Assembly (NCBI GenBank): GCA_944388715.1 | Contig: CALXJV010000001.1 | Coordinates: 1-47,717, forward strand | Length of the DNA stretch: 47,717 nucleotides | Reading direction: 5' to 3' | DNA from: an uncultured Clostridia bacterium | GTDB taxonomy: Bacteria; Bacillota; Clostridia; TANB77; CAG-508 | Part shown: piece by piece, positions 1-47,717 of the stretch | Numbering within the stretch: the stretch's first letter is position 1 | Layout of the letters: every line of letters starts with the position of its first letter | Notes under the pieces: generated by a model | Told to the model about the DNA's origin: nothing | Seen by the model: the letters and a program-made list of their open reading frames with translations, nothing else | Databases searched by the model: none | Made by a program: the position numbers and the translations under genes

Positions 1-1104
1 GAAAAAGGAACAGTTTTAGGAACAAATAATATTTGGGGCTATAAAAAAGAAAAAGGAAAACTTGTAATAGATGAAATAGAAGCGCCACTAATTAGAACAA
101 TTTTTAATACATATGCAAATAATCAAAAAATAGGTTTAAAGAAGTTATCTATTGAACTAGCCAAACAAGGATATTATAACCGAAATGGGAATGTCATTCA
201 TCAAAATACATTAAAGAAAATCATTCAAAACCCTAAATATAAAGGATACTATACTGGTGGTTTATCAACTGTTGTAGATTACAGAACTAAGAAAAGAAAT
301 TTCTATGAAAAACAAGAATGGAAAGTATTTAAAGATTATGAAAAAGTACCTCCAATTGTGTCGGAAGAATTATGGGATAAAGCAAATCAAAAATTATTAA
401 GTAGAAGCAAATCTGCTAAAATGTACCAAAAACACCAAACTACCTATCCCCTTTCTGGTAAATTATATTGCAAAAAACATAATTGTGGTTTTGTAAGAAA
501 AATAAGACATTACAAAAATAAGGAAGATGTTATATATTGGTATTGTGGAGACTTTCATAAAAAAGGGAAAAAGAACTGTGTACCTGCTTGTTTTAAGGAA
601 GAAGATTTATATAATATTTTGCTTATTGTTTTTAAAAAATACGAAATATATAAAGAAGAAATTGCAGAAGAATTAATGTCATTTTATTTAGAACTTTCAA
701 AAGAAGAAGAAAATATAGAAAAAGAAGAAATGATAATAAATGAGATAAAAGTTCTTGAAAATAAAAAAGATAAACTATTAGATTTAGCTTTAGATGGCTT
801 TTTAAGCAAAGAAGAATTACAGATAAAAAAGATATCTATTGAAGAAGCAATTTCTAGTCTAAATGTAAAATTAAAAGAAATAAATGCAAAGAAAATAAAT
901 CAAACTGAAAAAGATTTCTATTATAAAACTCTAAAAGAAAACATATTAAAAGAATTAAATATAACAAAAGATAATTTAGAAGTTTACATTGATGAACTAT
1001 TAGATAAAATAATTGTAGAAGAATCAGAAAAAGATAAATCCCAAGTAAACTTAAAATTTATGCTTGCAGGAAACAATGTAACTACATATAATATTCCTGC
1101 ATAA
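1..1104 (+). CDS. large serine recombinase, C-terminal ~367 codons (5' end lies outside the window)
   Basis: Frame 1 is open from nt 1 (EKGTVLGTNNIWGYKKEKGKLVIDEIEAPLIRTIF...NPKYKGYYTGG) and continues into ORF 358..1104. It shows a recombinase-domain pattern, a Cys-rich zinc-ribbon stretch (CKKHNCGF...YWYCGDFHKKGKKNC) and a long Glu/Lys coiled-coil tail. This is the architecture of phage, ICE or transposon large serine recombinases. Confidence 0.85.
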   Translation, partial: EKGTVLGTNNIWGYKKEKGKLVIDEIEAPLIRTIFNTYANNQKIGLKKLSIELAKQGYYNRNGNVIHQNTLKKIIQNPKYKGYYTGGLSTVVDYRTKKRNFYEKQEWKVFKDYEKVPPIVSEELWDKANQKLLSRSKSAKMYQKHQTTYPLSGKLYCKKHNCGFVRKIRHYKNKEDVIYWYCGDFHKKGKKNCVPACFKEEDLYNILLIVFKKYEIYKEEIAEELMSFYLELSKEEENIEKEEMIINEIKVLENKKDKLLDLALDGFLSKEELQIKKISIEEAISSLNVKLKEINAKKINQTEKDFYYKTLKENILKELNITKDNLEVYIDELLDKIIVEESEKDKSQVNLKFMLAGNNVTTYNIPA

Positions 1105-1162
1105 ATCATCTAGTTAACATTATTGGATGCATTATCCATCTATTTCTGGCATAGTTCAAAAA

Positions 1163-1390
1163 TTATATCATTTCTTCTTTTGTATATTTTGATTTTCCAA
1201 AAGCAAGTATCAATAAAAATATGGTTGGTAATAAAATCAAACCAATTGTAAATCCAATCCCTTTACTAAACTTTTTAGCAGTCATAGTATATAAATATGT
1301 GGAAAATAAAAATTGTATAACAAAAGCTATATCAAAAGATATTGGATAAATTAAATATAACCATATAAGGAAAATCTCCCACTTTGTCAC
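1163..1390 (-). pseudogene. C-terminal fragment of a small membrane protein (DUF5684-like tail), joined in frame to the feoB stump
   Basis: The distal part of ORF 1163..1465 reads ...KWEIF...AKKFSKGIGFTIGLILLPTIFLLILAFGKSKY. From memory this matches the conserved tail of small DUF5684-type membrane proteins. There is no N-terminal part or own start at the expected place. It needs an HMM check. Confidence 0.35.
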
Positions 1391-2702
1391 TCCCATGCAC
1401 ATGGTAATCATCTGTTTTCCGACTACAACATGCTTTTTTAAAAAATCCATCCATATTAAAAGCAATTCTCGGCAAATATCCTAAATCTTCTAATATAGTA
1501 AATAAAGGAAAAAATATAGCCATTGGTGGTAACATAACAGAAACAACCCAAGTTACTGTTTGGTATACACCTAAAATCAGCATATCAGACAACCAGCCCG
1601 GACAATGTATATATGTAGCAAAATTTATCAATTTTTCTTGTATACTTCCAAATAAAGCAAATAATAATTGTGAAGGATAATTAGCTCCAACAATTGTAAT
1701 CCAAAATATAACCAATAAGAACAATACCATAATTGGAATTCCATATCTTTTTGATGTTAAGACTTTATCGATTTTTCTATCTCTTTTAGCATAATCTTTA
1801 TTTTCAAATTCACATACTTTTTTTGTTATTTCCTCTGAATTTTTAACAATTGTTGATACAATTTCTTCTTTAAACTTTTCCTTTGTAATTCCGTTGTTTT
1901 CTAATTCATTCAGTGTTTTTTTCCTAATATTAAAAATATCTGTGTCATTACAATCCTTTAAATTTTCGTTTATTATTTGTATCTTTAAATTTTTTTCAAT
2001 TTCTTTTAATATTACCTCTTCTCCTTCAATCATTTTTAAAGCTACCCATCTTGCCAATTTATCATTTATATTATATTTATCAACTAATATTTCTTTAATT
2101 CCACTAATTGCATTTTCGATTTTTTCATTATATTTCATTTTATAAATTTGCTTTAGTTCACTTTTATACATACATGCTTTTCTAGTTGCCTTTAACAACT
2201 CATTTAAAGTTTTCTTTTTTCTTGCTATAACACCAACGACTGGTACATTTAAAATAGTTGATAATTTTTCTAAATCAATTTTTATCTTCTTCTTTTTTGC
2301 TTCATCTAACAAATTAACACATAAAACAATATTATCTGTAATCTCTGTAATTTGTAATACTAAATTTAAATTTCTTTCTAAACAGGTTGCATCTACAACT
2401 ACTATTGTTAAATCTGGATTTCCAAAACAGATATAGTTTCTTGCAATTTCCTCTTCTTCTGAATTTGACATTATTGAATATGTACCGGGAATATCAACAA
2501 ATTGATATTTTTCTCCTCTATAATAAAAGTTTCCTGTTGCATTTGCCACTGTTTTACCTGTCCAATTACCAGTATGCTGATTCATTCCTGTTAAGTTATT
2601 AAATATTGTTGATTTTCCAACATTAGGATTACCTGCTAATGCTACTGTATAATCACATTTCTGTTTTACATCTTCTTGTTTTTTATTTCTTACATTACTC
2701 AT
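1391..2702 (-). pseudogene. feoB: ferrous iron transporter FeoB, frameshifted and 3'-truncated
   Basis: G-domain motifs are present (GNPNVGKST, DIPGTYS, NLLD), followed by the helical domain and the first TM segments. The reading frame switches between FFKKACCS (frame of ORF 1332..2702) and GKQMITMCMG (frame of ORF 1163..1465) around nt 1418-1447. FeoB-like sequence stops right after MCMG at about nt 1391, so about 250 or more C-terminal membrane-domain residues are missing. Confidence 0.75.
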
Positions 2703-2851
2703 ACATCCCTCCTTAATTTTCTTTTGTGTTTTTTTTTATTCTATTTATTTTATTATTTTTTTGTTACTATTTTTATTGTTTTATAACAAATTGGAAATCC
2801 TTAAAATTTATATTAATTTTATCTTTCCTCTTAAAATTGATATTTTAATTA

Positions 2852-3097
2852 TTACTTTAATTCTATATTTTTTCCATCTTCTTTTCTTATAGCAATTAAT
2901 CCTCCCCTAAATTCAAATGCTCTTGGATCACCTGATGGACTTACTAATACTGGCTTTATTATTGTCCCCTCTATTAATCCTAAATCTAATAGCCTTCGTT
3001 TTATAGTTTCATTTCCTCTAACTTTTTTTACAATACCTATTTCTTCAATACCTAATTCATTTATAGTTTTTATACTCACCTTTTTGTACACCTCCAT
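2852..3097 (-). CDS. feoA: FeoA family iron transport protein
   Basis: An 81-aa SH3-like FeoA pattern (G..V.V......RRL.DLGL..G..I......P.GDP) lies directly upstream of feoB on the same strand. Confidence 0.85.
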   Translation of the reverse strand: MEVYKKVSIKTINELGIEEIGIVKKVRGNETIKRRLLDLGLIEGTIIKPVLVSPSGDPRAFEFRGGLIAIRKEDGKNIELK

Positions 3098-3170
3098 TTT
3101 ATGTTTATTATATTTTATTCTATAATATCTTTTATGTTCTTTTGTAAATCACAAAATTATTACTTAAAAA

Positions 3171-3335
3171 AATCCTTTAAGGTATAATAAAATGGAGAAA
3201 GGGTCTATTATAATATAAATAAATGGAACAATTTTGCGTATCTAAATTTGAATTAGAAATTTAGCTTATACAAAATTGTGTAATGTTTTATATTATAATA
3301 GACCCTTTCTCCATTTTATTACACCTTAAAGGATT
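3171..3335. repeat. palindromic intergenic element, copy A (~165 bp long hairpin)
   Basis: The left arm aatcctttaaggtataataaaatggagaaagggtctattataatataaa pairs with the right arm tttatattataatagaccctttctccattttattacaccttaaaggatt. The inner part (aacaattttgcgtatctaaattt / aaatttagcttatacaaaattgtgt) also pairs. A second copy lies at 36049..36299. Confidence 0.8.
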
Positions 3336-3463
3336 TCCTCATATATTGCACAACTATTTTTTTTATGGTAAAATTTCCTTGTAAAAGTATATTTATCAAA
3401 AAATTATATAAATATATAATTTTTACTGTATATCAGACATATACTTTTATGGGAGGAATTGTT

Positions 3464-4450
3464 ATGAAAAATAAATACAAAATAGCAATTGTAGGTGCCA
3501 GTGGAATTGTTGGAAGAACTGCTCTAAAAGTTTTAGAGGAAAAGGCATTCACAAATGTTGAATACACTCTATTTTCTTCTGAAAAATCAGCTGGCAAAAA
3601 AATTGAATTTCTAGGAATCAATTATATTGTTCAAGAATTGAAAGAAAATTCTTTTGACAAAAAATTTGATTATGCAATATTTTGTGCTGGTGGAGATGTT
3701 TCAAAAAAATATATACCTTTAGCAGTAGAAAAAAATTGTATATGTATTGACAATAGTAGTGTTTACAGGATGGATCCTGACGTTCCTTTAGTTGTACCTG
3801 AAGTAAACATGGATGATGCTTTTAAAAATAATGGAATTATTGCTAACCCTAATTGTTCTACTATCCAAGCTGTTGTTCCATTAAAGCCTTTAGATGACAA
3901 ATATAATATTAAAAGAATTGTGTATTCTACATATCAAGCTGTTTCTGGTGCAGGAAGAGAAGGAATTGAAGATTTAGAAAATGGCATAAATGGATTTGCT
4001 CCTAAGAAATTCCCTTATCCTATTTTTAATAACTGCTTACCACATATAGATGTTTTTATGGAAGATGGTTATACGAAAGAAGAACATAAAATGATAAATG
4101 AAACCAGAAAAATTCTTCATAAACCAGATTTACCTATTACAGCTACAACTGTTAGGGTTCCTGTTTTAAATTGTCACAGTGAATCTATCAACATAGAATT
4201 TGAGAAGGATTTTGATTTATATGATGTAAGACAATTACTACAAAATTTTCCTGGAGTTATAGTTGTTGATGATATAGAAAAAAATTATTACCCAATTGCA
4301 ACAAAAGCTGATGGTTATGATGAAGTTTTTGTTGGCAGAATCAGAAGAGATTTTAGTATAAAAAATGGTCTTAATTTATGGGTTGTTGCAGATAACTTAA
4401 GAAAAGGTGCAGCAAGTAATGCTATACAAATACTAGAAGGACTAATATAA
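3464..4450 (+). CDS. asd: aspartate-semialdehyde dehydrogenase
   Basis: MKNKYKIAIVGASGIVGRT Rossmann N-terminus and the active-site NPNCSTIQ motif. GGGAGG lies 7 nt upstream of the ATG at 3464. The ORF-track start at 3365 is an unsupported N-terminal extension. Confidence 0.9.
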   Translation: MKNKYKIAIVGASGIVGRTALKVLEEKAFTNVEYTLFSSEKSAGKKIEFLGINYIVQELKENSFDKKFDYAIFCAGGDVSKKYIPLAVEKNCICIDNSSVYRMDPDVPLVVPEVNMDDAFKNNGIIANPNCSTIQAVVPLKPLDDKYNIKRIVYSTYQAVSGAGREGIEDLENGINGFAPKKFPYPIFNNCLPHIDVFMEDGYTKEEHKMINETRKILHKPDLPITATTVRVPVLNCHSESINIEFEKDFDLYDVRQLLQNFPGVIVVDDIEKNYYPIATKADGYDEVFVGRIRRDFSIKNGLNLWVVADNLRKGAASNAIQILEGLI

Positions 4451-4462
4451 CTAGAAATGACA

Positions 4463-4512
4463 AAACGGGAACGGAGATTTTGATAACATTGTCAAAATCT
4501 CCGTCCCCGTTT
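4463..4512. terminator. bidirectional rho-independent terminator between convergent asd and the 112-aa gene
   Basis: GC-rich stem aaacgggaacggagattttga / tcaaaatctccgtccccgttt with A/T runs on both sides. Confidence 0.7.
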
Positions 4513-4541
4513 ACACTTTTCCATTTTGTTCGTTTTATTTA

Positions 4542-4880
4542 CTATACATTTTTCCATAACCAGTCTAAACTATTGTCTATGCTTTTCTTATTCATCTTTT
4601 TGGCTTCTATATCATCTACCCATAAATATGCAAAGAAAGAAACAAATATAAATGCAAAATCAATCGCTACACATCTTCCTAAAACAGGCATCATTTCTGC
4701 AAATTCTTCTGGTAATCTTACTAGTTGTACAGCATGCATTATTAACATTGCTAAATAGAAAAATAATACAATTCCAGCTATATAACTCTTTTTTAATTCT
4801 TGAGCTAGATATATTAAAAGCACTGTTGCTATAATCATTAACAATAGGTTTAAAATATTTGATATATCAAATATAAACAT
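4542..4880 (-). CDS. hypothetical small membrane protein (3 predicted TM segments)
   Basis: 112-aa hydrophobic ORF. GGAGG-like sequence (ggcggattgg on the + strand, ccaatccgcc on the coding strand) lies just upstream. No recognisable family. Confidence 0.5.
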   Translation of the reverse strand: MFIFDISNILNLLLMIIATVLLIYLAQELKKSYIAGIVLFFYLAMLIMHAVQLVRLPEEFAEMMPVLGRCVAIDFAFIFVSFFAYLWVDDIEAKKMNKKSIDNSLDWLWKNV

Positions 4881-5158
4881 CCAATCCGCCTCCCTATAGT
4901 TTATATTATAATATTACCATTTTGTTTATAATATATCAATACATTTTTATTTACATTTGTATTACAAATTCATTACAAGCTCACAATTAATTGGCAATTT
5001 TATATAATTATTTATAATATACATATTTTAAGAATATGACACTTTTTAGTTTACAAACTCAAAATAAAAATAAACTATATATTTATTTTTAATTACTTTA
5101 TTTCCAAAAAGTTGTAAATTTATATAATTAACCAAAACATTATAATTAATAAAACAAT

Positions 5159-5199
5159 AAAAACCAGTATTATACAAAAAATATATATTACTGGTTTTA
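5159..5199 (-). terminator. putative terminator downstream of glmM
   Basis: Hairpin aaaccagta...tactggttt followed by a T-run on the minus-strand transcript. Confidence 0.5.
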
Positions 5200-5213
5200 A
5201 TCAAATTATTATC

Positions 5214-6578
5214 TTATTTTAATTTTTTCTCTATTAAATTTGCTATTTCTTCTGCCCTTTTTGTTATATATTTTTGGTCTTCTCCTTCAATCATTACTCT
5301 AACTAAAGGTTCTGTTCCTGATGGTCTTATTAATACTCTTCCATTTCCTGCAAATTCTTTTTCTACTTCACTAATTGCTTTTTTAATGTCTTCATCTTTT
5401 TCATAATCATATTTTTTATCTGAATTTACTTTTGCATTTATTAATACTTGTGGATATAGTTTTATTATACTTGCTAATTCTGATGCTTTTTTGTTTTCTT
5501 CTAACATTGTTTGTATTAGCATTAATGATGTTAATATTCCATCTCCTGTTGGATTATAATCAAGCAAAATTACATGACCTGATTGCTCTCCTCCTAGGTT
5601 ATAACCTTCTTTTAGCATTTCCTCTAATACATATCTATCTCCTACTTTTGTTTGTATTAATTGCAAACCGTTTTTTTCAGTATATTTATTTAGTCCTAAA
5701 TTACTCATAACTGTTGCTACAATTGTATCTTTATTTAGCTTTCCTTTTTTTCTTAGATTTGAAGATATAATTGCCAATAACTTATCTCCATCTATTTCAT
5801 TTCCGTTTTCATCTATTGCTAAACATCTATCTCCATCTCCATCATATGCAATTCCTAAACTCATTTTATTCTCAACTACAAATTTTTTCAAGCCTTCTAA
5901 ATGTGTAGATCCACAATTTTCATTGATATTAATTCCATCTGGATTGTTATTTATGATTCTGTGTTTTATTCCTAGTTCCTTGAAAATTCTTTCTGCTACA
6001 GCATAAGTTGCTCCATTAGCTGTGTCAATTGCTACTTCAAAATCATCTTTTAAATGTTTTTCAATATTATCGTCAAAATTCTTTCTAAAGAAATATATGT
6101 ACTCATTGACTAAATCAAGACTATATTCTGATATTCCTATTTTTTCATTTTTTGCTGTTATTTCCTCTAATTTACCTGAATCCATGACTTCTTCAATTTC
6201 TTCTTCCAAAGAATCTTGTATTTTTGTTCCTTTATTACTAAAGAATTTTATTCCATTAAATTCAAATGTATTATGTGATGCTGATATAACAACACTTGCA
6301 TCTGCTTTCAATTTTCTTGTTAAATATGCCACTGCAGGTGTTGGTAATACTCCTAATAATTTTACATTTGCTCCATAGCTTAAAAATCCTGCTGTCATTG
6401 CACTTTCTATCAATGTTCCTGATATACGTGTATCTCTTCCTATTAAAATTGTTGGTGTATGATCAGTATGTTTTGATAATACATAGGCTCCTGCTTTTGC
6501 TACCTTATATACTAACTCTGGTGTTAATTCTGTATTTGCAATTCTTCTGATTCCATCTGTTCCAAAATATTTTCTCAT
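5214..6578 (-). CDS. glmM: phosphoglucosamine mutase
   Basis: MRKYFGTDGIR N-terminus, the phosphoserine loop SASHN, and GDGDR / GEQSGH motifs of the alpha-D-phosphohexomutase GlmM family. Confidence 0.93.
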   Translation of the reverse strand: MRKYFGTDGIRRIANTELTPELVYKVAKAGAYVLSKHTDHTPTILIGRDTRISGTLIESAMTAGFLSYGANVKLLGVLPTPAVAYLTRKLKADASVVISASHNTFEFNGIKFFSNKGTKIQDSLEEEIEEVMDSGKLEEITAKNEKIGISEYSLDLVNEYIYFFRKNFDDNIEKHLKDDFEVAIDTANGATYAVAERIFKELGIKHRIINNNPDGININENCGSTHLEGLKKFVVENKMSLGIAYDGDGDRCLAIDENGNEIDGDKLLAIISSNLRKKGKLNKDTIVATVMSNLGLNKYTEKNGLQLIQTKVGDRYVLEEMLKEGYNLGGEQSGHVILLDYNPTGDGILTSLMLIQTMLEENKKASELASIIKLYPQVLINAKVNSDKKYDYEKDEDIKKAISEVEKEFAGNGRVLIRPSGTEPLVRVMIEGEDQKYITKRAEEIANLIEKKLK

Positions 6579-6812
6579 TGTTATACTTCCTTCCTTTTAT
6601 TTAAATTGCCTTCTTTTGTGTATTTTCTAGTTTATATTATTCAAATTTTAATACTTTTATTCTTTTGAAAGTCATCCAACTTTGTTTTTCATATAAATTG
6701 ACCTATATAAATTATTTTGCATCACACTGTATTTTTATTTAATATAGTTTCAACTATACTATGTTTTTGTTTAATATAATTTGAATCAAACTAAACTATA
6801 TTTTTTATATAA

Positions 6813-7595
6813 TTATCTTTTGAAATTCATTATAAACTTTTCTTTTAATGTTAATTTAAAATCTAATGGTTCATCTATTTCAATCTTTTTATTATTTAAA
6901 ACTAACTTTGGATTTGTTGTAGTTAATTCTTCTAATTTTTCTTCACCTATAATATCAGCTATTTCGTCTAAAATTTGTGGAATTTTAGGATATATTGTAT
7001 TTTGCCTATGAACATCTGAGCCTAAAAAATGTATCATATTATTTTCAAAAAATCTTGTAACTATCATTCGTGCCTTTTCACCATATTGTCCTATTATACT
7101 TCCATAATTTGCTTGCATTAATACACCTTTTTCAATTAAGTCATAAATTAAATCTGGATCTTTTTGTACAAAACTATACCTTTCTGGATGTGCCAATATT
7201 GGAACTAATTTATATTGTAACATATCATATACAACATCATATAAATTCATAGGCTCTGCATTTAATGGTAATTCAAATAAAACATAACTTGTATCGTTTA
7301 TTGTTGATGCTTTTCTTTTTTCCAATAATTCTATAATGTTGTCTGAAAAATATATTTCATTTCCTAAATATAAATTTGTATCTATATTTTTAGTCTTTAA
7401 ATTTTCTAATATTGCTTTTACCCATACTTCTCTTTCTGGGACATCTGTTTCGTAATAATTTTCCATATAGTGTGAAGTTGATATTATTGCTTCAAATCCT
7501 ACTTTTTCTGCTTCTTTTATAAGATTAAATGTTTCTTCTATACTTCTTGAACCATCATCTATATTAGGTAATATATGTGAATGAAAGTCTATCAT
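6813..7595 (-). CDS. PHP-family protein-tyrosine phosphatase (CpsB/YwqE type)
   Basis: MIDFHSHILPNIDDGS N-terminus, metal-binding His/Asp pattern (STSHY, AHPERY, GSDVH), and a position next to a BY-kinase pair. Confidence 0.85.
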   Translation of the reverse strand: MIDFHSHILPNIDDGSRSIEETFNLIKEAEKVGFEAIISTSHYMENYYETDVPEREVWVKAILENLKTKNIDTNLYLGNEIYFSDNIIELLEKRKASTINDTSYVLFELPLNAEPMNLYDVVYDMLQYKLVPILAHPERYSFVQKDPDLIYDLIEKGVLMQANYGSIIGQYGEKARMIVTRFFENNMIHFLGSDVHRQNTIYPKIPQILDEIADIIGEEKLEELTTTNPKLVLNNKKIEIDEPLDFKLTLKEKFIMNFKR

Positions 7596-7716
7596 TTTTC
7601 TTTTGCTCCTTTATTGTTTTTTCGTACTATATTAGTATAACGTTAAGTTCGTTTTTTTTCAATATCTTTTATCGAATTTTGTAATTTTTGGTTACAAAAA
7701 GACCAGTGATATCACA

Positions 7717-8766
7717 CTAGCCCTTATTGCTATTTAAATTTTTCTTTTCTTCATCCAAATATGCATTTATTTGATTTAAAATTTCTGTTGTCTTATCCAA
7801 AGAAATATCTTCTGTCTTTTCTACATTTATTTTTCTTTGTAATTCATTTGGTTTATTGTTATTTACTTCTTTTAGTTCATAACTCCTCTTTATATCTTGA
7901 CTTGGTTTTAATTCCGAATTATTTCTTTTTGCTTGTGTACTTCTCATTAACTGAGGATTATTTGGTTTTACTCTTCTTTTCATGTCCTCTATTTTATTAC
8001 GCTTAAAACCAGACATCATATTACTAGATGACCTTACATTTCTAGATTTTGAACCTGGTTTAGACATTGTTGTTGAAGCATAGTAATATGATTGTTCATA
8101 TTTTCTAACAGATACTGGTATTTTATTTAATACAATCCCTGCTATTTTTCCTCCAACATTTTGTATATTTGTAACAATTTTTTGTAAATCATCTTTTTTA
8201 GTTTGTTTATATGCTGTTACAATAACTGTGGAATCTACAATTCTAGAAAGGATAATTGCATCTGTTACCAATTCACAAGGTGTTCCATCAATTATAACTA
8301 TATCACATATTTCTTTTAATCTATCTAATAGATTAATCATTTTTGCTGAAATTAGTAATTCAGAAGGGTTTGGTGGTATATTTCCTGCTGACATTATATA
8401 AAGATTTTTTACTTGTGTATCTTGTATATAATCTGCTAAATCATCTGAAATTTCTTCCCCAGTATTTATGTCAAATCCAGATAAATAGTTAGATAATCCT
8501 GGTTTTGGAGAAACTTCAAATATTGTATATTGTCTTCCTTTTCTCATATCAGCATCTACTAATACTACTTTTTTACCAGCTTGTGCAAATGTAACAGCCA
8601 AATTAGCTGTTACCCAACTTTTACCTTCGCCTGGTAATGTTGATGTAACCAATAATGTCTTTAATTTATTATTTGTATTCATGAATTGTATATTTGTTCT
8701 TAATGTTCTAAAAACTTCAGAAACAGGAGATTTCGGATCTCTATGTGCTATTAATTCTTTTTTCAC
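7717..8766 (-). CDS. BY-kinase (CpsD/CapB/YwqD type tyrosine autokinase) with a long basic C-terminal extension
   Basis: Walker A GEGKS, Walker A' VVLVDADMRK, Walker B DIVIIDGTP and tyrosine cluster YEQSYYYAS. An additional ~120 aa of K/N/S/R-rich tail follows the cluster. Confidence 0.85.
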   Translation of the reverse strand: MKKELIAHRDPKSPVSEVFRTLRTNIQFMNTNNKLKTLLVTSTLPGEGKSWVTANLAVTFAQAGKKVVLVDADMRKGRQYTIFEVSPKPGLSNYLSGFDINTGEEISDDLADYIQDTQVKNLYIMSAGNIPPNPSELLISAKMINLLDRLKEICDIVIIDGTPCELVTDAIILSRIVDSTVIVTAYKQTKKDDLQKIVTNIQNVGGKIAGIVLNKIPVSVRKYEQSYYYASTTMSKPGSKSRNVRSSSNMMSGFKRNKIEDMKRRVKPNNPQLMRSTQAKRNNSELKPSQDIKRSYELKEVNNNKPNELQRKINVEKTEDISLDKTTEILNQINAYLDEEKKNLNSNKG

Positions 8767-9497
8767 TATCTTCTACCTCCCTTTCTCTTTTTTAGTTTTT
8801 CCATTTCCATATCATACATAGGTATAGATGCAAGTACTGGTATTTTTATACTCTTTTCAATATCTTCTTGTGTCTTTACAGTTGTATCTAACATATTAGC
8901 AATTAATACATACATTACAGCAATAACTATACCTATAAATATAAATATAGCTATATCTTTTGTATGGTTGATATTAGATGGTGTACTTGCTACTTCGCCT
9001 TGATCTACTATATATACATTATTTACTTTATATATTTCTCCTGCGATTTTTTCTTTAAATACATTTGCTATTTCATTTACAATTTTAGCAGCATATGTAG
9101 GATTTTCGTCTGATACTGTTATTTCTATTAGTTCTGTATCTTCAACTGCTGTAACCTCTATGTTTTTTCTTAATGCTTCTTCGTCTATTTGAATTCCTAA
9201 ATTTGCTATAACTTGTCCTAATATGTTTTTACTTTTTACTAATTCACTATATGTTGCAACTAGTTTAGAGTTGATGGTAATATCTGCTGTTGTAATTGAT
9301 TCTGTTGTTTGATTTTCTGTACCATTTCCACTTTCTGTTCCAACTAAAACCAATGTAGATGATGAACTATACATTGGTGTTGTAAATCCAACTGTGTATA
9401 TAATTCCTATTACCATAAATATTAATACTATTAATATTATTTGTTCTTTTTTATGCCAAAATATTTCGAATAACTCTTTTAAATCTAATTCTTCCAT
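8766..9497 (-). CDS. Wzz/CpsC/YwqC-type chain-length determinant, transmembrane activator of the BY-kinase
   Basis: Two TM segments flank an extracellular domain, and the C-terminal basic tail is KKRKGGRR. The stop overlaps the kinase start by 1 nt. Confidence 0.8.
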   Translation of the reverse strand: MEELDLKELFEIFWHKKEQIILIVLIFMVIGIIYTVGFTTPMYSSSSTLVLVGTESGNGTENQTTESITTADITINSKLVATYSELVKSKNILGQVIANLGIQIDEEALRKNIEVTAVEDTELIEITVSDENPTYAAKIVNEIANVFKEKIAGEIYKVNNVYIVDQGEVASTPSNINHTKDIAIFIFIGIVIAVMYVLIANMLDTTVKTQEDIEKSIKIPVLASIPMYDMEMEKLKKRKGGRR

Positions 9498-9508
9498 AAT
9501 ATCTCCTT

Positions 9509-10357
9509 TTATTGTTCTACATTTTCCCTTTCTTCTTTTTTACTGCTTCTGATAATGGCAAAAATAATTATTATCACAAAGCCAACAATTGATAATGTTA
9601 TTCCAATAGTTGTTAAATTTTTTAAAATTGTACTTATTATCTCTCTTAAAGAGATTGATATAGCATCATTTAATATTGTAATATTTTGGATTTTTACTTT
9701 TGCATTTATTATCATATTTACCAATATATAGAACACTCCTGAAGATATTAATGTTGAACCAATTAACATTAATCCTGCTATTAAATTCTTAATTGATAAA
9801 ATTATTATTATTAAAAATGATACTGCAATTCCTATTATACTAACTTTTTGTAACTTATCTACAATATTTCTTGCTTTTTCTAACATGTTATTAATTGAAT
9901 CTTCATAACTTGTTTTTGTTATTGTATCTTTGTATTGTTGTGTTATTCTATTAATAAATTCATTTACTGTTCTTTGTTGTGTAGCTGATAAATTATAATC
10001 TAATGAATTTTCAATATTGTTCCTTAAATTTGTTTCTATTTCTGTTACATCTACATCCTCATTTGTTCCATCATATATGTTATTTATTATTATTTTTGTG
10101 TCATTTTCTATCTTTTCTGCTGGTACAATGTTTTCTAAAACACTTTCATCTAATCCAGATTGATATATGTAATTTTCAAAATCACTTTTTACCGCAGTGT
10201 AGATATTTGCATAATAATTTGTTTCATCTAATTTTCCTAAGATAAATTCTTTATTTAATATTGTAGAGGAAGCTACATTTACAATGATTAATGCGATTAC
10301 ACATATTGTTAATATAATAGCGATTATAAATTTTATTATATTTAATAATATTTTCAT
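9509..10357 (-). CDS. hypothetical polytopic membrane protein
   Basis: 282 aa with an N-terminal TM, a ~150-aa acidic extracytoplasmic segment and several C-terminal TM helices. No family recognised. Confidence 0.5.
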   Translation of the reverse strand: MKILLNIIKFIIAIILTICVIALIIVNVASSTILNKEFILGKLDETNYYANIYTAVKSDFENYIYQSGLDESVLENIVPAEKIENDTKIIINNIYDGTNEDVDVTEIETNLRNNIENSLDYNLSATQQRTVNEFINRITQQYKDTITKTSYEDSINNMLEKARNIVDKLQKVSIIGIAVSFLIIIILSIKNLIAGLMLIGSTLISSGVFYILVNMIINAKVKIQNITILNDAISISLREIISTILKNLTTIGITLSIVGFVIIIIFAIIRSSKKEERENVEQ

Positions 10358-10372
10358 TGTTGTTTTTCCTTT

Positions 10373-10987
10373 CTATTTTTCTAACTCTGCATATACTACA
10401 TATCTTTGTGTAGCATACCCTATATTGTTAAATGGATAACATGTGTATACCATTAATATTTCTTTTTCTTTTTGAACAGGAAGTTTATCTACATCTGTTT
10501 CTTTAATTAACTGCATATCATATATTTTATATGTATATTCTCCATATGATGTAGTTACTTTTATTTCATCACCTAATTGTAATTCTGAAAATCTTCTGAA
10601 CATATTTTTTGAATTATGTCCCATATATATAATACTTCCACCTTCGCCAGGAAAATAACTTCCACTAGAATGACCTACACCTTTTTTTAATACCTCTAAT
10701 GTATCTCCAAAATATACTGGTAAATTTACATTTATTCTAGGTATTTCTATTGTTGCATATTGTGTTCCATATTCAGGATAATTCTGAATTTTATTATCTT
10801 CATTCATTGTTGTTTCTTCGACTTTTTTATTTTCTATATCTATTGCTACTTTACTTGCTATAGATAATGTTTCATTTACTTCTTGCCCGAAAAGTAAATA
10901 TATTCCCATCACTATAACAATTGTAATTAATAAAGCAACTATTAAGTATTTAATAGTTGCTTTAATCGTCATTGCTAAATTAGGCAT
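10373..10987 (-). CDS. sortase family transpeptidase
   Basis: N-terminal membrane anchor, a conserved His (IIYMGHN), the catalytic Cys in LMVYTCYPF and a conserved Arg (TQRYVVYAE). Confidence 0.8.
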   Translation of the reverse strand: MPNLAMTIKATIKYLIVALLITIVIVMGIYLLFGQEVNETLSIASKVAIDIENKKVEETTMNEDNKIQNYPEYGTQYATIEIPRINVNLPVYFGDTLEVLKKGVGHSSGSYFPGEGGSIIYMGHNSKNMFRRFSELQLGDEIKVTTSYGEYTYKIYDMQLIKETDVDKLPVQKEKEILMVYTCYPFNNIGYATQRYVVYAELEK

Positions 10988-11501
10988 TTGCTAATCTCTT
11001 TCTTGCAATAACTGCTGTACCTAGGGCAATAATAGCTATTGAAGAAACAACTAAAACGATATTCATTGTATTTCCTGTATATGCTAATGTTCCTGTATTT
11101 GAAGTAAGAGTTTCTACAAGTTTTCCATCTTTATAAATTTCAACTGTTCCTGCTTTAAATACTAAAGAAACTCCAACAATACTTGCTGCTTCATTAGCTA
11201 TAGATTTCAATTGATTTTTTTGGTCAACTGTTAAATCTTTTATGTTAGTAGTTCCTGCTGATTGCATTAATGCAACTGCTTCTTCAGCTTTTGCTACGAT
11301 TTGGTCAGCTTGTTCATCTGTGATTGGATTATCAGCAAAGAATCTTTCCATTTTTACTTTGTCTGCTGATGTTGCTCCATATGGTACTGCCATGTTGTAT
11401 ACTTTTTCAATCATTTCGTCTGTTGATACAGCACTAACTCCTGTAGCTAAAAGTGATACTAACATTACAAATAAAATTACAACTGTTAATGTCTTTTTCA
11501 T
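10980..11501 (-). CDS. secreted small protein with a C-terminal cell-wall sorting signal (LAYTG)
   Basis: Signal peptide MKKTLTVVILFVMLVSLLATGVSA. The C-terminus is LAYTG, then a hydrophobic stretch, then ARKRLANA. The gene overlaps the downstream sortase gene by 8 nt. Confidence 0.65.
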   Translation of the reverse strand: MKKTLTVVILFVMLVSLLATGVSAVSTDEMIEKVYNMAVPYGATSADKVKMERFFADNPITDEQADQIVAKAEEAVALMQSAGTTNIKDLTVDQKNQLKSIANEAASIVGVSLVFKAGTVEIYKDGKLVETLTSNTGTLAYTGNTMNIVLVVSSIAIIALGTAVIARKRLANA

Positions 11502-11649
11502 GTGTAATTCCTCCTCCTTTTTTTATATCGAAATTATATCACCTTCCGGAAATAATTTCAATATATTTTTATAAAAATTATGTTTTTTTTACCAAAAATT
11601 ACGATTTTTTGGGTAAAAACACGTTAAAAACTATACTTTGAACATTTTT

Positions 11650-12600
11650 TTATGAAATATATGATTTCAATAATTCAATTTTTCCTTCTATTTTATATTC
11701 ACCAAGTTTAGCTGGTACAATAAAACTATCACCTTTTTTTATATTAATTTCTTTATTTTCATAATATATTTTGCCACTTCCATCTGTTATACTTATAGCA
11801 TAAAATGTATCTATATTTGAAGTATCTGTATATATATCTTCAATTTTAATTTTGTCTACATTAAAATATTTTGTTTTCATTATTTCTTGAACATTTTGTC
11901 CATTTGACTCAATTTTTTCAGCTTTACTGTTAAAATCTATAACATCTACAGCTTTATCTATATGTAATTCTCTTGGTTTTCCATCTTTTCCAACTCTATC
12001 CCAATCATATATTCTGTATGTCAAATCACTATTTTGCTGTATTTCACATATTAATATCCCTGATAAAATTGCATGTACTGTCCCTGAAGGTATATATATG
12101 CTATCTCCTTTTTGTACATCTACATATTTTAAATATTTTTTTATTTCTCCATTTTTTAGAATTTCTTTTATATTCTCTTTTTTTGCATTTTCATTAAGCC
12201 CACAAATTAATTTGGCATTTTCTTTACAGTCTAATATATACCACATTTCTGTTTTTCCAGAATCATTTTCATATCTTTTAGCAAATTCATCGTTAGGATG
12301 TACTTGGACAGATAAATTGTCATCTGCATCAATAAACTTTATCAATAATGGAAATTTCTCCATTTGTAAACATCTTTTCCCAAAAATGCTTTCTTTAGTT
12401 TCTTGGTTATTAAATAACTCGTCCAAGTCTTTGTCTTTCCATTCTCCATTTATTATTATGCTTTTGCCGTTTTTATTTGTTGATACTTCCCAACTTTCTG
12501 CTGTTTTTTCATATGGTGTATTTTTATTAAATTCTTTTTTTAATCTTGTTCCTCCCCATATATAGTCTTTATAGACAGGTTTTAAAAATATGATATCCAT
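11650..12600 (-). CDS. manA: class I mannose-6-phosphate isomerase
   Basis: FPLLIKFIDADDNLSVQVHPND and the GTVHA cupin motifs typical of type I PMI. Confidence 0.85.
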   Translation of the reverse strand: MDIIFLKPVYKDYIWGGTRLKKEFNKNTPYEKTAESWEVSTNKNGKSIIINGEWKDKDLDELFNNQETKESIFGKRCLQMEKFPLLIKFIDADDNLSVQVHPNDEFAKRYENDSGKTEMWYILDCKENAKLICGLNENAKKENIKEILKNGEIKKYLKYVDVQKGDSIYIPSGTVHAILSGILICEIQQNSDLTYRIYDWDRVGKDGKPRELHIDKAVDVIDFNSKAEKIESNGQNVQEIMKTKYFNVDKIKIEDIYTDTSNIDTFYAISITDGSGKIYYENKEINIKKGDSFIVPAKLGEYKIEGKIELLKSYIS

Positions 12601-12712
12601 ATGCTACACCCTTTCTTATTTTTATATTTTTCTTTTAACAAATCTACTTATTATTATACCTTTTAATTCTTTAAATTCAATCATTTTACATGAAAAAGTA
12701 AAAAATATAATA

Positions 12713-14161
12713 CTAGATATTATAATTATAATAATACCTTTTATAATTAATCCTAAGATGCCTCCTATACCGTATGTTGCTAATAACAAAACTACAAATG
12801 ACTAAATCTAAAATAAATATTATTAAATAATATAAATATGTTAAATAATATCTTCTGCTTGATGTATTAAATTTATATTTATGAATTATATATGGATCAT
12901 ACATTGTTGTTATAAATAGATTCGTTATTCCTGTAGCAATTAACACTCCAAACATTCCCCAAAATTGTACTAAAATAACAGATAAAATCACATTACATAT
13001 TGAAGATATTAATGGAATTAGTCGTCCTTTTTTAAATAGTCCCATTGTATCCCTAAAAGTATAATTTACAAATCGCATTCCTTCAACATATATATTAAAA
13101 CCTAATGCAAAACAAACACTAAAATTCAATATATATTCATTTCCGAGCCATATACTAATAAAATCATTACTTAATAAAATTATAGCTATTGATACAACAC
13201 CACATATTAAAAATGATAATAATAGTATTTGATAAAATACTGATTCTTTTTTTTCGTCATCTTCTTCAGTATTTAAATTTCCCACACTTGCTGTAAATCC
13301 ATTAAAAAATGATAAAAGAAAACCTAATATCGAGTTTGTGATTGTTGTATAATTTGATAACAATCCAACTTCTTTAACACCTATAAAAGTAGAAATTATT
13401 ATATTATCTGTGCCACTTGATAATATCGTTCCTATTTTATACAGCACTAAAGATTTTACATCTGAAAACACACTTTTTTCTTCGCTTTTAGATATTTTTT
13501 GATATTTCGTTTCTTTTATAAAGGGATACATCTTATTTGCTTTTTTGGCTGATATATAATTATCTAAAAATGTAGCTAATATTTGAATTACCAAATATAA
13601 TATGTAGCTTTTAGTTACTAACAAAATGATTATTTGGACTATATTTTGAATTGCATTAACTATAAAATTTATTACTGTTATTATATATTCTTTTTGATAA
13701 CTTATTACAAGTGACTTTTTATATGTAAAAAAGTAAAATATAGTTGAATTAGCTAAAAACAAAATATATATAACATATATGTTTTCTTTTATATCTGGAA
13801 CATCATTTATCATATATTTTATAAACGGTATAATTGCTATCCCTATTGCTGATATTATAAGGCCAATTAATATATATACTTTTTGATAAAATTTCATATA
13901 TGTTTTTATTTTCTCAGTATCATTTTCAGCAATAGGTTTATATAGTTTAAATATAATAGCACTTCCTATTCCTAATTCAGCCAATGATAAAATAGTTAAT
14001 ATATTAGAAAATAAACCATTAATCCCTAAATATTCTGTACTTAATATTTTAATAAATACAGTTCTACAAATAAATTGTAATACAAATATTAGAATTTTTG
14101 ATATTATTGCTACTGTTGAATTTATAGTGGTATTTTTTATTCTTGAAGTATTGTATTCCAT
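12713..14161 (-). CDS. Wzx-type oligosaccharide flippase (MOP superfamily), copy 2
   Basis: 482 aa and about 12-14 TM helices, with a polysaccharide-biosynthesis-protein pattern and locus context. Confidence 0.75.
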   Translation of the reverse strand: MEYNTSRIKNTTINSTVAIISKILIFVLQFICRTVFIKILSTEYLGINGLFSNILTILSLAELGIGSAIIFKLYKPIAENDTEKIKTYMKFYQKVYILIGLIISAIGIAIIPFIKYMINDVPDIKENIYVIYILFLANSTIFYFFTYKKSLVISYQKEYIITVINFIVNAIQNIVQIIILLVTKSYILYLVIQILATFLDNYISAKKANKMYPFIKETKYQKISKSEEKSVFSDVKSLVLYKIGTILSSGTDNIIISTFIGVKEVGLLSNYTTITNSILGFLLSFFNGFTASVGNLNTEEDDEKKESVFYQILLLSFLICGVVSIAIILLSNDFISIWLGNEYILNFSVCFALGFNIYVEGMRFVNYTFRDTMGLFKKGRLIPLISSICNVILSVILVQFWGMFGVLIATGITNLFITTMYDPYIIHKYKFNTSSRRYYLTYLYYLIIFILDLVICSFVISNIRYRRHLRINYKRYYYNYNI

Positions 14162-14193
14162 TTTATCCTTCCTATTTTAAGTACTAAAATTTT

Positions 14194-14233
14194 ATTATGT
14201 TTTATAAGTTATTACAACTTATAAAACATAATT
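14194..14233 (-). terminator. strong hairpin between the hydrolase gene and the flippase gene (possible attenuator or terminator)
   Basis: Perfect 17-bp stem attatgttttataagtt / aacttataaaacataat with a 6-nt loop. The T-run after the stem on the minus transcript is weak. Confidence 0.4.
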
Positions 14234-14265
14234 GTAGTTCATTGTCTATAATATTATATATTTTC

Positions 14266-17247
14266 TTATTGTAATATACCTATTAGAGTTTTTCTCATAA
14301 TTGAAAGGTCCATTAAAGATGTCTCTTCATCTGTATTCATATCAGATGACAGTTTTTGAACTTCATCTATATCTATTATTCCTAGCAAATATTTTCGTCC
14401 TATACTTAAATCAATTAGACTAAGTCTTCCATCACGATTCAAATCACCTTTTACAACTAGAATAAACTTGGTTCCGTCCTCATCTTCTAAAATGTCTCCT
14501 GTAGAAATCTTATCTTCCTCTCCTAATTCTGTATCTTCATTTTTAATTTTATATCCTTTTATTATCGTAAAATTCTCCATAAAGCTTTTGGTCGTTGTTT
14601 CTGGATTAATATTCAAAATATAACTACTATTTATTTTATATGTTGAATCTTCTTTCATTATATAGAATTTTACTGTTGAAGTGTTTCCTGCTGTATCTGT
14701 AGCTGTAAGTTTGTATTCTCCTTCTTCTGTTAATTCATCTCCTATTTCATAATCCTCGATAACTTGTCCCTTGAATGTTAATTGCACTTTATCCAAATGC
14801 TCGTCACTGACATTTGGACTTACACTTTGTGTATATGCCTCACAGTTTTCTACATTAGTTATTTCTGGTGAGGTTTTATCAATATAGTTAACACTTACTA
14901 ACTTGCTGTCTGTTTTTCCTCTTCTTTCATATTCAAATGTGAATGTTCCATTTTCTGTGAATGTATATGTATTACTTCCTTCATTATTTGTAATTTTTAC
15001 ATCTTGTGGAATATTTAGTGTAACTGTTACATCTTGATTTGTTAGAGATGTGGCAGAGTAACTTTCTGTTACTGGATTATCTTCTATATATTTATCTATA
15101 TAAAGATTTGTAAATGTATTTGCCCAGTCAGCTAAATATTTAGCATGTAAATCATAACTTACAATTAAACCTGTTTTTATGTCATTTTCCTCTTCTAGGT
15201 TATTGATATATTCTGAATCTTCATATAGTTCTTTGCTAAATTCTAGTATTTTTTCTGGATATATAATATCTAAATCATTATTATTATTGATTGCTTGCTC
15301 TGTATTGTCTATCAATGTTTTGGTATTTTCTAAATCAGGATTTCTAGTTTTAGCTGTTACTGTTACTAAATCTTCAAATGAATCTCCTATTTCGTTTAAC
15401 ATGTCTAGCATTGAACTTAGTTTTACATATTCTACATCTAATGCTTTATCTTTATATGCTGTTAAGATTTGATTTCCTAAATTGAAGTGTTCTTGCATTT
15501 TTTGTTTTACCATTTCTTCTGTTTCACTTTCTATATTAGAAATGCTTTCTAGATATTGTTTTGATGTATTTATGTTTTCTTGTAGTCCTTCTACACTGGC
15601 AATTTCTGTAGCAAATTTTTCTTCAAATTCTGAATATTTTTCTAAAGCTGTATTTGATATTGCTTCATAAAAATACTTAGTTGATATGTTATCTAAATAT
15701 ACTGGTGAGGTTGTTATGTCTAATTTGCCATTTGTGTTTTCTATGTCATTTCCGTATATGCCTTTGGCTGTGAAATTAGCATAATCTATTTGTATAGTTT
15801 GATCTTTAGTATTTGACCATGTTACAATCTTTGGTTTTCCATCTTTGTTGTAAACATGGGTCTCTAGGCCATCAGCTAAGTTTATGGTTCCTATGTATTC
15901 TGCCCCATTAGTATTTTCATAATATTTTTTCATAGCATAGTATGACTTTTTAGGAGTATAATCATATTTTACTAATCCAAAATTATCTTCTCGTTCATCA
16001 GGTTCTTCACCTATATTCCAAAAATTATATAATATAGAATACCCTATATTCTGACTATCTATTATAACTGACTGTTGTACTAACTTATCTGCTTGAATAT
16101 TTTCTGTAGTATTTGTTAAAGTATAAGAAGGTACACCATATTCACTTATATTTTGTTTCAAAAATCCCCCGAAATCATTCGAAATCCTATCATGTAAGTC
16201 AAATATATTTTTGAATTTTTGATTTAAATTTTTATAGTCTCCATATTCATATGGATGATATGAAATTGAGTTATACTTATTATATAATCCTATACTTAAT
16301 GTTTTTTCAAAAAAGGTTTCTGATGAAATATAATTTTCTGTATCTTTAGTAACAGTTGCAGTTGCACCAATACTAATATTAACATTTCTAGTTACCCTTT
16401 CATTTAATTCTTCAAAAACTCTTGTGTACCACTTTAAGTCTTCATCAGTTGTATATGCATAATCAGCAGACATATAATTAGGTTCATTTATTATTTCAAA
16501 TTCATAGACATTCTGATATCTATTAATTACTTCTTCTGCAAAATTAACAATTCTTTCTAATTCTTCTTCTGAATTAACTCGTTTATCAGTACCTAGAAAC
16601 AATCCCATTCCGCTTATCGAGATAAGAATTTTTAGGTTCTTTTCTGTTATTTGTTCAACATATTTATCATATACTTCAAAATCCATCTCTCCTGTATAAT
16701 AGTTTTCAACACTTTCCCACATAATTCCTAATCTAACATAATTATTTCCTAGATATTGCTGTATTTCTAAACTCTTAGTCGAATCTTCAAATCCTCTTTT
16801 TCTATATTGAGATTGTACTCCTTTTCTAGATAACTCGTCTAAAAATTGTTTTTGATATGGTACAATATAGTAAATGCTCTTCTGCCATTTATACGGCTCT
16901 CCTAACCTTTCGTCATCTATAGTAATTTCTATAATATTTTCACCTTCTGTTAATTTTAATGAAATTTCATTATCAACCCCATCAATCTTCTGTTTTTTTT
17001 CTTGCCCATTTATCTTGTATTGTATTATTATATCTAAATCTTGATCATATTCATATGACTTGAGAATAATATTATAATTCGCATTAATTGTAAAATTGCT
17101 ATTATCATCCATAACTTCATATTTCTTTTCATTTCCCAATGAAACTCCTATAAAAGTAAATATCCAATTTACAAATACTATAGCAATGACAAAAAAGGAT
17201 ATATGCATTAATTTAACTTTTCTCTTTTTCACTCTTATAATGCTCAT
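14266..17247 (-). CDS. membrane-anchored clan GH-A (GH5-like) glycoside hydrolase with Ig-like region and C-terminal dockerin
   Basis: N-terminal signal anchor, TIM-barrel hydrolase signatures EIINEPN (acid/base) and ISEYGVPS (nucleophile), and C-terminal paired dockerin repeats DLNRDGRLSLIDL and DMNTDEETSLMDL. Confidence 0.7.
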   Translation of the reverse strand: MSIIRVKKRKVKLMHISFFVIAIVFVNWIFTFIGVSLGNEKKYEVMDDNSNFTINANYNIILKSYEYDQDLDIIIQYKINGQEKKQKIDGVDNEISLKLTEGENIIEITIDDERLGEPYKWQKSIYYIVPYQKQFLDELSRKGVQSQYRKRGFEDSTKSLEIQQYLGNNYVRLGIMWESVENYYTGEMDFEVYDKYVEQITEKNLKILISISGMGLFLGTDKRVNSEEELERIVNFAEEVINRYQNVYEFEIINEPNYMSADYAYTTDEDLKWYTRVFEELNERVTRNVNISIGATATVTKDTENYISSETFFEKTLSIGLYNKYNSISYHPYEYGDYKNLNQKFKNIFDLHDRISNDFGGFLKQNISEYGVPSYTLTNTTENIQADKLVQQSVIIDSQNIGYSILYNFWNIGEEPDEREDNFGLVKYDYTPKKSYYAMKKYYENTNGAEYIGTINLADGLETHVYNKDGKPKIVTWSNTKDQTIQIDYANFTAKGIYGNDIENTNGKLDITTSPVYLDNISTKYFYEAISNTALEKYSEFEEKFATEIASVEGLQENINTSKQYLESISNIESETEEMVKQKMQEHFNLGNQILTAYKDKALDVEYVKLSSMLDMLNEIGDSFEDLVTVTAKTRNPDLENTKTLIDNTEQAINNNNDLDIIYPEKILEFSKELYEDSEYINNLEEENDIKTGLIVSYDLHAKYLADWANTFTNLYIDKYIEDNPVTESYSATSLTNQDVTVTLNIPQDVKITNNEGSNTYTFTENGTFTFEYERRGKTDSKLVSVNYIDKTSPEITNVENCEAYTQSVSPNVSDEHLDKVQLTFKGQVIEDYEIGDELTEEGEYKLTATDTAGNTSTVKFYIMKEDSTYKINSSYILNINPETTTKSFMENFTIIKGYKIKNEDTELGEEDKISTGDILEDEDGTKFILVVKGDLNRDGRLSLIDLSIGRKYLLGIIDIDEVQKLSSDMNTDEETSLMDLSIMRKTLIGILQ

Positions 17248-17326
17248 TTTTCACCCACTTAATATAAATCATCTTTTATAATCTTTATTTTATAACATTC
17301 TTACTTCACATAATAATCCAATTTTT

Positions 17327-18448
17327 TTATTTCCAAAAGAATTCATATGGTACAATTCCATATAATTCATCTGCATAGTACACTAAAATATAAATACACG
17401 TAAAAAACATAATTCCAAATAGAATAACAAATAATAAAGTTTTATTAATTCTCTTTTTAATATTACTCAATACTCTTGGTATTAATATTAAAGTAAATGG
17501 CAAAACATAATATGATAATCTATTTACAATCGCTATTTTTAATGTAAGTACAGTAACAATAAAATATATATAAGATAAATATACTAAAAAATCATTATTA
17601 TCCTGATTTTTTTTCAAATTCGTCCTTTTGTTAAATATTAATACAATATATCCTATTATAAAAAACAATCCTGCAATTGCTACCGTATATATGCTTATTA
17701 TATTAACTTTTTGTCCACCATATCTGTCAATTTCAAAATAATTTTCATATCCTCTACGATTACTTAGTCCAAAACTAGAAAAAACATTTGTAAATAGCAT
17801 TATAATTTGATTTCCCACTAGCATCATAATTATAGCTATAATTAATAAAACCAAAAAAGTTTTTCTTGTAAATTTAATCTTATATAATGGTATTAACGCT
17901 AAACAAATTATTGCAGACGTGTGCATTGATGTTGCTAGTAATATTAATATTATTGCTTTTAAATTTTTATGCTGTTTTATATATTCATACGCTATCAAGA
18001 TAATTGCCACTGCAATTTCTTGCCTTATAATATTTAGTGTCATAAAATAAATACGTAATAATACAAATAACATTGTACTTATTTCTACTTTTTCAGAATT
18101 TTTATATATAAAAACTCCATATACTGGTATTATAAAACAACTTGTCAAAACAATAAGACCTTGTACATCTCCACAAAATAAAGATATTATTTTATTTATT
18201 AAAACATATCCACCTTCAAATTCGACTTCAAATAAATTTGAAAAATCCAAATATTTTATTTGTTCAAATGTAGGTGCATAGAAAAGATTTAAATCCGTCC
18301 CTATAGTATATTTTCTTAACATCGCTACTACAGTTAATAATCCAAAACATACTATAAGATAGCATTTTTTAGTGTTACTATTTTTATTTACATTTCCAAA
18401 TAAAGAATATATCATAATAATAATTATTACTCCAAGATATATAGCCAT
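17327..18448 (-). CDS. EpsG-family / Wzy-type polysaccharide polymerase
   Basis: 373 aa and about 10-11 TM helices, with an EpsG-like pattern and locus context. Confidence 0.7.
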   Translation of the reverse strand: MAIYLGVIIIIMIYSLFGNVNKNSNTKKCYLIVCFGLLTVVAMLRKYTIGTDLNLFYAPTFEQIKYLDFSNLFEVEFEGGYVLINKIISLFCGDVQGLIVLTSCFIIPVYGVFIYKNSEKVEISTMLFVLLRIYFMTLNIIRQEIAVAIILIAYEYIKQHKNLKAIILILLATSMHTSAIICLALIPLYKIKFTRKTFLVLLIIAIIMMLVGNQIIMLFTNVFSSFGLSNRRGYENYFEIDRYGGQKVNIISIYTVAIAGLFFIIGYIVLIFNKRTNLKKNQDNNDFLVYLSYIYFIVTVLTLKIAIVNRLSYYVLPFTLILIPRVLSNIKKRINKTLLFVILFGIMFFTCIYILVYYADELYGIVPYEFFWK

Positions 18449-19569
18449 TAAAATTTCTCCTCTTTCATTATCTTTTCATATAAATTACTAAAATTAATTT
18501 TTGCTTTTTTTATATTATAATCTGACGCTTTTAATTTTTCTTGATAAACTTCACTATTTCTATTATTCGTCATTTCAAAATCTTTTAAAATTTTTTCACT
18601 CCAAAATAGAGCACTTTCATTTAAATCAATGAAATTTACTAAATCTGTAAGTTGTATATCTTTTGGAACATTTGTAGATGCATATACTCTCAATCCATTT
18701 GCCTGAGCTTCAACAAAAACTATTCCTAGTCCTTCAAATAATGACGGTAATAAGAATGCATCCATAGCAGAATAGAATTCGTAAACATTTTCCACGTTTT
18801 TTATTATTAAAACATTTTCCTCCAATTTTTTTTCCTTTATGTATTCTACTATACTTTTTTCCAAAGTTCCTTCACCTATCCATAAAAGTTTTACTTTTTC
18901 ATTAACTTTTTTTATACATTCTAATATATCAATAATAAAAAATGGATTCTTTTGTTTAGTTATTCTTGCTACAGTTCCTATTACAAATTGGTTTTCGTTT
19001 ATATTATACTTTTTGCGTATTTTTTGTCTACTTGATAAATTAAACTTATATTTTTCTATATTTATTGCATTTTTTATAATAGTAAAATTTTGATTTTGAA
19101 ACATAGATTTTCCTGCATCTTCGGTACAAGCAACCTTTTTATCTGAAAAGTTAATACATAGTTTATTTAATACATTCCCTATAAAATTCATTCTAAAATT
19201 AGGATTATGTACATGATATATTATTTTAGTATTTGGACTATATTTTTTTACAGCTTTTATACACGCATAGGCATATACATTAACCAAATTCACATGTACT
19301 ATATCATAGTTATTTTTTAAGTATTTCTTTAAAGACTTCTTAACTTTAAAATATCTATTTATCTTATTATGAGATTCAGCAATTAATATTCTCCCATTAT
19401 TTTTTTGTATTGTATCTATATATCTTTTACTCATTTGTATATCATCTCTTATTAAATAAAAATCTATTTTATAACCATCTTTTATTAATTCAGGATAATA
19501 ACTCATAAAAAAGCTTGCTACTCCATTAGAATTTCCTAAGCTTGATAAACAAACTAATATCTTTTTCAA
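18448..19569 (-). CDS. GT4 (GT-B fold) glycosyltransferase
   Basis: C-terminal E-x7-E type motif LPSLFEGLGIVFVEAQANG. The stop overlaps the next start. Confidence 0.8.
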   Translation of the reverse strand: MKKILVCLSSLGNSNGVASFFMSYYPELIKDGYKIDFYLIRDDIQMSKRYIDTIQKNNGRILIAESHNKINRYFKVKKSLKKYLKNNYDIVHVNLVNVYAYACIKAVKKYSPNTKIIYHVHNPNFRMNFIGNVLNKLCINFSDKKVACTEDAGKSMFQNQNFTIIKNAINIEKYKFNLSSRQKIRKKYNINENQFVIGTVARITKQKNPFFIIDILECIKKVNEKVKLLWIGEGTLEKSIVEYIKEKKLEENVLIIKNVENVYEFYSAMDAFLLPSLFEGLGIVFVEAQANGLRVYASTNVPKDIQLTDLVNFIDLNESALFWSEKILKDFEMTNNRNSEVYQEKLKASDYNIKKAKINFSNLYEKIMKEEKF

Positions 19570-19589
19570 TGAAATTCCTCCTATTTTAA

Positions 19590-20681
19590 TTAACTAATAG
19601 TTTTCTCTTTTCTATATCTAATTTTTATGATTAACCAATCTAAAATTTTTTTCAAATATTTATTAAGAATAACTGCTAACACTAAACTTATAATAAATGA
19701 AATCATAAAAAATATACCAGATATAATTTCATTTCCTATTTTGTCACTAAAAAATTCAAAATATTTTATAATTGGTTGGTGAACTAAATATAATTCCATA
19801 CTTATTCCACCTAAATAGATTAATACTTTATTATTTAATATCCTAGATATAATTCCTTTTTCAAAAGCAAATATAAAAACAATTAATATAGATAAAATTT
19901 CTTGAATTGTTTTATGATCTTGTAATAATCTGAAATGATATCCTAAGATTAATAAAACACATATTCCAATTTCTAAAATTGTCATTTTAGTCTCATTTTG
20001 TTTAGTATCTTTTAAATTTAAGAAAATACCTCCTAAAAAGATTCCTTGTAAATAATCAAATAATCTATAAAAAGGAAATATATACCCTGCATAACTTGCA
20101 TAATCTCCTAATAAAGGTGTAATAAAATGATTATACACAAACTTTAATCCAGCTATAATTACCATAATTACTATTAGCTTTTTATTATCTAATTTGTTTA
20201 TTTTATTAATAATCCAAGGTGTTAAGAAATAACATAAAATAATTACATCTAAAAACCATGCTACTCCATTAAACGCATAAAAATAGTCTACATTTGGTAT
20301 ATAACTCTGAAATAGAAATATTGAAGGAATTAGTCTTGAAATTGTAATTCCTATATATTCTAAATTTACTCCTCCGATTTCTAAATAATATTTATACAAT
20401 GTAATTGGTGCTTTTAGCAATATGGTAAATATTAATAAAGGGTAGAATTTTTTAATTTTTTTTATGAGAAATTTCAATGTTTCTTTTAATGTTAATTTTT
20501 CATTAAATTTATCCCAATAATTATACGCCATCATAAAACCCGAAAGTACAAAGAAAAATTCTACTCCTAATCCAGCAATACCATAGTTAACATCAATTAA
20601 TCCTGCACAGTGATGTATAAAAATAGTTAGAAATGCTAAAAATCTCCAACTTTGTAATACTTCTAATCTTCTTTTTCTCAT
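19590..20681 (-). CDS. acyltransferase family 3 membrane O-acyltransferase
   Basis: WRFLAFLTIFIHHC N-terminal motif and about 10 TM helices. Confidence 0.8.
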   Translation of the reverse strand: MRKRRLEVLQSWRFLAFLTIFIHHCAGLIDVNYGIAGLGVEFFFVLSGFMMAYNYWDKFNEKLTLKETLKFLIKKIKKFYPLLIFTILLKAPITLYKYYLEIGGVNLEYIGITISRLIPSIFLFQSYIPNVDYFYAFNGVAWFLDVIILCYFLTPWIINKINKLDNKKLIVIMVIIAGLKFVYNHFITPLLGDYASYAGYIFPFYRLFDYLQGIFLGGIFLNLKDTKQNETKMTILEIGICVLLILGYHFRLLQDHKTIQEILSILIVFIFAFEKGIISRILNNKVLIYLGGISMELYLVHQPIIKYFEFFSDKIGNEIISGIFFMISFIISLVLAVILNKYLKKILDWLIIKIRYRKEKTIS

Positions 20682-20874
20682 ATTTTTCCTCTTAAATTTA
20701 TATATTTTATATTTATTCTTTTTTATGATATCTCATTTTTCATACATTCTCATTATACTATATATTAAAGTTTTTTGTAAATATATTTTGAGACTTTCTG
20801 TAGTTTTTTGTAATATCACTACTACTATAGATTTTCTGGGAATACTACAAAAAATAAGTTGTTATAATTAATTT

Positions 20875-22032
20875 TTACTTTCTTAATATTTTTTTTATAA
20901 TTCTTTTTCCATTTTTTATACTTTTTTTCAATATCGATTGATTTTTTGTATATTTTTTCACTACTTTTTCAAATTCCATATTTGAGTTAAGATCCTTAAA
21001 AAATTGCTCTCTTTCTTTATTCTGAACTGCAGAAGTAATAAAAGATTTGTTGTATTTTATTGTTTCATCAATATCTACTTCTTCAATAATACTACATTTA
21101 TCTTTAATTTTTCCTAATAATTTTTCCCCTTTTTTAGAATTTACAATAACTAAAGATATCCCCTTATGATCATTTAATTTTGGTTTTATTTTTGATATTC
21201 CCCAAAAGTCGGCTAATGTAATATCTGAGTTTCTATTAAACTTTTTAAAATGACAAGAATAACAAGAATCTCTTAATGACAAATCCTGTAAAAAAGCTTT
21301 CATATACATATCATTATTATGATTAATATTATATGTATAATTATCATATTCTATGTTCATTGAGTAGCTTTCCCAACTATCTTTTTTATTTCTAAAATTA
21401 ATATTTTTAATTTTGCCATATTTCATATTTTTTGAATTTCCTAAATATTTTTGCCACACTTTTTTAGATGGTACTCCATGGCATACGATATCCTGAGTAT
21501 ACAACCTATCATAGTTTTGTTGCAAAAAAGATTTAAGACCTTCAACTTGACATGGTGTACCTGTAAACAATACATATCTATCTTGTTCTAAGAAAGCTTT
21601 TACTTGCTTGTATATTTCTTTAATATCACTTTGTAAATATTTAGATCCCCTTAATTCTTTTAATTGTTCTTTATTTTCAACATATTTATGCATTACATTA
21701 AAATTTTCATCAAATGCTACTCCAAAAACAATTCCTTTCATGTCAATTATTTCTTCAGCCAATAGAGTAAAAATCCCCCCTGATGAACTTTCACTTCTTA
21801 TTTTATCATTTTTATTAATACATGCATATGCTTTAGGTTTATTTTCTACTTTTTGGTTACTTATTATTGGACATACCTTTTCACATAATTTACAATCAAT
21901 ACATTTTTCTTCATCCACAATCGGATATCTAAAACCTTTTTCATCTTCTTCCATAGTTATAGCTTGTTTTGGACATATATTATAACAAGCTGAACATCCA
22001 CAACATTGTGTTTTTTCTATTATATTTATCAT
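20875..22032 (-). CDS. FrhB-like (coenzyme F420 hydrogenase/dehydrogenase beta-subunit family) protein with 2x[4Fe-4S] ferredoxin domain
   Basis: CCGCSACYNICP and CIDCKLCEKVCP cluster motifs, followed by the SSSGGIFT and GTPCQV motifs shared with the two paralogs in this window. Confidence 0.8.
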   Translation of the reverse strand: MINIIEKTQCCGCSACYNICPKQAITMEEDEKGFRYPIVDEEKCIDCKLCEKVCPIISNQKVENKPKAYACINKNDKIRSESSSGGIFTLLAEEIIDMKGIVFGVAFDENFNVMHKYVENKEQLKELRGSKYLQSDIKEIYKQVKAFLEQDRYVLFTGTPCQVEGLKSFLQQNYDRLYTQDIVCHGVPSKKVWQKYLGNSKNMKYGKIKNINFRNKKDSWESYSMNIEYDNYTYNINHNNDMYMKAFLQDLSLRDSCYSCHFKKFNRNSDITLADFWGISKIKPKLNDHKGISLVIVNSKKGEKLLGKIKDKCSIIEEVDIDETIKYNKSFITSAVQNKEREQFFKDLNSNMEFEKVVKKYTKNQSILKKSIKNGKRIIKKILRK

Positions 22033-22123
22033 TTTATGCTCCTTATAATACCAAATTTCTTTCTTCTTACTTCAAATTAATCATTTTTTTAATAAATTAT
22101 AAACTAAACTTAATAAATAATTA

Positions 22124-23650
22124 TTAATTATATGTTTGTTTTTTCAATATTTTATATAAAGGTTTTCTTATTAAATTTTTTTCGTATTGATTCATACCAA
22201 AGAACCATACTAATATACAATAAATAACAGTATATATTATTATTTTTAAGGCTAATATTAATATATTATCAGAAACTAAAAATATATTTAAAATAATACC
22301 AAATACAACTGCAAAAATCATTGGGATTGTCATTCTTATTATGTTTTTCCAGAACTCTATCATATTGATTCCTACTTTTTTATGATAATATATATTTAAT
22401 ATAATTCCTTGACCTAATATTAAAGATATCGAAGTCGCAATTGCCGCTCCAATCCCACCATAAATTTTAGCTAATGGTATACTCATAGCAATATTTAAGA
22501 TTGCTATCCCCAAAAAAATTATTGTTCTATATTTGTACAAATTTTTAGCTTGTAGAATGCTTAATCCTATATTTTGTATTAGTGGTATTGTTATTGGAAT
22601 CATTAATATACATGCTATTATATATGCTTCTTCATATCCTTCTCCTGCCCACCAGTTAATAAATACTTGTCCAAATAATACAAAACCAGTAATTATCAAT
22701 GCCATTAATAGATATTGTATCCTTCCTGTTTGTATAAATATATCTGTAAATGCTTTATTTGTCGCTTTACTATCTTCCATTTTAGTTACTTTAGGAAGCA
22801 TTACATTACTTATAGCTGTAGAAAAATTCATATACATACTATTTAGTTTTCCAGCCACTGAATATACTGCTGTTGCAACTGTACCAGAAACTGCACCTAA
22901 AACAAATTGATCTAAACTCCAATTAACTTTATCAATTATTGCATTTAAAAATATATAAAAAGAATACGCAAAAATCTCCTTTAGTAGTTTAAAATCAATT
23001 CCTTTAAATTTTAATTTTACATTTAAATGCTTAAAACAAACAATTGCATTCAACATTAAACATATTATATTCGTTATTGTTAAAACCACAACCATAGCTA
23101 TTGCTTTATATCCTAATAATAATAATGGTATCATCATCATTGGTTGTAATAATATTTGAATGATTTTTATAACTTTGCTTACAATAAACTTTTCATGTGC
23201 TGTTAAAATATTCCCAAAAATACTTAATGGAAATGTTATTGCTAAATTAAATGTTAAAATTAACATCATAACTTTTGCTTCTGACAATTCTGTTTCTGTC
23301 ATTGTACTTTCAAATAAGTTATTTACATTAAAAAATAATATCAAACCTATTATTGTTGCAATCACACCTATTACACAATAAATAGTAAAAAACATTCCGT
23401 GTAATTTATCTTGTTTTTCTTTGTCTCCTTGATTAATGTATCTTGAAGTATATATTACTATTGCATTTCCAAATCCCATATCCATGATTGTAAGATATGA
23501 CATTACAGAATAAATTATTGAATATAAACCATATTCTGATTGTCCCAACATTCTGATCAGAAACGGTGTATATACAATTCCCACAATCATATTTAAAGCA
23601 ATTACAGCATATGATAATATAACTCCTATTTTTCTTTGATTATTCTGCAT
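22124..23650 (-). CDS. Wzx-type oligosaccharide flippase (MOP superfamily), copy 1
   Basis: 508 aa and about 14 TM helices. It overlaps the upstream pyruvyl transferase gene by 11 nt. Confidence 0.75.
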   Translation of the reverse strand: MQNNQRKIGVILSYAVIALNMIVGIVYTPFLIRMLGQSEYGLYSIIYSVMSYLTIMDMGFGNAIVIYTSRYINQGDKEKQDKLHGMFFTIYCVIGVIATIIGLILFFNVNNLFESTMTETELSEAKVMMLILTFNLAITFPLSIFGNILTAHEKFIVSKVIKIIQILLQPMMMIPLLLLGYKAIAMVVVLTITNIICLMLNAIVCFKHLNVKLKFKGIDFKLLKEIFAYSFYIFLNAIIDKVNWSLDQFVLGAVSGTVATAVYSVAGKLNSMYMNFSTAISNVMLPKVTKMEDSKATNKAFTDIFIQTGRIQYLLMALIITGFVLFGQVFINWWAGEGYEEAYIIACILMIPITIPLIQNIGLSILQAKNLYKYRTIIFLGIAILNIAMSIPLAKIYGGIGAAIATSISLILGQGIILNIYYHKKVGINMIEFWKNIIRMTIPMIFAVVFGIILNIFLVSDNILILALKIIIYTVIYCILVWFFGMNQYEKNLIRKPLYKILKKQTYN

Positions 23651-24818
23651 TTATATTTCCCCCATTAAAAGTCTCTAATGCTGTTTTTAGAAATCTCTTT
23701 GAGTCCTCTATTTTTCTAGACATATTTATATCAATCTTATCATAATCTAATAATGTATTATCTTTTTCTATTTTATCTTTTACAATTCTATTGGTTGCTT
23801 CAAAAAGTTCTAATAAAGTATAAATTCTACTATTAGTTGATACTAATGTTCCTTTTTCGAAAGCATAAAATTCTTTTTTAAAAATATATGAAAAACATAT
23901 TGCATGAAACGAATCTGTTATTACATATTCAGAATATTTTATCAAATTTAAAAAATCTTCAAATGTTATATCTAACATTTGTTTATCTCCAAACTTATAA
24001 TCTTCTATCCTAAACTCAAATCTATTACCATTTTTTATATATGGTAGTGTAACTAATAATAAATTCTCTTGTTTTGCAAATTTCTCAATTTGTTTTTTTT
24101 GTTTTTTGTTATCTCCTATCATGTAAGAGAAAATATATTTTTCTTTAATGATCCTTTCCGTTGTCAACTTTTCCCAATCTTTTCTTTCTAAAATCAATGT
24201 TGGGTCCATTACCCACTCAACATTTTTATTTGTTAAACTTTGTATTATATCTTTACTTGATTTTTCTCTCACTGATATAAAGCCATATTTTTCCAATTCT
24301 TTTTTCATAAAATCTTTATATTTATCTGTTACATCTGTTACTGCTACACTAGATGCATATGACAAAATTTTTTTATTTTGATTTTTCAAAAAAGAAAAAA
24401 CAAACGCTTGATCTACTACACCTGGATTCCAAACTTGATCACTTCCTGTTATAAATATATCATATTTATCTGAGATTTCAGAAATTGTTTCTAAACTATA
24501 TACCTTAGAATGAGGAATTGAATTTCTAAAATTTTCAAGTTTTTGCCCTCTAGTTTCTAATTTGGCTTTATATCTCTTTGATAGGTATTTTTCTATTGGC
24601 ACATGTGAAATTCTCTTTATCTTCCCTTTGCATCTATTTATTAGCATTTTTAAATTTTTATTTTTATTAACTAAATTTAATGTAGATGGCTTTTTCTTGT
24701 ATGTTATTAATTCACATTCATATCCTAAATTTGAAAAATATTTGTATAAAGCATATGCTTGTGCGACTCCACCATAATTGTTATTTTTATAATATAATGT
24801 TATAATCCCTATTTTCAT
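23640..24818 (-). CDS. polysaccharide pyruvyl transferase family protein
   Basis: MKIGIITLYYKNNNYGGVAQAYAL N-terminus and the GSDQVWNP and ITDSFHA motifs (CsaB/WcaK-type family). Confidence 0.8.
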   Translation of the reverse strand: MKIGIITLYYKNNNYGGVAQAYALYKYFSNLGYECELITYKKKPSTLNLVNKNKNLKMLINRCKGKIKRISHVPIEKYLSKRYKAKLETRGQKLENFRNSIPHSKVYSLETISEISDKYDIFITGSDQVWNPGVVDQAFVFSFLKNQNKKILSYASSVAVTDVTDKYKDFMKKELEKYGFISVREKSSKDIIQSLTNKNVEWVMDPTLILERKDWEKLTTERIIKEKYIFSYMIGDNKKQKKQIEKFAKQENLLLVTLPYIKNGNRFEFRIEDYKFGDKQMLDITFEDFLNLIKYSEYVITDSFHAICFSYIFKKEFYAFEKGTLVSTNSRIYTLLELFEATNRIVKDKIEKDNTLLDYDKIDINMSRKIEDSKRFLKTALETFNGGNINAE

Positions 24819-24865
24819 TTTTTTTCCTTTCTATGCAAAATATATTTCTTATATTAAAAAACTTA

Positions 24866-26050
24866 TTATTTTATTATATTTTTAATTAAGTCATATGTTT
24901 TTGTTTTATAAGCAATCTCTTTTATAGCATTTTTTAGTTGCTTCTGCTTACTCATATTTATATTTTTATTTATATTTACTTCAATATTTAAATCATCTAT
25001 ATTTCTAAAGAAATTGTCACGATTTTTATGTTTTTTATTTGATTTAATAACCATCTTATTATTTTTTACAACACTTTCAATATCTATCAACTTCTTTGTA
25101 ACCTTGTTGTTTATCTCATTGAATATTTTTTCTCCTTTTAAGGTATTAATTAGGATAGCAGAAATTCCATTATTATTAGTCTCTTTTAATAATTCTTTAT
25201 CTGCTCCCCAAAAATCTCCAACTATTATATCTGCATTATAATTATCATATTTATATTGGCAATTATTACATGATTTTCTATAATATAATCCTTGTAAATA
25301 TCCTTTTCCATATATGTTAGTTGAATATGTCAATTGTGATTTTATTTTTCCATTCTTAAAAATCTGTTTCATTACAGGTGGTTCCCAACCTATGTCTTTA
25401 CTACGAAATTTTACATCTTTTAGTTTACTATGATTTTTTTCTTCTATATATCCTTTATATTTTCTCCATACTTTAGGAGATGCTACTCCTTCACATATAA
25501 CAGCCATTGTATACAAATTTTGTTCTTCTACTAAATAACTTTTTACGGCCGCTACTTGACATGGCGTACCTGTAAATAATACTATTTTACCTTCATTTAA
25601 TATAGATTTTATTTTTACAACCGTTTCATTTAAATCACTTTGAACATATTTAGATCCCTTCATTTTGTTTACTTCTTCTGGTTTATTTGTAACAACATGA
25701 ACCGCCTCTAATTTATCATTCCAAACACATCCACATACATGTCCACCTTTTTCTATTATGCATTCTGCTAATATTGGAAATATTCCTCCTGATGAACTTT
25801 CTTTTCTTTTTTCTTCATCTTTCATATAGCATGAATACCATTTATTTAATCTAATTTTTTCTTTATTTACTTCAAGATTTAAAAAAGGACATTTTTTATT
25901 ACACATACCACATTTAATGCATTTTTCTTCATCAATTACTGGCATTAAAAAACCTTCTTTATTTTCTTCTATTCTTATGGCTTTTGTGGGACATATATTT
26001 TCGCAATTTCTACATCCATAACAATTTTTCTCAAAATTAAAATCTATCAC
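24866..26050 (-). CDS. FrhB-like protein with 2x[4Fe-4S] ferredoxin domain
   Basis: CYGCRNCENICP, CIKCGMCNKKCP, SSSGGIFP and GTPCQV motifs. It starts 5 nt after the stop of the upstream pyruvyl transferase. Confidence 0.8.
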   Translation of the reverse strand: MIDFNFEKNCYGCRNCENICPTKAIRIEENKEGFLMPVIDEEKCIKCGMCNKKCPFLNLEVNKEKIRLNKWYSCYMKDEEKRKESSSGGIFPILAECIIEKGGHVCGCVWNDKLEAVHVVTNKPEEVNKMKGSKYVQSDLNETVVKIKSILNEGKIVLFTGTPCQVAAVKSYLVEEQNLYTMAVICEGVASPKVWRKYKGYIEEKNHSKLKDVKFRSKDIGWEPPVMKQIFKNGKIKSQLTYSTNIYGKGYLQGLYYRKSCNNCQYKYDNYNADIIVGDFWGADKELLKETNNNGISAILINTLKGEKIFNEINNKVTKKLIDIESVVKNNKMVIKSNKKHKNRDNFFRNIDDLNIEVNINKNINMSKQKQLKNAIKEIAYKTKTYDLIKNIIK

Positions 26051-26055
26051 TTATA

Positions 26056-27189
26056 TTACTCCTTACATAATTCTAAAGCTCTATCTATAAAATTATTTGT
26101 TTTATTTCTTTCCTTTTCCAATATTTCGTTTACTTTATCATAATCAATTTCATTATCTATTTGATTTACATTATGATTATTTTTTAGTTTTCTATCTTCC
26201 AATCCTGTTAATTCTAAAATGCTTTGTAATCTTGCACTAAATTTTTTTGGAAATATGCAAATAAATTTTTTATTTAAATTAATAGAAAATGCTGTTCCAT
26301 GGAATGAATCTGTAATTATATACTCGGCTTTTAAAAAATAATCCAAAAAATCTAAAACTTCCGGTGTAGCCACTAATTTACCATATTTAAATTTTTGATA
26401 ATTATTTATAGATACTCTTATCACTGGTAATTTCTTTTCTTTAGATAGCTTCTTTACATATTCATCAAACTCTTTATTATCCATATTCAATTGATAAACT
26501 AATATATATTTTTCTTCTTTTTTTGCCAGTTCTTTTCCTTCCACAAACTCTTGCCACATATTTTTATCTAATAATAATGTTGGATCCAATACATGTTCGG
26601 CATCCTTTATTCCCATTTTATTTAATATATTTACTCCTGAACTTTCTCTTACAGATATTGCTTTATATTTTTTTAACATCCTTGCTACTTCTTTTTCTTC
26701 ATCTTCATCTTTAATTTCATTTCTACCAAAACTGCTAGATAATGCAAATCTTGGTGTTTCGTCTGGTAAAAAGTCTAGATAAAAAGCTCTTTCTATTCCA
26801 TTATTCCATTCAGCATTCCACATTTGATCACTACCTGTACAATATATATCTGCTTTCGGAACATTTTTTTCTAATTCTTCATAAGAATAATATGTATCTT
26901 TAGTTACTTTGATATATTCCTTTACAAATTTATTAAATACTCTTATTTGTTTATTTATTGTTTTTGGTAATACTATCTTTCCAATAAGTTTTGTAATACA
27001 ATTCATAGAAAAAAATTTAGAGTTTTCTAATTTATTTTTTAAAATATTGTCATCTATTAAATTATTTCTATAATAATTTATAAATTCAACTTCATAACCT
27101 TTTTTTTCTAATATTGTTTGTGTTGCTATTGATTGAAGAACTGAACCATAATTTTTTACATTGTGTAATGTTATAACATCTATTTTCAT
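26056..27189 (-). CDS. polysaccharide pyruvyl transferase family protein
   Basis: MKIDVITLHNVKNYGSVLQS N-terminus and the GSDQMWN and ITDSFHG motifs. The start is set at the ATG at 27189, which is preceded by AGGAGG. The ORF-track start at 27267 would overlap the GT2 gene. Confidence 0.8.
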   Translation of the reverse strand: MKIDVITLHNVKNYGSVLQSIATQTILEKKGYEVEFINYYRNNLIDDNILKNKLENSKFFSMNCITKLIGKIVLPKTINKQIRVFNKFVKEYIKVTKDTYYSYEELEKNVPKADIYCTGSDQMWNAEWNNGIERAFYLDFLPDETPRFALSSSFGRNEIKDEDEEKEVARMLKKYKAISVRESSGVNILNKMGIKDAEHVLDPTLLLDKNMWQEFVEGKELAKKEEKYILVYQLNMDNKEFDEYVKKLSKEKKLPVIRVSINNYQKFKYGKLVATPEVLDFLDYFLKAEYIITDSFHGTAFSINLNKKFICIFPKKFSARLQSILELTGLEDRKLKNNHNVNQIDNEIDYDKVNEILEKERNKTNNFIDRALELCKE

Positions 27190-27220
27190 GATTTCCTCCT
27201 TGTTATACCTGCCTATTATT

Positions 27221-28213
27221 TTAATCGACCTTTCGAATTTTATATACTTTTCTGTATACCTTAGCAAGAACTCCTAATAAGTATAATATTAATATTCTAT
27301 TATTCAAAAAAATTTTCGCTATAATTTTATTTTTTTGGCTTATGCTATTTTTTATTATTTCCTCAAATTGACTATTATCTACTATATTATCTTTTATATT
27401 TTCTTTAAATTTTTTGTGAAATACAAATTTTGAAATACCTGCTAAACATATTTGAATATACTGATTATATAAATATTCTAAATTCCAACCTTTTTCAATA
27501 TATAACTTTTTATTTTTTTTCCAATTTTCTAGTTTTATTTTGAGTTTATTATCTCTTTTTAATAAACTTAAACCTGTTTCTTTAGTGTAATATTTATACA
27601 ATATTTTATCAATATATTCTATACTTTCTATGTACTTAATGTATTCTATATTAAATATATAATCCTCTCCTATCGACAAGTTTTTATCAAATTTTATATT
27701 ATTCTCTTTTATAATACTTTTCGAATAAATCTTATTCCATACTTGATTAAATAGCAAATTAGCTTGTAATGTCTCTATTTGTTGTTTAATTTGCTTAGCA
27801 TTAATATTTTTATCAACTTTTATTTTACGTATATTTCCGTTTTTCTCATTTATTCTATCATAAGCACACACTACTAACTTTTTCTCTTCTATTTGTCGTA
27901 CCATTGTCTCTAGAAATTTTGAATCATATTCATCATCAGAATCTATAAAACATATATATTCTCCTTTTGCCATTGAAACACCTAAATTTCTAGCATTGCT
28001 AACTCCATTATTTTCTATTTCTATATATTTAATTTTAGGATTCTTTTCAGAATGTTGCAAACATATTTCTTTTGTGTGATCTGTAGAACCATCATTAATT
28101 ATTATAAGTTCGAAATTATTATATGATTGCTTTTCAATAGTATTAATAGTTCTATCAATTATTTCCTCTGCATTATAAACTGGTAAAATGATTGATATAT
28201 CTTTTTTTTTCAT
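27221..28213 (-). CDS. GT2 (GT-A fold) glycosyltransferase
   Basis: ISIILPVYNAEEII...IIINDGSTDHT and DSDDEY motifs. Confidence 0.85.
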   Translation of the reverse strand: MKKKDISIILPVYNAEEIIDRTINTIEKQSYNNFELIIINDGSTDHTKEICLQHSEKNPKIKYIEIENNGVSNARNLGVSMAKGEYICFIDSDDEYDSKFLETMVRQIEEKKLVVCAYDRINEKNGNIRKIKVDKNINAKQIKQQIETLQANLLFNQVWNKIYSKSIIKENNIKFDKNLSIGEDYIFNIEYIKYIESIEYIDKILYKYYTKETGLSLLKRDNKLKIKLENWKKNKKLYIEKGWNLEYLYNQYIQICLAGISKFVFHKKFKENIKDNIVDNSQFEEIIKNSISQKNKIIAKIFLNNRILILYLLGVLAKVYRKVYKIRKVD

Positions 28214-28222
28214 ATGGTCTCT

Positions 28223-30622
28223 CTATCCTTTTCTTAGAATTTTCTTTATAGCTTTTTTTGTTGTTTTATAAATTTTAGTTTTAGCAAGATTTTTTCTTAT
28301 CACTTTTTCTGTTCTTACCTTTAAACTATTTGGAAAATATTTATTGAAAAATGTTTCTTCTTCCATATTATTTATATCTTTAAAAAATTCTTTTCTCTTA
28401 GAATTCATAGATACACTATTATACATTTCTTTTACATTTTTCACTAATTTATCCACTGGTACTTCTTTATAATTAAATTGGTCTTTGATATTTTCAAACA
28501 ATTCGTTTCCTTTTTGTGATTGTACTAAAATCCTTGTTGTCCCTTTATCATCATCTAATCTTTTATCAAAATTCTCTACTGTAAAACAATCCCAAATAGT
28601 TAAATCACTAACTCTAAATTGCTTTTTAAATTTACAATTATAACATGCAGGTCTATCTGATAAATCTCCAAAAAAAGCTCTTAAATATGGATCTGTCTCC
28701 ACTCCTTCACTGTAAATCTTATTATCTGCTCTTATAGACATCATAGAATATTTATAACCATATTTACTTTTGTCTCTAAATAAAATTTCTTGTATATTAT
28801 TTAGTCCATTATTTTCTTTTTCATAATGTAAATATTTTCTCCATACTAATGGTGATGGCACCGCATGACATACTATGTCTACAGTAATTAGTTTTTCATA
28901 TTCTTTGCCTAAAAATTTTTTCAAACCTTCAATTTGACATGGTGTACCACTGAAGCATACCAATCTATCATTTTCTAAAAATTCTTTTGCCTCTTTAAAT
29001 GTATTTTTTAGATTGCTTTGTACATATTTACTTCCTCTAAATTTTTTTAAATCTTTTTTTGTTGTTACATAAGTATGTTGAACATTAAATTCTTCATCAA
29101 ATGTAGCACCAAATACAACTCCATTATTTTCAATTATATATTCTGCTATTGCTGTAAATGCTCCTCCAGATGTACTTTCTTTCCTAATTTTTTCATCCTT
29201 ATTATTTACAACATATGCCATTTGTTTTGTTTCTTTTTCTTTATTCTGATTTAAAATAGGACATACTTTTTGACATAATCCACAATTTATACATTTTTCT
29301 TTATCGACTACTGGATATAAAAAGCCTTCTTCATCTTCTTGCATTTTTATTGCATTTTGTGGACATATATTTTTACATGCTGTACAACCACAACATAAAG
29401 ACTTATCTTCTATTTGAATATATTTATTTTTTTTTTCTTGTTCTTGGTCTCTAATACTTTGTTGTAATGCATCTTTTAAAAATTCTTTTGATTCTTCTCT
29501 AAAAGCTTCTAAATTCTGATTAACAATATCAAAATTAATTTTATTCTTCAATACTTCTTTTACATTTTCGTTTCCTTTTAGTAATCTATTTTCTAAATTC
29601 ATTAAACCTAGTAAAGAATAAATTCTTGAATTTGTAGAAACTTTTGAATTTTTATTCTTATATCTTTCAAATGTAAAAAATTCTATATTATTTATTAAAG
29701 AAAATACTGTACCATGAAAAGAATCTGTACATACATATTGGGCATTTCTTATTAAATTTAAAAATTCTTTTGGCCCTATATCATATGGTGTTATATCTGC
29801 AAATTTATCACTATATTTTACATATTCATCTGCATGATTTAAAGATACAATTTTGCACCCTGTTCTTTCTTTTAACCTTTCAGCAAATTTTCTATGCTCT
29901 ATATTTTTCCCCAAAAAATAGCATAAAATATAATTTTCTTTTATTATTGGTTCATCGTTTTGTACTTGTGTCCATTCTTCTTTTGACAATAACATTGTTG
30001 GATCACAAACCAATTTAGCATCTCTTCCAGTTAAATCTTTTACTATTTCACATCCTTTATCTTCTCTTACAGATATATAGTTAATTCTTTTTAAGAATTC
30101 TGTATACTTTTCTTTATATTTTTTCGGTATTTCAGATATTCCAAAACTTGTAGCATATGATATTTTATTGATGTTATCTGGTACCCAATTTAAAGTATAA
30201 TAATCTGCCACTACATTTACTGGTAACCATAATTGATCGCTTCCCACTATAATACTTGTATATCTTTTTGCACTTTCTTTTAAATCTTCATATGTCAATT
30301 GTGGACTTGTTAATCTGAACTCTTTTTGAAATTCTTTATATTTTTTATCCCTAATAGCTATATTTCTTCCTAGCTTTTTATGTGTTTTTTTATCAATTTT
30401 TAATTTTATCATTCCTAATTTTGATTTCACAAATTTAAAATCAAATATTTGTGTTTTATAATACTTTGCTTTTCCTTTTTTAAAATCAATATTACTTGTA
30501 ATATCAAAAGTTTCATTTTCTAATCCCATATTATCTAAAACTTTTTGTGTTGCATATGCCTGTAACATACTCCCATAATTATGTTTAAAATAACAAGATA
30601 CTATACCTATTTTTCCACTCAT
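28223..30622 (-). CDS. natural fusion of a polysaccharide pyruvyl transferase (N-terminal ~400 aa) with an FrhB-like 2x[4Fe-4S] protein (C-terminal ~395 aa)
   Basis: The N-terminal half has GSDQLW and CTDSFHG. The C-terminal half has CCGCTACKNICP, CINCGLCQKVCP, STSGGAFT and GTPCQI. The joint ...KKNKYIQIEDKSLCCGC aligns with the N-termini MINIIEKTQCCGC and MIDFNFEKNCYGC of the stand-alone paralogs. Confidence 0.8.
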   Translation of the reverse strand: MSGKIGIVSCYFKHNYGSMLQAYATQKVLDNMGLENETFDITSNIDFKKGKAKYYKTQIFDFKFVKSKLGMIKLKIDKKTHKKLGRNIAIRDKKYKEFQKEFRLTSPQLTYEDLKESAKRYTSIIVGSDQLWLPVNVVADYYTLNWVPDNINKISYATSFGISEIPKKYKEKYTEFLKRINYISVREDKGCEIVKDLTGRDAKLVCDPTMLLSKEEWTQVQNDEPIIKENYILCYFLGKNIEHRKFAERLKERTGCKIVSLNHADEYVKYSDKFADITPYDIGPKEFLNLIRNAQYVCTDSFHGTVFSLINNIEFFTFERYKNKNSKVSTNSRIYSLLGLMNLENRLLKGNENVKEVLKNKINFDIVNQNLEAFREESKEFLKDALQQSIRDQEQEKKNKYIQIEDKSLCCGCTACKNICPQNAIKMQEDEEGFLYPVVDKEKCINCGLCQKVCPILNQNKEKETKQMAYVVNNKDEKIRKESTSGGAFTAIAEYIIENNGVVFGATFDEEFNVQHTYVTTKKDLKKFRGSKYVQSNLKNTFKEAKEFLENDRLVCFSGTPCQIEGLKKFLGKEYEKLITVDIVCHAVPSPLVWRKYLHYEKENNGLNNIQEILFRDKSKYGYKYSMMSIRADNKIYSEGVETDPYLRAFFGDLSDRPACYNCKFKKQFRVSDLTIWDCFTVENFDKRLDDDKGTTRILVQSQKGNELFENIKDQFNYKEVPVDKLVKNVKEMYNSVSMNSKRKEFFKDINNMEEETFFNKYFPNSLKVRTEKVIRKNLAKTKIYKTTKKAIKKILRKG

Positions 30623-30625
30623 AAC

Positions 30626-31705
30626 TTATTCTCCATATTCTTCTTTATATTTTTTTACCATATTTTTTATATTATATATTGTTTGTATATCTTTCCATTC
30701 TTTATCTACTACATCTACAAAATTTTTGTTTTTTAATAGCATATTAATTATATTTACATATTCATCTGTGTTTCTAGCAATATATCCATTGTTTCCATCT
30801 TCAATCACATCTCTATTTCCTATAACATCACTTACAATACATATTTTTTTCATATACATTGCTTCTAATAAGGAAATAGGTAACCCTTCCCATAAAGATG
30901 GTAGTAGAAATATATCATTATCATTCAGTTCTCTTAATACGTCTTTTCTTTCTAACCAACCTGTTATTCTGATATTTGAAGATTTTAATTCATCTTTTAA
31001 TTCTCCATCTCCAATCCAAGTAAATTGCAAGTTTGGAAAATTTTTAGCTATTTCATTGAACATTTTTGGATTTTTTTGAAAACCAATTCTTCCTACTGTA
31101 CATATTTTCAAATTATCACAATCAATTTCTTTTTCTTTTAAACTTTTGGTTTCTTCTTTTAATTTCTCTATATTTATTCCATTATTAATACATATTGAAT
31201 TCTTGTTTAACTTTTTAGCTTCTTCATATTCACCTTTTGAACACCCTACTATTGTGCATTTTGGATTTAGCATCGCTGTTACTTTTTCTATTGCCTTATA
31301 CATGAACCTTTTTAGTCTTGAATCATCCATTTTCAAAAAAGAAAATCCATGAGGATTATAAAACATTTTTATTTTCCTATTATGGATTCCTATTCGTCCT
31401 AGTATTCCAGCTTTTGAAGAATGTAAATGTACAATCTCTGGTTTTTCTTCCTTTACAATTTTCCTAATTTCTTTTAATGCTTTTATATCTTTTTTACAAT
31501 TAATACTTCTTGTAAAATTTTCAACTTCAATAAATTTTATATCTTTGTTGAAATATTCTTTAAAATTTTCTGGAGTCTGCGGTCTCAATGAATAGGCAAC
31601 AACAATTTCATATTCATCACTTAATCCATTAAATAAATCACATAATACTGTAAATACTCCTCCTCCAAATGCTTCTACTATTTGAAGAACTTTTTTCTTT
31701 GCCAT
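30626..31705 (-). CDS. GT4 (GT-B fold) glycosyltransferase
   Basis: LPSLWEGLPISLLEAMYMKK motif. The start overlaps the stop of the upstream gene (TAATG). Confidence 0.8.
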   Translation of the reverse strand: MAKKKVLQIVEAFGGGVFTVLCDLFNGLSDEYEIVVAYSLRPQTPENFKEYFNKDIKFIEVENFTRSINCKKDIKALKEIRKIVKEEKPEIVHLHSSKAGILGRIGIHNRKIKMFYNPHGFSFLKMDDSRLKRFMYKAIEKVTAMLNPKCTIVGCSKGEYEEAKKLNKNSICINNGINIEKLKEETKSLKEKEIDCDNLKICTVGRIGFQKNPKMFNEIAKNFPNLQFTWIGDGELKDELKSSNIRITGWLERKDVLRELNDNDIFLLPSLWEGLPISLLEAMYMKKICIVSDVIGNRDVIEDGNNGYIARNTDEYVNIINMLLKNKNFVDVVDKEWKDIQTIYNIKNMVKKYKEEYGE

Positions 31706-32418
31706 TATATAGCTCCTTCTTTTTTTATTACATTTTCTACTGTTTTGTATAATATTTTTATATCTGATTTTAATGTATGATTATAATAATAACTCATATC
31801 TAGAGTTAGTCTTTCTGTAAATGTTGTATCACTTCTCCCACTTGTTTGCCACAGTCCTGTTATTCCTGGTTTACAAGATGTTATGTAATTGAAGAAACCA
31901 TTTATGTCCTCTTTTTCTCTTGGCATATATGGTCTTGGCCCTACTAAACTCATTTCTCCTTTTAGCACATTTATAAATTGAGGAAATTCATCTAAACTTG
32001 TTTTTCTTATAAATTTTCCTATTTTAGTAATCCTAGGGTCATTTTTTAATTTCTTATATTCTTTAAATTCTTTTCTTGCCTCTTCATTTTCTTCTAAATA
32101 TTTTTTTAGTTTTTCATCTGCCCCTACTACCATTGAGCGATATTTATACATTTTAAATATTTTGCCATTTTTTCCTATTCTATCTTGTGTATAAAATATA
32201 GGACCATTATCTTTTGCTATTTTATTAGCTATCCAAAGACCTATTGTTAAAGGAATTAGCAAAAACATTCCACATAATCCACCTAAAATATCTATAGCTC
32301 TTTTTGCTATTTTCTCTAACTTTACTGTGAATCTATTTCTTTCTAATTTCTTTGGTATGAGTGCAAAACTTTCTATATCATTATCTTCATATAATAATAT
32401 ATCATTTCGAACATCCAT
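31705..32418 (-). CDS. initiating undecaprenyl-phosphate sugar-phosphate transferase (small bacterial sugar transferase, EpsL/WbaP C-terminal type)
   Basis: A single TM segment plus the catalytic domain motifs GPRP, DEFPQ and GITGLWQ. It is the first gene of the co-directional locus. Confidence 0.85.
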   Translation of the reverse strand: MDVRNDILLYEDNDIESFALIPKKLERNRFTVKLEKIAKRAIDILGGLCGMFLLIPLTIGLWIANKIAKDNGPIFYTQDRIGKNGKIFKMYKYRSMVVGADEKLKKYLEENEEARKEFKEYKKLKNDPRITKIGKFIRKTSLDEFPQFINVLKGEMSLVGPRPYMPREKEDINGFFNYITSCKPGITGLWQTSGRSDTTFTERLTLDMSYYYNHTLKSDIKILYKTVENVIKKEGAI

Positions 32419-32467
32419 CCTTTTCTCCCCCCTATATTACATAATCTCCCATTTTTTTTGCATATAC

Positions 32468-32497
32468 ATTATACTACACTCCAACACAATTTGTAAA
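32468..32497 (-). promoter_or_regulatory. candidate sigma-A promoter of the polysaccharide operon
   Basis: On the minus strand, TTTACA, an 18-nt spacer and TATAAT lie about 50 nt upstream of the sugar transferase ATG. This is pattern match only, in AT-rich DNA. Confidence 0.3.
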
Positions 32498-32574
32498 TGA
32501 TTTTGGGCAAGATTTTATTATTTTTTTGCATTTTATAATGTATATTTACTTTTCTCTGCGATTTTTGGAATATT

Positions 32575-33078
32575 CTAAATAGATTTCTCTGTTTCTTGAC
32601 ATTTTTTTATAACATATCTATGATATATTTCTCTAATTAACAATATTATTACTATTCCCAATAAAATTCCTAATGTATCTATATATACATCTGTTATTTT
32701 TGGTGTTCTTCCTGGAGAAAAACTTTGATGAAATTCATCTAAAATTGCATATATGATTCCTGCCCCTAATGTTATTAATACTCTCCATTTTATTTTTAAT
32801 TTTGTTTTAGTCATAGTTCCCATTAATAGTATACCTAATATTGTATATATTGTAAAATGCGCTATCTTTCGTACAACTGCATTTGTTCTACTTCGTATTT
32901 TAGTCTTTTCTTTTGCATTTGCTTCTTTATACTTATCACTAAAACTTAATATTGCATCTGTCACCTTTGTACTAATTCCTTTTGATTGTGTTCCATTTTG
33001 GCTAGAAAATCCAAATATTACAAAAAAGGTCGCAAATAACATTATTATTAATATAATTCTAAAAATTTTCAATTTCAT
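32575..33078 (-). CDS. VanZ family membrane protein
   Basis: 167 aa with 4 TM helices and a KIAHF...DEFHQ pattern typical of VanZ-like proteins. Confidence 0.75.
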   Translation of the reverse strand: MKLKIFRIILIIMLFATFFVIFGFSSQNGTQSKGISTKVTDAILSFSDKYKEANAKEKTKIRSRTNAVVRKIAHFTIYTILGILLMGTMTKTKLKIKWRVLITLGAGIIYAILDEFHQSFSPGRTPKITDVYIDTLGILLGIVIILLIREIYHRYVIKKCQETEKSI

Positions 33079-33486
33079 TTTTTATAGCATTCCTTCCTAA
33101 TGTATAAATTCTGGTTGAAAAAAAATTGCAATTATTTTTCAACCTTCTTCTTTCTAAAATTTCTTTACTATTATACTATTGCTATCTTTAATTTACAAGC
33201 TTTATTGAATCTTTTTTCTTTAATTGTACTAAAACGTTATTTTTTACAATTAAAAAATTTATGAAAATAGTTCATATCAAGCATAGCCCAAACCAAATAT
33301 AGAATTGCATAATTGTATTAGGTATCTTATATTTCTGTATTGAACTTAAAAATTGTAAAATATTATATATTTCTATGCAATAAAAAAGAAAATAATCTCT
33401 ACCATTTTTCATAATAAAAGACTATTTTCTTTTTATCATCTATGATTTTATTATTTTTATTTATATATTTGCTAACCCTTTTTAAT

Positions 33487-33981
33487 TTATTGATTTGCAG
33501 TATATCCATATTTCATTTCTATTTCTGCTAATTTACATTCCATTTTTTTATGTTCATATTCGTTTTGCTTAATATATTTATTCAAGTCATTTTTTAATTC
33601 TATTCTTGTATTTGCTAATTCAGTTCGTGTCTTTGTTTGCTCATTTAGTATTTTAGCTAAGTTTACATTTACCATCATATCTAACATATTTTCTATTTTA
33701 TCAAATCTACTATCAACAACTTTATTTCTTTCTTCTGCTTTTTTATCTTGTTCTGCAAATCTTCCTTCCCACTTCTTGTCTTGCTCTTTGAATTTTGCAT
33801 CCCATTTTTTGTCTTGCTCTGCAAATCTTGCATCCATCTTCTTGTCTTGCTCTGCAAATCTTGCATCCATCTTCTTGTCTTGCTCTGCAAATTTTGCATC
33901 CATCTTTTTGTCTTGCTCTGCAAATCTCTTATCAAACTCACCTTGAATTTTTTCCCATAGTTCGTCCAAGCTATTTATCAT
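33487..33981 (-). CDS. orphan coiled-coil protein with five 11-aa tandem repeats FAEQDKKMDA(K/R)
   Basis: 164-aa ORF preceded by GGAGGGAGG. It has no signal peptide or TM segment and sits between long AT-rich non-coding flanks. Confidence 0.6.
   Translation of the reverse strand: MINSLDELWEKIQGEFDKRFAEQDKKMDAKFAEQDKKMDARFAEQDKKMDARFAEQDKKWDAKFKEQDKKWEGRFAEQDKKAEERNKVVDSRFDKIENMLDMMVNVNLAKILNEQTKTRTELANTRIELKNDLNKYIKQNEYEHKKMECKLAEIEMKYGYTANQ
33744..33928. repeat. tandem 33-bp repeat array (about 5.5 units) inside the orphan gene
   Basis: Units 33811..33843 and 33844..33876 are identical (33/33). The neighbouring units differ at a few positions. Confidence 0.9.
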
Positions 33982-34121
33982 ATGCCTCCCTCCTTCCTAT
34001 GTAAAAATAATCAAATTATAACTATAAATATTCTATATAATTATTTTCTTATATTAAACATTTTGGATTAATTTGATTTTAAATTTTTGAAATAAAACAT
34101 TGAATAAATATTTTAAATAAT

Positions 34122-34171
34122 AAAAAACATAGATAATTATGTTAGTATAATAACATGTTTATCTATGTTTT
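34122..34171 (-). terminator. rho-independent terminator downstream of argS
   Basis: 12-bp stem aaacatagataa / ttatctatgttt followed by a T-run on the minus transcript. Confidence 0.6.
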
Positions 34172-34257
34172 GCAAGTCCTTTTTTGTGAATTTTTGGTAA
34201 ATTTTGATGTATTATCTTTATTTTTCTATTTTAATTGCACATTTACTTCCTTTTTTA

Positions 34258-35967
34258 TTACATCTTATTTGGCATGTCAATCCCTAATAATTTTGCTCCT
34301 ATTTTTAAAACTTTTCCAACTGAATAAGTCAAATAAACTCTAGCATTTTGAGTATCCTTATCTTCTACTAATATTTTATTATCATTATAGAAATTACTAA
34401 AAGATTTAGCTATATCTATTAAATATCTAGATAATATTGATGGTTCTTCTTTTTGTGTTACTTGTTCTAATATGTTTTCAAAATTATATATTAGATTAAT
34501 GATATTTTTAGATGACTCATCCCCAAGTTTGTCAAATTTAATCTCTTCTATTTGTGGAATATATCCAGCTTTTTCTAAAACGCTTTTTGTACGTACATAT
34601 GTATATTGAATATAAGGTCCTGTTTCTCCTTGAAAATTTAGTATTTGATTCCAATCAAATATTTCATCTTTTATTCTGCTATTTGATAAATCATTAAAAA
34701 TAACTGCTCCAACACCTACTTTTTTTGCTACATTTTCTTTATCCTCTAAATCAGGATTTTTTTCTTCAATTATGCTCTTTGCTCTACTAATTGCTTCATT
34801 TAATAATTCTTCTAACTTAACAATATTTCCTTCTCTTGTAGACATCTTTCCTGTTGACAAAGATACCATACCAAATGGTACATGTTTTAATCCATTTGTA
34901 TATTTTTCATCTAGACCTAGTAATTTTGCTACTTCAAATACTTGTTTAAAATGTAATGTTTGCTCATATGATACTACATAAAGTGCTTTATCAAAATCGT
35001 AGTTTCTAGCTCTATAAAGAATAGCTGCTAAATCTCTTGTAGCATATGTTGTTGAACCATTGGATTTTTGTATAATACATGGTGTATTTATTCCTTTGTC
35101 TTCTAAATCTATTATTTTAGCACCTTCTGATTCAACTAGTTTTCCTGTTTTATCCAATATCTGAATTACTTCTGGCATTTTATCTGAATAAAACGCCTCT
35201 CCATTCCATGAATCAAATTTGCTTCCTAACAAATCATATACCCTTTGAAATTCTTTTAAACTTAATTCTCTAAACTTTTCCCATATTTCTTTGCAATATG
35301 GGTCTCCATCTTCTAAAAGTTTGAAATTCATTCTACATCGTTCTAATACTTTTTCATCTTCTTTACATAATTGATTTATTCTAATATATATTTTGGTTAA
35401 TTCATTTATTGGGTCTTCTTCTATATTATACTCTTTCCCCCATAATTTGTATCCTTCTATCAATTTTCCAAACTGGGTTCCATAATCACCTAAATGGTTA
35501 ATCCCTATTGTGTTATAACCTAAATATTTGTAGATGTTATATAATGCTCCTCCTATTACAGTTGAGCGTAAATGTCCTATATGAAATGGTTTCGCAATAT
35601 TAGGTGCTGAGTAATCTATAACTATGTTTTTTCCTTTTCCTATATCTGATTTCCCATATTCTTCTTTTTTTGATATTTCTGTTAATACTTCTTTTGTTAA
35701 TAATTTTTGATTAATATAAAAGTTTAGATAACCTCCAACTACTTCTACTTTTTCTATTGTTTCTCCTTCTATTTTTAGTTTTTCTTTTATATCTTCTGCT
35801 ATTATTGGAGGTGCTTTTTTTAATTCTTTTGCTAATCTAAAACATGGGAAAGCATAATCACCATTGCTTGAATCTTTTGGTACTTCTATATATGTTTCCA
35901 ATTCTTTTTCTTGTATATTAACTATTTTTGATATTTCTTTTGCTATTATATTTTTAAAATTTGTCAT
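34258..35967 (-). CDS. argS: arginine--tRNA ligase
   Basis: 569 aa with the class I HIGH-type motif (PFHIGHLRS), the ArgRS N-terminal domain and a DALR-type anticodon-binding C-terminus. Confidence 0.95.
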   Translation of the reverse strand: MTNFKNIIAKEISKIVNIQEKELETYIEVPKDSSNGDYAFPCFRLAKELKKAPPIIAEDIKEKLKIEGETIEKVEVVGGYLNFYINQKLLTKEVLTEISKKEEYGKSDIGKGKNIVIDYSAPNIAKPFHIGHLRSTVIGGALYNIYKYLGYNTIGINHLGDYGTQFGKLIEGYKLWGKEYNIEEDPINELTKIYIRINQLCKEDEKVLERCRMNFKLLEDGDPYCKEIWEKFRELSLKEFQRVYDLLGSKFDSWNGEAFYSDKMPEVIQILDKTGKLVESEGAKIIDLEDKGINTPCIIQKSNGSTTYATRDLAAILYRARNYDFDKALYVVSYEQTLHFKQVFEVAKLLGLDEKYTNGLKHVPFGMVSLSTGKMSTREGNIVKLEELLNEAISRAKSIIEEKNPDLEDKENVAKKVGVGAVIFNDLSNSRIKDEIFDWNQILNFQGETGPYIQYTYVRTKSVLEKAGYIPQIEEIKFDKLGDESSKNIINLIYNFENILEQVTQKEEPSILSRYLIDIAKSFSNFYNDNKILVEDKDTQNARVYLTYSVGKVLKIGAKLLGIDMPNKM

Positions 35968-36048
35968 AATATATTTCTTCCTTTCATCTTTTCTATCAAT
36001 TTATATGGATTTTATCACATAAAAATAACAAAAGCAAGAATTTCCTCT

Positions 36049-36299
36049 GATTCGCAATAAAATGGAAAAAAGGGGACTATTATAATATAAAAAAATGGAA
36101 CGATTTTGCGTATCTAAATTTGAATTAGAAATTCTTAAAGGAAACAATGTTGGATATGCACGGTACTCGCAGTATGCGAGGGTCTGAGTGCAAGTAAACA
36201 TTTTTTCCTTTTAGAATTTCTTTGAAAATTTAGCTTATACAAAATTGTGTAATGATTTTATATTATAATAGTCCCCTTTTTTCCATTTTATTGCGAATC
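36049..36299. repeat. palindromic intergenic element, copy B, carrying a nested ~97-bp insertion
   Basis: Perfect 44-bp arms gattcgcaataaaatggaaaaaaggggactattataatataaaa / ttttatattataatagtccccttttttccattttattgcgaatc. The inner part is nearly identical to copy A. An extra segment at 36134..36230 is absent from copy A. Confidence 0.8.
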
Positions 36300-36407
36300 A
36301 AATTAGAACAATACTGGCTTTCTTAAAAATTTTGCAAAGTAAATTTGCACTTTTCTATATTTACTGATATACTATGATTACAAAATCTATTATAGGAGGT
36401 AATAAAT

Positions 36408-37088
36408 ATGTCTACACCACATAATGAAGCAAATTTAGGAGATATTGCAAAAACTGTAATAATGCCAGGAGATCCTCTTCGTGCTAAATATATTGCTGAA
36501 AAATTTTTAGATGATTACAAATTGGTAAATCAAGTAAGAGGAATGTATGCTTATACAGGTCACTATAAAGGTACTAAGATAACTGTTATGGCATCTGGTA
36601 TGGGAATTCCTAGTATGGGAATTTATTGTTATGAATTATTTAAATTTTATGATGTTGAAAATATTATAAGAATTGGTTCTTGTGGAGGATTTGTTCCTGA
36701 ACTAAACATGTTTGATATTGTTTTATCTAAATCTATTTATAGTGAAAGTAATTTTGCTTTAACTTTTAATAATGAAAATTGCCATATAGTCGATTCTAGT
36801 TCTGAATTAAATAACATAATAAAAGAAACTGCTTTAAAAACAGATATTAAAATTGTTGAAGGTAACACTATTTGTAATGAATGTTTTGACCCTTATATGA
36901 CTGATGAAAATTTCAAAAGTTTTATGGACAGAGTTCCAAAAGACTTTAATGCTTTAAGTGGAGAAATGGAAGCTTTTGCTTTATGTTATATTGCTAAATA
37001 TCTAAATAAAAAAGCTACTTGCTTAATGACAGTTGTTGATTCAAGATTTATTGATGCTGTTGCCACTACTGAACAAAGAGAAAAATGA
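36408..37088 (+). CDS. deoD: purine nucleoside phosphorylase, DeoD type
   Basis: STPHNEANLGDIAKTVIMPGDPLRAKYIAEKFL and VMASGMGIPS closely follow the DeoD pattern. AGGAGG lies upstream of the ATG. Confidence 0.9.
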   Translation: MSTPHNEANLGDIAKTVIMPGDPLRAKYIAEKFLDDYKLVNQVRGMYAYTGHYKGTKITVMASGMGIPSMGIYCYELFKFYDVENIIRIGSCGGFVPELNMFDIVLSKSIYSESNFALTFNNENCHIVDSSSELNNIIKETALKTDIKIVEGNTICNECFDPYMTDENFKSFMDRVPKDFNALSGEMEAFALCYIAKYLNKKATCLMTVVDSRFIDAVATTEQREK

Positions 37089-37134
37089 TTAAATAATATG
37101 ATACAACTTGCACTAGATTCAAGTTTGGAATGTT

Positions 37135-37157
37135 AGGGACGTGTTTGACACGTCCCC
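37135..37157. terminator. bidirectional terminator between convergent deoD and greA
   Basis: GC stem gggacgtg / cacgtccc with T-rich and A-rich flanks. Confidence 0.6.
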
Positions 37158-37166
37158 CATTTTCCC

Positions 37167-37643
37167 CTATTTCTTAATAGACAATATTTTATATTTCATA
37201 ACTCCAGCTGGTGCATTAACTTCTACTGTTTGATTTTTCTTAGCTCCTAATAAAGCCTCTCCTAGTGGTGATTCATTAGATATTTTATTTTCAGCCAAGT
37301 TAACTTCTGTTGAGCCAACAATTGTATATTCAATTTTTTCATCAAATTCAACATCTAATACTCTCACTATATTTCCAATTTGAACTGTTTCTGTATCTAT
37401 GTCTTTTTCATCTATTATTTTTGCATGTCTTAATTTATTTTCTAATTCAGCTATTTTTACTTCATTTTCTGCTTGTGCATTTTTAGCTTCGTCATATTCT
37501 GAATTTTCTGATAAATCTCCAAATCCTAGTGCTACTTTTATTCTTTCTGCAATATCAGCTCTTTTTTCAGTTTTTAAAAAATTTAACTCCTTTTCTAAAT
37601 TATTATACCCCTCTTGTGTTAATATTACTTCTTTTTCTTCCAT
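37167..37643 (-). CDS. greA: transcription elongation factor GreA
   Basis: 158 aa with an N-terminal coiled coil carrying the acidic tip (GDLSENSEYDEAK) and a C-terminal FKBP-like domain. Confidence 0.93.
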   Translation of the reverse strand: MEEKEVILTQEGYNNLEKELNFLKTEKRADIAERIKVALGFGDLSENSEYDEAKNAQAENEVKIAELENKLRHAKIIDEKDIDTETVQIGNIVRVLDVEFDEKIEYTIVGSTEVNLAENKISNESPLGEALLGAKKNQTVEVNAPAGVMKYKILSIKK

Positions 37644-37746
37644 AGTAATTCCTCCTCAATTGTTTACTATTTTTGTACTTTAATATATTACGGCAGAAAA
37701 TGAAATTTGTCAATACAAATTTCATTTTTTCTTAAACTCTTTATAA

Positions 37747-38340
37747 TTAATCTTTTATATATTTTTTAATTCCTTTCATATAATCCAGTCCAGAAAATAT
37801 TGTTGCTATTGTTTGTATTATCATCATTAATGTAACTATAATATTTAATACTAATTCTCCCCCTTGTAGGTTTCCTGTAAAACATTCGCCAAAAGCATGC
37901 AAATCTACAAAAGCTAAAATTATTGCTATCATTTGAGTAACAGTTTTTAATTTTCCCCATTTTGATGCTGAAATAACTTCTCCGCCTTTTTCTACTGCAA
38001 TCAATCTATATCCTGATACTAAAAATTCTCTCGCTAACACTATTATAGGTATCCAAGCTGGTAATTTAGCATTTTCTACTAGCATTAACATTGCTGATAA
38101 TACTAATATTTTATCTGCTAATGGGTCTAAAAATTTCCCAAATGCTGTTACCTGGTTTTTATTTCTAGCTATATATCCATCCAATTTATCTGTTATAGAT
38201 GCTAAAATAAATATGAAATCTACTATTAGATATGTTATTGGTATACCCCATAATTCTCCTTTTATTCCTAAAAATGGTATTATTACCATAATTGGAACTA
38301 ATATTATTCTAAATATAGTTAATTTATTTGGCAAATTCAT
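37747..38340 (-). CDS. pgsA: CDP-diacylglycerol--glycerol-3-phosphate 3-phosphatidyltransferase
   Basis: CDP-alcohol phosphatidyltransferase motif DKLDGYIAR...GKFLDPLADK. The start is set at MNLPNK (ATG 38340), 9 nt after GGAAGGA. The ORF-track start at 38358 is a GTG. Confidence 0.88.
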   Translation of the reverse strand: MNLPNKLTIFRIILVPIMVIIPFLGIKGELWGIPITYLIVDFIFILASITDKLDGYIARNKNQVTAFGKFLDPLADKILVLSAMLMLVENAKLPAWIPIIVLAREFLVSGYRLIAVEKGGEVISASKWGKLKTVTQMIAIILAFVDLHAFGECFTGNLQGGELVLNIIVTLMMIIQTIATIFSGLDYMKGIKKYIKD

Positions 38341-38484
38341 TTTTTTCATTCCTTCCACAAGGCTTACTTTTGTTAGAAAAGTATATTTTCTAACCTCCCC
38401 TTTATTTTATATCATTTTTTCTAAAAATTCTATACTTAGTAAAAATTTTTTTAATTATGATTTTACTAATAGTTACTATTTATT

Positions 38485-38623
38485 ATAGCCTCAAATCTAC
38501 TTTATAGAAGGTATCTATATATTAATATTGATTAAATTTCGAATGTGATTGGAGTGCTTGTAAAGTTTTTTTATCTAAAAGAATTTATGAGATATTAATA
38601 TATAGATACATTCTTTAGGCTAT
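38485..38623. repeat. long imperfect inverted repeat downstream of the S41 protease gene
   Basis: The arms agaaggtatctatatattaatat and atattaatatatagatacattct have one mismatch, and atagcct / aggctat pair outside them. They enclose a ~65-nt core. Confidence 0.5.
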
Positions 38624-38635
38624 GCATTATAAAAA

Positions 38636-39859
38636 TTAGCTTTCTTTTAACATTTGTATTGCTTTTTGTAATTGTGTATCTTTACTTCTATCTATATTAA
38701 ATACATCATCCACATCTTCTGGTAATTCTACTGTTTCATCTGGTTCTATACCAATTTCATTTATTTCTGTTCTATTTGGAGTTAAATATTTTTCTGTTGT
38801 TATTTTCAAACCACTACCATCTGGAAGTGTTAAAATTTGTTGAATTACACCTTTTCCATAAGTTTTTGTTCCTACTATTTTTGCTTTTCCTAAATCTTTT
38901 AAAGCTCCTGCTAAAATCTCTGATGAACTAGCAGTATTTTCATTTGTCAATATAATTATTGGCATATTAATGATTGGATCATTTTCAGATTTTTCTACAG
39001 TTTCATTATTGTCTTTATCAACTTCATAAAGTAAAACTGAATCTTTATCTGCAATATAATCTGCTATTTGTAATGCCTCATCTACTATACCTCCACCATT
39101 ATTTCTTAAATCTATAATTAATGATGTAATTCCTTTTGATTGTAGCTCTTCAAACTTAGTTTTAAATTCTTCAGCTGTATTTTCATCAAATGATGAAAAT
39201 TCTATATATCCTATATTATTTTCTAATACTTCTCCTTCTACAGGATTTACCACAATATTTTCTCTTTTTATTTCAAAATCAAGTGTTTCTTCTCCTCTTA
39301 ATATTTGTAATTTAACTGTTGAACCCTCTTCTCCTTTTATTTTAGTTGAAATTGCTGTCATATCATCTGCTGTACATTCTTCTCCATTTACAGACATAAT
39401 TAAGTCTCCTGGTTTTATTCCTGCTCTTTCTGCTGGGCTATTTTTTATTGGAGATAATACCATTATCCTATTTGATTCTGTATCTTGTACCATATATATT
39501 CCAATCCCCACAAAATTCCCCATTGTGTCTTCTAAATAGTCATTCATATCTTCTTTTGATATATATTCAGTATATGGATCTCCTAATCCTTCAATATATC
39601 CTTTTATCGCACCTTCCTTTAGACCTTCTTCATCTATATCTCCTAAATAATATTTTTCTATTAGTGATTTATATGTGTCTAAAGTTTGCGAAATATCTTT
39701 GCTACTATCAGATGTCATTAGTGTTAGATATTTATTTAAACTATCTCCTTTTACAAAATATTGATAAAACCCTATTGATGTTATTAAAAATGTTATAAAT
39801 GCTACTAAAATAATTAGCATTATAATTTTGTAGACTTTATATCTTTTCTTCTCTTCCAT
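38636..39859 (-). CDS. S41 family C-terminal processing peptidase (Ctp) with PDZ domain
   Basis: N-terminal TM, a PDZ segment (GIKPGDLIMSVNGE) and catalytic Ser/Lys region motifs (TASSSEILAGALKD, GTKTYGKG). Confidence 0.88.
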   Translation of the reverse strand: MEEKKRYKVYKIIMLIILVAFITFLITSIGFYQYFVKGDSLNKYLTLMTSDSSKDISQTLDTYKSLIEKYYLGDIDEEGLKEGAIKGYIEGLGDPYTEYISKEDMNDYLEDTMGNFVGIGIYMVQDTESNRIMVLSPIKNSPAERAGIKPGDLIMSVNGEECTADDMTAISTKIKGEEGSTVKLQILRGEETLDFEIKRENIVVNPVEGEVLENNIGYIEFSSFDENTAEEFKTKFEELQSKGITSLIIDLRNNGGGIVDEALQIADYIADKDSVLLYEVDKDNNETVEKSENDPIINMPIIILTNENTASSSEILAGALKDLGKAKIVGTKTYGKGVIQQILTLPDGSGLKITTEKYLTPNRTEINEIGIEPDETVELPEDVDDVFNIDRSKDTQLQKAIQMLKES

Positions 39860-40025
39860 TAAATTCCATTCCTTTCAACTAAAAATCTTTTCTATATTAA
39901 TATATTATATTTATATCAAATTATATTAAAAAATTCTATATTCTTTCCAATATTACAATATAAGAACAAATCGTAAATCCTTAATATTGGAGCGAAACAA
40001 CTTTTATGTAATAAGAAAGTATAAC

Positions 40026-40158
40026 TTTCTTTTGAAAATAAAATATTTTATTTTCACTTTGTGTTGTAAACCTAAAAAGTTTCATAGTATTTCTTTTGAA
40101 AATAAAACATTTAATTTATTTTCACTTTGTGTTGTGAAACTAAAAAGTTTCATGGTAT
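40026..40158. repeat. tandem direct duplication (units of about 64 and 68 bp) upstream of the protease gene
   Basis: tttcttttgaaaataaaa.attt..tattttcactttgtgttgt.aa.ctaaaaagtttcat.gtat occurs twice in succession, with a few substitutions and a 4-nt indel. Confidence 0.7.
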
Positions 40159-40191
40159 TTCCTATTATATAAAAGGTCTGTCCCCTAATCC

Positions 40192-40231
40192 CTAAAAAGA
40201 GGGATTCAAGGAACGTCCCTTAATCCCTCTT
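40192..40231 (-). terminator. rho-independent terminator of the third M23 peptidase gene
   Basis: Stem aagagggatt / aatccctctt lies immediately after the stop codon and is followed by TTTTT on the minus transcript. Confidence 0.7.
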
Positions 40232-40235
40232 TTAT

Positions 40236-41495
40236 CTATGGCAAATAATTTTCCGGATTTACTCTATTATTATATAATCCTGGGCTAACTCTTACTTCAA
40301 AATGTAAATGTGGTCCTGTTGAATTTCCTGTACTTCCTACATTCATAATTTGTTGTCCTTGTGTTACACGTTGTCCTTCTGATACTCTTATAGAACCCGC
40401 TTGTCCATGTGCATATAATGTATATAGTCCATTGTCATGTAATATAATTACATAATTTCCATAACTTGTTGTTAATGCTTTTGCTGTATATACAATTCCA
40501 TCTGCTACCGCATATACAGGTTGACCATTAATTCCAGCTGATCCAAAGTCAACTGCTCCATGGTATTGACCACTTGAATAGTACAATCTTGTGGTTATTC
40601 TTGAATATGCACTTGGTACTGGATATATAAATCCAGAATTACTTACAGGTCCTCCGCCTGTTGATGTTCCTCCTGATGGAGAACTTCCTCCAGATGTTCC
40701 CCCTGATGAACTACCTGATGATGAATTTGCTTGTTGTTTTTTATATTCTTCTAATTTTCTTTGCATTTCTGCTTGCTTTTGTTTTATTTCTGCATCTATT
40801 GCTTTATTTGCTTCTTCTAATTCATCTATTTGTGCTTGTAATTGTTGTTCTTGAGATGATAATTGTGCTACATATGTATTCTTTTCTGCTTTTGCACTTT
40901 CTAATTGAACTGTCATACTTTGTTTTTCAGCTTTTGATGAATCTAATTCTTTTTTACTTGTTTCTAATGTTGTTTTTGCGTTTTCAATTTCTTTCTTCTC
41001 ATTTTCTAATTCTTGCATTAAATTTGTATCTGCTTCTGCTATTTCAGATATTAAGTAGTAATTTGAAATTAAATCTGTTAAACTTTGTGAAGAAAGCAAT
41101 ACATCTAAAAATGATGTCTCACCTGCTTCATATGTTGCAACTAATCTTTTTTCTAATAACTCTTGTTGTTTGTCATAATCTTCTTGTTTTTGATTAATTT
41201 GATTTTCTGCATCAGCTATTTGATTATTCAAATCTGATATTTTAGTATCTAACTCATTAATCTGATTTTCATAATCACTAATCTGTGTTTGTATTTCTTC
41301 AACTTGTTTTAATGTCTCACTTTTCTCTTGTGTTACTTGTTCTTTTTGTTCTTCTGCTTCTTTAATTTGTCCCTCATTTGAAGATTGTTCATCTTGTAAA
41401 TTTGATATTTCATCTGCATATACAATAACATTATATTGTGATATTACTACTGCAATAATTAATCCCCCTAGTATTTTAAAAAATGTCTTTTTCAT
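40236..41495 (-). CDS. coiled-coil M23 (LytM-type) peptidoglycan metalloendopeptidase, paralog 3, with a Gly/Ser-rich linker
   Basis: Signal peptide, a ~230-aa coiled coil, a SSSGSSSGGTSGGSSPSGGTSTGGG linker, and the M23 motifs HGAVDF and GPHLHFEVR. Confidence 0.85.
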   Translation of the reverse strand: MKKTFFKILGGLIIAVVISQYNVIVYADEISNLQDEQSSNEGQIKEAEEQKEQVTQEKSETLKQVEEIQTQISDYENQINELDTKISDLNNQIADAENQINQKQEDYDKQQELLEKRLVATYEAGETSFLDVLLSSQSLTDLISNYYLISEIAEADTNLMQELENEKKEIENAKTTLETSKKELDSSKAEKQSMTVQLESAKAEKNTYVAQLSSQEQQLQAQIDELEEANKAIDAEIKQKQAEMQRKLEEYKKQQANSSSGSSSGGTSGGSSPSGGTSTGGGPVSNSGFIYPVPSAYSRITTRLYYSSGQYHGAVDFGSAGINGQPVYAVADGIVYTAKALTTSYGNYVIILHDNGLYTLYAHGQAGSIRVSEGQRVTQGQQIMNVGSTGNSTGPHLHFEVRVSPGLYNNRVNPENYLP

Positions 41496-41616
41496 ATGTT
41501 CCCTCCTTTAAATGTTACCATTCACAAATATGTTAATTTTTTATCTGAAAATATATTTATCTCATAATCGACCAATTCTAAGATAATTTTAACTGTGAAT
41601 CATAACCTTTAAATTA

Positions 41617-42795
41617 TTATGGTAAATATGGTGCTGGATTTACTGGTCTTCCATTTACTCTTACTTCAAAGTGTAAATGATATCCTGTTGAGTTTCCTGT
41701 TGTTCCTACACTCATTATTTGTTGTCCTTGACTTACACTTTGTCCTGCACTTACTAGTCTAGAACCTGGTGCTCCATGTGCATATAATGTCATTGTTCCA
41801 TCATGATGATTTATTACTATGTATTCTCCATAACTTCTATAATTACCATTTGAATATTTTAATGCTGTTGAAGTTACAACTGTTCCAGCTTTTGCAGCTA
41901 AAATTGGTTTTCCTGCTATTCCTGAACCACTAAAGTCAACTCCAGTATGTCCACTATATCCCATCCAACCACATGTTATTCCATAACCTACAATTGGTCT
42001 TATATATCCACTAGAACTTGGGTTATTGGCAATATTTGAACCATTTGAACCTCCTGAACTTGCTGTCTCTTTTCTTGCAATTTCTGCTAATTGTGCTTGT
42101 ATATCTCTTTTGTCTTGTTCAAATTGTTCTAATTCAGCTTGTGTATTTTTTTCATCTTCATTTAATTGTGCCACATAATTATCTTTTTGAGTTTTAGCAT
42201 TTTGCAATTCTGTTGTTTTTTGTTGTTTTTGAGCTCTTGTACTATCTAATTCTTTCTTATTTGTTTCTAATTCTTGTTTTGCTGTTTCTATTTCTTGTTT
42301 TTCTTTTTCAATTTTCTCCATTAATTCCATATCACTCTCTGTTATTTCAGAAATTAAGTAATAATTTGAAATTAAATCTGTTAAACTACTAGAAGAAAGC
42401 AATACATCTAAATATGATGTTTCTCCTGCTTCATATGTTGCAACTAATCTTTTTTCTAATAGCTCTTGTTGTTCATCATAATTTTCTTGCTTTTCATTTA
42501 TTTTATCTTGGGCAGATTCTATTTGTGTATTTATTTCTGATAATTTAGTGTCTAAGTCATCTATTTCAGATTGATATGATGAAATTTGAGTTATTAATTC
42601 TTCAACTTGTTGTAGTGTTTCTGATTTTTCTGCACTGATATTTTCAAGTTCTTCTTTTGCTTCTTCTATTTTTTGATCTGTTTCACTACTACTTGCATTT
42701 AATTCTGACTTTGTTGCTCCAATTACTACATTATATTGTAATAGAATTATTGCTGTAATTAATATTCCTAATATTTTGAGACCTATTTTTTTCAT
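41617..42795 (-). CDS. coiled-coil M23 peptidoglycan metalloendopeptidase, paralog 2
   Basis: Signal peptide, coiled coil, and the M23 motifs HTGVDF and GYHLHFEVR. Confidence 0.85.
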   Translation of the reverse strand: MKKIGLKILGILITAIILLQYNVVIGATKSELNASSSETDQKIEEAKEELENISAEKSETLQQVEELITQISSYQSEIDDLDTKLSEINTQIESAQDKINEKQENYDEQQELLEKRLVATYEAGETSYLDVLLSSSSLTDLISNYYLISEITESDMELMEKIEKEKQEIETAKQELETNKKELDSTRAQKQQKTTELQNAKTQKDNYVAQLNEDEKNTQAELEQFEQDKRDIQAQLAEIARKETASSGGSNGSNIANNPSSSGYIRPIVGYGITCGWMGYSGHTGVDFSGSGIAGKPILAAKAGTVVTSTALKYSNGNYRSYGEYIVINHHDGTMTLYAHGAPGSRLVSAGQSVSQGQQIMSVGTTGNSTGYHLHFEVRVNGRPVNPAPYLP

Positions 42796-42928
42796 TTCGT
42801 TTTTCTCCTTTTTTTCTTATTTGTATTTCTAATTACTTAATTTTAATCTTATCAACTTTAATTAATTTTTATAGTAATGAATAAACATTAGAAATTCTTA
42901 AATTATCAAATATAAAAATAATAATATC

Positions 42929-44149
42929 TTATTCATTTGTAGTATTTTGCGTTTCTTCTGAATCTTTATCTGGTGATTCTGGAATTAGTCCTTTTGTTAT
43001 ATATTCAATAGGATTTGTTACAACTCCATTTATTCTAACTTCAAAATGTGCATGTGGTCCTGTTGAATATCCTGTTGAACCTACTTTCAAAATTGCTTCA
43101 TTTCTTTTTACTGTTTGTCCTACAGTAACTAAAATTTCTGAACCATGTGCATATAATGTTGATATTCCTCCTCCATGGTCTATTATTACCATGTTTCCAT
43201 ATGCTGTGTTATATCCTGCTTTTGTAACAATACCATCATTTGCTGCCACAAAATTTGCTCCTATTGGTGCACTAATATCTACACCTGTATGTAATTTATA
43301 TTGTCCTGTAATTGGATGTACTCTCATACCATAATTTGAGGTAATTTTGGTATATCCTGGTACTGGCCAAGCAAGCTCTCCCCCTATATAATCTGTATCT
43401 AAACCTTGCTTTGCAAGTTCTAATATTTGATTATTTATAGCCTCATATTGTGCTGTAATTTCATCAATTTGTGCTTGTTTTGCCTTTTCCTCATCTGATA
43501 ATCTTGATACATATTTTTCCCTTAATGTTTTTGTATTTTGTAATACTGTTGATGTTTTTGTTTGTGTTTGTAATGCTACTGCCAAAGATTCTTGGTTTTT
43601 TTCTAGTTTTTTCTTTGATAATTCTATTTCCTTTTTTTCTTTTTCTACTTCATCTAATAAATCTTTATCAATAGATGTTATTTCTGTAATCAAGTAATAA
43701 TTAGATAAAAACTCTGAAATGTCATTTGACTTTAATAAAACATCTATATAGTTTGTATCACCAGATTCATATATTGCAACAAGTCTTTTTTCCATTAAAT
43801 CTTTTTGTTTTTCATAATTTTTTTCTGCTACTTCTAAATCTGCCTGAATATCAGAAATTTCTGCTTGCAATTCACTTACTTGAGTGTCTAATTCAGCAAT
43901 CTTATCTTCTGACTCTTTTATTTTTTCATCAAGTTTTTCTATTTGTTGCAAATTCCCTGATAATTGGCTCTGCACTTCTTCTAATTGCTCATTTGATTCA
44001 TTAAGTTGATTTTGTAAGTCTTCTTGTTGTGTTTGTAAATCTGTTAAATTGCTATTTTCTTCATTAGTTGTATTTTCATCTGCATATACAGTTGTTACAT
44101 ATGTACAAATGATGATAAAAGCTAAAACAATACATAAAAATTTACGCAT
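42929..44149 (-). CDS. coiled-coil M23 peptidoglycan metalloendopeptidase, paralog 1
   Basis: Signal peptide, coiled coil, and the M23 motifs HTGVDI and GPHAHFEVR. It starts 12 nt downstream of the ftsX stop. Confidence 0.85.
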   Translation of the reverse strand: MRKFLCIVLAFIIICTYVTTVYADENTTNEENSNLTDLQTQQEDLQNQLNESNEQLEEVQSQLSGNLQQIEKLDEKIKESEDKIAELDTQVSELQAEISDIQADLEVAEKNYEKQKDLMEKRLVAIYESGDTNYIDVLLKSNDISEFLSNYYLITEITSIDKDLLDEVEKEKKEIELSKKKLEKNQESLAVALQTQTKTSTVLQNTKTLREKYVSRLSDEEKAKQAQIDEITAQYEAINNQILELAKQGLDTDYIGGELAWPVPGYTKITSNYGMRVHPITGQYKLHTGVDISAPIGANFVAANDGIVTKAGYNTAYGNMVIIDHGGGISTLYAHGSEILVTVGQTVKRNEAILKVGSTGYSTGPHAHFEVRINGVVTNPIEYITKGLIPESPDKDSEETQNTTNE

Positions 44150-44160
44150 GCTCTACTCCT

Positions 44161-45063
44161 TTATACTTTTAAATATTTTCTCATAGAAATAATACTTCCT
44201 ATTGCTCCTATTCCTATTCCTAATAGCATATATACAAATATAATTGAGCTAAACATATCTGAGAATCCAACTAAGGTTACTCCTATTGTTTTCATAAATT
44301 GAGAACCTGCCATTTGTTCAGCAATAAAGTTATATGCAACAGCAACTATAACAATAGAAATCGCACTTGCTATTATTCCTATAATCATACCTTCTACTAT
44401 AAATGGCCATCTTATAAACCCATTTGTTGCACCAACATATTTCATAATTGATATTTCTTTTCTTCTTGCATGTACAGTTAATTTTATTGTATTTGCAATA
44501 ATAAATATTGAAATAAATATCAATAATACTAAAATTACTCCTGTAACTATTTTTATTCCATTAGCTAAATCAATTAATGTTGATACTGTTTCATCTGAAC
44601 TTGTAATTTTCTTTACATTTTCTAATTTTGATATTTCATCTTGTACTTGCCCACTTAAGTTTAAGTCTGTTAATGTTACTACATAAGAAGCTGTAAAAAT
44701 ATTATTTTCTCCTTCATATCCAGCTAATAAATCTTGGTTTTCTTCAAACTTTTCCTTCATTTGGTCTAATGCAGCTTCTTTTGATTTATATTCTATAGTA
44801 TTTACTCCATTTATTTGCTTTATTTGTTCTCCTAATTGTTGTATCTGCTCATCTGTAGCTTCATCTGTGGCAAATACTTGGATTCCTTGTGCAGACTCAA
44901 CTTCTTGTACAAAATGATTTATATTTTCACTTAATATTAAAAACACACCAAATATAATCATAGTTGCACACATTATCATTAATGATGCACCTGTAGACTT
45001 TTTGTTTTTAAATACGTTACTAAATCCTTCTCCTATTAAATAACCTAATCTATTATATTTCAC
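44161..45063 (-). CDS. ftsX: cell division ABC transporter permease-like protein FtsX
   Basis: 300 aa with a TM1, large extracellular domain, TM2-4 topology and an FtsX N-terminal pattern (GYLIGEGFSNVFKNK). It overlaps ftsE by 4 nt. Confidence 0.9.
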   Translation of the reverse strand: MKYNRLGYLIGEGFSNVFKNKKSTGASLMIMCATMIIFGVFLILSENINHFVQEVESAQGIQVFATDEATDEQIQQLGEQIKQINGVNTIEYKSKEAALDQMKEKFEENQDLLAGYEGENNIFTASYVVTLTDLNLSGQVQDEISKLENVKKITSSDETVSTLIDLANGIKIVTGVILVLLIFISIFIIANTIKLTVHARRKEISIMKYVGATNGFIRWPFIVEGMIIGIIASAISIVIVAVAYNFIAEQMAGSQFMKTIGVTLVGFSDMFSSIIFVYMLLGIGIGAIGSIISMRKYLKV

Positions 45064-45740
45064 AGTTCATACCCACCTTTTTTATCGTCTTTTATTATTT
45101 CACCTTTTCTAATATGAATAACTCTTTTTTTCATTTTGTCTACTATATCCTTAGCATGTGTTGCAACAACTACTGTTGTACCTCTCATATTGATATCATT
45201 TAATAAATTCATTATATCCCATGCTGTATCTGGATCCAAGTTTCCTGTAGGCTCATCTGCAATTAACATTGATGGATTATTAACTAAAGCCCTTGCTAAT
45301 GCCACTCTTTGTTGCTCTCCTCCTGATAATTCATTTGGATACATTTTTGCTTTTCCACTTAATCCAACTAATGAAAGTACCATTGGAACTTGTCTTCTGA
45401 TATGTCTTGGTGTTGCTCTTACAATATACATTGCATAAGCTACATTGTCATATACTGTTTTATCTGGTAAAAGTCTGAAATCTTGAAATACAACTCCCAT
45501 ACTTCTTCTTAAATATGGAATTCTGTTTGGTTTCAAAAATGTTGTGTCTTTTCCATTGATTATAATGTTTCCTGATGTTGGCTCTTCTTCTTTTAGAATT
45601 AATTTTATTAATGTTGATTTACCACTTCCTGAAGACCCAACTAAAAAAGCAAATTCACCTTTGTCTATTCTGAAATTTGCATTTTTTACTGCTTTAGTTC
45701 CTGTATCATATGTTTTTGTAACATTCCTAAATTCTATCAT
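45060..45740 (-). CDS. ftsE: cell division ATP-binding protein FtsE
   Basis: Walker A GSSGSGKST, ABC signature LSGGEQQR and Walker B LIADEPTGNLD. Confidence 0.93.
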   Translation of the reverse strand: MIEFRNVTKTYDTGTKAVKNANFRIDKGEFAFLVGSSGSGKSTLIKLILKEEEPTSGNIIINGKDTTFLKPNRIPYLRRSMGVVFQDFRLLPDKTVYDNVAYAMYIVRATPRHIRRQVPMVLSLVGLSGKAKMYPNELSGGEQQRVALARALVNNPSMLIADEPTGNLDPDTAWDIMNLLNDINMRGTTVVVATHAKDIVDKMKKRVIHIRKGEIIKDDKKGGYEL

Positions 45741-45841
45741 CTTTTGCTCTCCTTATTTATTTTTTTGCATAATATTCTATTATATACTTTGTTCTATCTA
45801 ATCATAACAATAAAGAATAAAATTTGCAATAGTTTTTATGT

Positions 45842-45890
45842 AAAAAAATGATAGAAATTGTTGGTTTTTTTACAATTTCTATCATTTTTC
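45842..45890 (-). terminator. terminator between the antitoxin-like gene and ftsE
   Basis: 15-bp stem aatgatagaaattgt / acaatttctatcatt with T-runs on both strands. Confidence 0.6.
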
Positions 45891-45979
45891 TTCATTTTTC
45901 TTTATTTTCAAAAATTCACACAAAATTCACATAACAGTAAAACGACCTGACCCAACTTTTTGCTAAGTGAATAGTCTTT

Positions 45980-46210
45980 TTATGCAACTTTTTCTGTATA
46001 ATTAATTACTGTAATCTCTGTAATTGCATTTCTTACTGAATTTACTAGTTTTTCCAATTGTTTTGCAACCTCATTACTATATGATACTTCTCCGCATTGT
46101 TTACATACTTGAGATGGCACATTTTTAATAATAATAATACAATTATCTAATTCAACCATAAATGTTGTATTTTTATTTTCTAAATCTCCTTTACACATAA
46201 AACAATTCAT
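45980..46210 (-). CDS. YgiT-type zinc-finger protein (MqsA-N-terminal-like antitoxin domain)
   Basis: 76 aa with CFMC...CKQCGE zinc-ribbon pairs, in the usual position directly downstream of a DUF4258-type toxin gene. Confidence 0.7.
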   Translation of the reverse strand: MNCFMCKGDLENKNTTFMVELDNCIIIIKNVPSQVCKQCGEVSYSNEVAKQLEKLVNSVRNAITEITVINYTEKVA

Positions 46211-46211
46211 A

Positions 46212-46376
46212 TTACTTTTTCCCCTTTCTTTTTTTCAAGTCCTCTTCCCATTTTATATTATCTGGATAATATGCAGTAATTATCCATAGTTCTATTTCAT
46301 TTAGTCCACATACTATATGTAAAACTTCATCATTTAAATTTATTCCATATACTAAACAACTTGGATATTTTTTATC
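46212..46376 (-). pseudogene. N-terminally truncated DUF4258-type toxin remnant
   Basis: My own translation of the minus strand gives DKKYPSCLVYGINLNDEVLHIVCGLNEIELWIITAYYPDNIKWEEDLKKRKGKK*. This is the C-terminal ~2/3 of the family pattern (from memory). A TAA lies immediately upstream and there is no start codon. The stop is 1 nt before the antitoxin ATG. Confidence 0.6.
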
Positions 46377-46388
46377 TTACTTTTTGTC

Positions 46389-46916
46389 TCAACCTAGCTC
46401 ATTTTGTCTAACTTGTTTTGGTTGACGAAAGATATTTAAAATCTTATCTAATATTTTTTGCCAAAAATGTTTCTTTTTAGGTATATAAATTTGCATTTCT
46501 GTACATTCATCTTGATTTTGTTCTTGCATTTTCTCATCTTCTAAAATTTCATCTTGATTTTGCAATAATGCTCTCTTATCTTCTTCACTTATAGTTTGTT
46601 GTCCACAAGAAAGTAATTCATCTTGTATTGTATTATTTGATCTATTTTCAGGATTTATACCTACTTGTTTATAATTTTCAGAGTCCAAATAATTCATAAT
46701 TTCTGTTTGTAATAACATAATTTCACTTAAAAATTCTATTGGCTGTGTCTGATTATCTGATATATCTTTTCTTATTTCTTCTACTCTTTTTAAAATCCAA
46801 TCAGCTTTCTCTTTGTCAACTTTCTCAATTTCCTCCGCTTTTTGATAAATATTTGCCAAACTATTCATAATTGAATTTTGTATTTTATTTACTTTTTCAT
46901 CTTTTTTATCTTCCAT
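46389..46916 (-). CDS. hypothetical acidic protein
   Basis: 175-aa Glu/Asp/Gln-rich ORF with no TM segment and no recognisable family. Confidence 0.45.
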   Translation of the reverse strand: MEDKKDEKVNKIQNSIMNSLANIYQKAEEIEKVDKEKADWILKRVEEIRKDISDNQTQPIEFLSEIMLLQTEIMNYLDSENYKQVGINPENRSNNTIQDELLSCGQQTISEEDKRALLQNQDEILEDEKMQEQNQDECTEMQIYIPKKKHFWQKILDKILNIFRQPKQVRQNELG

Positions 46917-46984
46917 ATCTTTTTCTTATTCCTTTCCTTTTCATTTGTATTTTTACTATATTTTAGCACTTCTAGCTCAACCTT

Positions 46985-47717
46985 TTAATTGTCCTCTTTT
47001 ATAGTTTTTATGATTGCAGAACTTGTCAATCCAAAATACTTCATCAATTCCACTGCATTTCCTGATTTTCCAAAGGTATCTTTTATTCCCATTCTAATTA
47101 ATTTGCATGGATATTCTTCTGTTAAAACTTCTGCTATTGCACTTCCCAATCCTCCAATAATACTGTGATCTTCAATTGAAATCAATTTCTTCGTTTCTTT
47201 TGCGGATTTTATAATCATTTCTTTATCAATTGGCTTAATAGTATGAACATCTACAACTCTGATGTGTATTCCTTCTTTTTCTAGTTCTTCCTTGGCTTTT
47301 AATGCTTCTGATACTGTTACTCCTGTTGCAAATACTGTTGCAGTTGTTCCTTCTCCAATTTGAACAGCTTTTCCTATTTCAAATTTTTGGTCATTCTCAT
47401 AAATAATAGGTGTAGCAAGTCTTGCAAGTCTCACATATACTGGTCCTTCTATTTTTGATATTTCTTCTATAGCCCATTTTGTTTCCACATCATCAGATAC
47501 TGACATTACTGTCATATTTGGTAATGTTCTCATTAATGATATATCTTCTAACATTTGATGTGTTGCTCCATCTTCTCCTACTGTAATTCCACAATGTGTA
47601 GCACATATCTTCACATTTAATTTGGGATAACAAATACTTGAACGTATCTGGTCATAAGCTCTTCCTGCTGAAAAAACTGCAAATGTACTTACATATGGAA
47701 TTTTTCCACAAGTTGAC
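46985..47717 (-). CDS. transketolase, C-terminal (pyrimidine-binding plus C-terminal domain) subunit; 5' end outside the window
   Basis: The frame stays open to the window edge (STCGKIPYVSTFAVFSAGRAYDQIRSSICYPKLNVKICATHCGITVGEDGATHQ). The split transketolase organisation is typical of Clostridia. Confidence 0.9.
   Translation of the reverse strand, partial: STCGKIPYVSTFAVFSAGRAYDQIRSSICYPKLNVKICATHCGITVGEDGATHQMLEDISLMRTLPNMTVMSVSDDVETKWAIEEISKIEGPVYVRLARLATPIIYENDQKFEIGKAVQIGEGTTATVFATGVTVSEALKAKEELEKEGIHIRVVDVHTIKPIDKEMIIKSAKETKKLISIEDHSIIGGLGSAIAEVLTEEYPCKLIRMGIKDTFGKSGNAVELMKYFGLTSSAIIKTIKEDN

Follow-up and report, generated by a model that had tools for sequence, protein, structure and literature searches.

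The closest known relatives of the gene pairs described here are found in enterobacterial polysaccharide clusters, namely those of E. coli O124/O164, Shigella dysenteriae 3 and S. boydii 17 (wfeP and its neighbor) and Klebsiella K66 (HG203 and wcqF). The O124 O-antigen unit has D-glucolactilic acid (D-GlcLA), while a wfeP frameshift leaves plain Glc in that of O164. An earlier note on the DNA studied here held that the FrhB-like partner in glycan loci has no assigned function, a statement that is outdated, as a 2019 review put what separates O124 from O164 down to a frameshift affecting one of two genes. From the content of the cluster, which comprises only wzx, an FrhB-like gene, a PS_pyruv_trans gene, glycosyltransferases, wzy and glf, we deduced that one of these encodes the FrhB-like protein and the other the transferase; the transferase gene is split by a 1-nt indel in three of the six complete genomes with this cluster. 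Klebsiella K66 alone has a “coenzyme F420 hydrogenase” together with the pyruvyltransferase wcqF, and its glycan has a beta-D-Glcp-O-lac side chain and no pyruvate ketal. A related arrangement uses a different reductase. The E. coli O146 glycan carries lactyl-Glc and its genes are ordered nitroreductase-wzx-PS_pyruv_trans, while Klebsiella K22/K37, with 4-O-lactyl-GlcA and no ketal, have a nitroreductase and a pyruvyl transferase. These modules share their transferase subfamily with the locus below, but the O146-type reductase has a nitroreductase fold (PF00881), with no FrhB or Fer4 domains detected in it. The evidence from these glycans says that a transferase paired with an FrhB-like protein would predict lactyl ethers. 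The system is genetically known but biochemically uncharacterized.

The window, a 47,717-nt stretch of low-GC DNA from an uncultured, gut-type Clostridia bacterium, codes for three PS_pyruv_trans proteins and as many FrhB-like Fe-S flavoproteins on the minus strand between positions 20875 and 30622, as judged by open reading frames and Pfam (Table 1). All pair genes are uninterrupted minus-strand ORFs located where the earlier note had placed them, and every family assignment was confirmed above its Pfam cut-off. The spacing described there was also correct: module 1 is a 799-aa fusion, the module 2 genes are 5 nt apart (26051-26055), and the module 3 pair is split by a Wzx flippase gene (PF01943). 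The order of transferase then FrhB-like, which had been called invariable, is true within the window, but Bacteroidales and E. coli O124 have the opposite order.

Table 1 Features of the capsule locus in the window.
Feature	Position	Strand	Basis
Priming sugar-phosphate transferase (Bac_transf), locus start	31705-32418	-	Pfam
GT4 glycosyltransferase, locus start	30626-31705	-	Pfam
Module 1, 799-aa natural transferase-FrhB fusion	28223..30622	-	Pfam, motifs, AF2, Foldseek
Module 1, N-terminal GT-B-fold PS_pyruv_trans domain	~aa 1-395, nt 29438-30622	-	
Module 1, C-terminal 2x[4Fe-4S] ferredoxin + FrhB-like part	~aa 396-799, nt 28223-29437	-	
GT2 glycosyltransferase, between modules 1 and 2	27221..28213	-	Pfam
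Module 2 transferase, PS_pyruv_trans subfamily 1, 377 aa	26056..27189	-	Pfam 143 bits
Module 2 FrhB-like Fe-S flavoprotein, 394 aa, GTG start	24866..26050	-	Pfam, Cys ligands
Module 3 transferase, PS_pyruv_trans subfamily 1, 392 aa	23640..24818	-	Pfam 128 bits, motifs
Wzx-type flippase	22124..23650	-	Pfam PF01943/PF13440
Module 3 FrhB-like Fe-S flavoprotein, 385 aa	20875..22032	-	Pfam
Acyl_transf_3 O-acyltransferase, downstream assembly gene	19590-20681	-	Pfam
GT4, downstream assembly gene	18448-19569	-	Pfam
EpsG-family polymerase, downstream assembly gene	17327-18448	-	Pfam
Wzz/CpsC-like, distal part of same Wzy-type capsule locus	8766-9497	-	Pfam
CpsD-like P-loop kinase, distal capsule locus	7717-8766	-	Pfam
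CpsB phosphatase, distal capsule locus	6813-7595	-	Pfam
Phosphoglucomutase/phosphomannomutase, distal capsule locus	5214-6578	-	Pfam

The enterobacterial and window pairs are alike in combining a subfamily-1 PS_pyruv_trans (GSDQxW/TDSFH) with an FrhB-like protein in one operon that adjoins wzx. However, each enterobacterial cluster has a single copy of the pair, as separate genes with FrhB preceding the transferase, whereas the Gram-positive-type locus of the window has three modules, including one fusion. In the solved enterobacterial glycans the pair is linked to a lactyl ether and not to a ketal. Given that the pair marks the lactic-acid-ether coats of E. coli and Klebsiella, the window pair represents a distant relative of a genetically known system; the pairing itself is not new, and what the window adds is a three-module locus with a fused variant.

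PF04230 covers the module 2 and 3 transferases and residues 15-319 of the fusion, scoring 143.5, 128.4 and 148.3 bits, respectively, against a gathering cut-off of 25.3 and spanning profile positions 1-276/277 of 280 in each. The module 2 transferase was taken from the ATG at 27189, the start also used by gene calls on related contigs, although its longest ORF extends to 27267. GSDQxW and TDSFH, reported previously for all three proteins, were recovered in each by motif scan and are invariant in the transferase alignment. Against the O124 transferase the three are 29-31% identical over the full length (E 1e-29 to 1e-40), with module 2 at 31%, and against the O146 transferase they are 26-29% identical (E 1e-28 to 1e-40 for the two references together); a BLAST comparison with ketal-forming WcaK found no similarity. 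WcaK, which belongs to subfamily 2, CsaB and Pvg1p have PF04230 and a GT-B-like fold in common with the window transferases but give cyclic ketals without a redox partner. In an AlphaFold2 model of the fusion (pLDDT 90, pTM 0.83), the N-terminal half matches Pvg1p (5ax7_A, E 2.8e-5, target-normalized TM 0.59) in Foldseek and also resembles many GT-B enzymes.

The FrhB-like modules, namely the two unfused proteins and residues 406-722 of the fusion, each contain a Fer4 dicluster, PF04422 (32-44 bits versus a cut-off of 22) and PF04432 (77-92 bits versus 23.3). Two CxxCxxCxxxCP motifs and GTPCQ are present in all three as had been noted, but SSSGG is exact in only two, the fusion reading STSGG; GSKYxQS is conserved alongside GTPCQ. 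The predicted cluster ligands, comprising the eight ferredoxin cysteines and C161, C184, C257 and C260, are invariant across 14 diverse members. Similarity to the O124 FrhB-like protein is low (20-24% identity, HMM E 8e-20), and that protein has a reduced N-terminus with a single CxxCxxC...CP motif where the window proteins have the full dicluster domain. The window modules share their fold and [4Fe-4S] ligands with FrhB, FpoF, the N-terminal half of Fsr and plant HCAR, and their added ferredoxin domain resembles that of FpoF and Fsr; however, they are partnered by a glycan-modifying transferase, in place of a hydrogenase, a respiratory complex or a sulfite reductase.

These proteins could in principle be genuine F420-dependent enzymes, so that the modules would need cofactor F420, as the Pfam and PGAP family name (F420 hydrogenase/dehydrogenase) implies and as the best structural matches, F420-reducing complexes and Fsr, might suggest. 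The top Foldseek matches of the fusion's C-terminal half are FrhB-like subunits, Fsr, FrhB and HCAR, the last being a member of the fold that does not use F420. The window proteins fail the FrhB, FpoF and related equivalog models (TIGR03289, NF040616 and NF006808), with 30-51 bits against cut-offs of 331-475. The same family also occurs in E. coli, Klebsiella, Bacteroides and Clostridia, none of which is, to our knowledge, known to make F420; hosts of the window type likewise lack it as far as we know. We therefore regard F420 dependence as very improbable.

To place the pairs in a broader context, we considered how the two families are distributed across 80 species-level loci with 84 FrhB-like genes. 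A PS_pyruv_trans gene lies in the available flank of 71 of the 84, on the same strand in all but one; the association, which the earlier note had proposed to check, thus goes beyond chance. Among the 52 FrhB-like genes with full flanks, 46 have a transferase nearby and six do not, and 42 of 48 full-flank subfamily-1 transferases lie within 3 kb of an FrhB-like gene; the co-occurrence is thus reciprocal. In 24 of the 84 cases a single gene of ~1.5 kb separates the FrhB-like gene from an upstream transferase, and in 18 of these 24 a Wzx homologue is directly upstream of the FrhB-like gene. Module 3 is therefore an example of a recurrent transferase-Wzx-FrhB three-gene unit, and O146 has this layout too, with wzx between reductase and transferase. 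In one metagenome locus, a nitroreductase and a MurB homologue replace the FrhB-like genes beside three subfamily-1 transferases; the MurB homologue (1hsk match, E 1.6e-32) directly follows a subfamily-1 transferase. FrhB-like, nitroreductase and MurB-like proteins thus fill one position, a case of non-orthologous displacement.

On this basis, we propose, with a probability of roughly 70%, that the three two-component modules add lactyl (1-carboxyethyl) ethers to sugars of the repeat unit of a Wzy-dependent capsule or exopolysaccharide. PEP is the donor for ketal-forming PF04230 pyruvyltransferases. By family membership, the GT-B-fold PS_pyruv_trans would move the enolpyruvyl group of PEP onto one sugar hydroxyl, and the cognate FrhB-like protein would then reduce the C=C of the enol ether by flavin hydride, before a neighboring hydroxyl could close the ring to a cyclic ketal, giving a 1-carboxyethyl ether; we infer this second step from the partner family and the glycan correlations. 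The 2x[4Fe-4S] ferredoxin-like domain at the N-terminus would take up the electrons, together with a third [4Fe-4S] cluster, and their source is probably reduced ferredoxin or flavodoxin rather than F420. Arabidopsis HCAR, a structural match and FrhB-family reductase, depends on ferredoxin. Modification would take place on the cytoplasmic face, probably before Wzx flips the unit, and, judging from its single priming transferase and three glycosyltransferases, the locus may make a four-sugar repeat bearing up to three acidic groups and an O-acyl group.

The chemistry proposed here is that of MurA/MurB, in which a PEP-derived enolpyruvyl ether undergoes flavin-dependent reduction to a lactyl ether. 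The folds are unrelated, as the window transferase is GT-B/Pvg1p-like and MurA is EPSP-synthase-like, while the window reductase is an FrhB-like Fe-S flavoprotein and MurB a PCMH-type NADPH enzyme; Pfam found no MurA or MurB domains (PF00275; PF01565/PF02873) among the proteins of this region of the window, and the likeness is confined to the chemistry. The analogy drawn in the earlier note is nonetheless strengthened by the metagenome locus, where a true MurB homologue stands in for the FrhB-like partner, and its proposal that the pair acts as one unit making lactyl ethers rather than plain ketals gains support from the O124 and K66 glycans.

Alternatively, the transferases may form ordinary cyclic pyruvate ketals while the FrhB-like proteins perform an unrelated redox job, such as keto-sugar reduction or electron supply. 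The PF04230 members of known product (WcaK, CsaB and Pvg1p, the last with a fold match) make ketals; WcaK-like subfamily-2 transferases likewise adjoin and fuse with FrhB-like proteins, and now and then an FrhB-like module is joined to a GT-D or GT4 glycosyltransferase rather than to a PS_pyruv_trans. Nevertheless, we consider this unlikely, as K66 and K22/K37 encode a “pyruvyltransferase” yet carry lactyl ethers and no ketal, the O124 cluster offers no other non-glycosyltransferase gene able to make its lactyl ether, canonical ketal transferases require no redox partner, and three different flavoreductase families take the same position.

A different order of steps, in which the FrhB-like protein starts by supplying a reduced donor (e.g. 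2-phospholactate from PEP) or the reductase opens a ketal made by the transferase, would yield the same lactyl ether and so fits the glycan correlations equally well, and sequence alone cannot order the steps. Precedent points the other way: MurA/MurB reduce an enolpyruvyl group that has already been transferred, as does the nitroreductase-fold domain that reduces dehydro-F420-0, and a MurB homologue directly follows a subfamily-1 transferase. A free small-molecule donor would leave the 1:1 pairing, the three specific reductases in a single locus and the fusions unexplained, and we know of no enzymatic precedent for reductive ketal opening; both variants seem improbable to us.

Returning to reduction after transfer, each pair may form a complex with its own acceptor specificity, as suggested by the 1:1 pairing, the divergence of three reductases alongside three transferases and the repeated fusions. 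The transferase paralogues are 29-34% identical to one another and the FrhB-like modules 36-48%, the highest value being that between module 3 and the FrhB half of the fusion, so the paralogues are old and no product of recent tandem duplication. We extend this reading more tentatively, at slightly less than even odds, to glycan-locus FrhB-like proteins in general, which may be ferredoxin-driven enolpyruvyl-ether reductases in obligate 1:1 complexes with GT-B-fold enolpyruvyl transferases, constituting a route to lactyl ethers whose origin would be independent of MurA/MurB and which would extend across thousands of protein families among the Bacteroidales and Clostridia of the gut. The reductase family may also set lactyl stereochemistry, with FrhB-like proteins giving (R), as in O124 GlcLA, and nitroreductases (S), as in K22/K37.

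Public records name these proteins “Coenzyme F420 hydrogenase/dehydrogenase beta subunit” and “pyruvyl transferase”, so that their presence is taken to mean F420 metabolism or pyruvate ketals. We propose instead that a subfamily-1 transferase accompanied by an FrhB-like, nitroreductase or MurB-like protein indicates a lactyl ether, and the same transferase family alone a ketal. There are 8,764 cluster representatives (50% identity, E<=1e-30) in the FrhB-like clade, mostly from gut and rumen anaerobes, and lactyl-ether modification may thus be widespread on microbiome capsules, with a bearing on charge, phage and antibody recognition and the prediction of glycan structure from genomes. Should the general reading of glycan-locus FrhB-like proteins hold, capsules with lactyl ethers would be a regular feature of the gut microbiome and no mere peculiarity of some enterobacterial serotypes, and the window locus would build a repeat unit with up to three lactyl ethers. 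The 799-aa fusion offers a convenient single-polypeptide target for enzymology.

The fusion is not an assembly artefact. Nor is it special to this locus, as transferase-FrhB fusions are common: at least 120 clusters of 790-800-aa homologues have the same architecture, and fusions occur with either domain first and with either transferase subfamily. Two independent metagenome contigs, both lying downstream of the N-terminal half of the fusion, keep the window gene order. In the 10.2-kb contig the order holds from what is left of a truncated upstream gene, its C-terminal end, across both unfused pairs as far as the acyltransferase, while the shorter contig ends in the third transferase. The module 2 FrhB-like protein has a 99%-identical copy in two other metagenomes.

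Pfam assigns all six modules of the window's three pairs to the PS_pyruv_trans and FrhB-like families, with scores far over the curated cut-offs, confirming the family identities that the earlier note had read from the sequence alone. The motifs that it described are present in the modules, except that SSSGG reads STSGG in the fusion. When 14 diverse partners of the FrhB-like type are aligned, all eight cysteines of the 2x[4Fe-4S] domain are invariant, as are four further cysteines in GTPCQ, ICHG and CxxC and the GSKYxQS motif, and the predicted cofactor layout is that of an Fe-S flavoprotein. None of the window's FrhB-like modules passes the NCBIfam equivalog models for FrhB and FpoF. Dependence on F420 is ruled out by these failed models together with the host range, and on this basis the modules are not true F420 enzymes.

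The 799-aa fusion is genuine: its architecture recurs in at least 120 clusters of homologues 790-800 aa long and its AlphaFold2 model is confident (pLDDT 90, pTM 0.83), which together rule out an assembly artefact or frameshift. An exact-sequence look-up of the fusion returned no record. Fold searches with the model match its GT-B-like N-terminal half to the yeast pyruvyltransferase Pvg1p, and its C-terminal half to FrhB-like subunits of F420-reducing complexes, Fsr, FrhB and Arabidopsis HCAR; a sequence comparison of the transferase domain with the PDB gave no match, the tie to Pvg1p coming from the fold search only. Pairwise identity among the three paralogues is 29-34% for the transferases and 36-48% for the FrhB-like modules. 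The paralogues are judged to be old, and a recent tandem triplication is ruled out by identities of only 29-48%. Both halves of the fusion are nearest to the third pair, that split by the Wzx gene, and this comparison is weakly consistent with whole pairs having been duplicated.

In the window, where G+C is about 25%, Pfam delineates one minus-strand Wzy-type capsule or exopolysaccharide locus that spans about 32418 to about 5200. The dockerin-tagged protein carries a C-terminal type I dockerin, and its first ~930 residues have no other Pfam domain; it may process the glycan or serve as an anchor at the cell surface. In two other metagenome contigs the order of genes is conserved, starting with a truncated upstream gene of which the C-terminal end is present and continuing through both unfused pairs as far as the acyltransferase; the shorter contig stops in the third transferase, and the coverage of both begins downstream of the fusion's N-terminal half.

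Features of the capsule/exopolysaccharide locus, in order of transcription
Feature	Position	Strand	Basis	Order
Priming Bac_transf	31705-32418	-	Pfam	first
GT4	30626-31705	-	Pfam	second
799-aa transferase/FrhB-like fusion	28223-30622	-	Pfam	third
GT2	27221-28213	-	Pfam	fourth
PS_pyruv_trans	26056-27189	-	Pfam	fifth
FrhB-like	24866-26050	-	Pfam	sixth
PS_pyruv_trans	23640-24818	-	Pfam	seventh
Wzx flippase	22124-23650	-	Pfam	eighth
FrhB-like	20875-22032	-	Pfam	ninth
Acyl_transf_3, GT4, EpsG polymerase	3' of FrhB-like 20875-22032	-	Pfam	
993-aa dockerin-tagged protein	14266-17247	-	Pfam	
Second MatE/Polysacc_synt (Wzx-like) flippase	12713-14161	-		
Phosphomannose isomerase	11650-12600	-		
ORF without significant family match (sub-threshold DUF2680 only)	10980-11501	-		
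Sortase	10373-10987	-		
ORF, no family match	9509-10357	-		
Wzz, CpsD-like kinase, CpsB, phosphoglucomutase/phosphomannomutase	distal end of locus	-		

Scanning the FrhB-like alignment against one genome per species yielded 80 loci from Clostridia, Bacilli, Bacteroidales, Spirochaetia, Elusimicrobia, Flavobacteriia and Alphaproteobacteria. With only an HMM of subfamily 1, the type of the window's unfused transferases and of E. coli O124 and O146, 26 loci seem transferase-free; Pfam reveals in them, and confirms as members of the family, a second, WcaK-like subfamily, and both are included in the pairing counts. A PS_pyruv_trans gene lies in the available flank of 71/84 FrhB-like genes and near 46 of the 52 that have at least 4 kb on both sides, the six full-flank loci without one having been inspected by eye. 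The partners share a strand in all but one case, and are fused in 5 instances, adjacent (≤150 nt) in 32, and separated by exactly one ~1.5-kb gene in 26. In the reverse direction, on metagenome contigs, an FrhB-like gene lies no more than 3 kb from 42/48 full-flank subfamily-1 transferases. Among the best 150 of the 8,764 representatives of the FrhB-like clade (E≤1e-30), 26 are long proteins; these best matches include both transferase-FrhB and FrhB-transferase fusions, and a few FrhB-like modules fused to GT-D(-fold) or GT4 glycosyltransferases. Fusions involve both transferase subfamilies, the WcaK-like one at L045:6768-9104, one of the 80 loci, and further varied examples are the homologues P0323, P0348, P0381, P0388, P0411, P0326, P0365 and P0424. 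From co-occurrence counts, arrangements and fusions, the functional link between transferase and FrhB-like protein is therefore robust.

The flippase gene appears to belong to the same unit. For 24/84 FrhB-like genes in the 80 loci (L006-L085), one ~1.5-kb gene separates the FrhB-like gene from a transferase upstream of it. At least 18 of these 24 have a homologue of the window's Wzx as their immediate upstream neighbour, so that the transferase-Wzx-FrhB layout of the window's third pair (20875-24818) recurs in other species. Overall, a Wzx gene adjoins 37/84 FrhB-like genes. The proposal that the transferase always precedes the FrhB-like gene does not hold universally, as Bacteroidales and E. 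coli O124 have the order wzx-FrhB-transferase; in E. coli O146 the order is reductase-wzx-transferase. The flippase seems to move together with the genes for the modification.

Glycans of solved structure indicate what this modification may be, the gene module correlating with lactyl ethers in four to five of them. Lactyl groups occur in E. coli O58, O124, O146, O69 and O150, and the difference between O124, which contains glucolactilic acid (GlcLA), and O164, which contains Glc, is attributed to a frameshift in wfeP by a 2019 review, which also uses the term 'UDP-D-GlcpLA'. The O124/O164 cluster was located by sampling divergent glf matches, a search that also sampled O170, O85, O96, an untyped cluster and a capsule locus. 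In E. coli VL7S7 it reads wzx - FrhB-like - PS_pyruv_trans - GT2 - GT32 - wzy - GT2 - glf - GT2, the FrhB-like gene being annotated 'Coenzyme F420 hydrogenase/dehydrogenase beta subunit C-terminal domain'. As the rest of this cluster consists of glycosyltransferases, wzx, wzy and glf, no candidates for GlcLA synthesis remain besides the FrhB-like and PS_pyruv_trans genes. Three of six complete genomes that carry the cluster (NZ_AP023197.1, NZ_AP023190.1 and NZ_CP116197.1; H89-H91) have a 1-nt indel that splits the transferase, which is annotated in two pieces, the match being 1 nt shorter; these genomes probably have the O164 frameshift allele that the review reports. In other assemblies with O124/O164 proteins, the FrhB-like gene is split into 358 + 117 aa. 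Shigella boydii and S. dysenteriae have both proteins as well. The window's transferases share 26-31% full-length identity with the O124/O146 enzymes (E 1e-28 to 1e-40), with common motifs, and resemble them as much as one another; with the ketal-forming WcaK they show no BLAST similarity. E. coli SE15, expected to be of serotype O150:H5, instead has an O16-family O-antigen cluster (wzx/wzy annotated O16 family), and its O-antigen region (L004, NC_013654.1:2050001-2100000) lacks the lactyl genes.

The Klebsiella capsules extend this correlation. K8, K22, K37 and K66 have pyruvyltransferase genes and capsules without pyruvylation; the K66-only genes are a 'coenzyme F420 hydrogenase' (HG203) and the pyruvyltransferase wcqF, and the K22/K37-only genes are a 'nitroreductase' (HG127) and the pyruvyl transferase wclZ (Pan et al. 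2015). The K66 side chain is beta-D-Glcp-O-lac, and 4-O-[(S)-1-carboxyethyl]-GlcA is a constituent of K22.

Across these loci, three flavoenzyme families hold the reductase slot: an FrhB-like protein in most anaerobes, O124 and K66, a nitroreductase in O146 and K22/K37, and a MurB homologue. The annotated genome of E. coli ATCC 8739 has the O146 cluster as nitroreductase - wzx - PS_pyruv_trans, and a DNA-level search with the O146 genes matched O146 genomes only. The metagenome locus L123 (Ga0316603_10000006, 1-10362) has three subfamily-1 transferases, no FrhB-like gene, an O146-like nitroreductase ORF (1-1134) and a candidate MurB-type partner (9361-10362) whose start coincides with the third transferase's stop codon and whose PDB matches are all MurB (best 1hsk, E 1.6e-32). 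On the 24.8-kb E. coli plasmid pBDSF8-3_3 (L174, NZ_JBTWTU010000003.1), IS-flanked fragments of both module types lie side by side, a nitroreductase-transferase-GT2 module and a flippase-FrhB-like-transferase module. Such partner swapping is the pattern that would be expected if all three families serve to reduce an enolpyruvyl ether. In dehydro-F420-0, the enolpyruvyl group is reduced by a domain of nitroreductase fold, a chemical precedent for the nitroreductase version of the module.

By homology and layout, the window's modules belong with the enterobacterial glycolactilic-acid module, and their working would be that of MurA/MurB, with no kinship to either enzyme. We propose that the transferase delivers enolpyruvyl from PEP and that the FrhB-like flavin reduces it to 1-carboxyethyl, with electrons passing via the dicluster domain from ferredoxin or flavodoxin. 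Each pair would form a specific complex that catches the enol ether before ketal closure, and the acceptor may be a nucleotide sugar or a lipid-linked intermediate. Because of the Wzx linkage, the reaction is suggested to take place on the cytoplasmic face, before flipping. The lactyl-ether mechanism put forward in the earlier note is supported by the match of the gene pair to the glycans of O124 and K66 and of its nitroreductase version to O146 and K22/K37; its view that the FrhB-like partner lacks an assigned role is outdated genetically, the O124/O164 difference having already been tied to wfeP.

Full-text searches for pyruvyl transferase with F420/FrhB returned only the Klebsiella 79-K-type paper, and those for lactyl-ether biosynthesis, GlcLA and wfeP no open-access mechanistic paper; no biochemical characterisation of the transferase/FrhB-like module was found in the searchable literature. 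Undescribed there are the presence of three modules within a single locus, the fusion, the transferase-Wzx-FrhB unit and the very wide spread in gut anaerobes. The kind of system is itself not new; the finding helps annotation and makes a good starting point for enzymology.

Elsewhere in the window, FtsE (45060-45740, -) is followed by FtsX (44161-45063, -) and, 3' of it, by three tandem PcsB-like coiled-coil M23 peptidase paralogues (42929-44149, 41617-42795 and 40236-41495, -). At the window edge, a 248-aa ORF (358-1104, +) with a weak recombinase zinc-ribbon match (E 5e-6) may be a mobile-element remnant.
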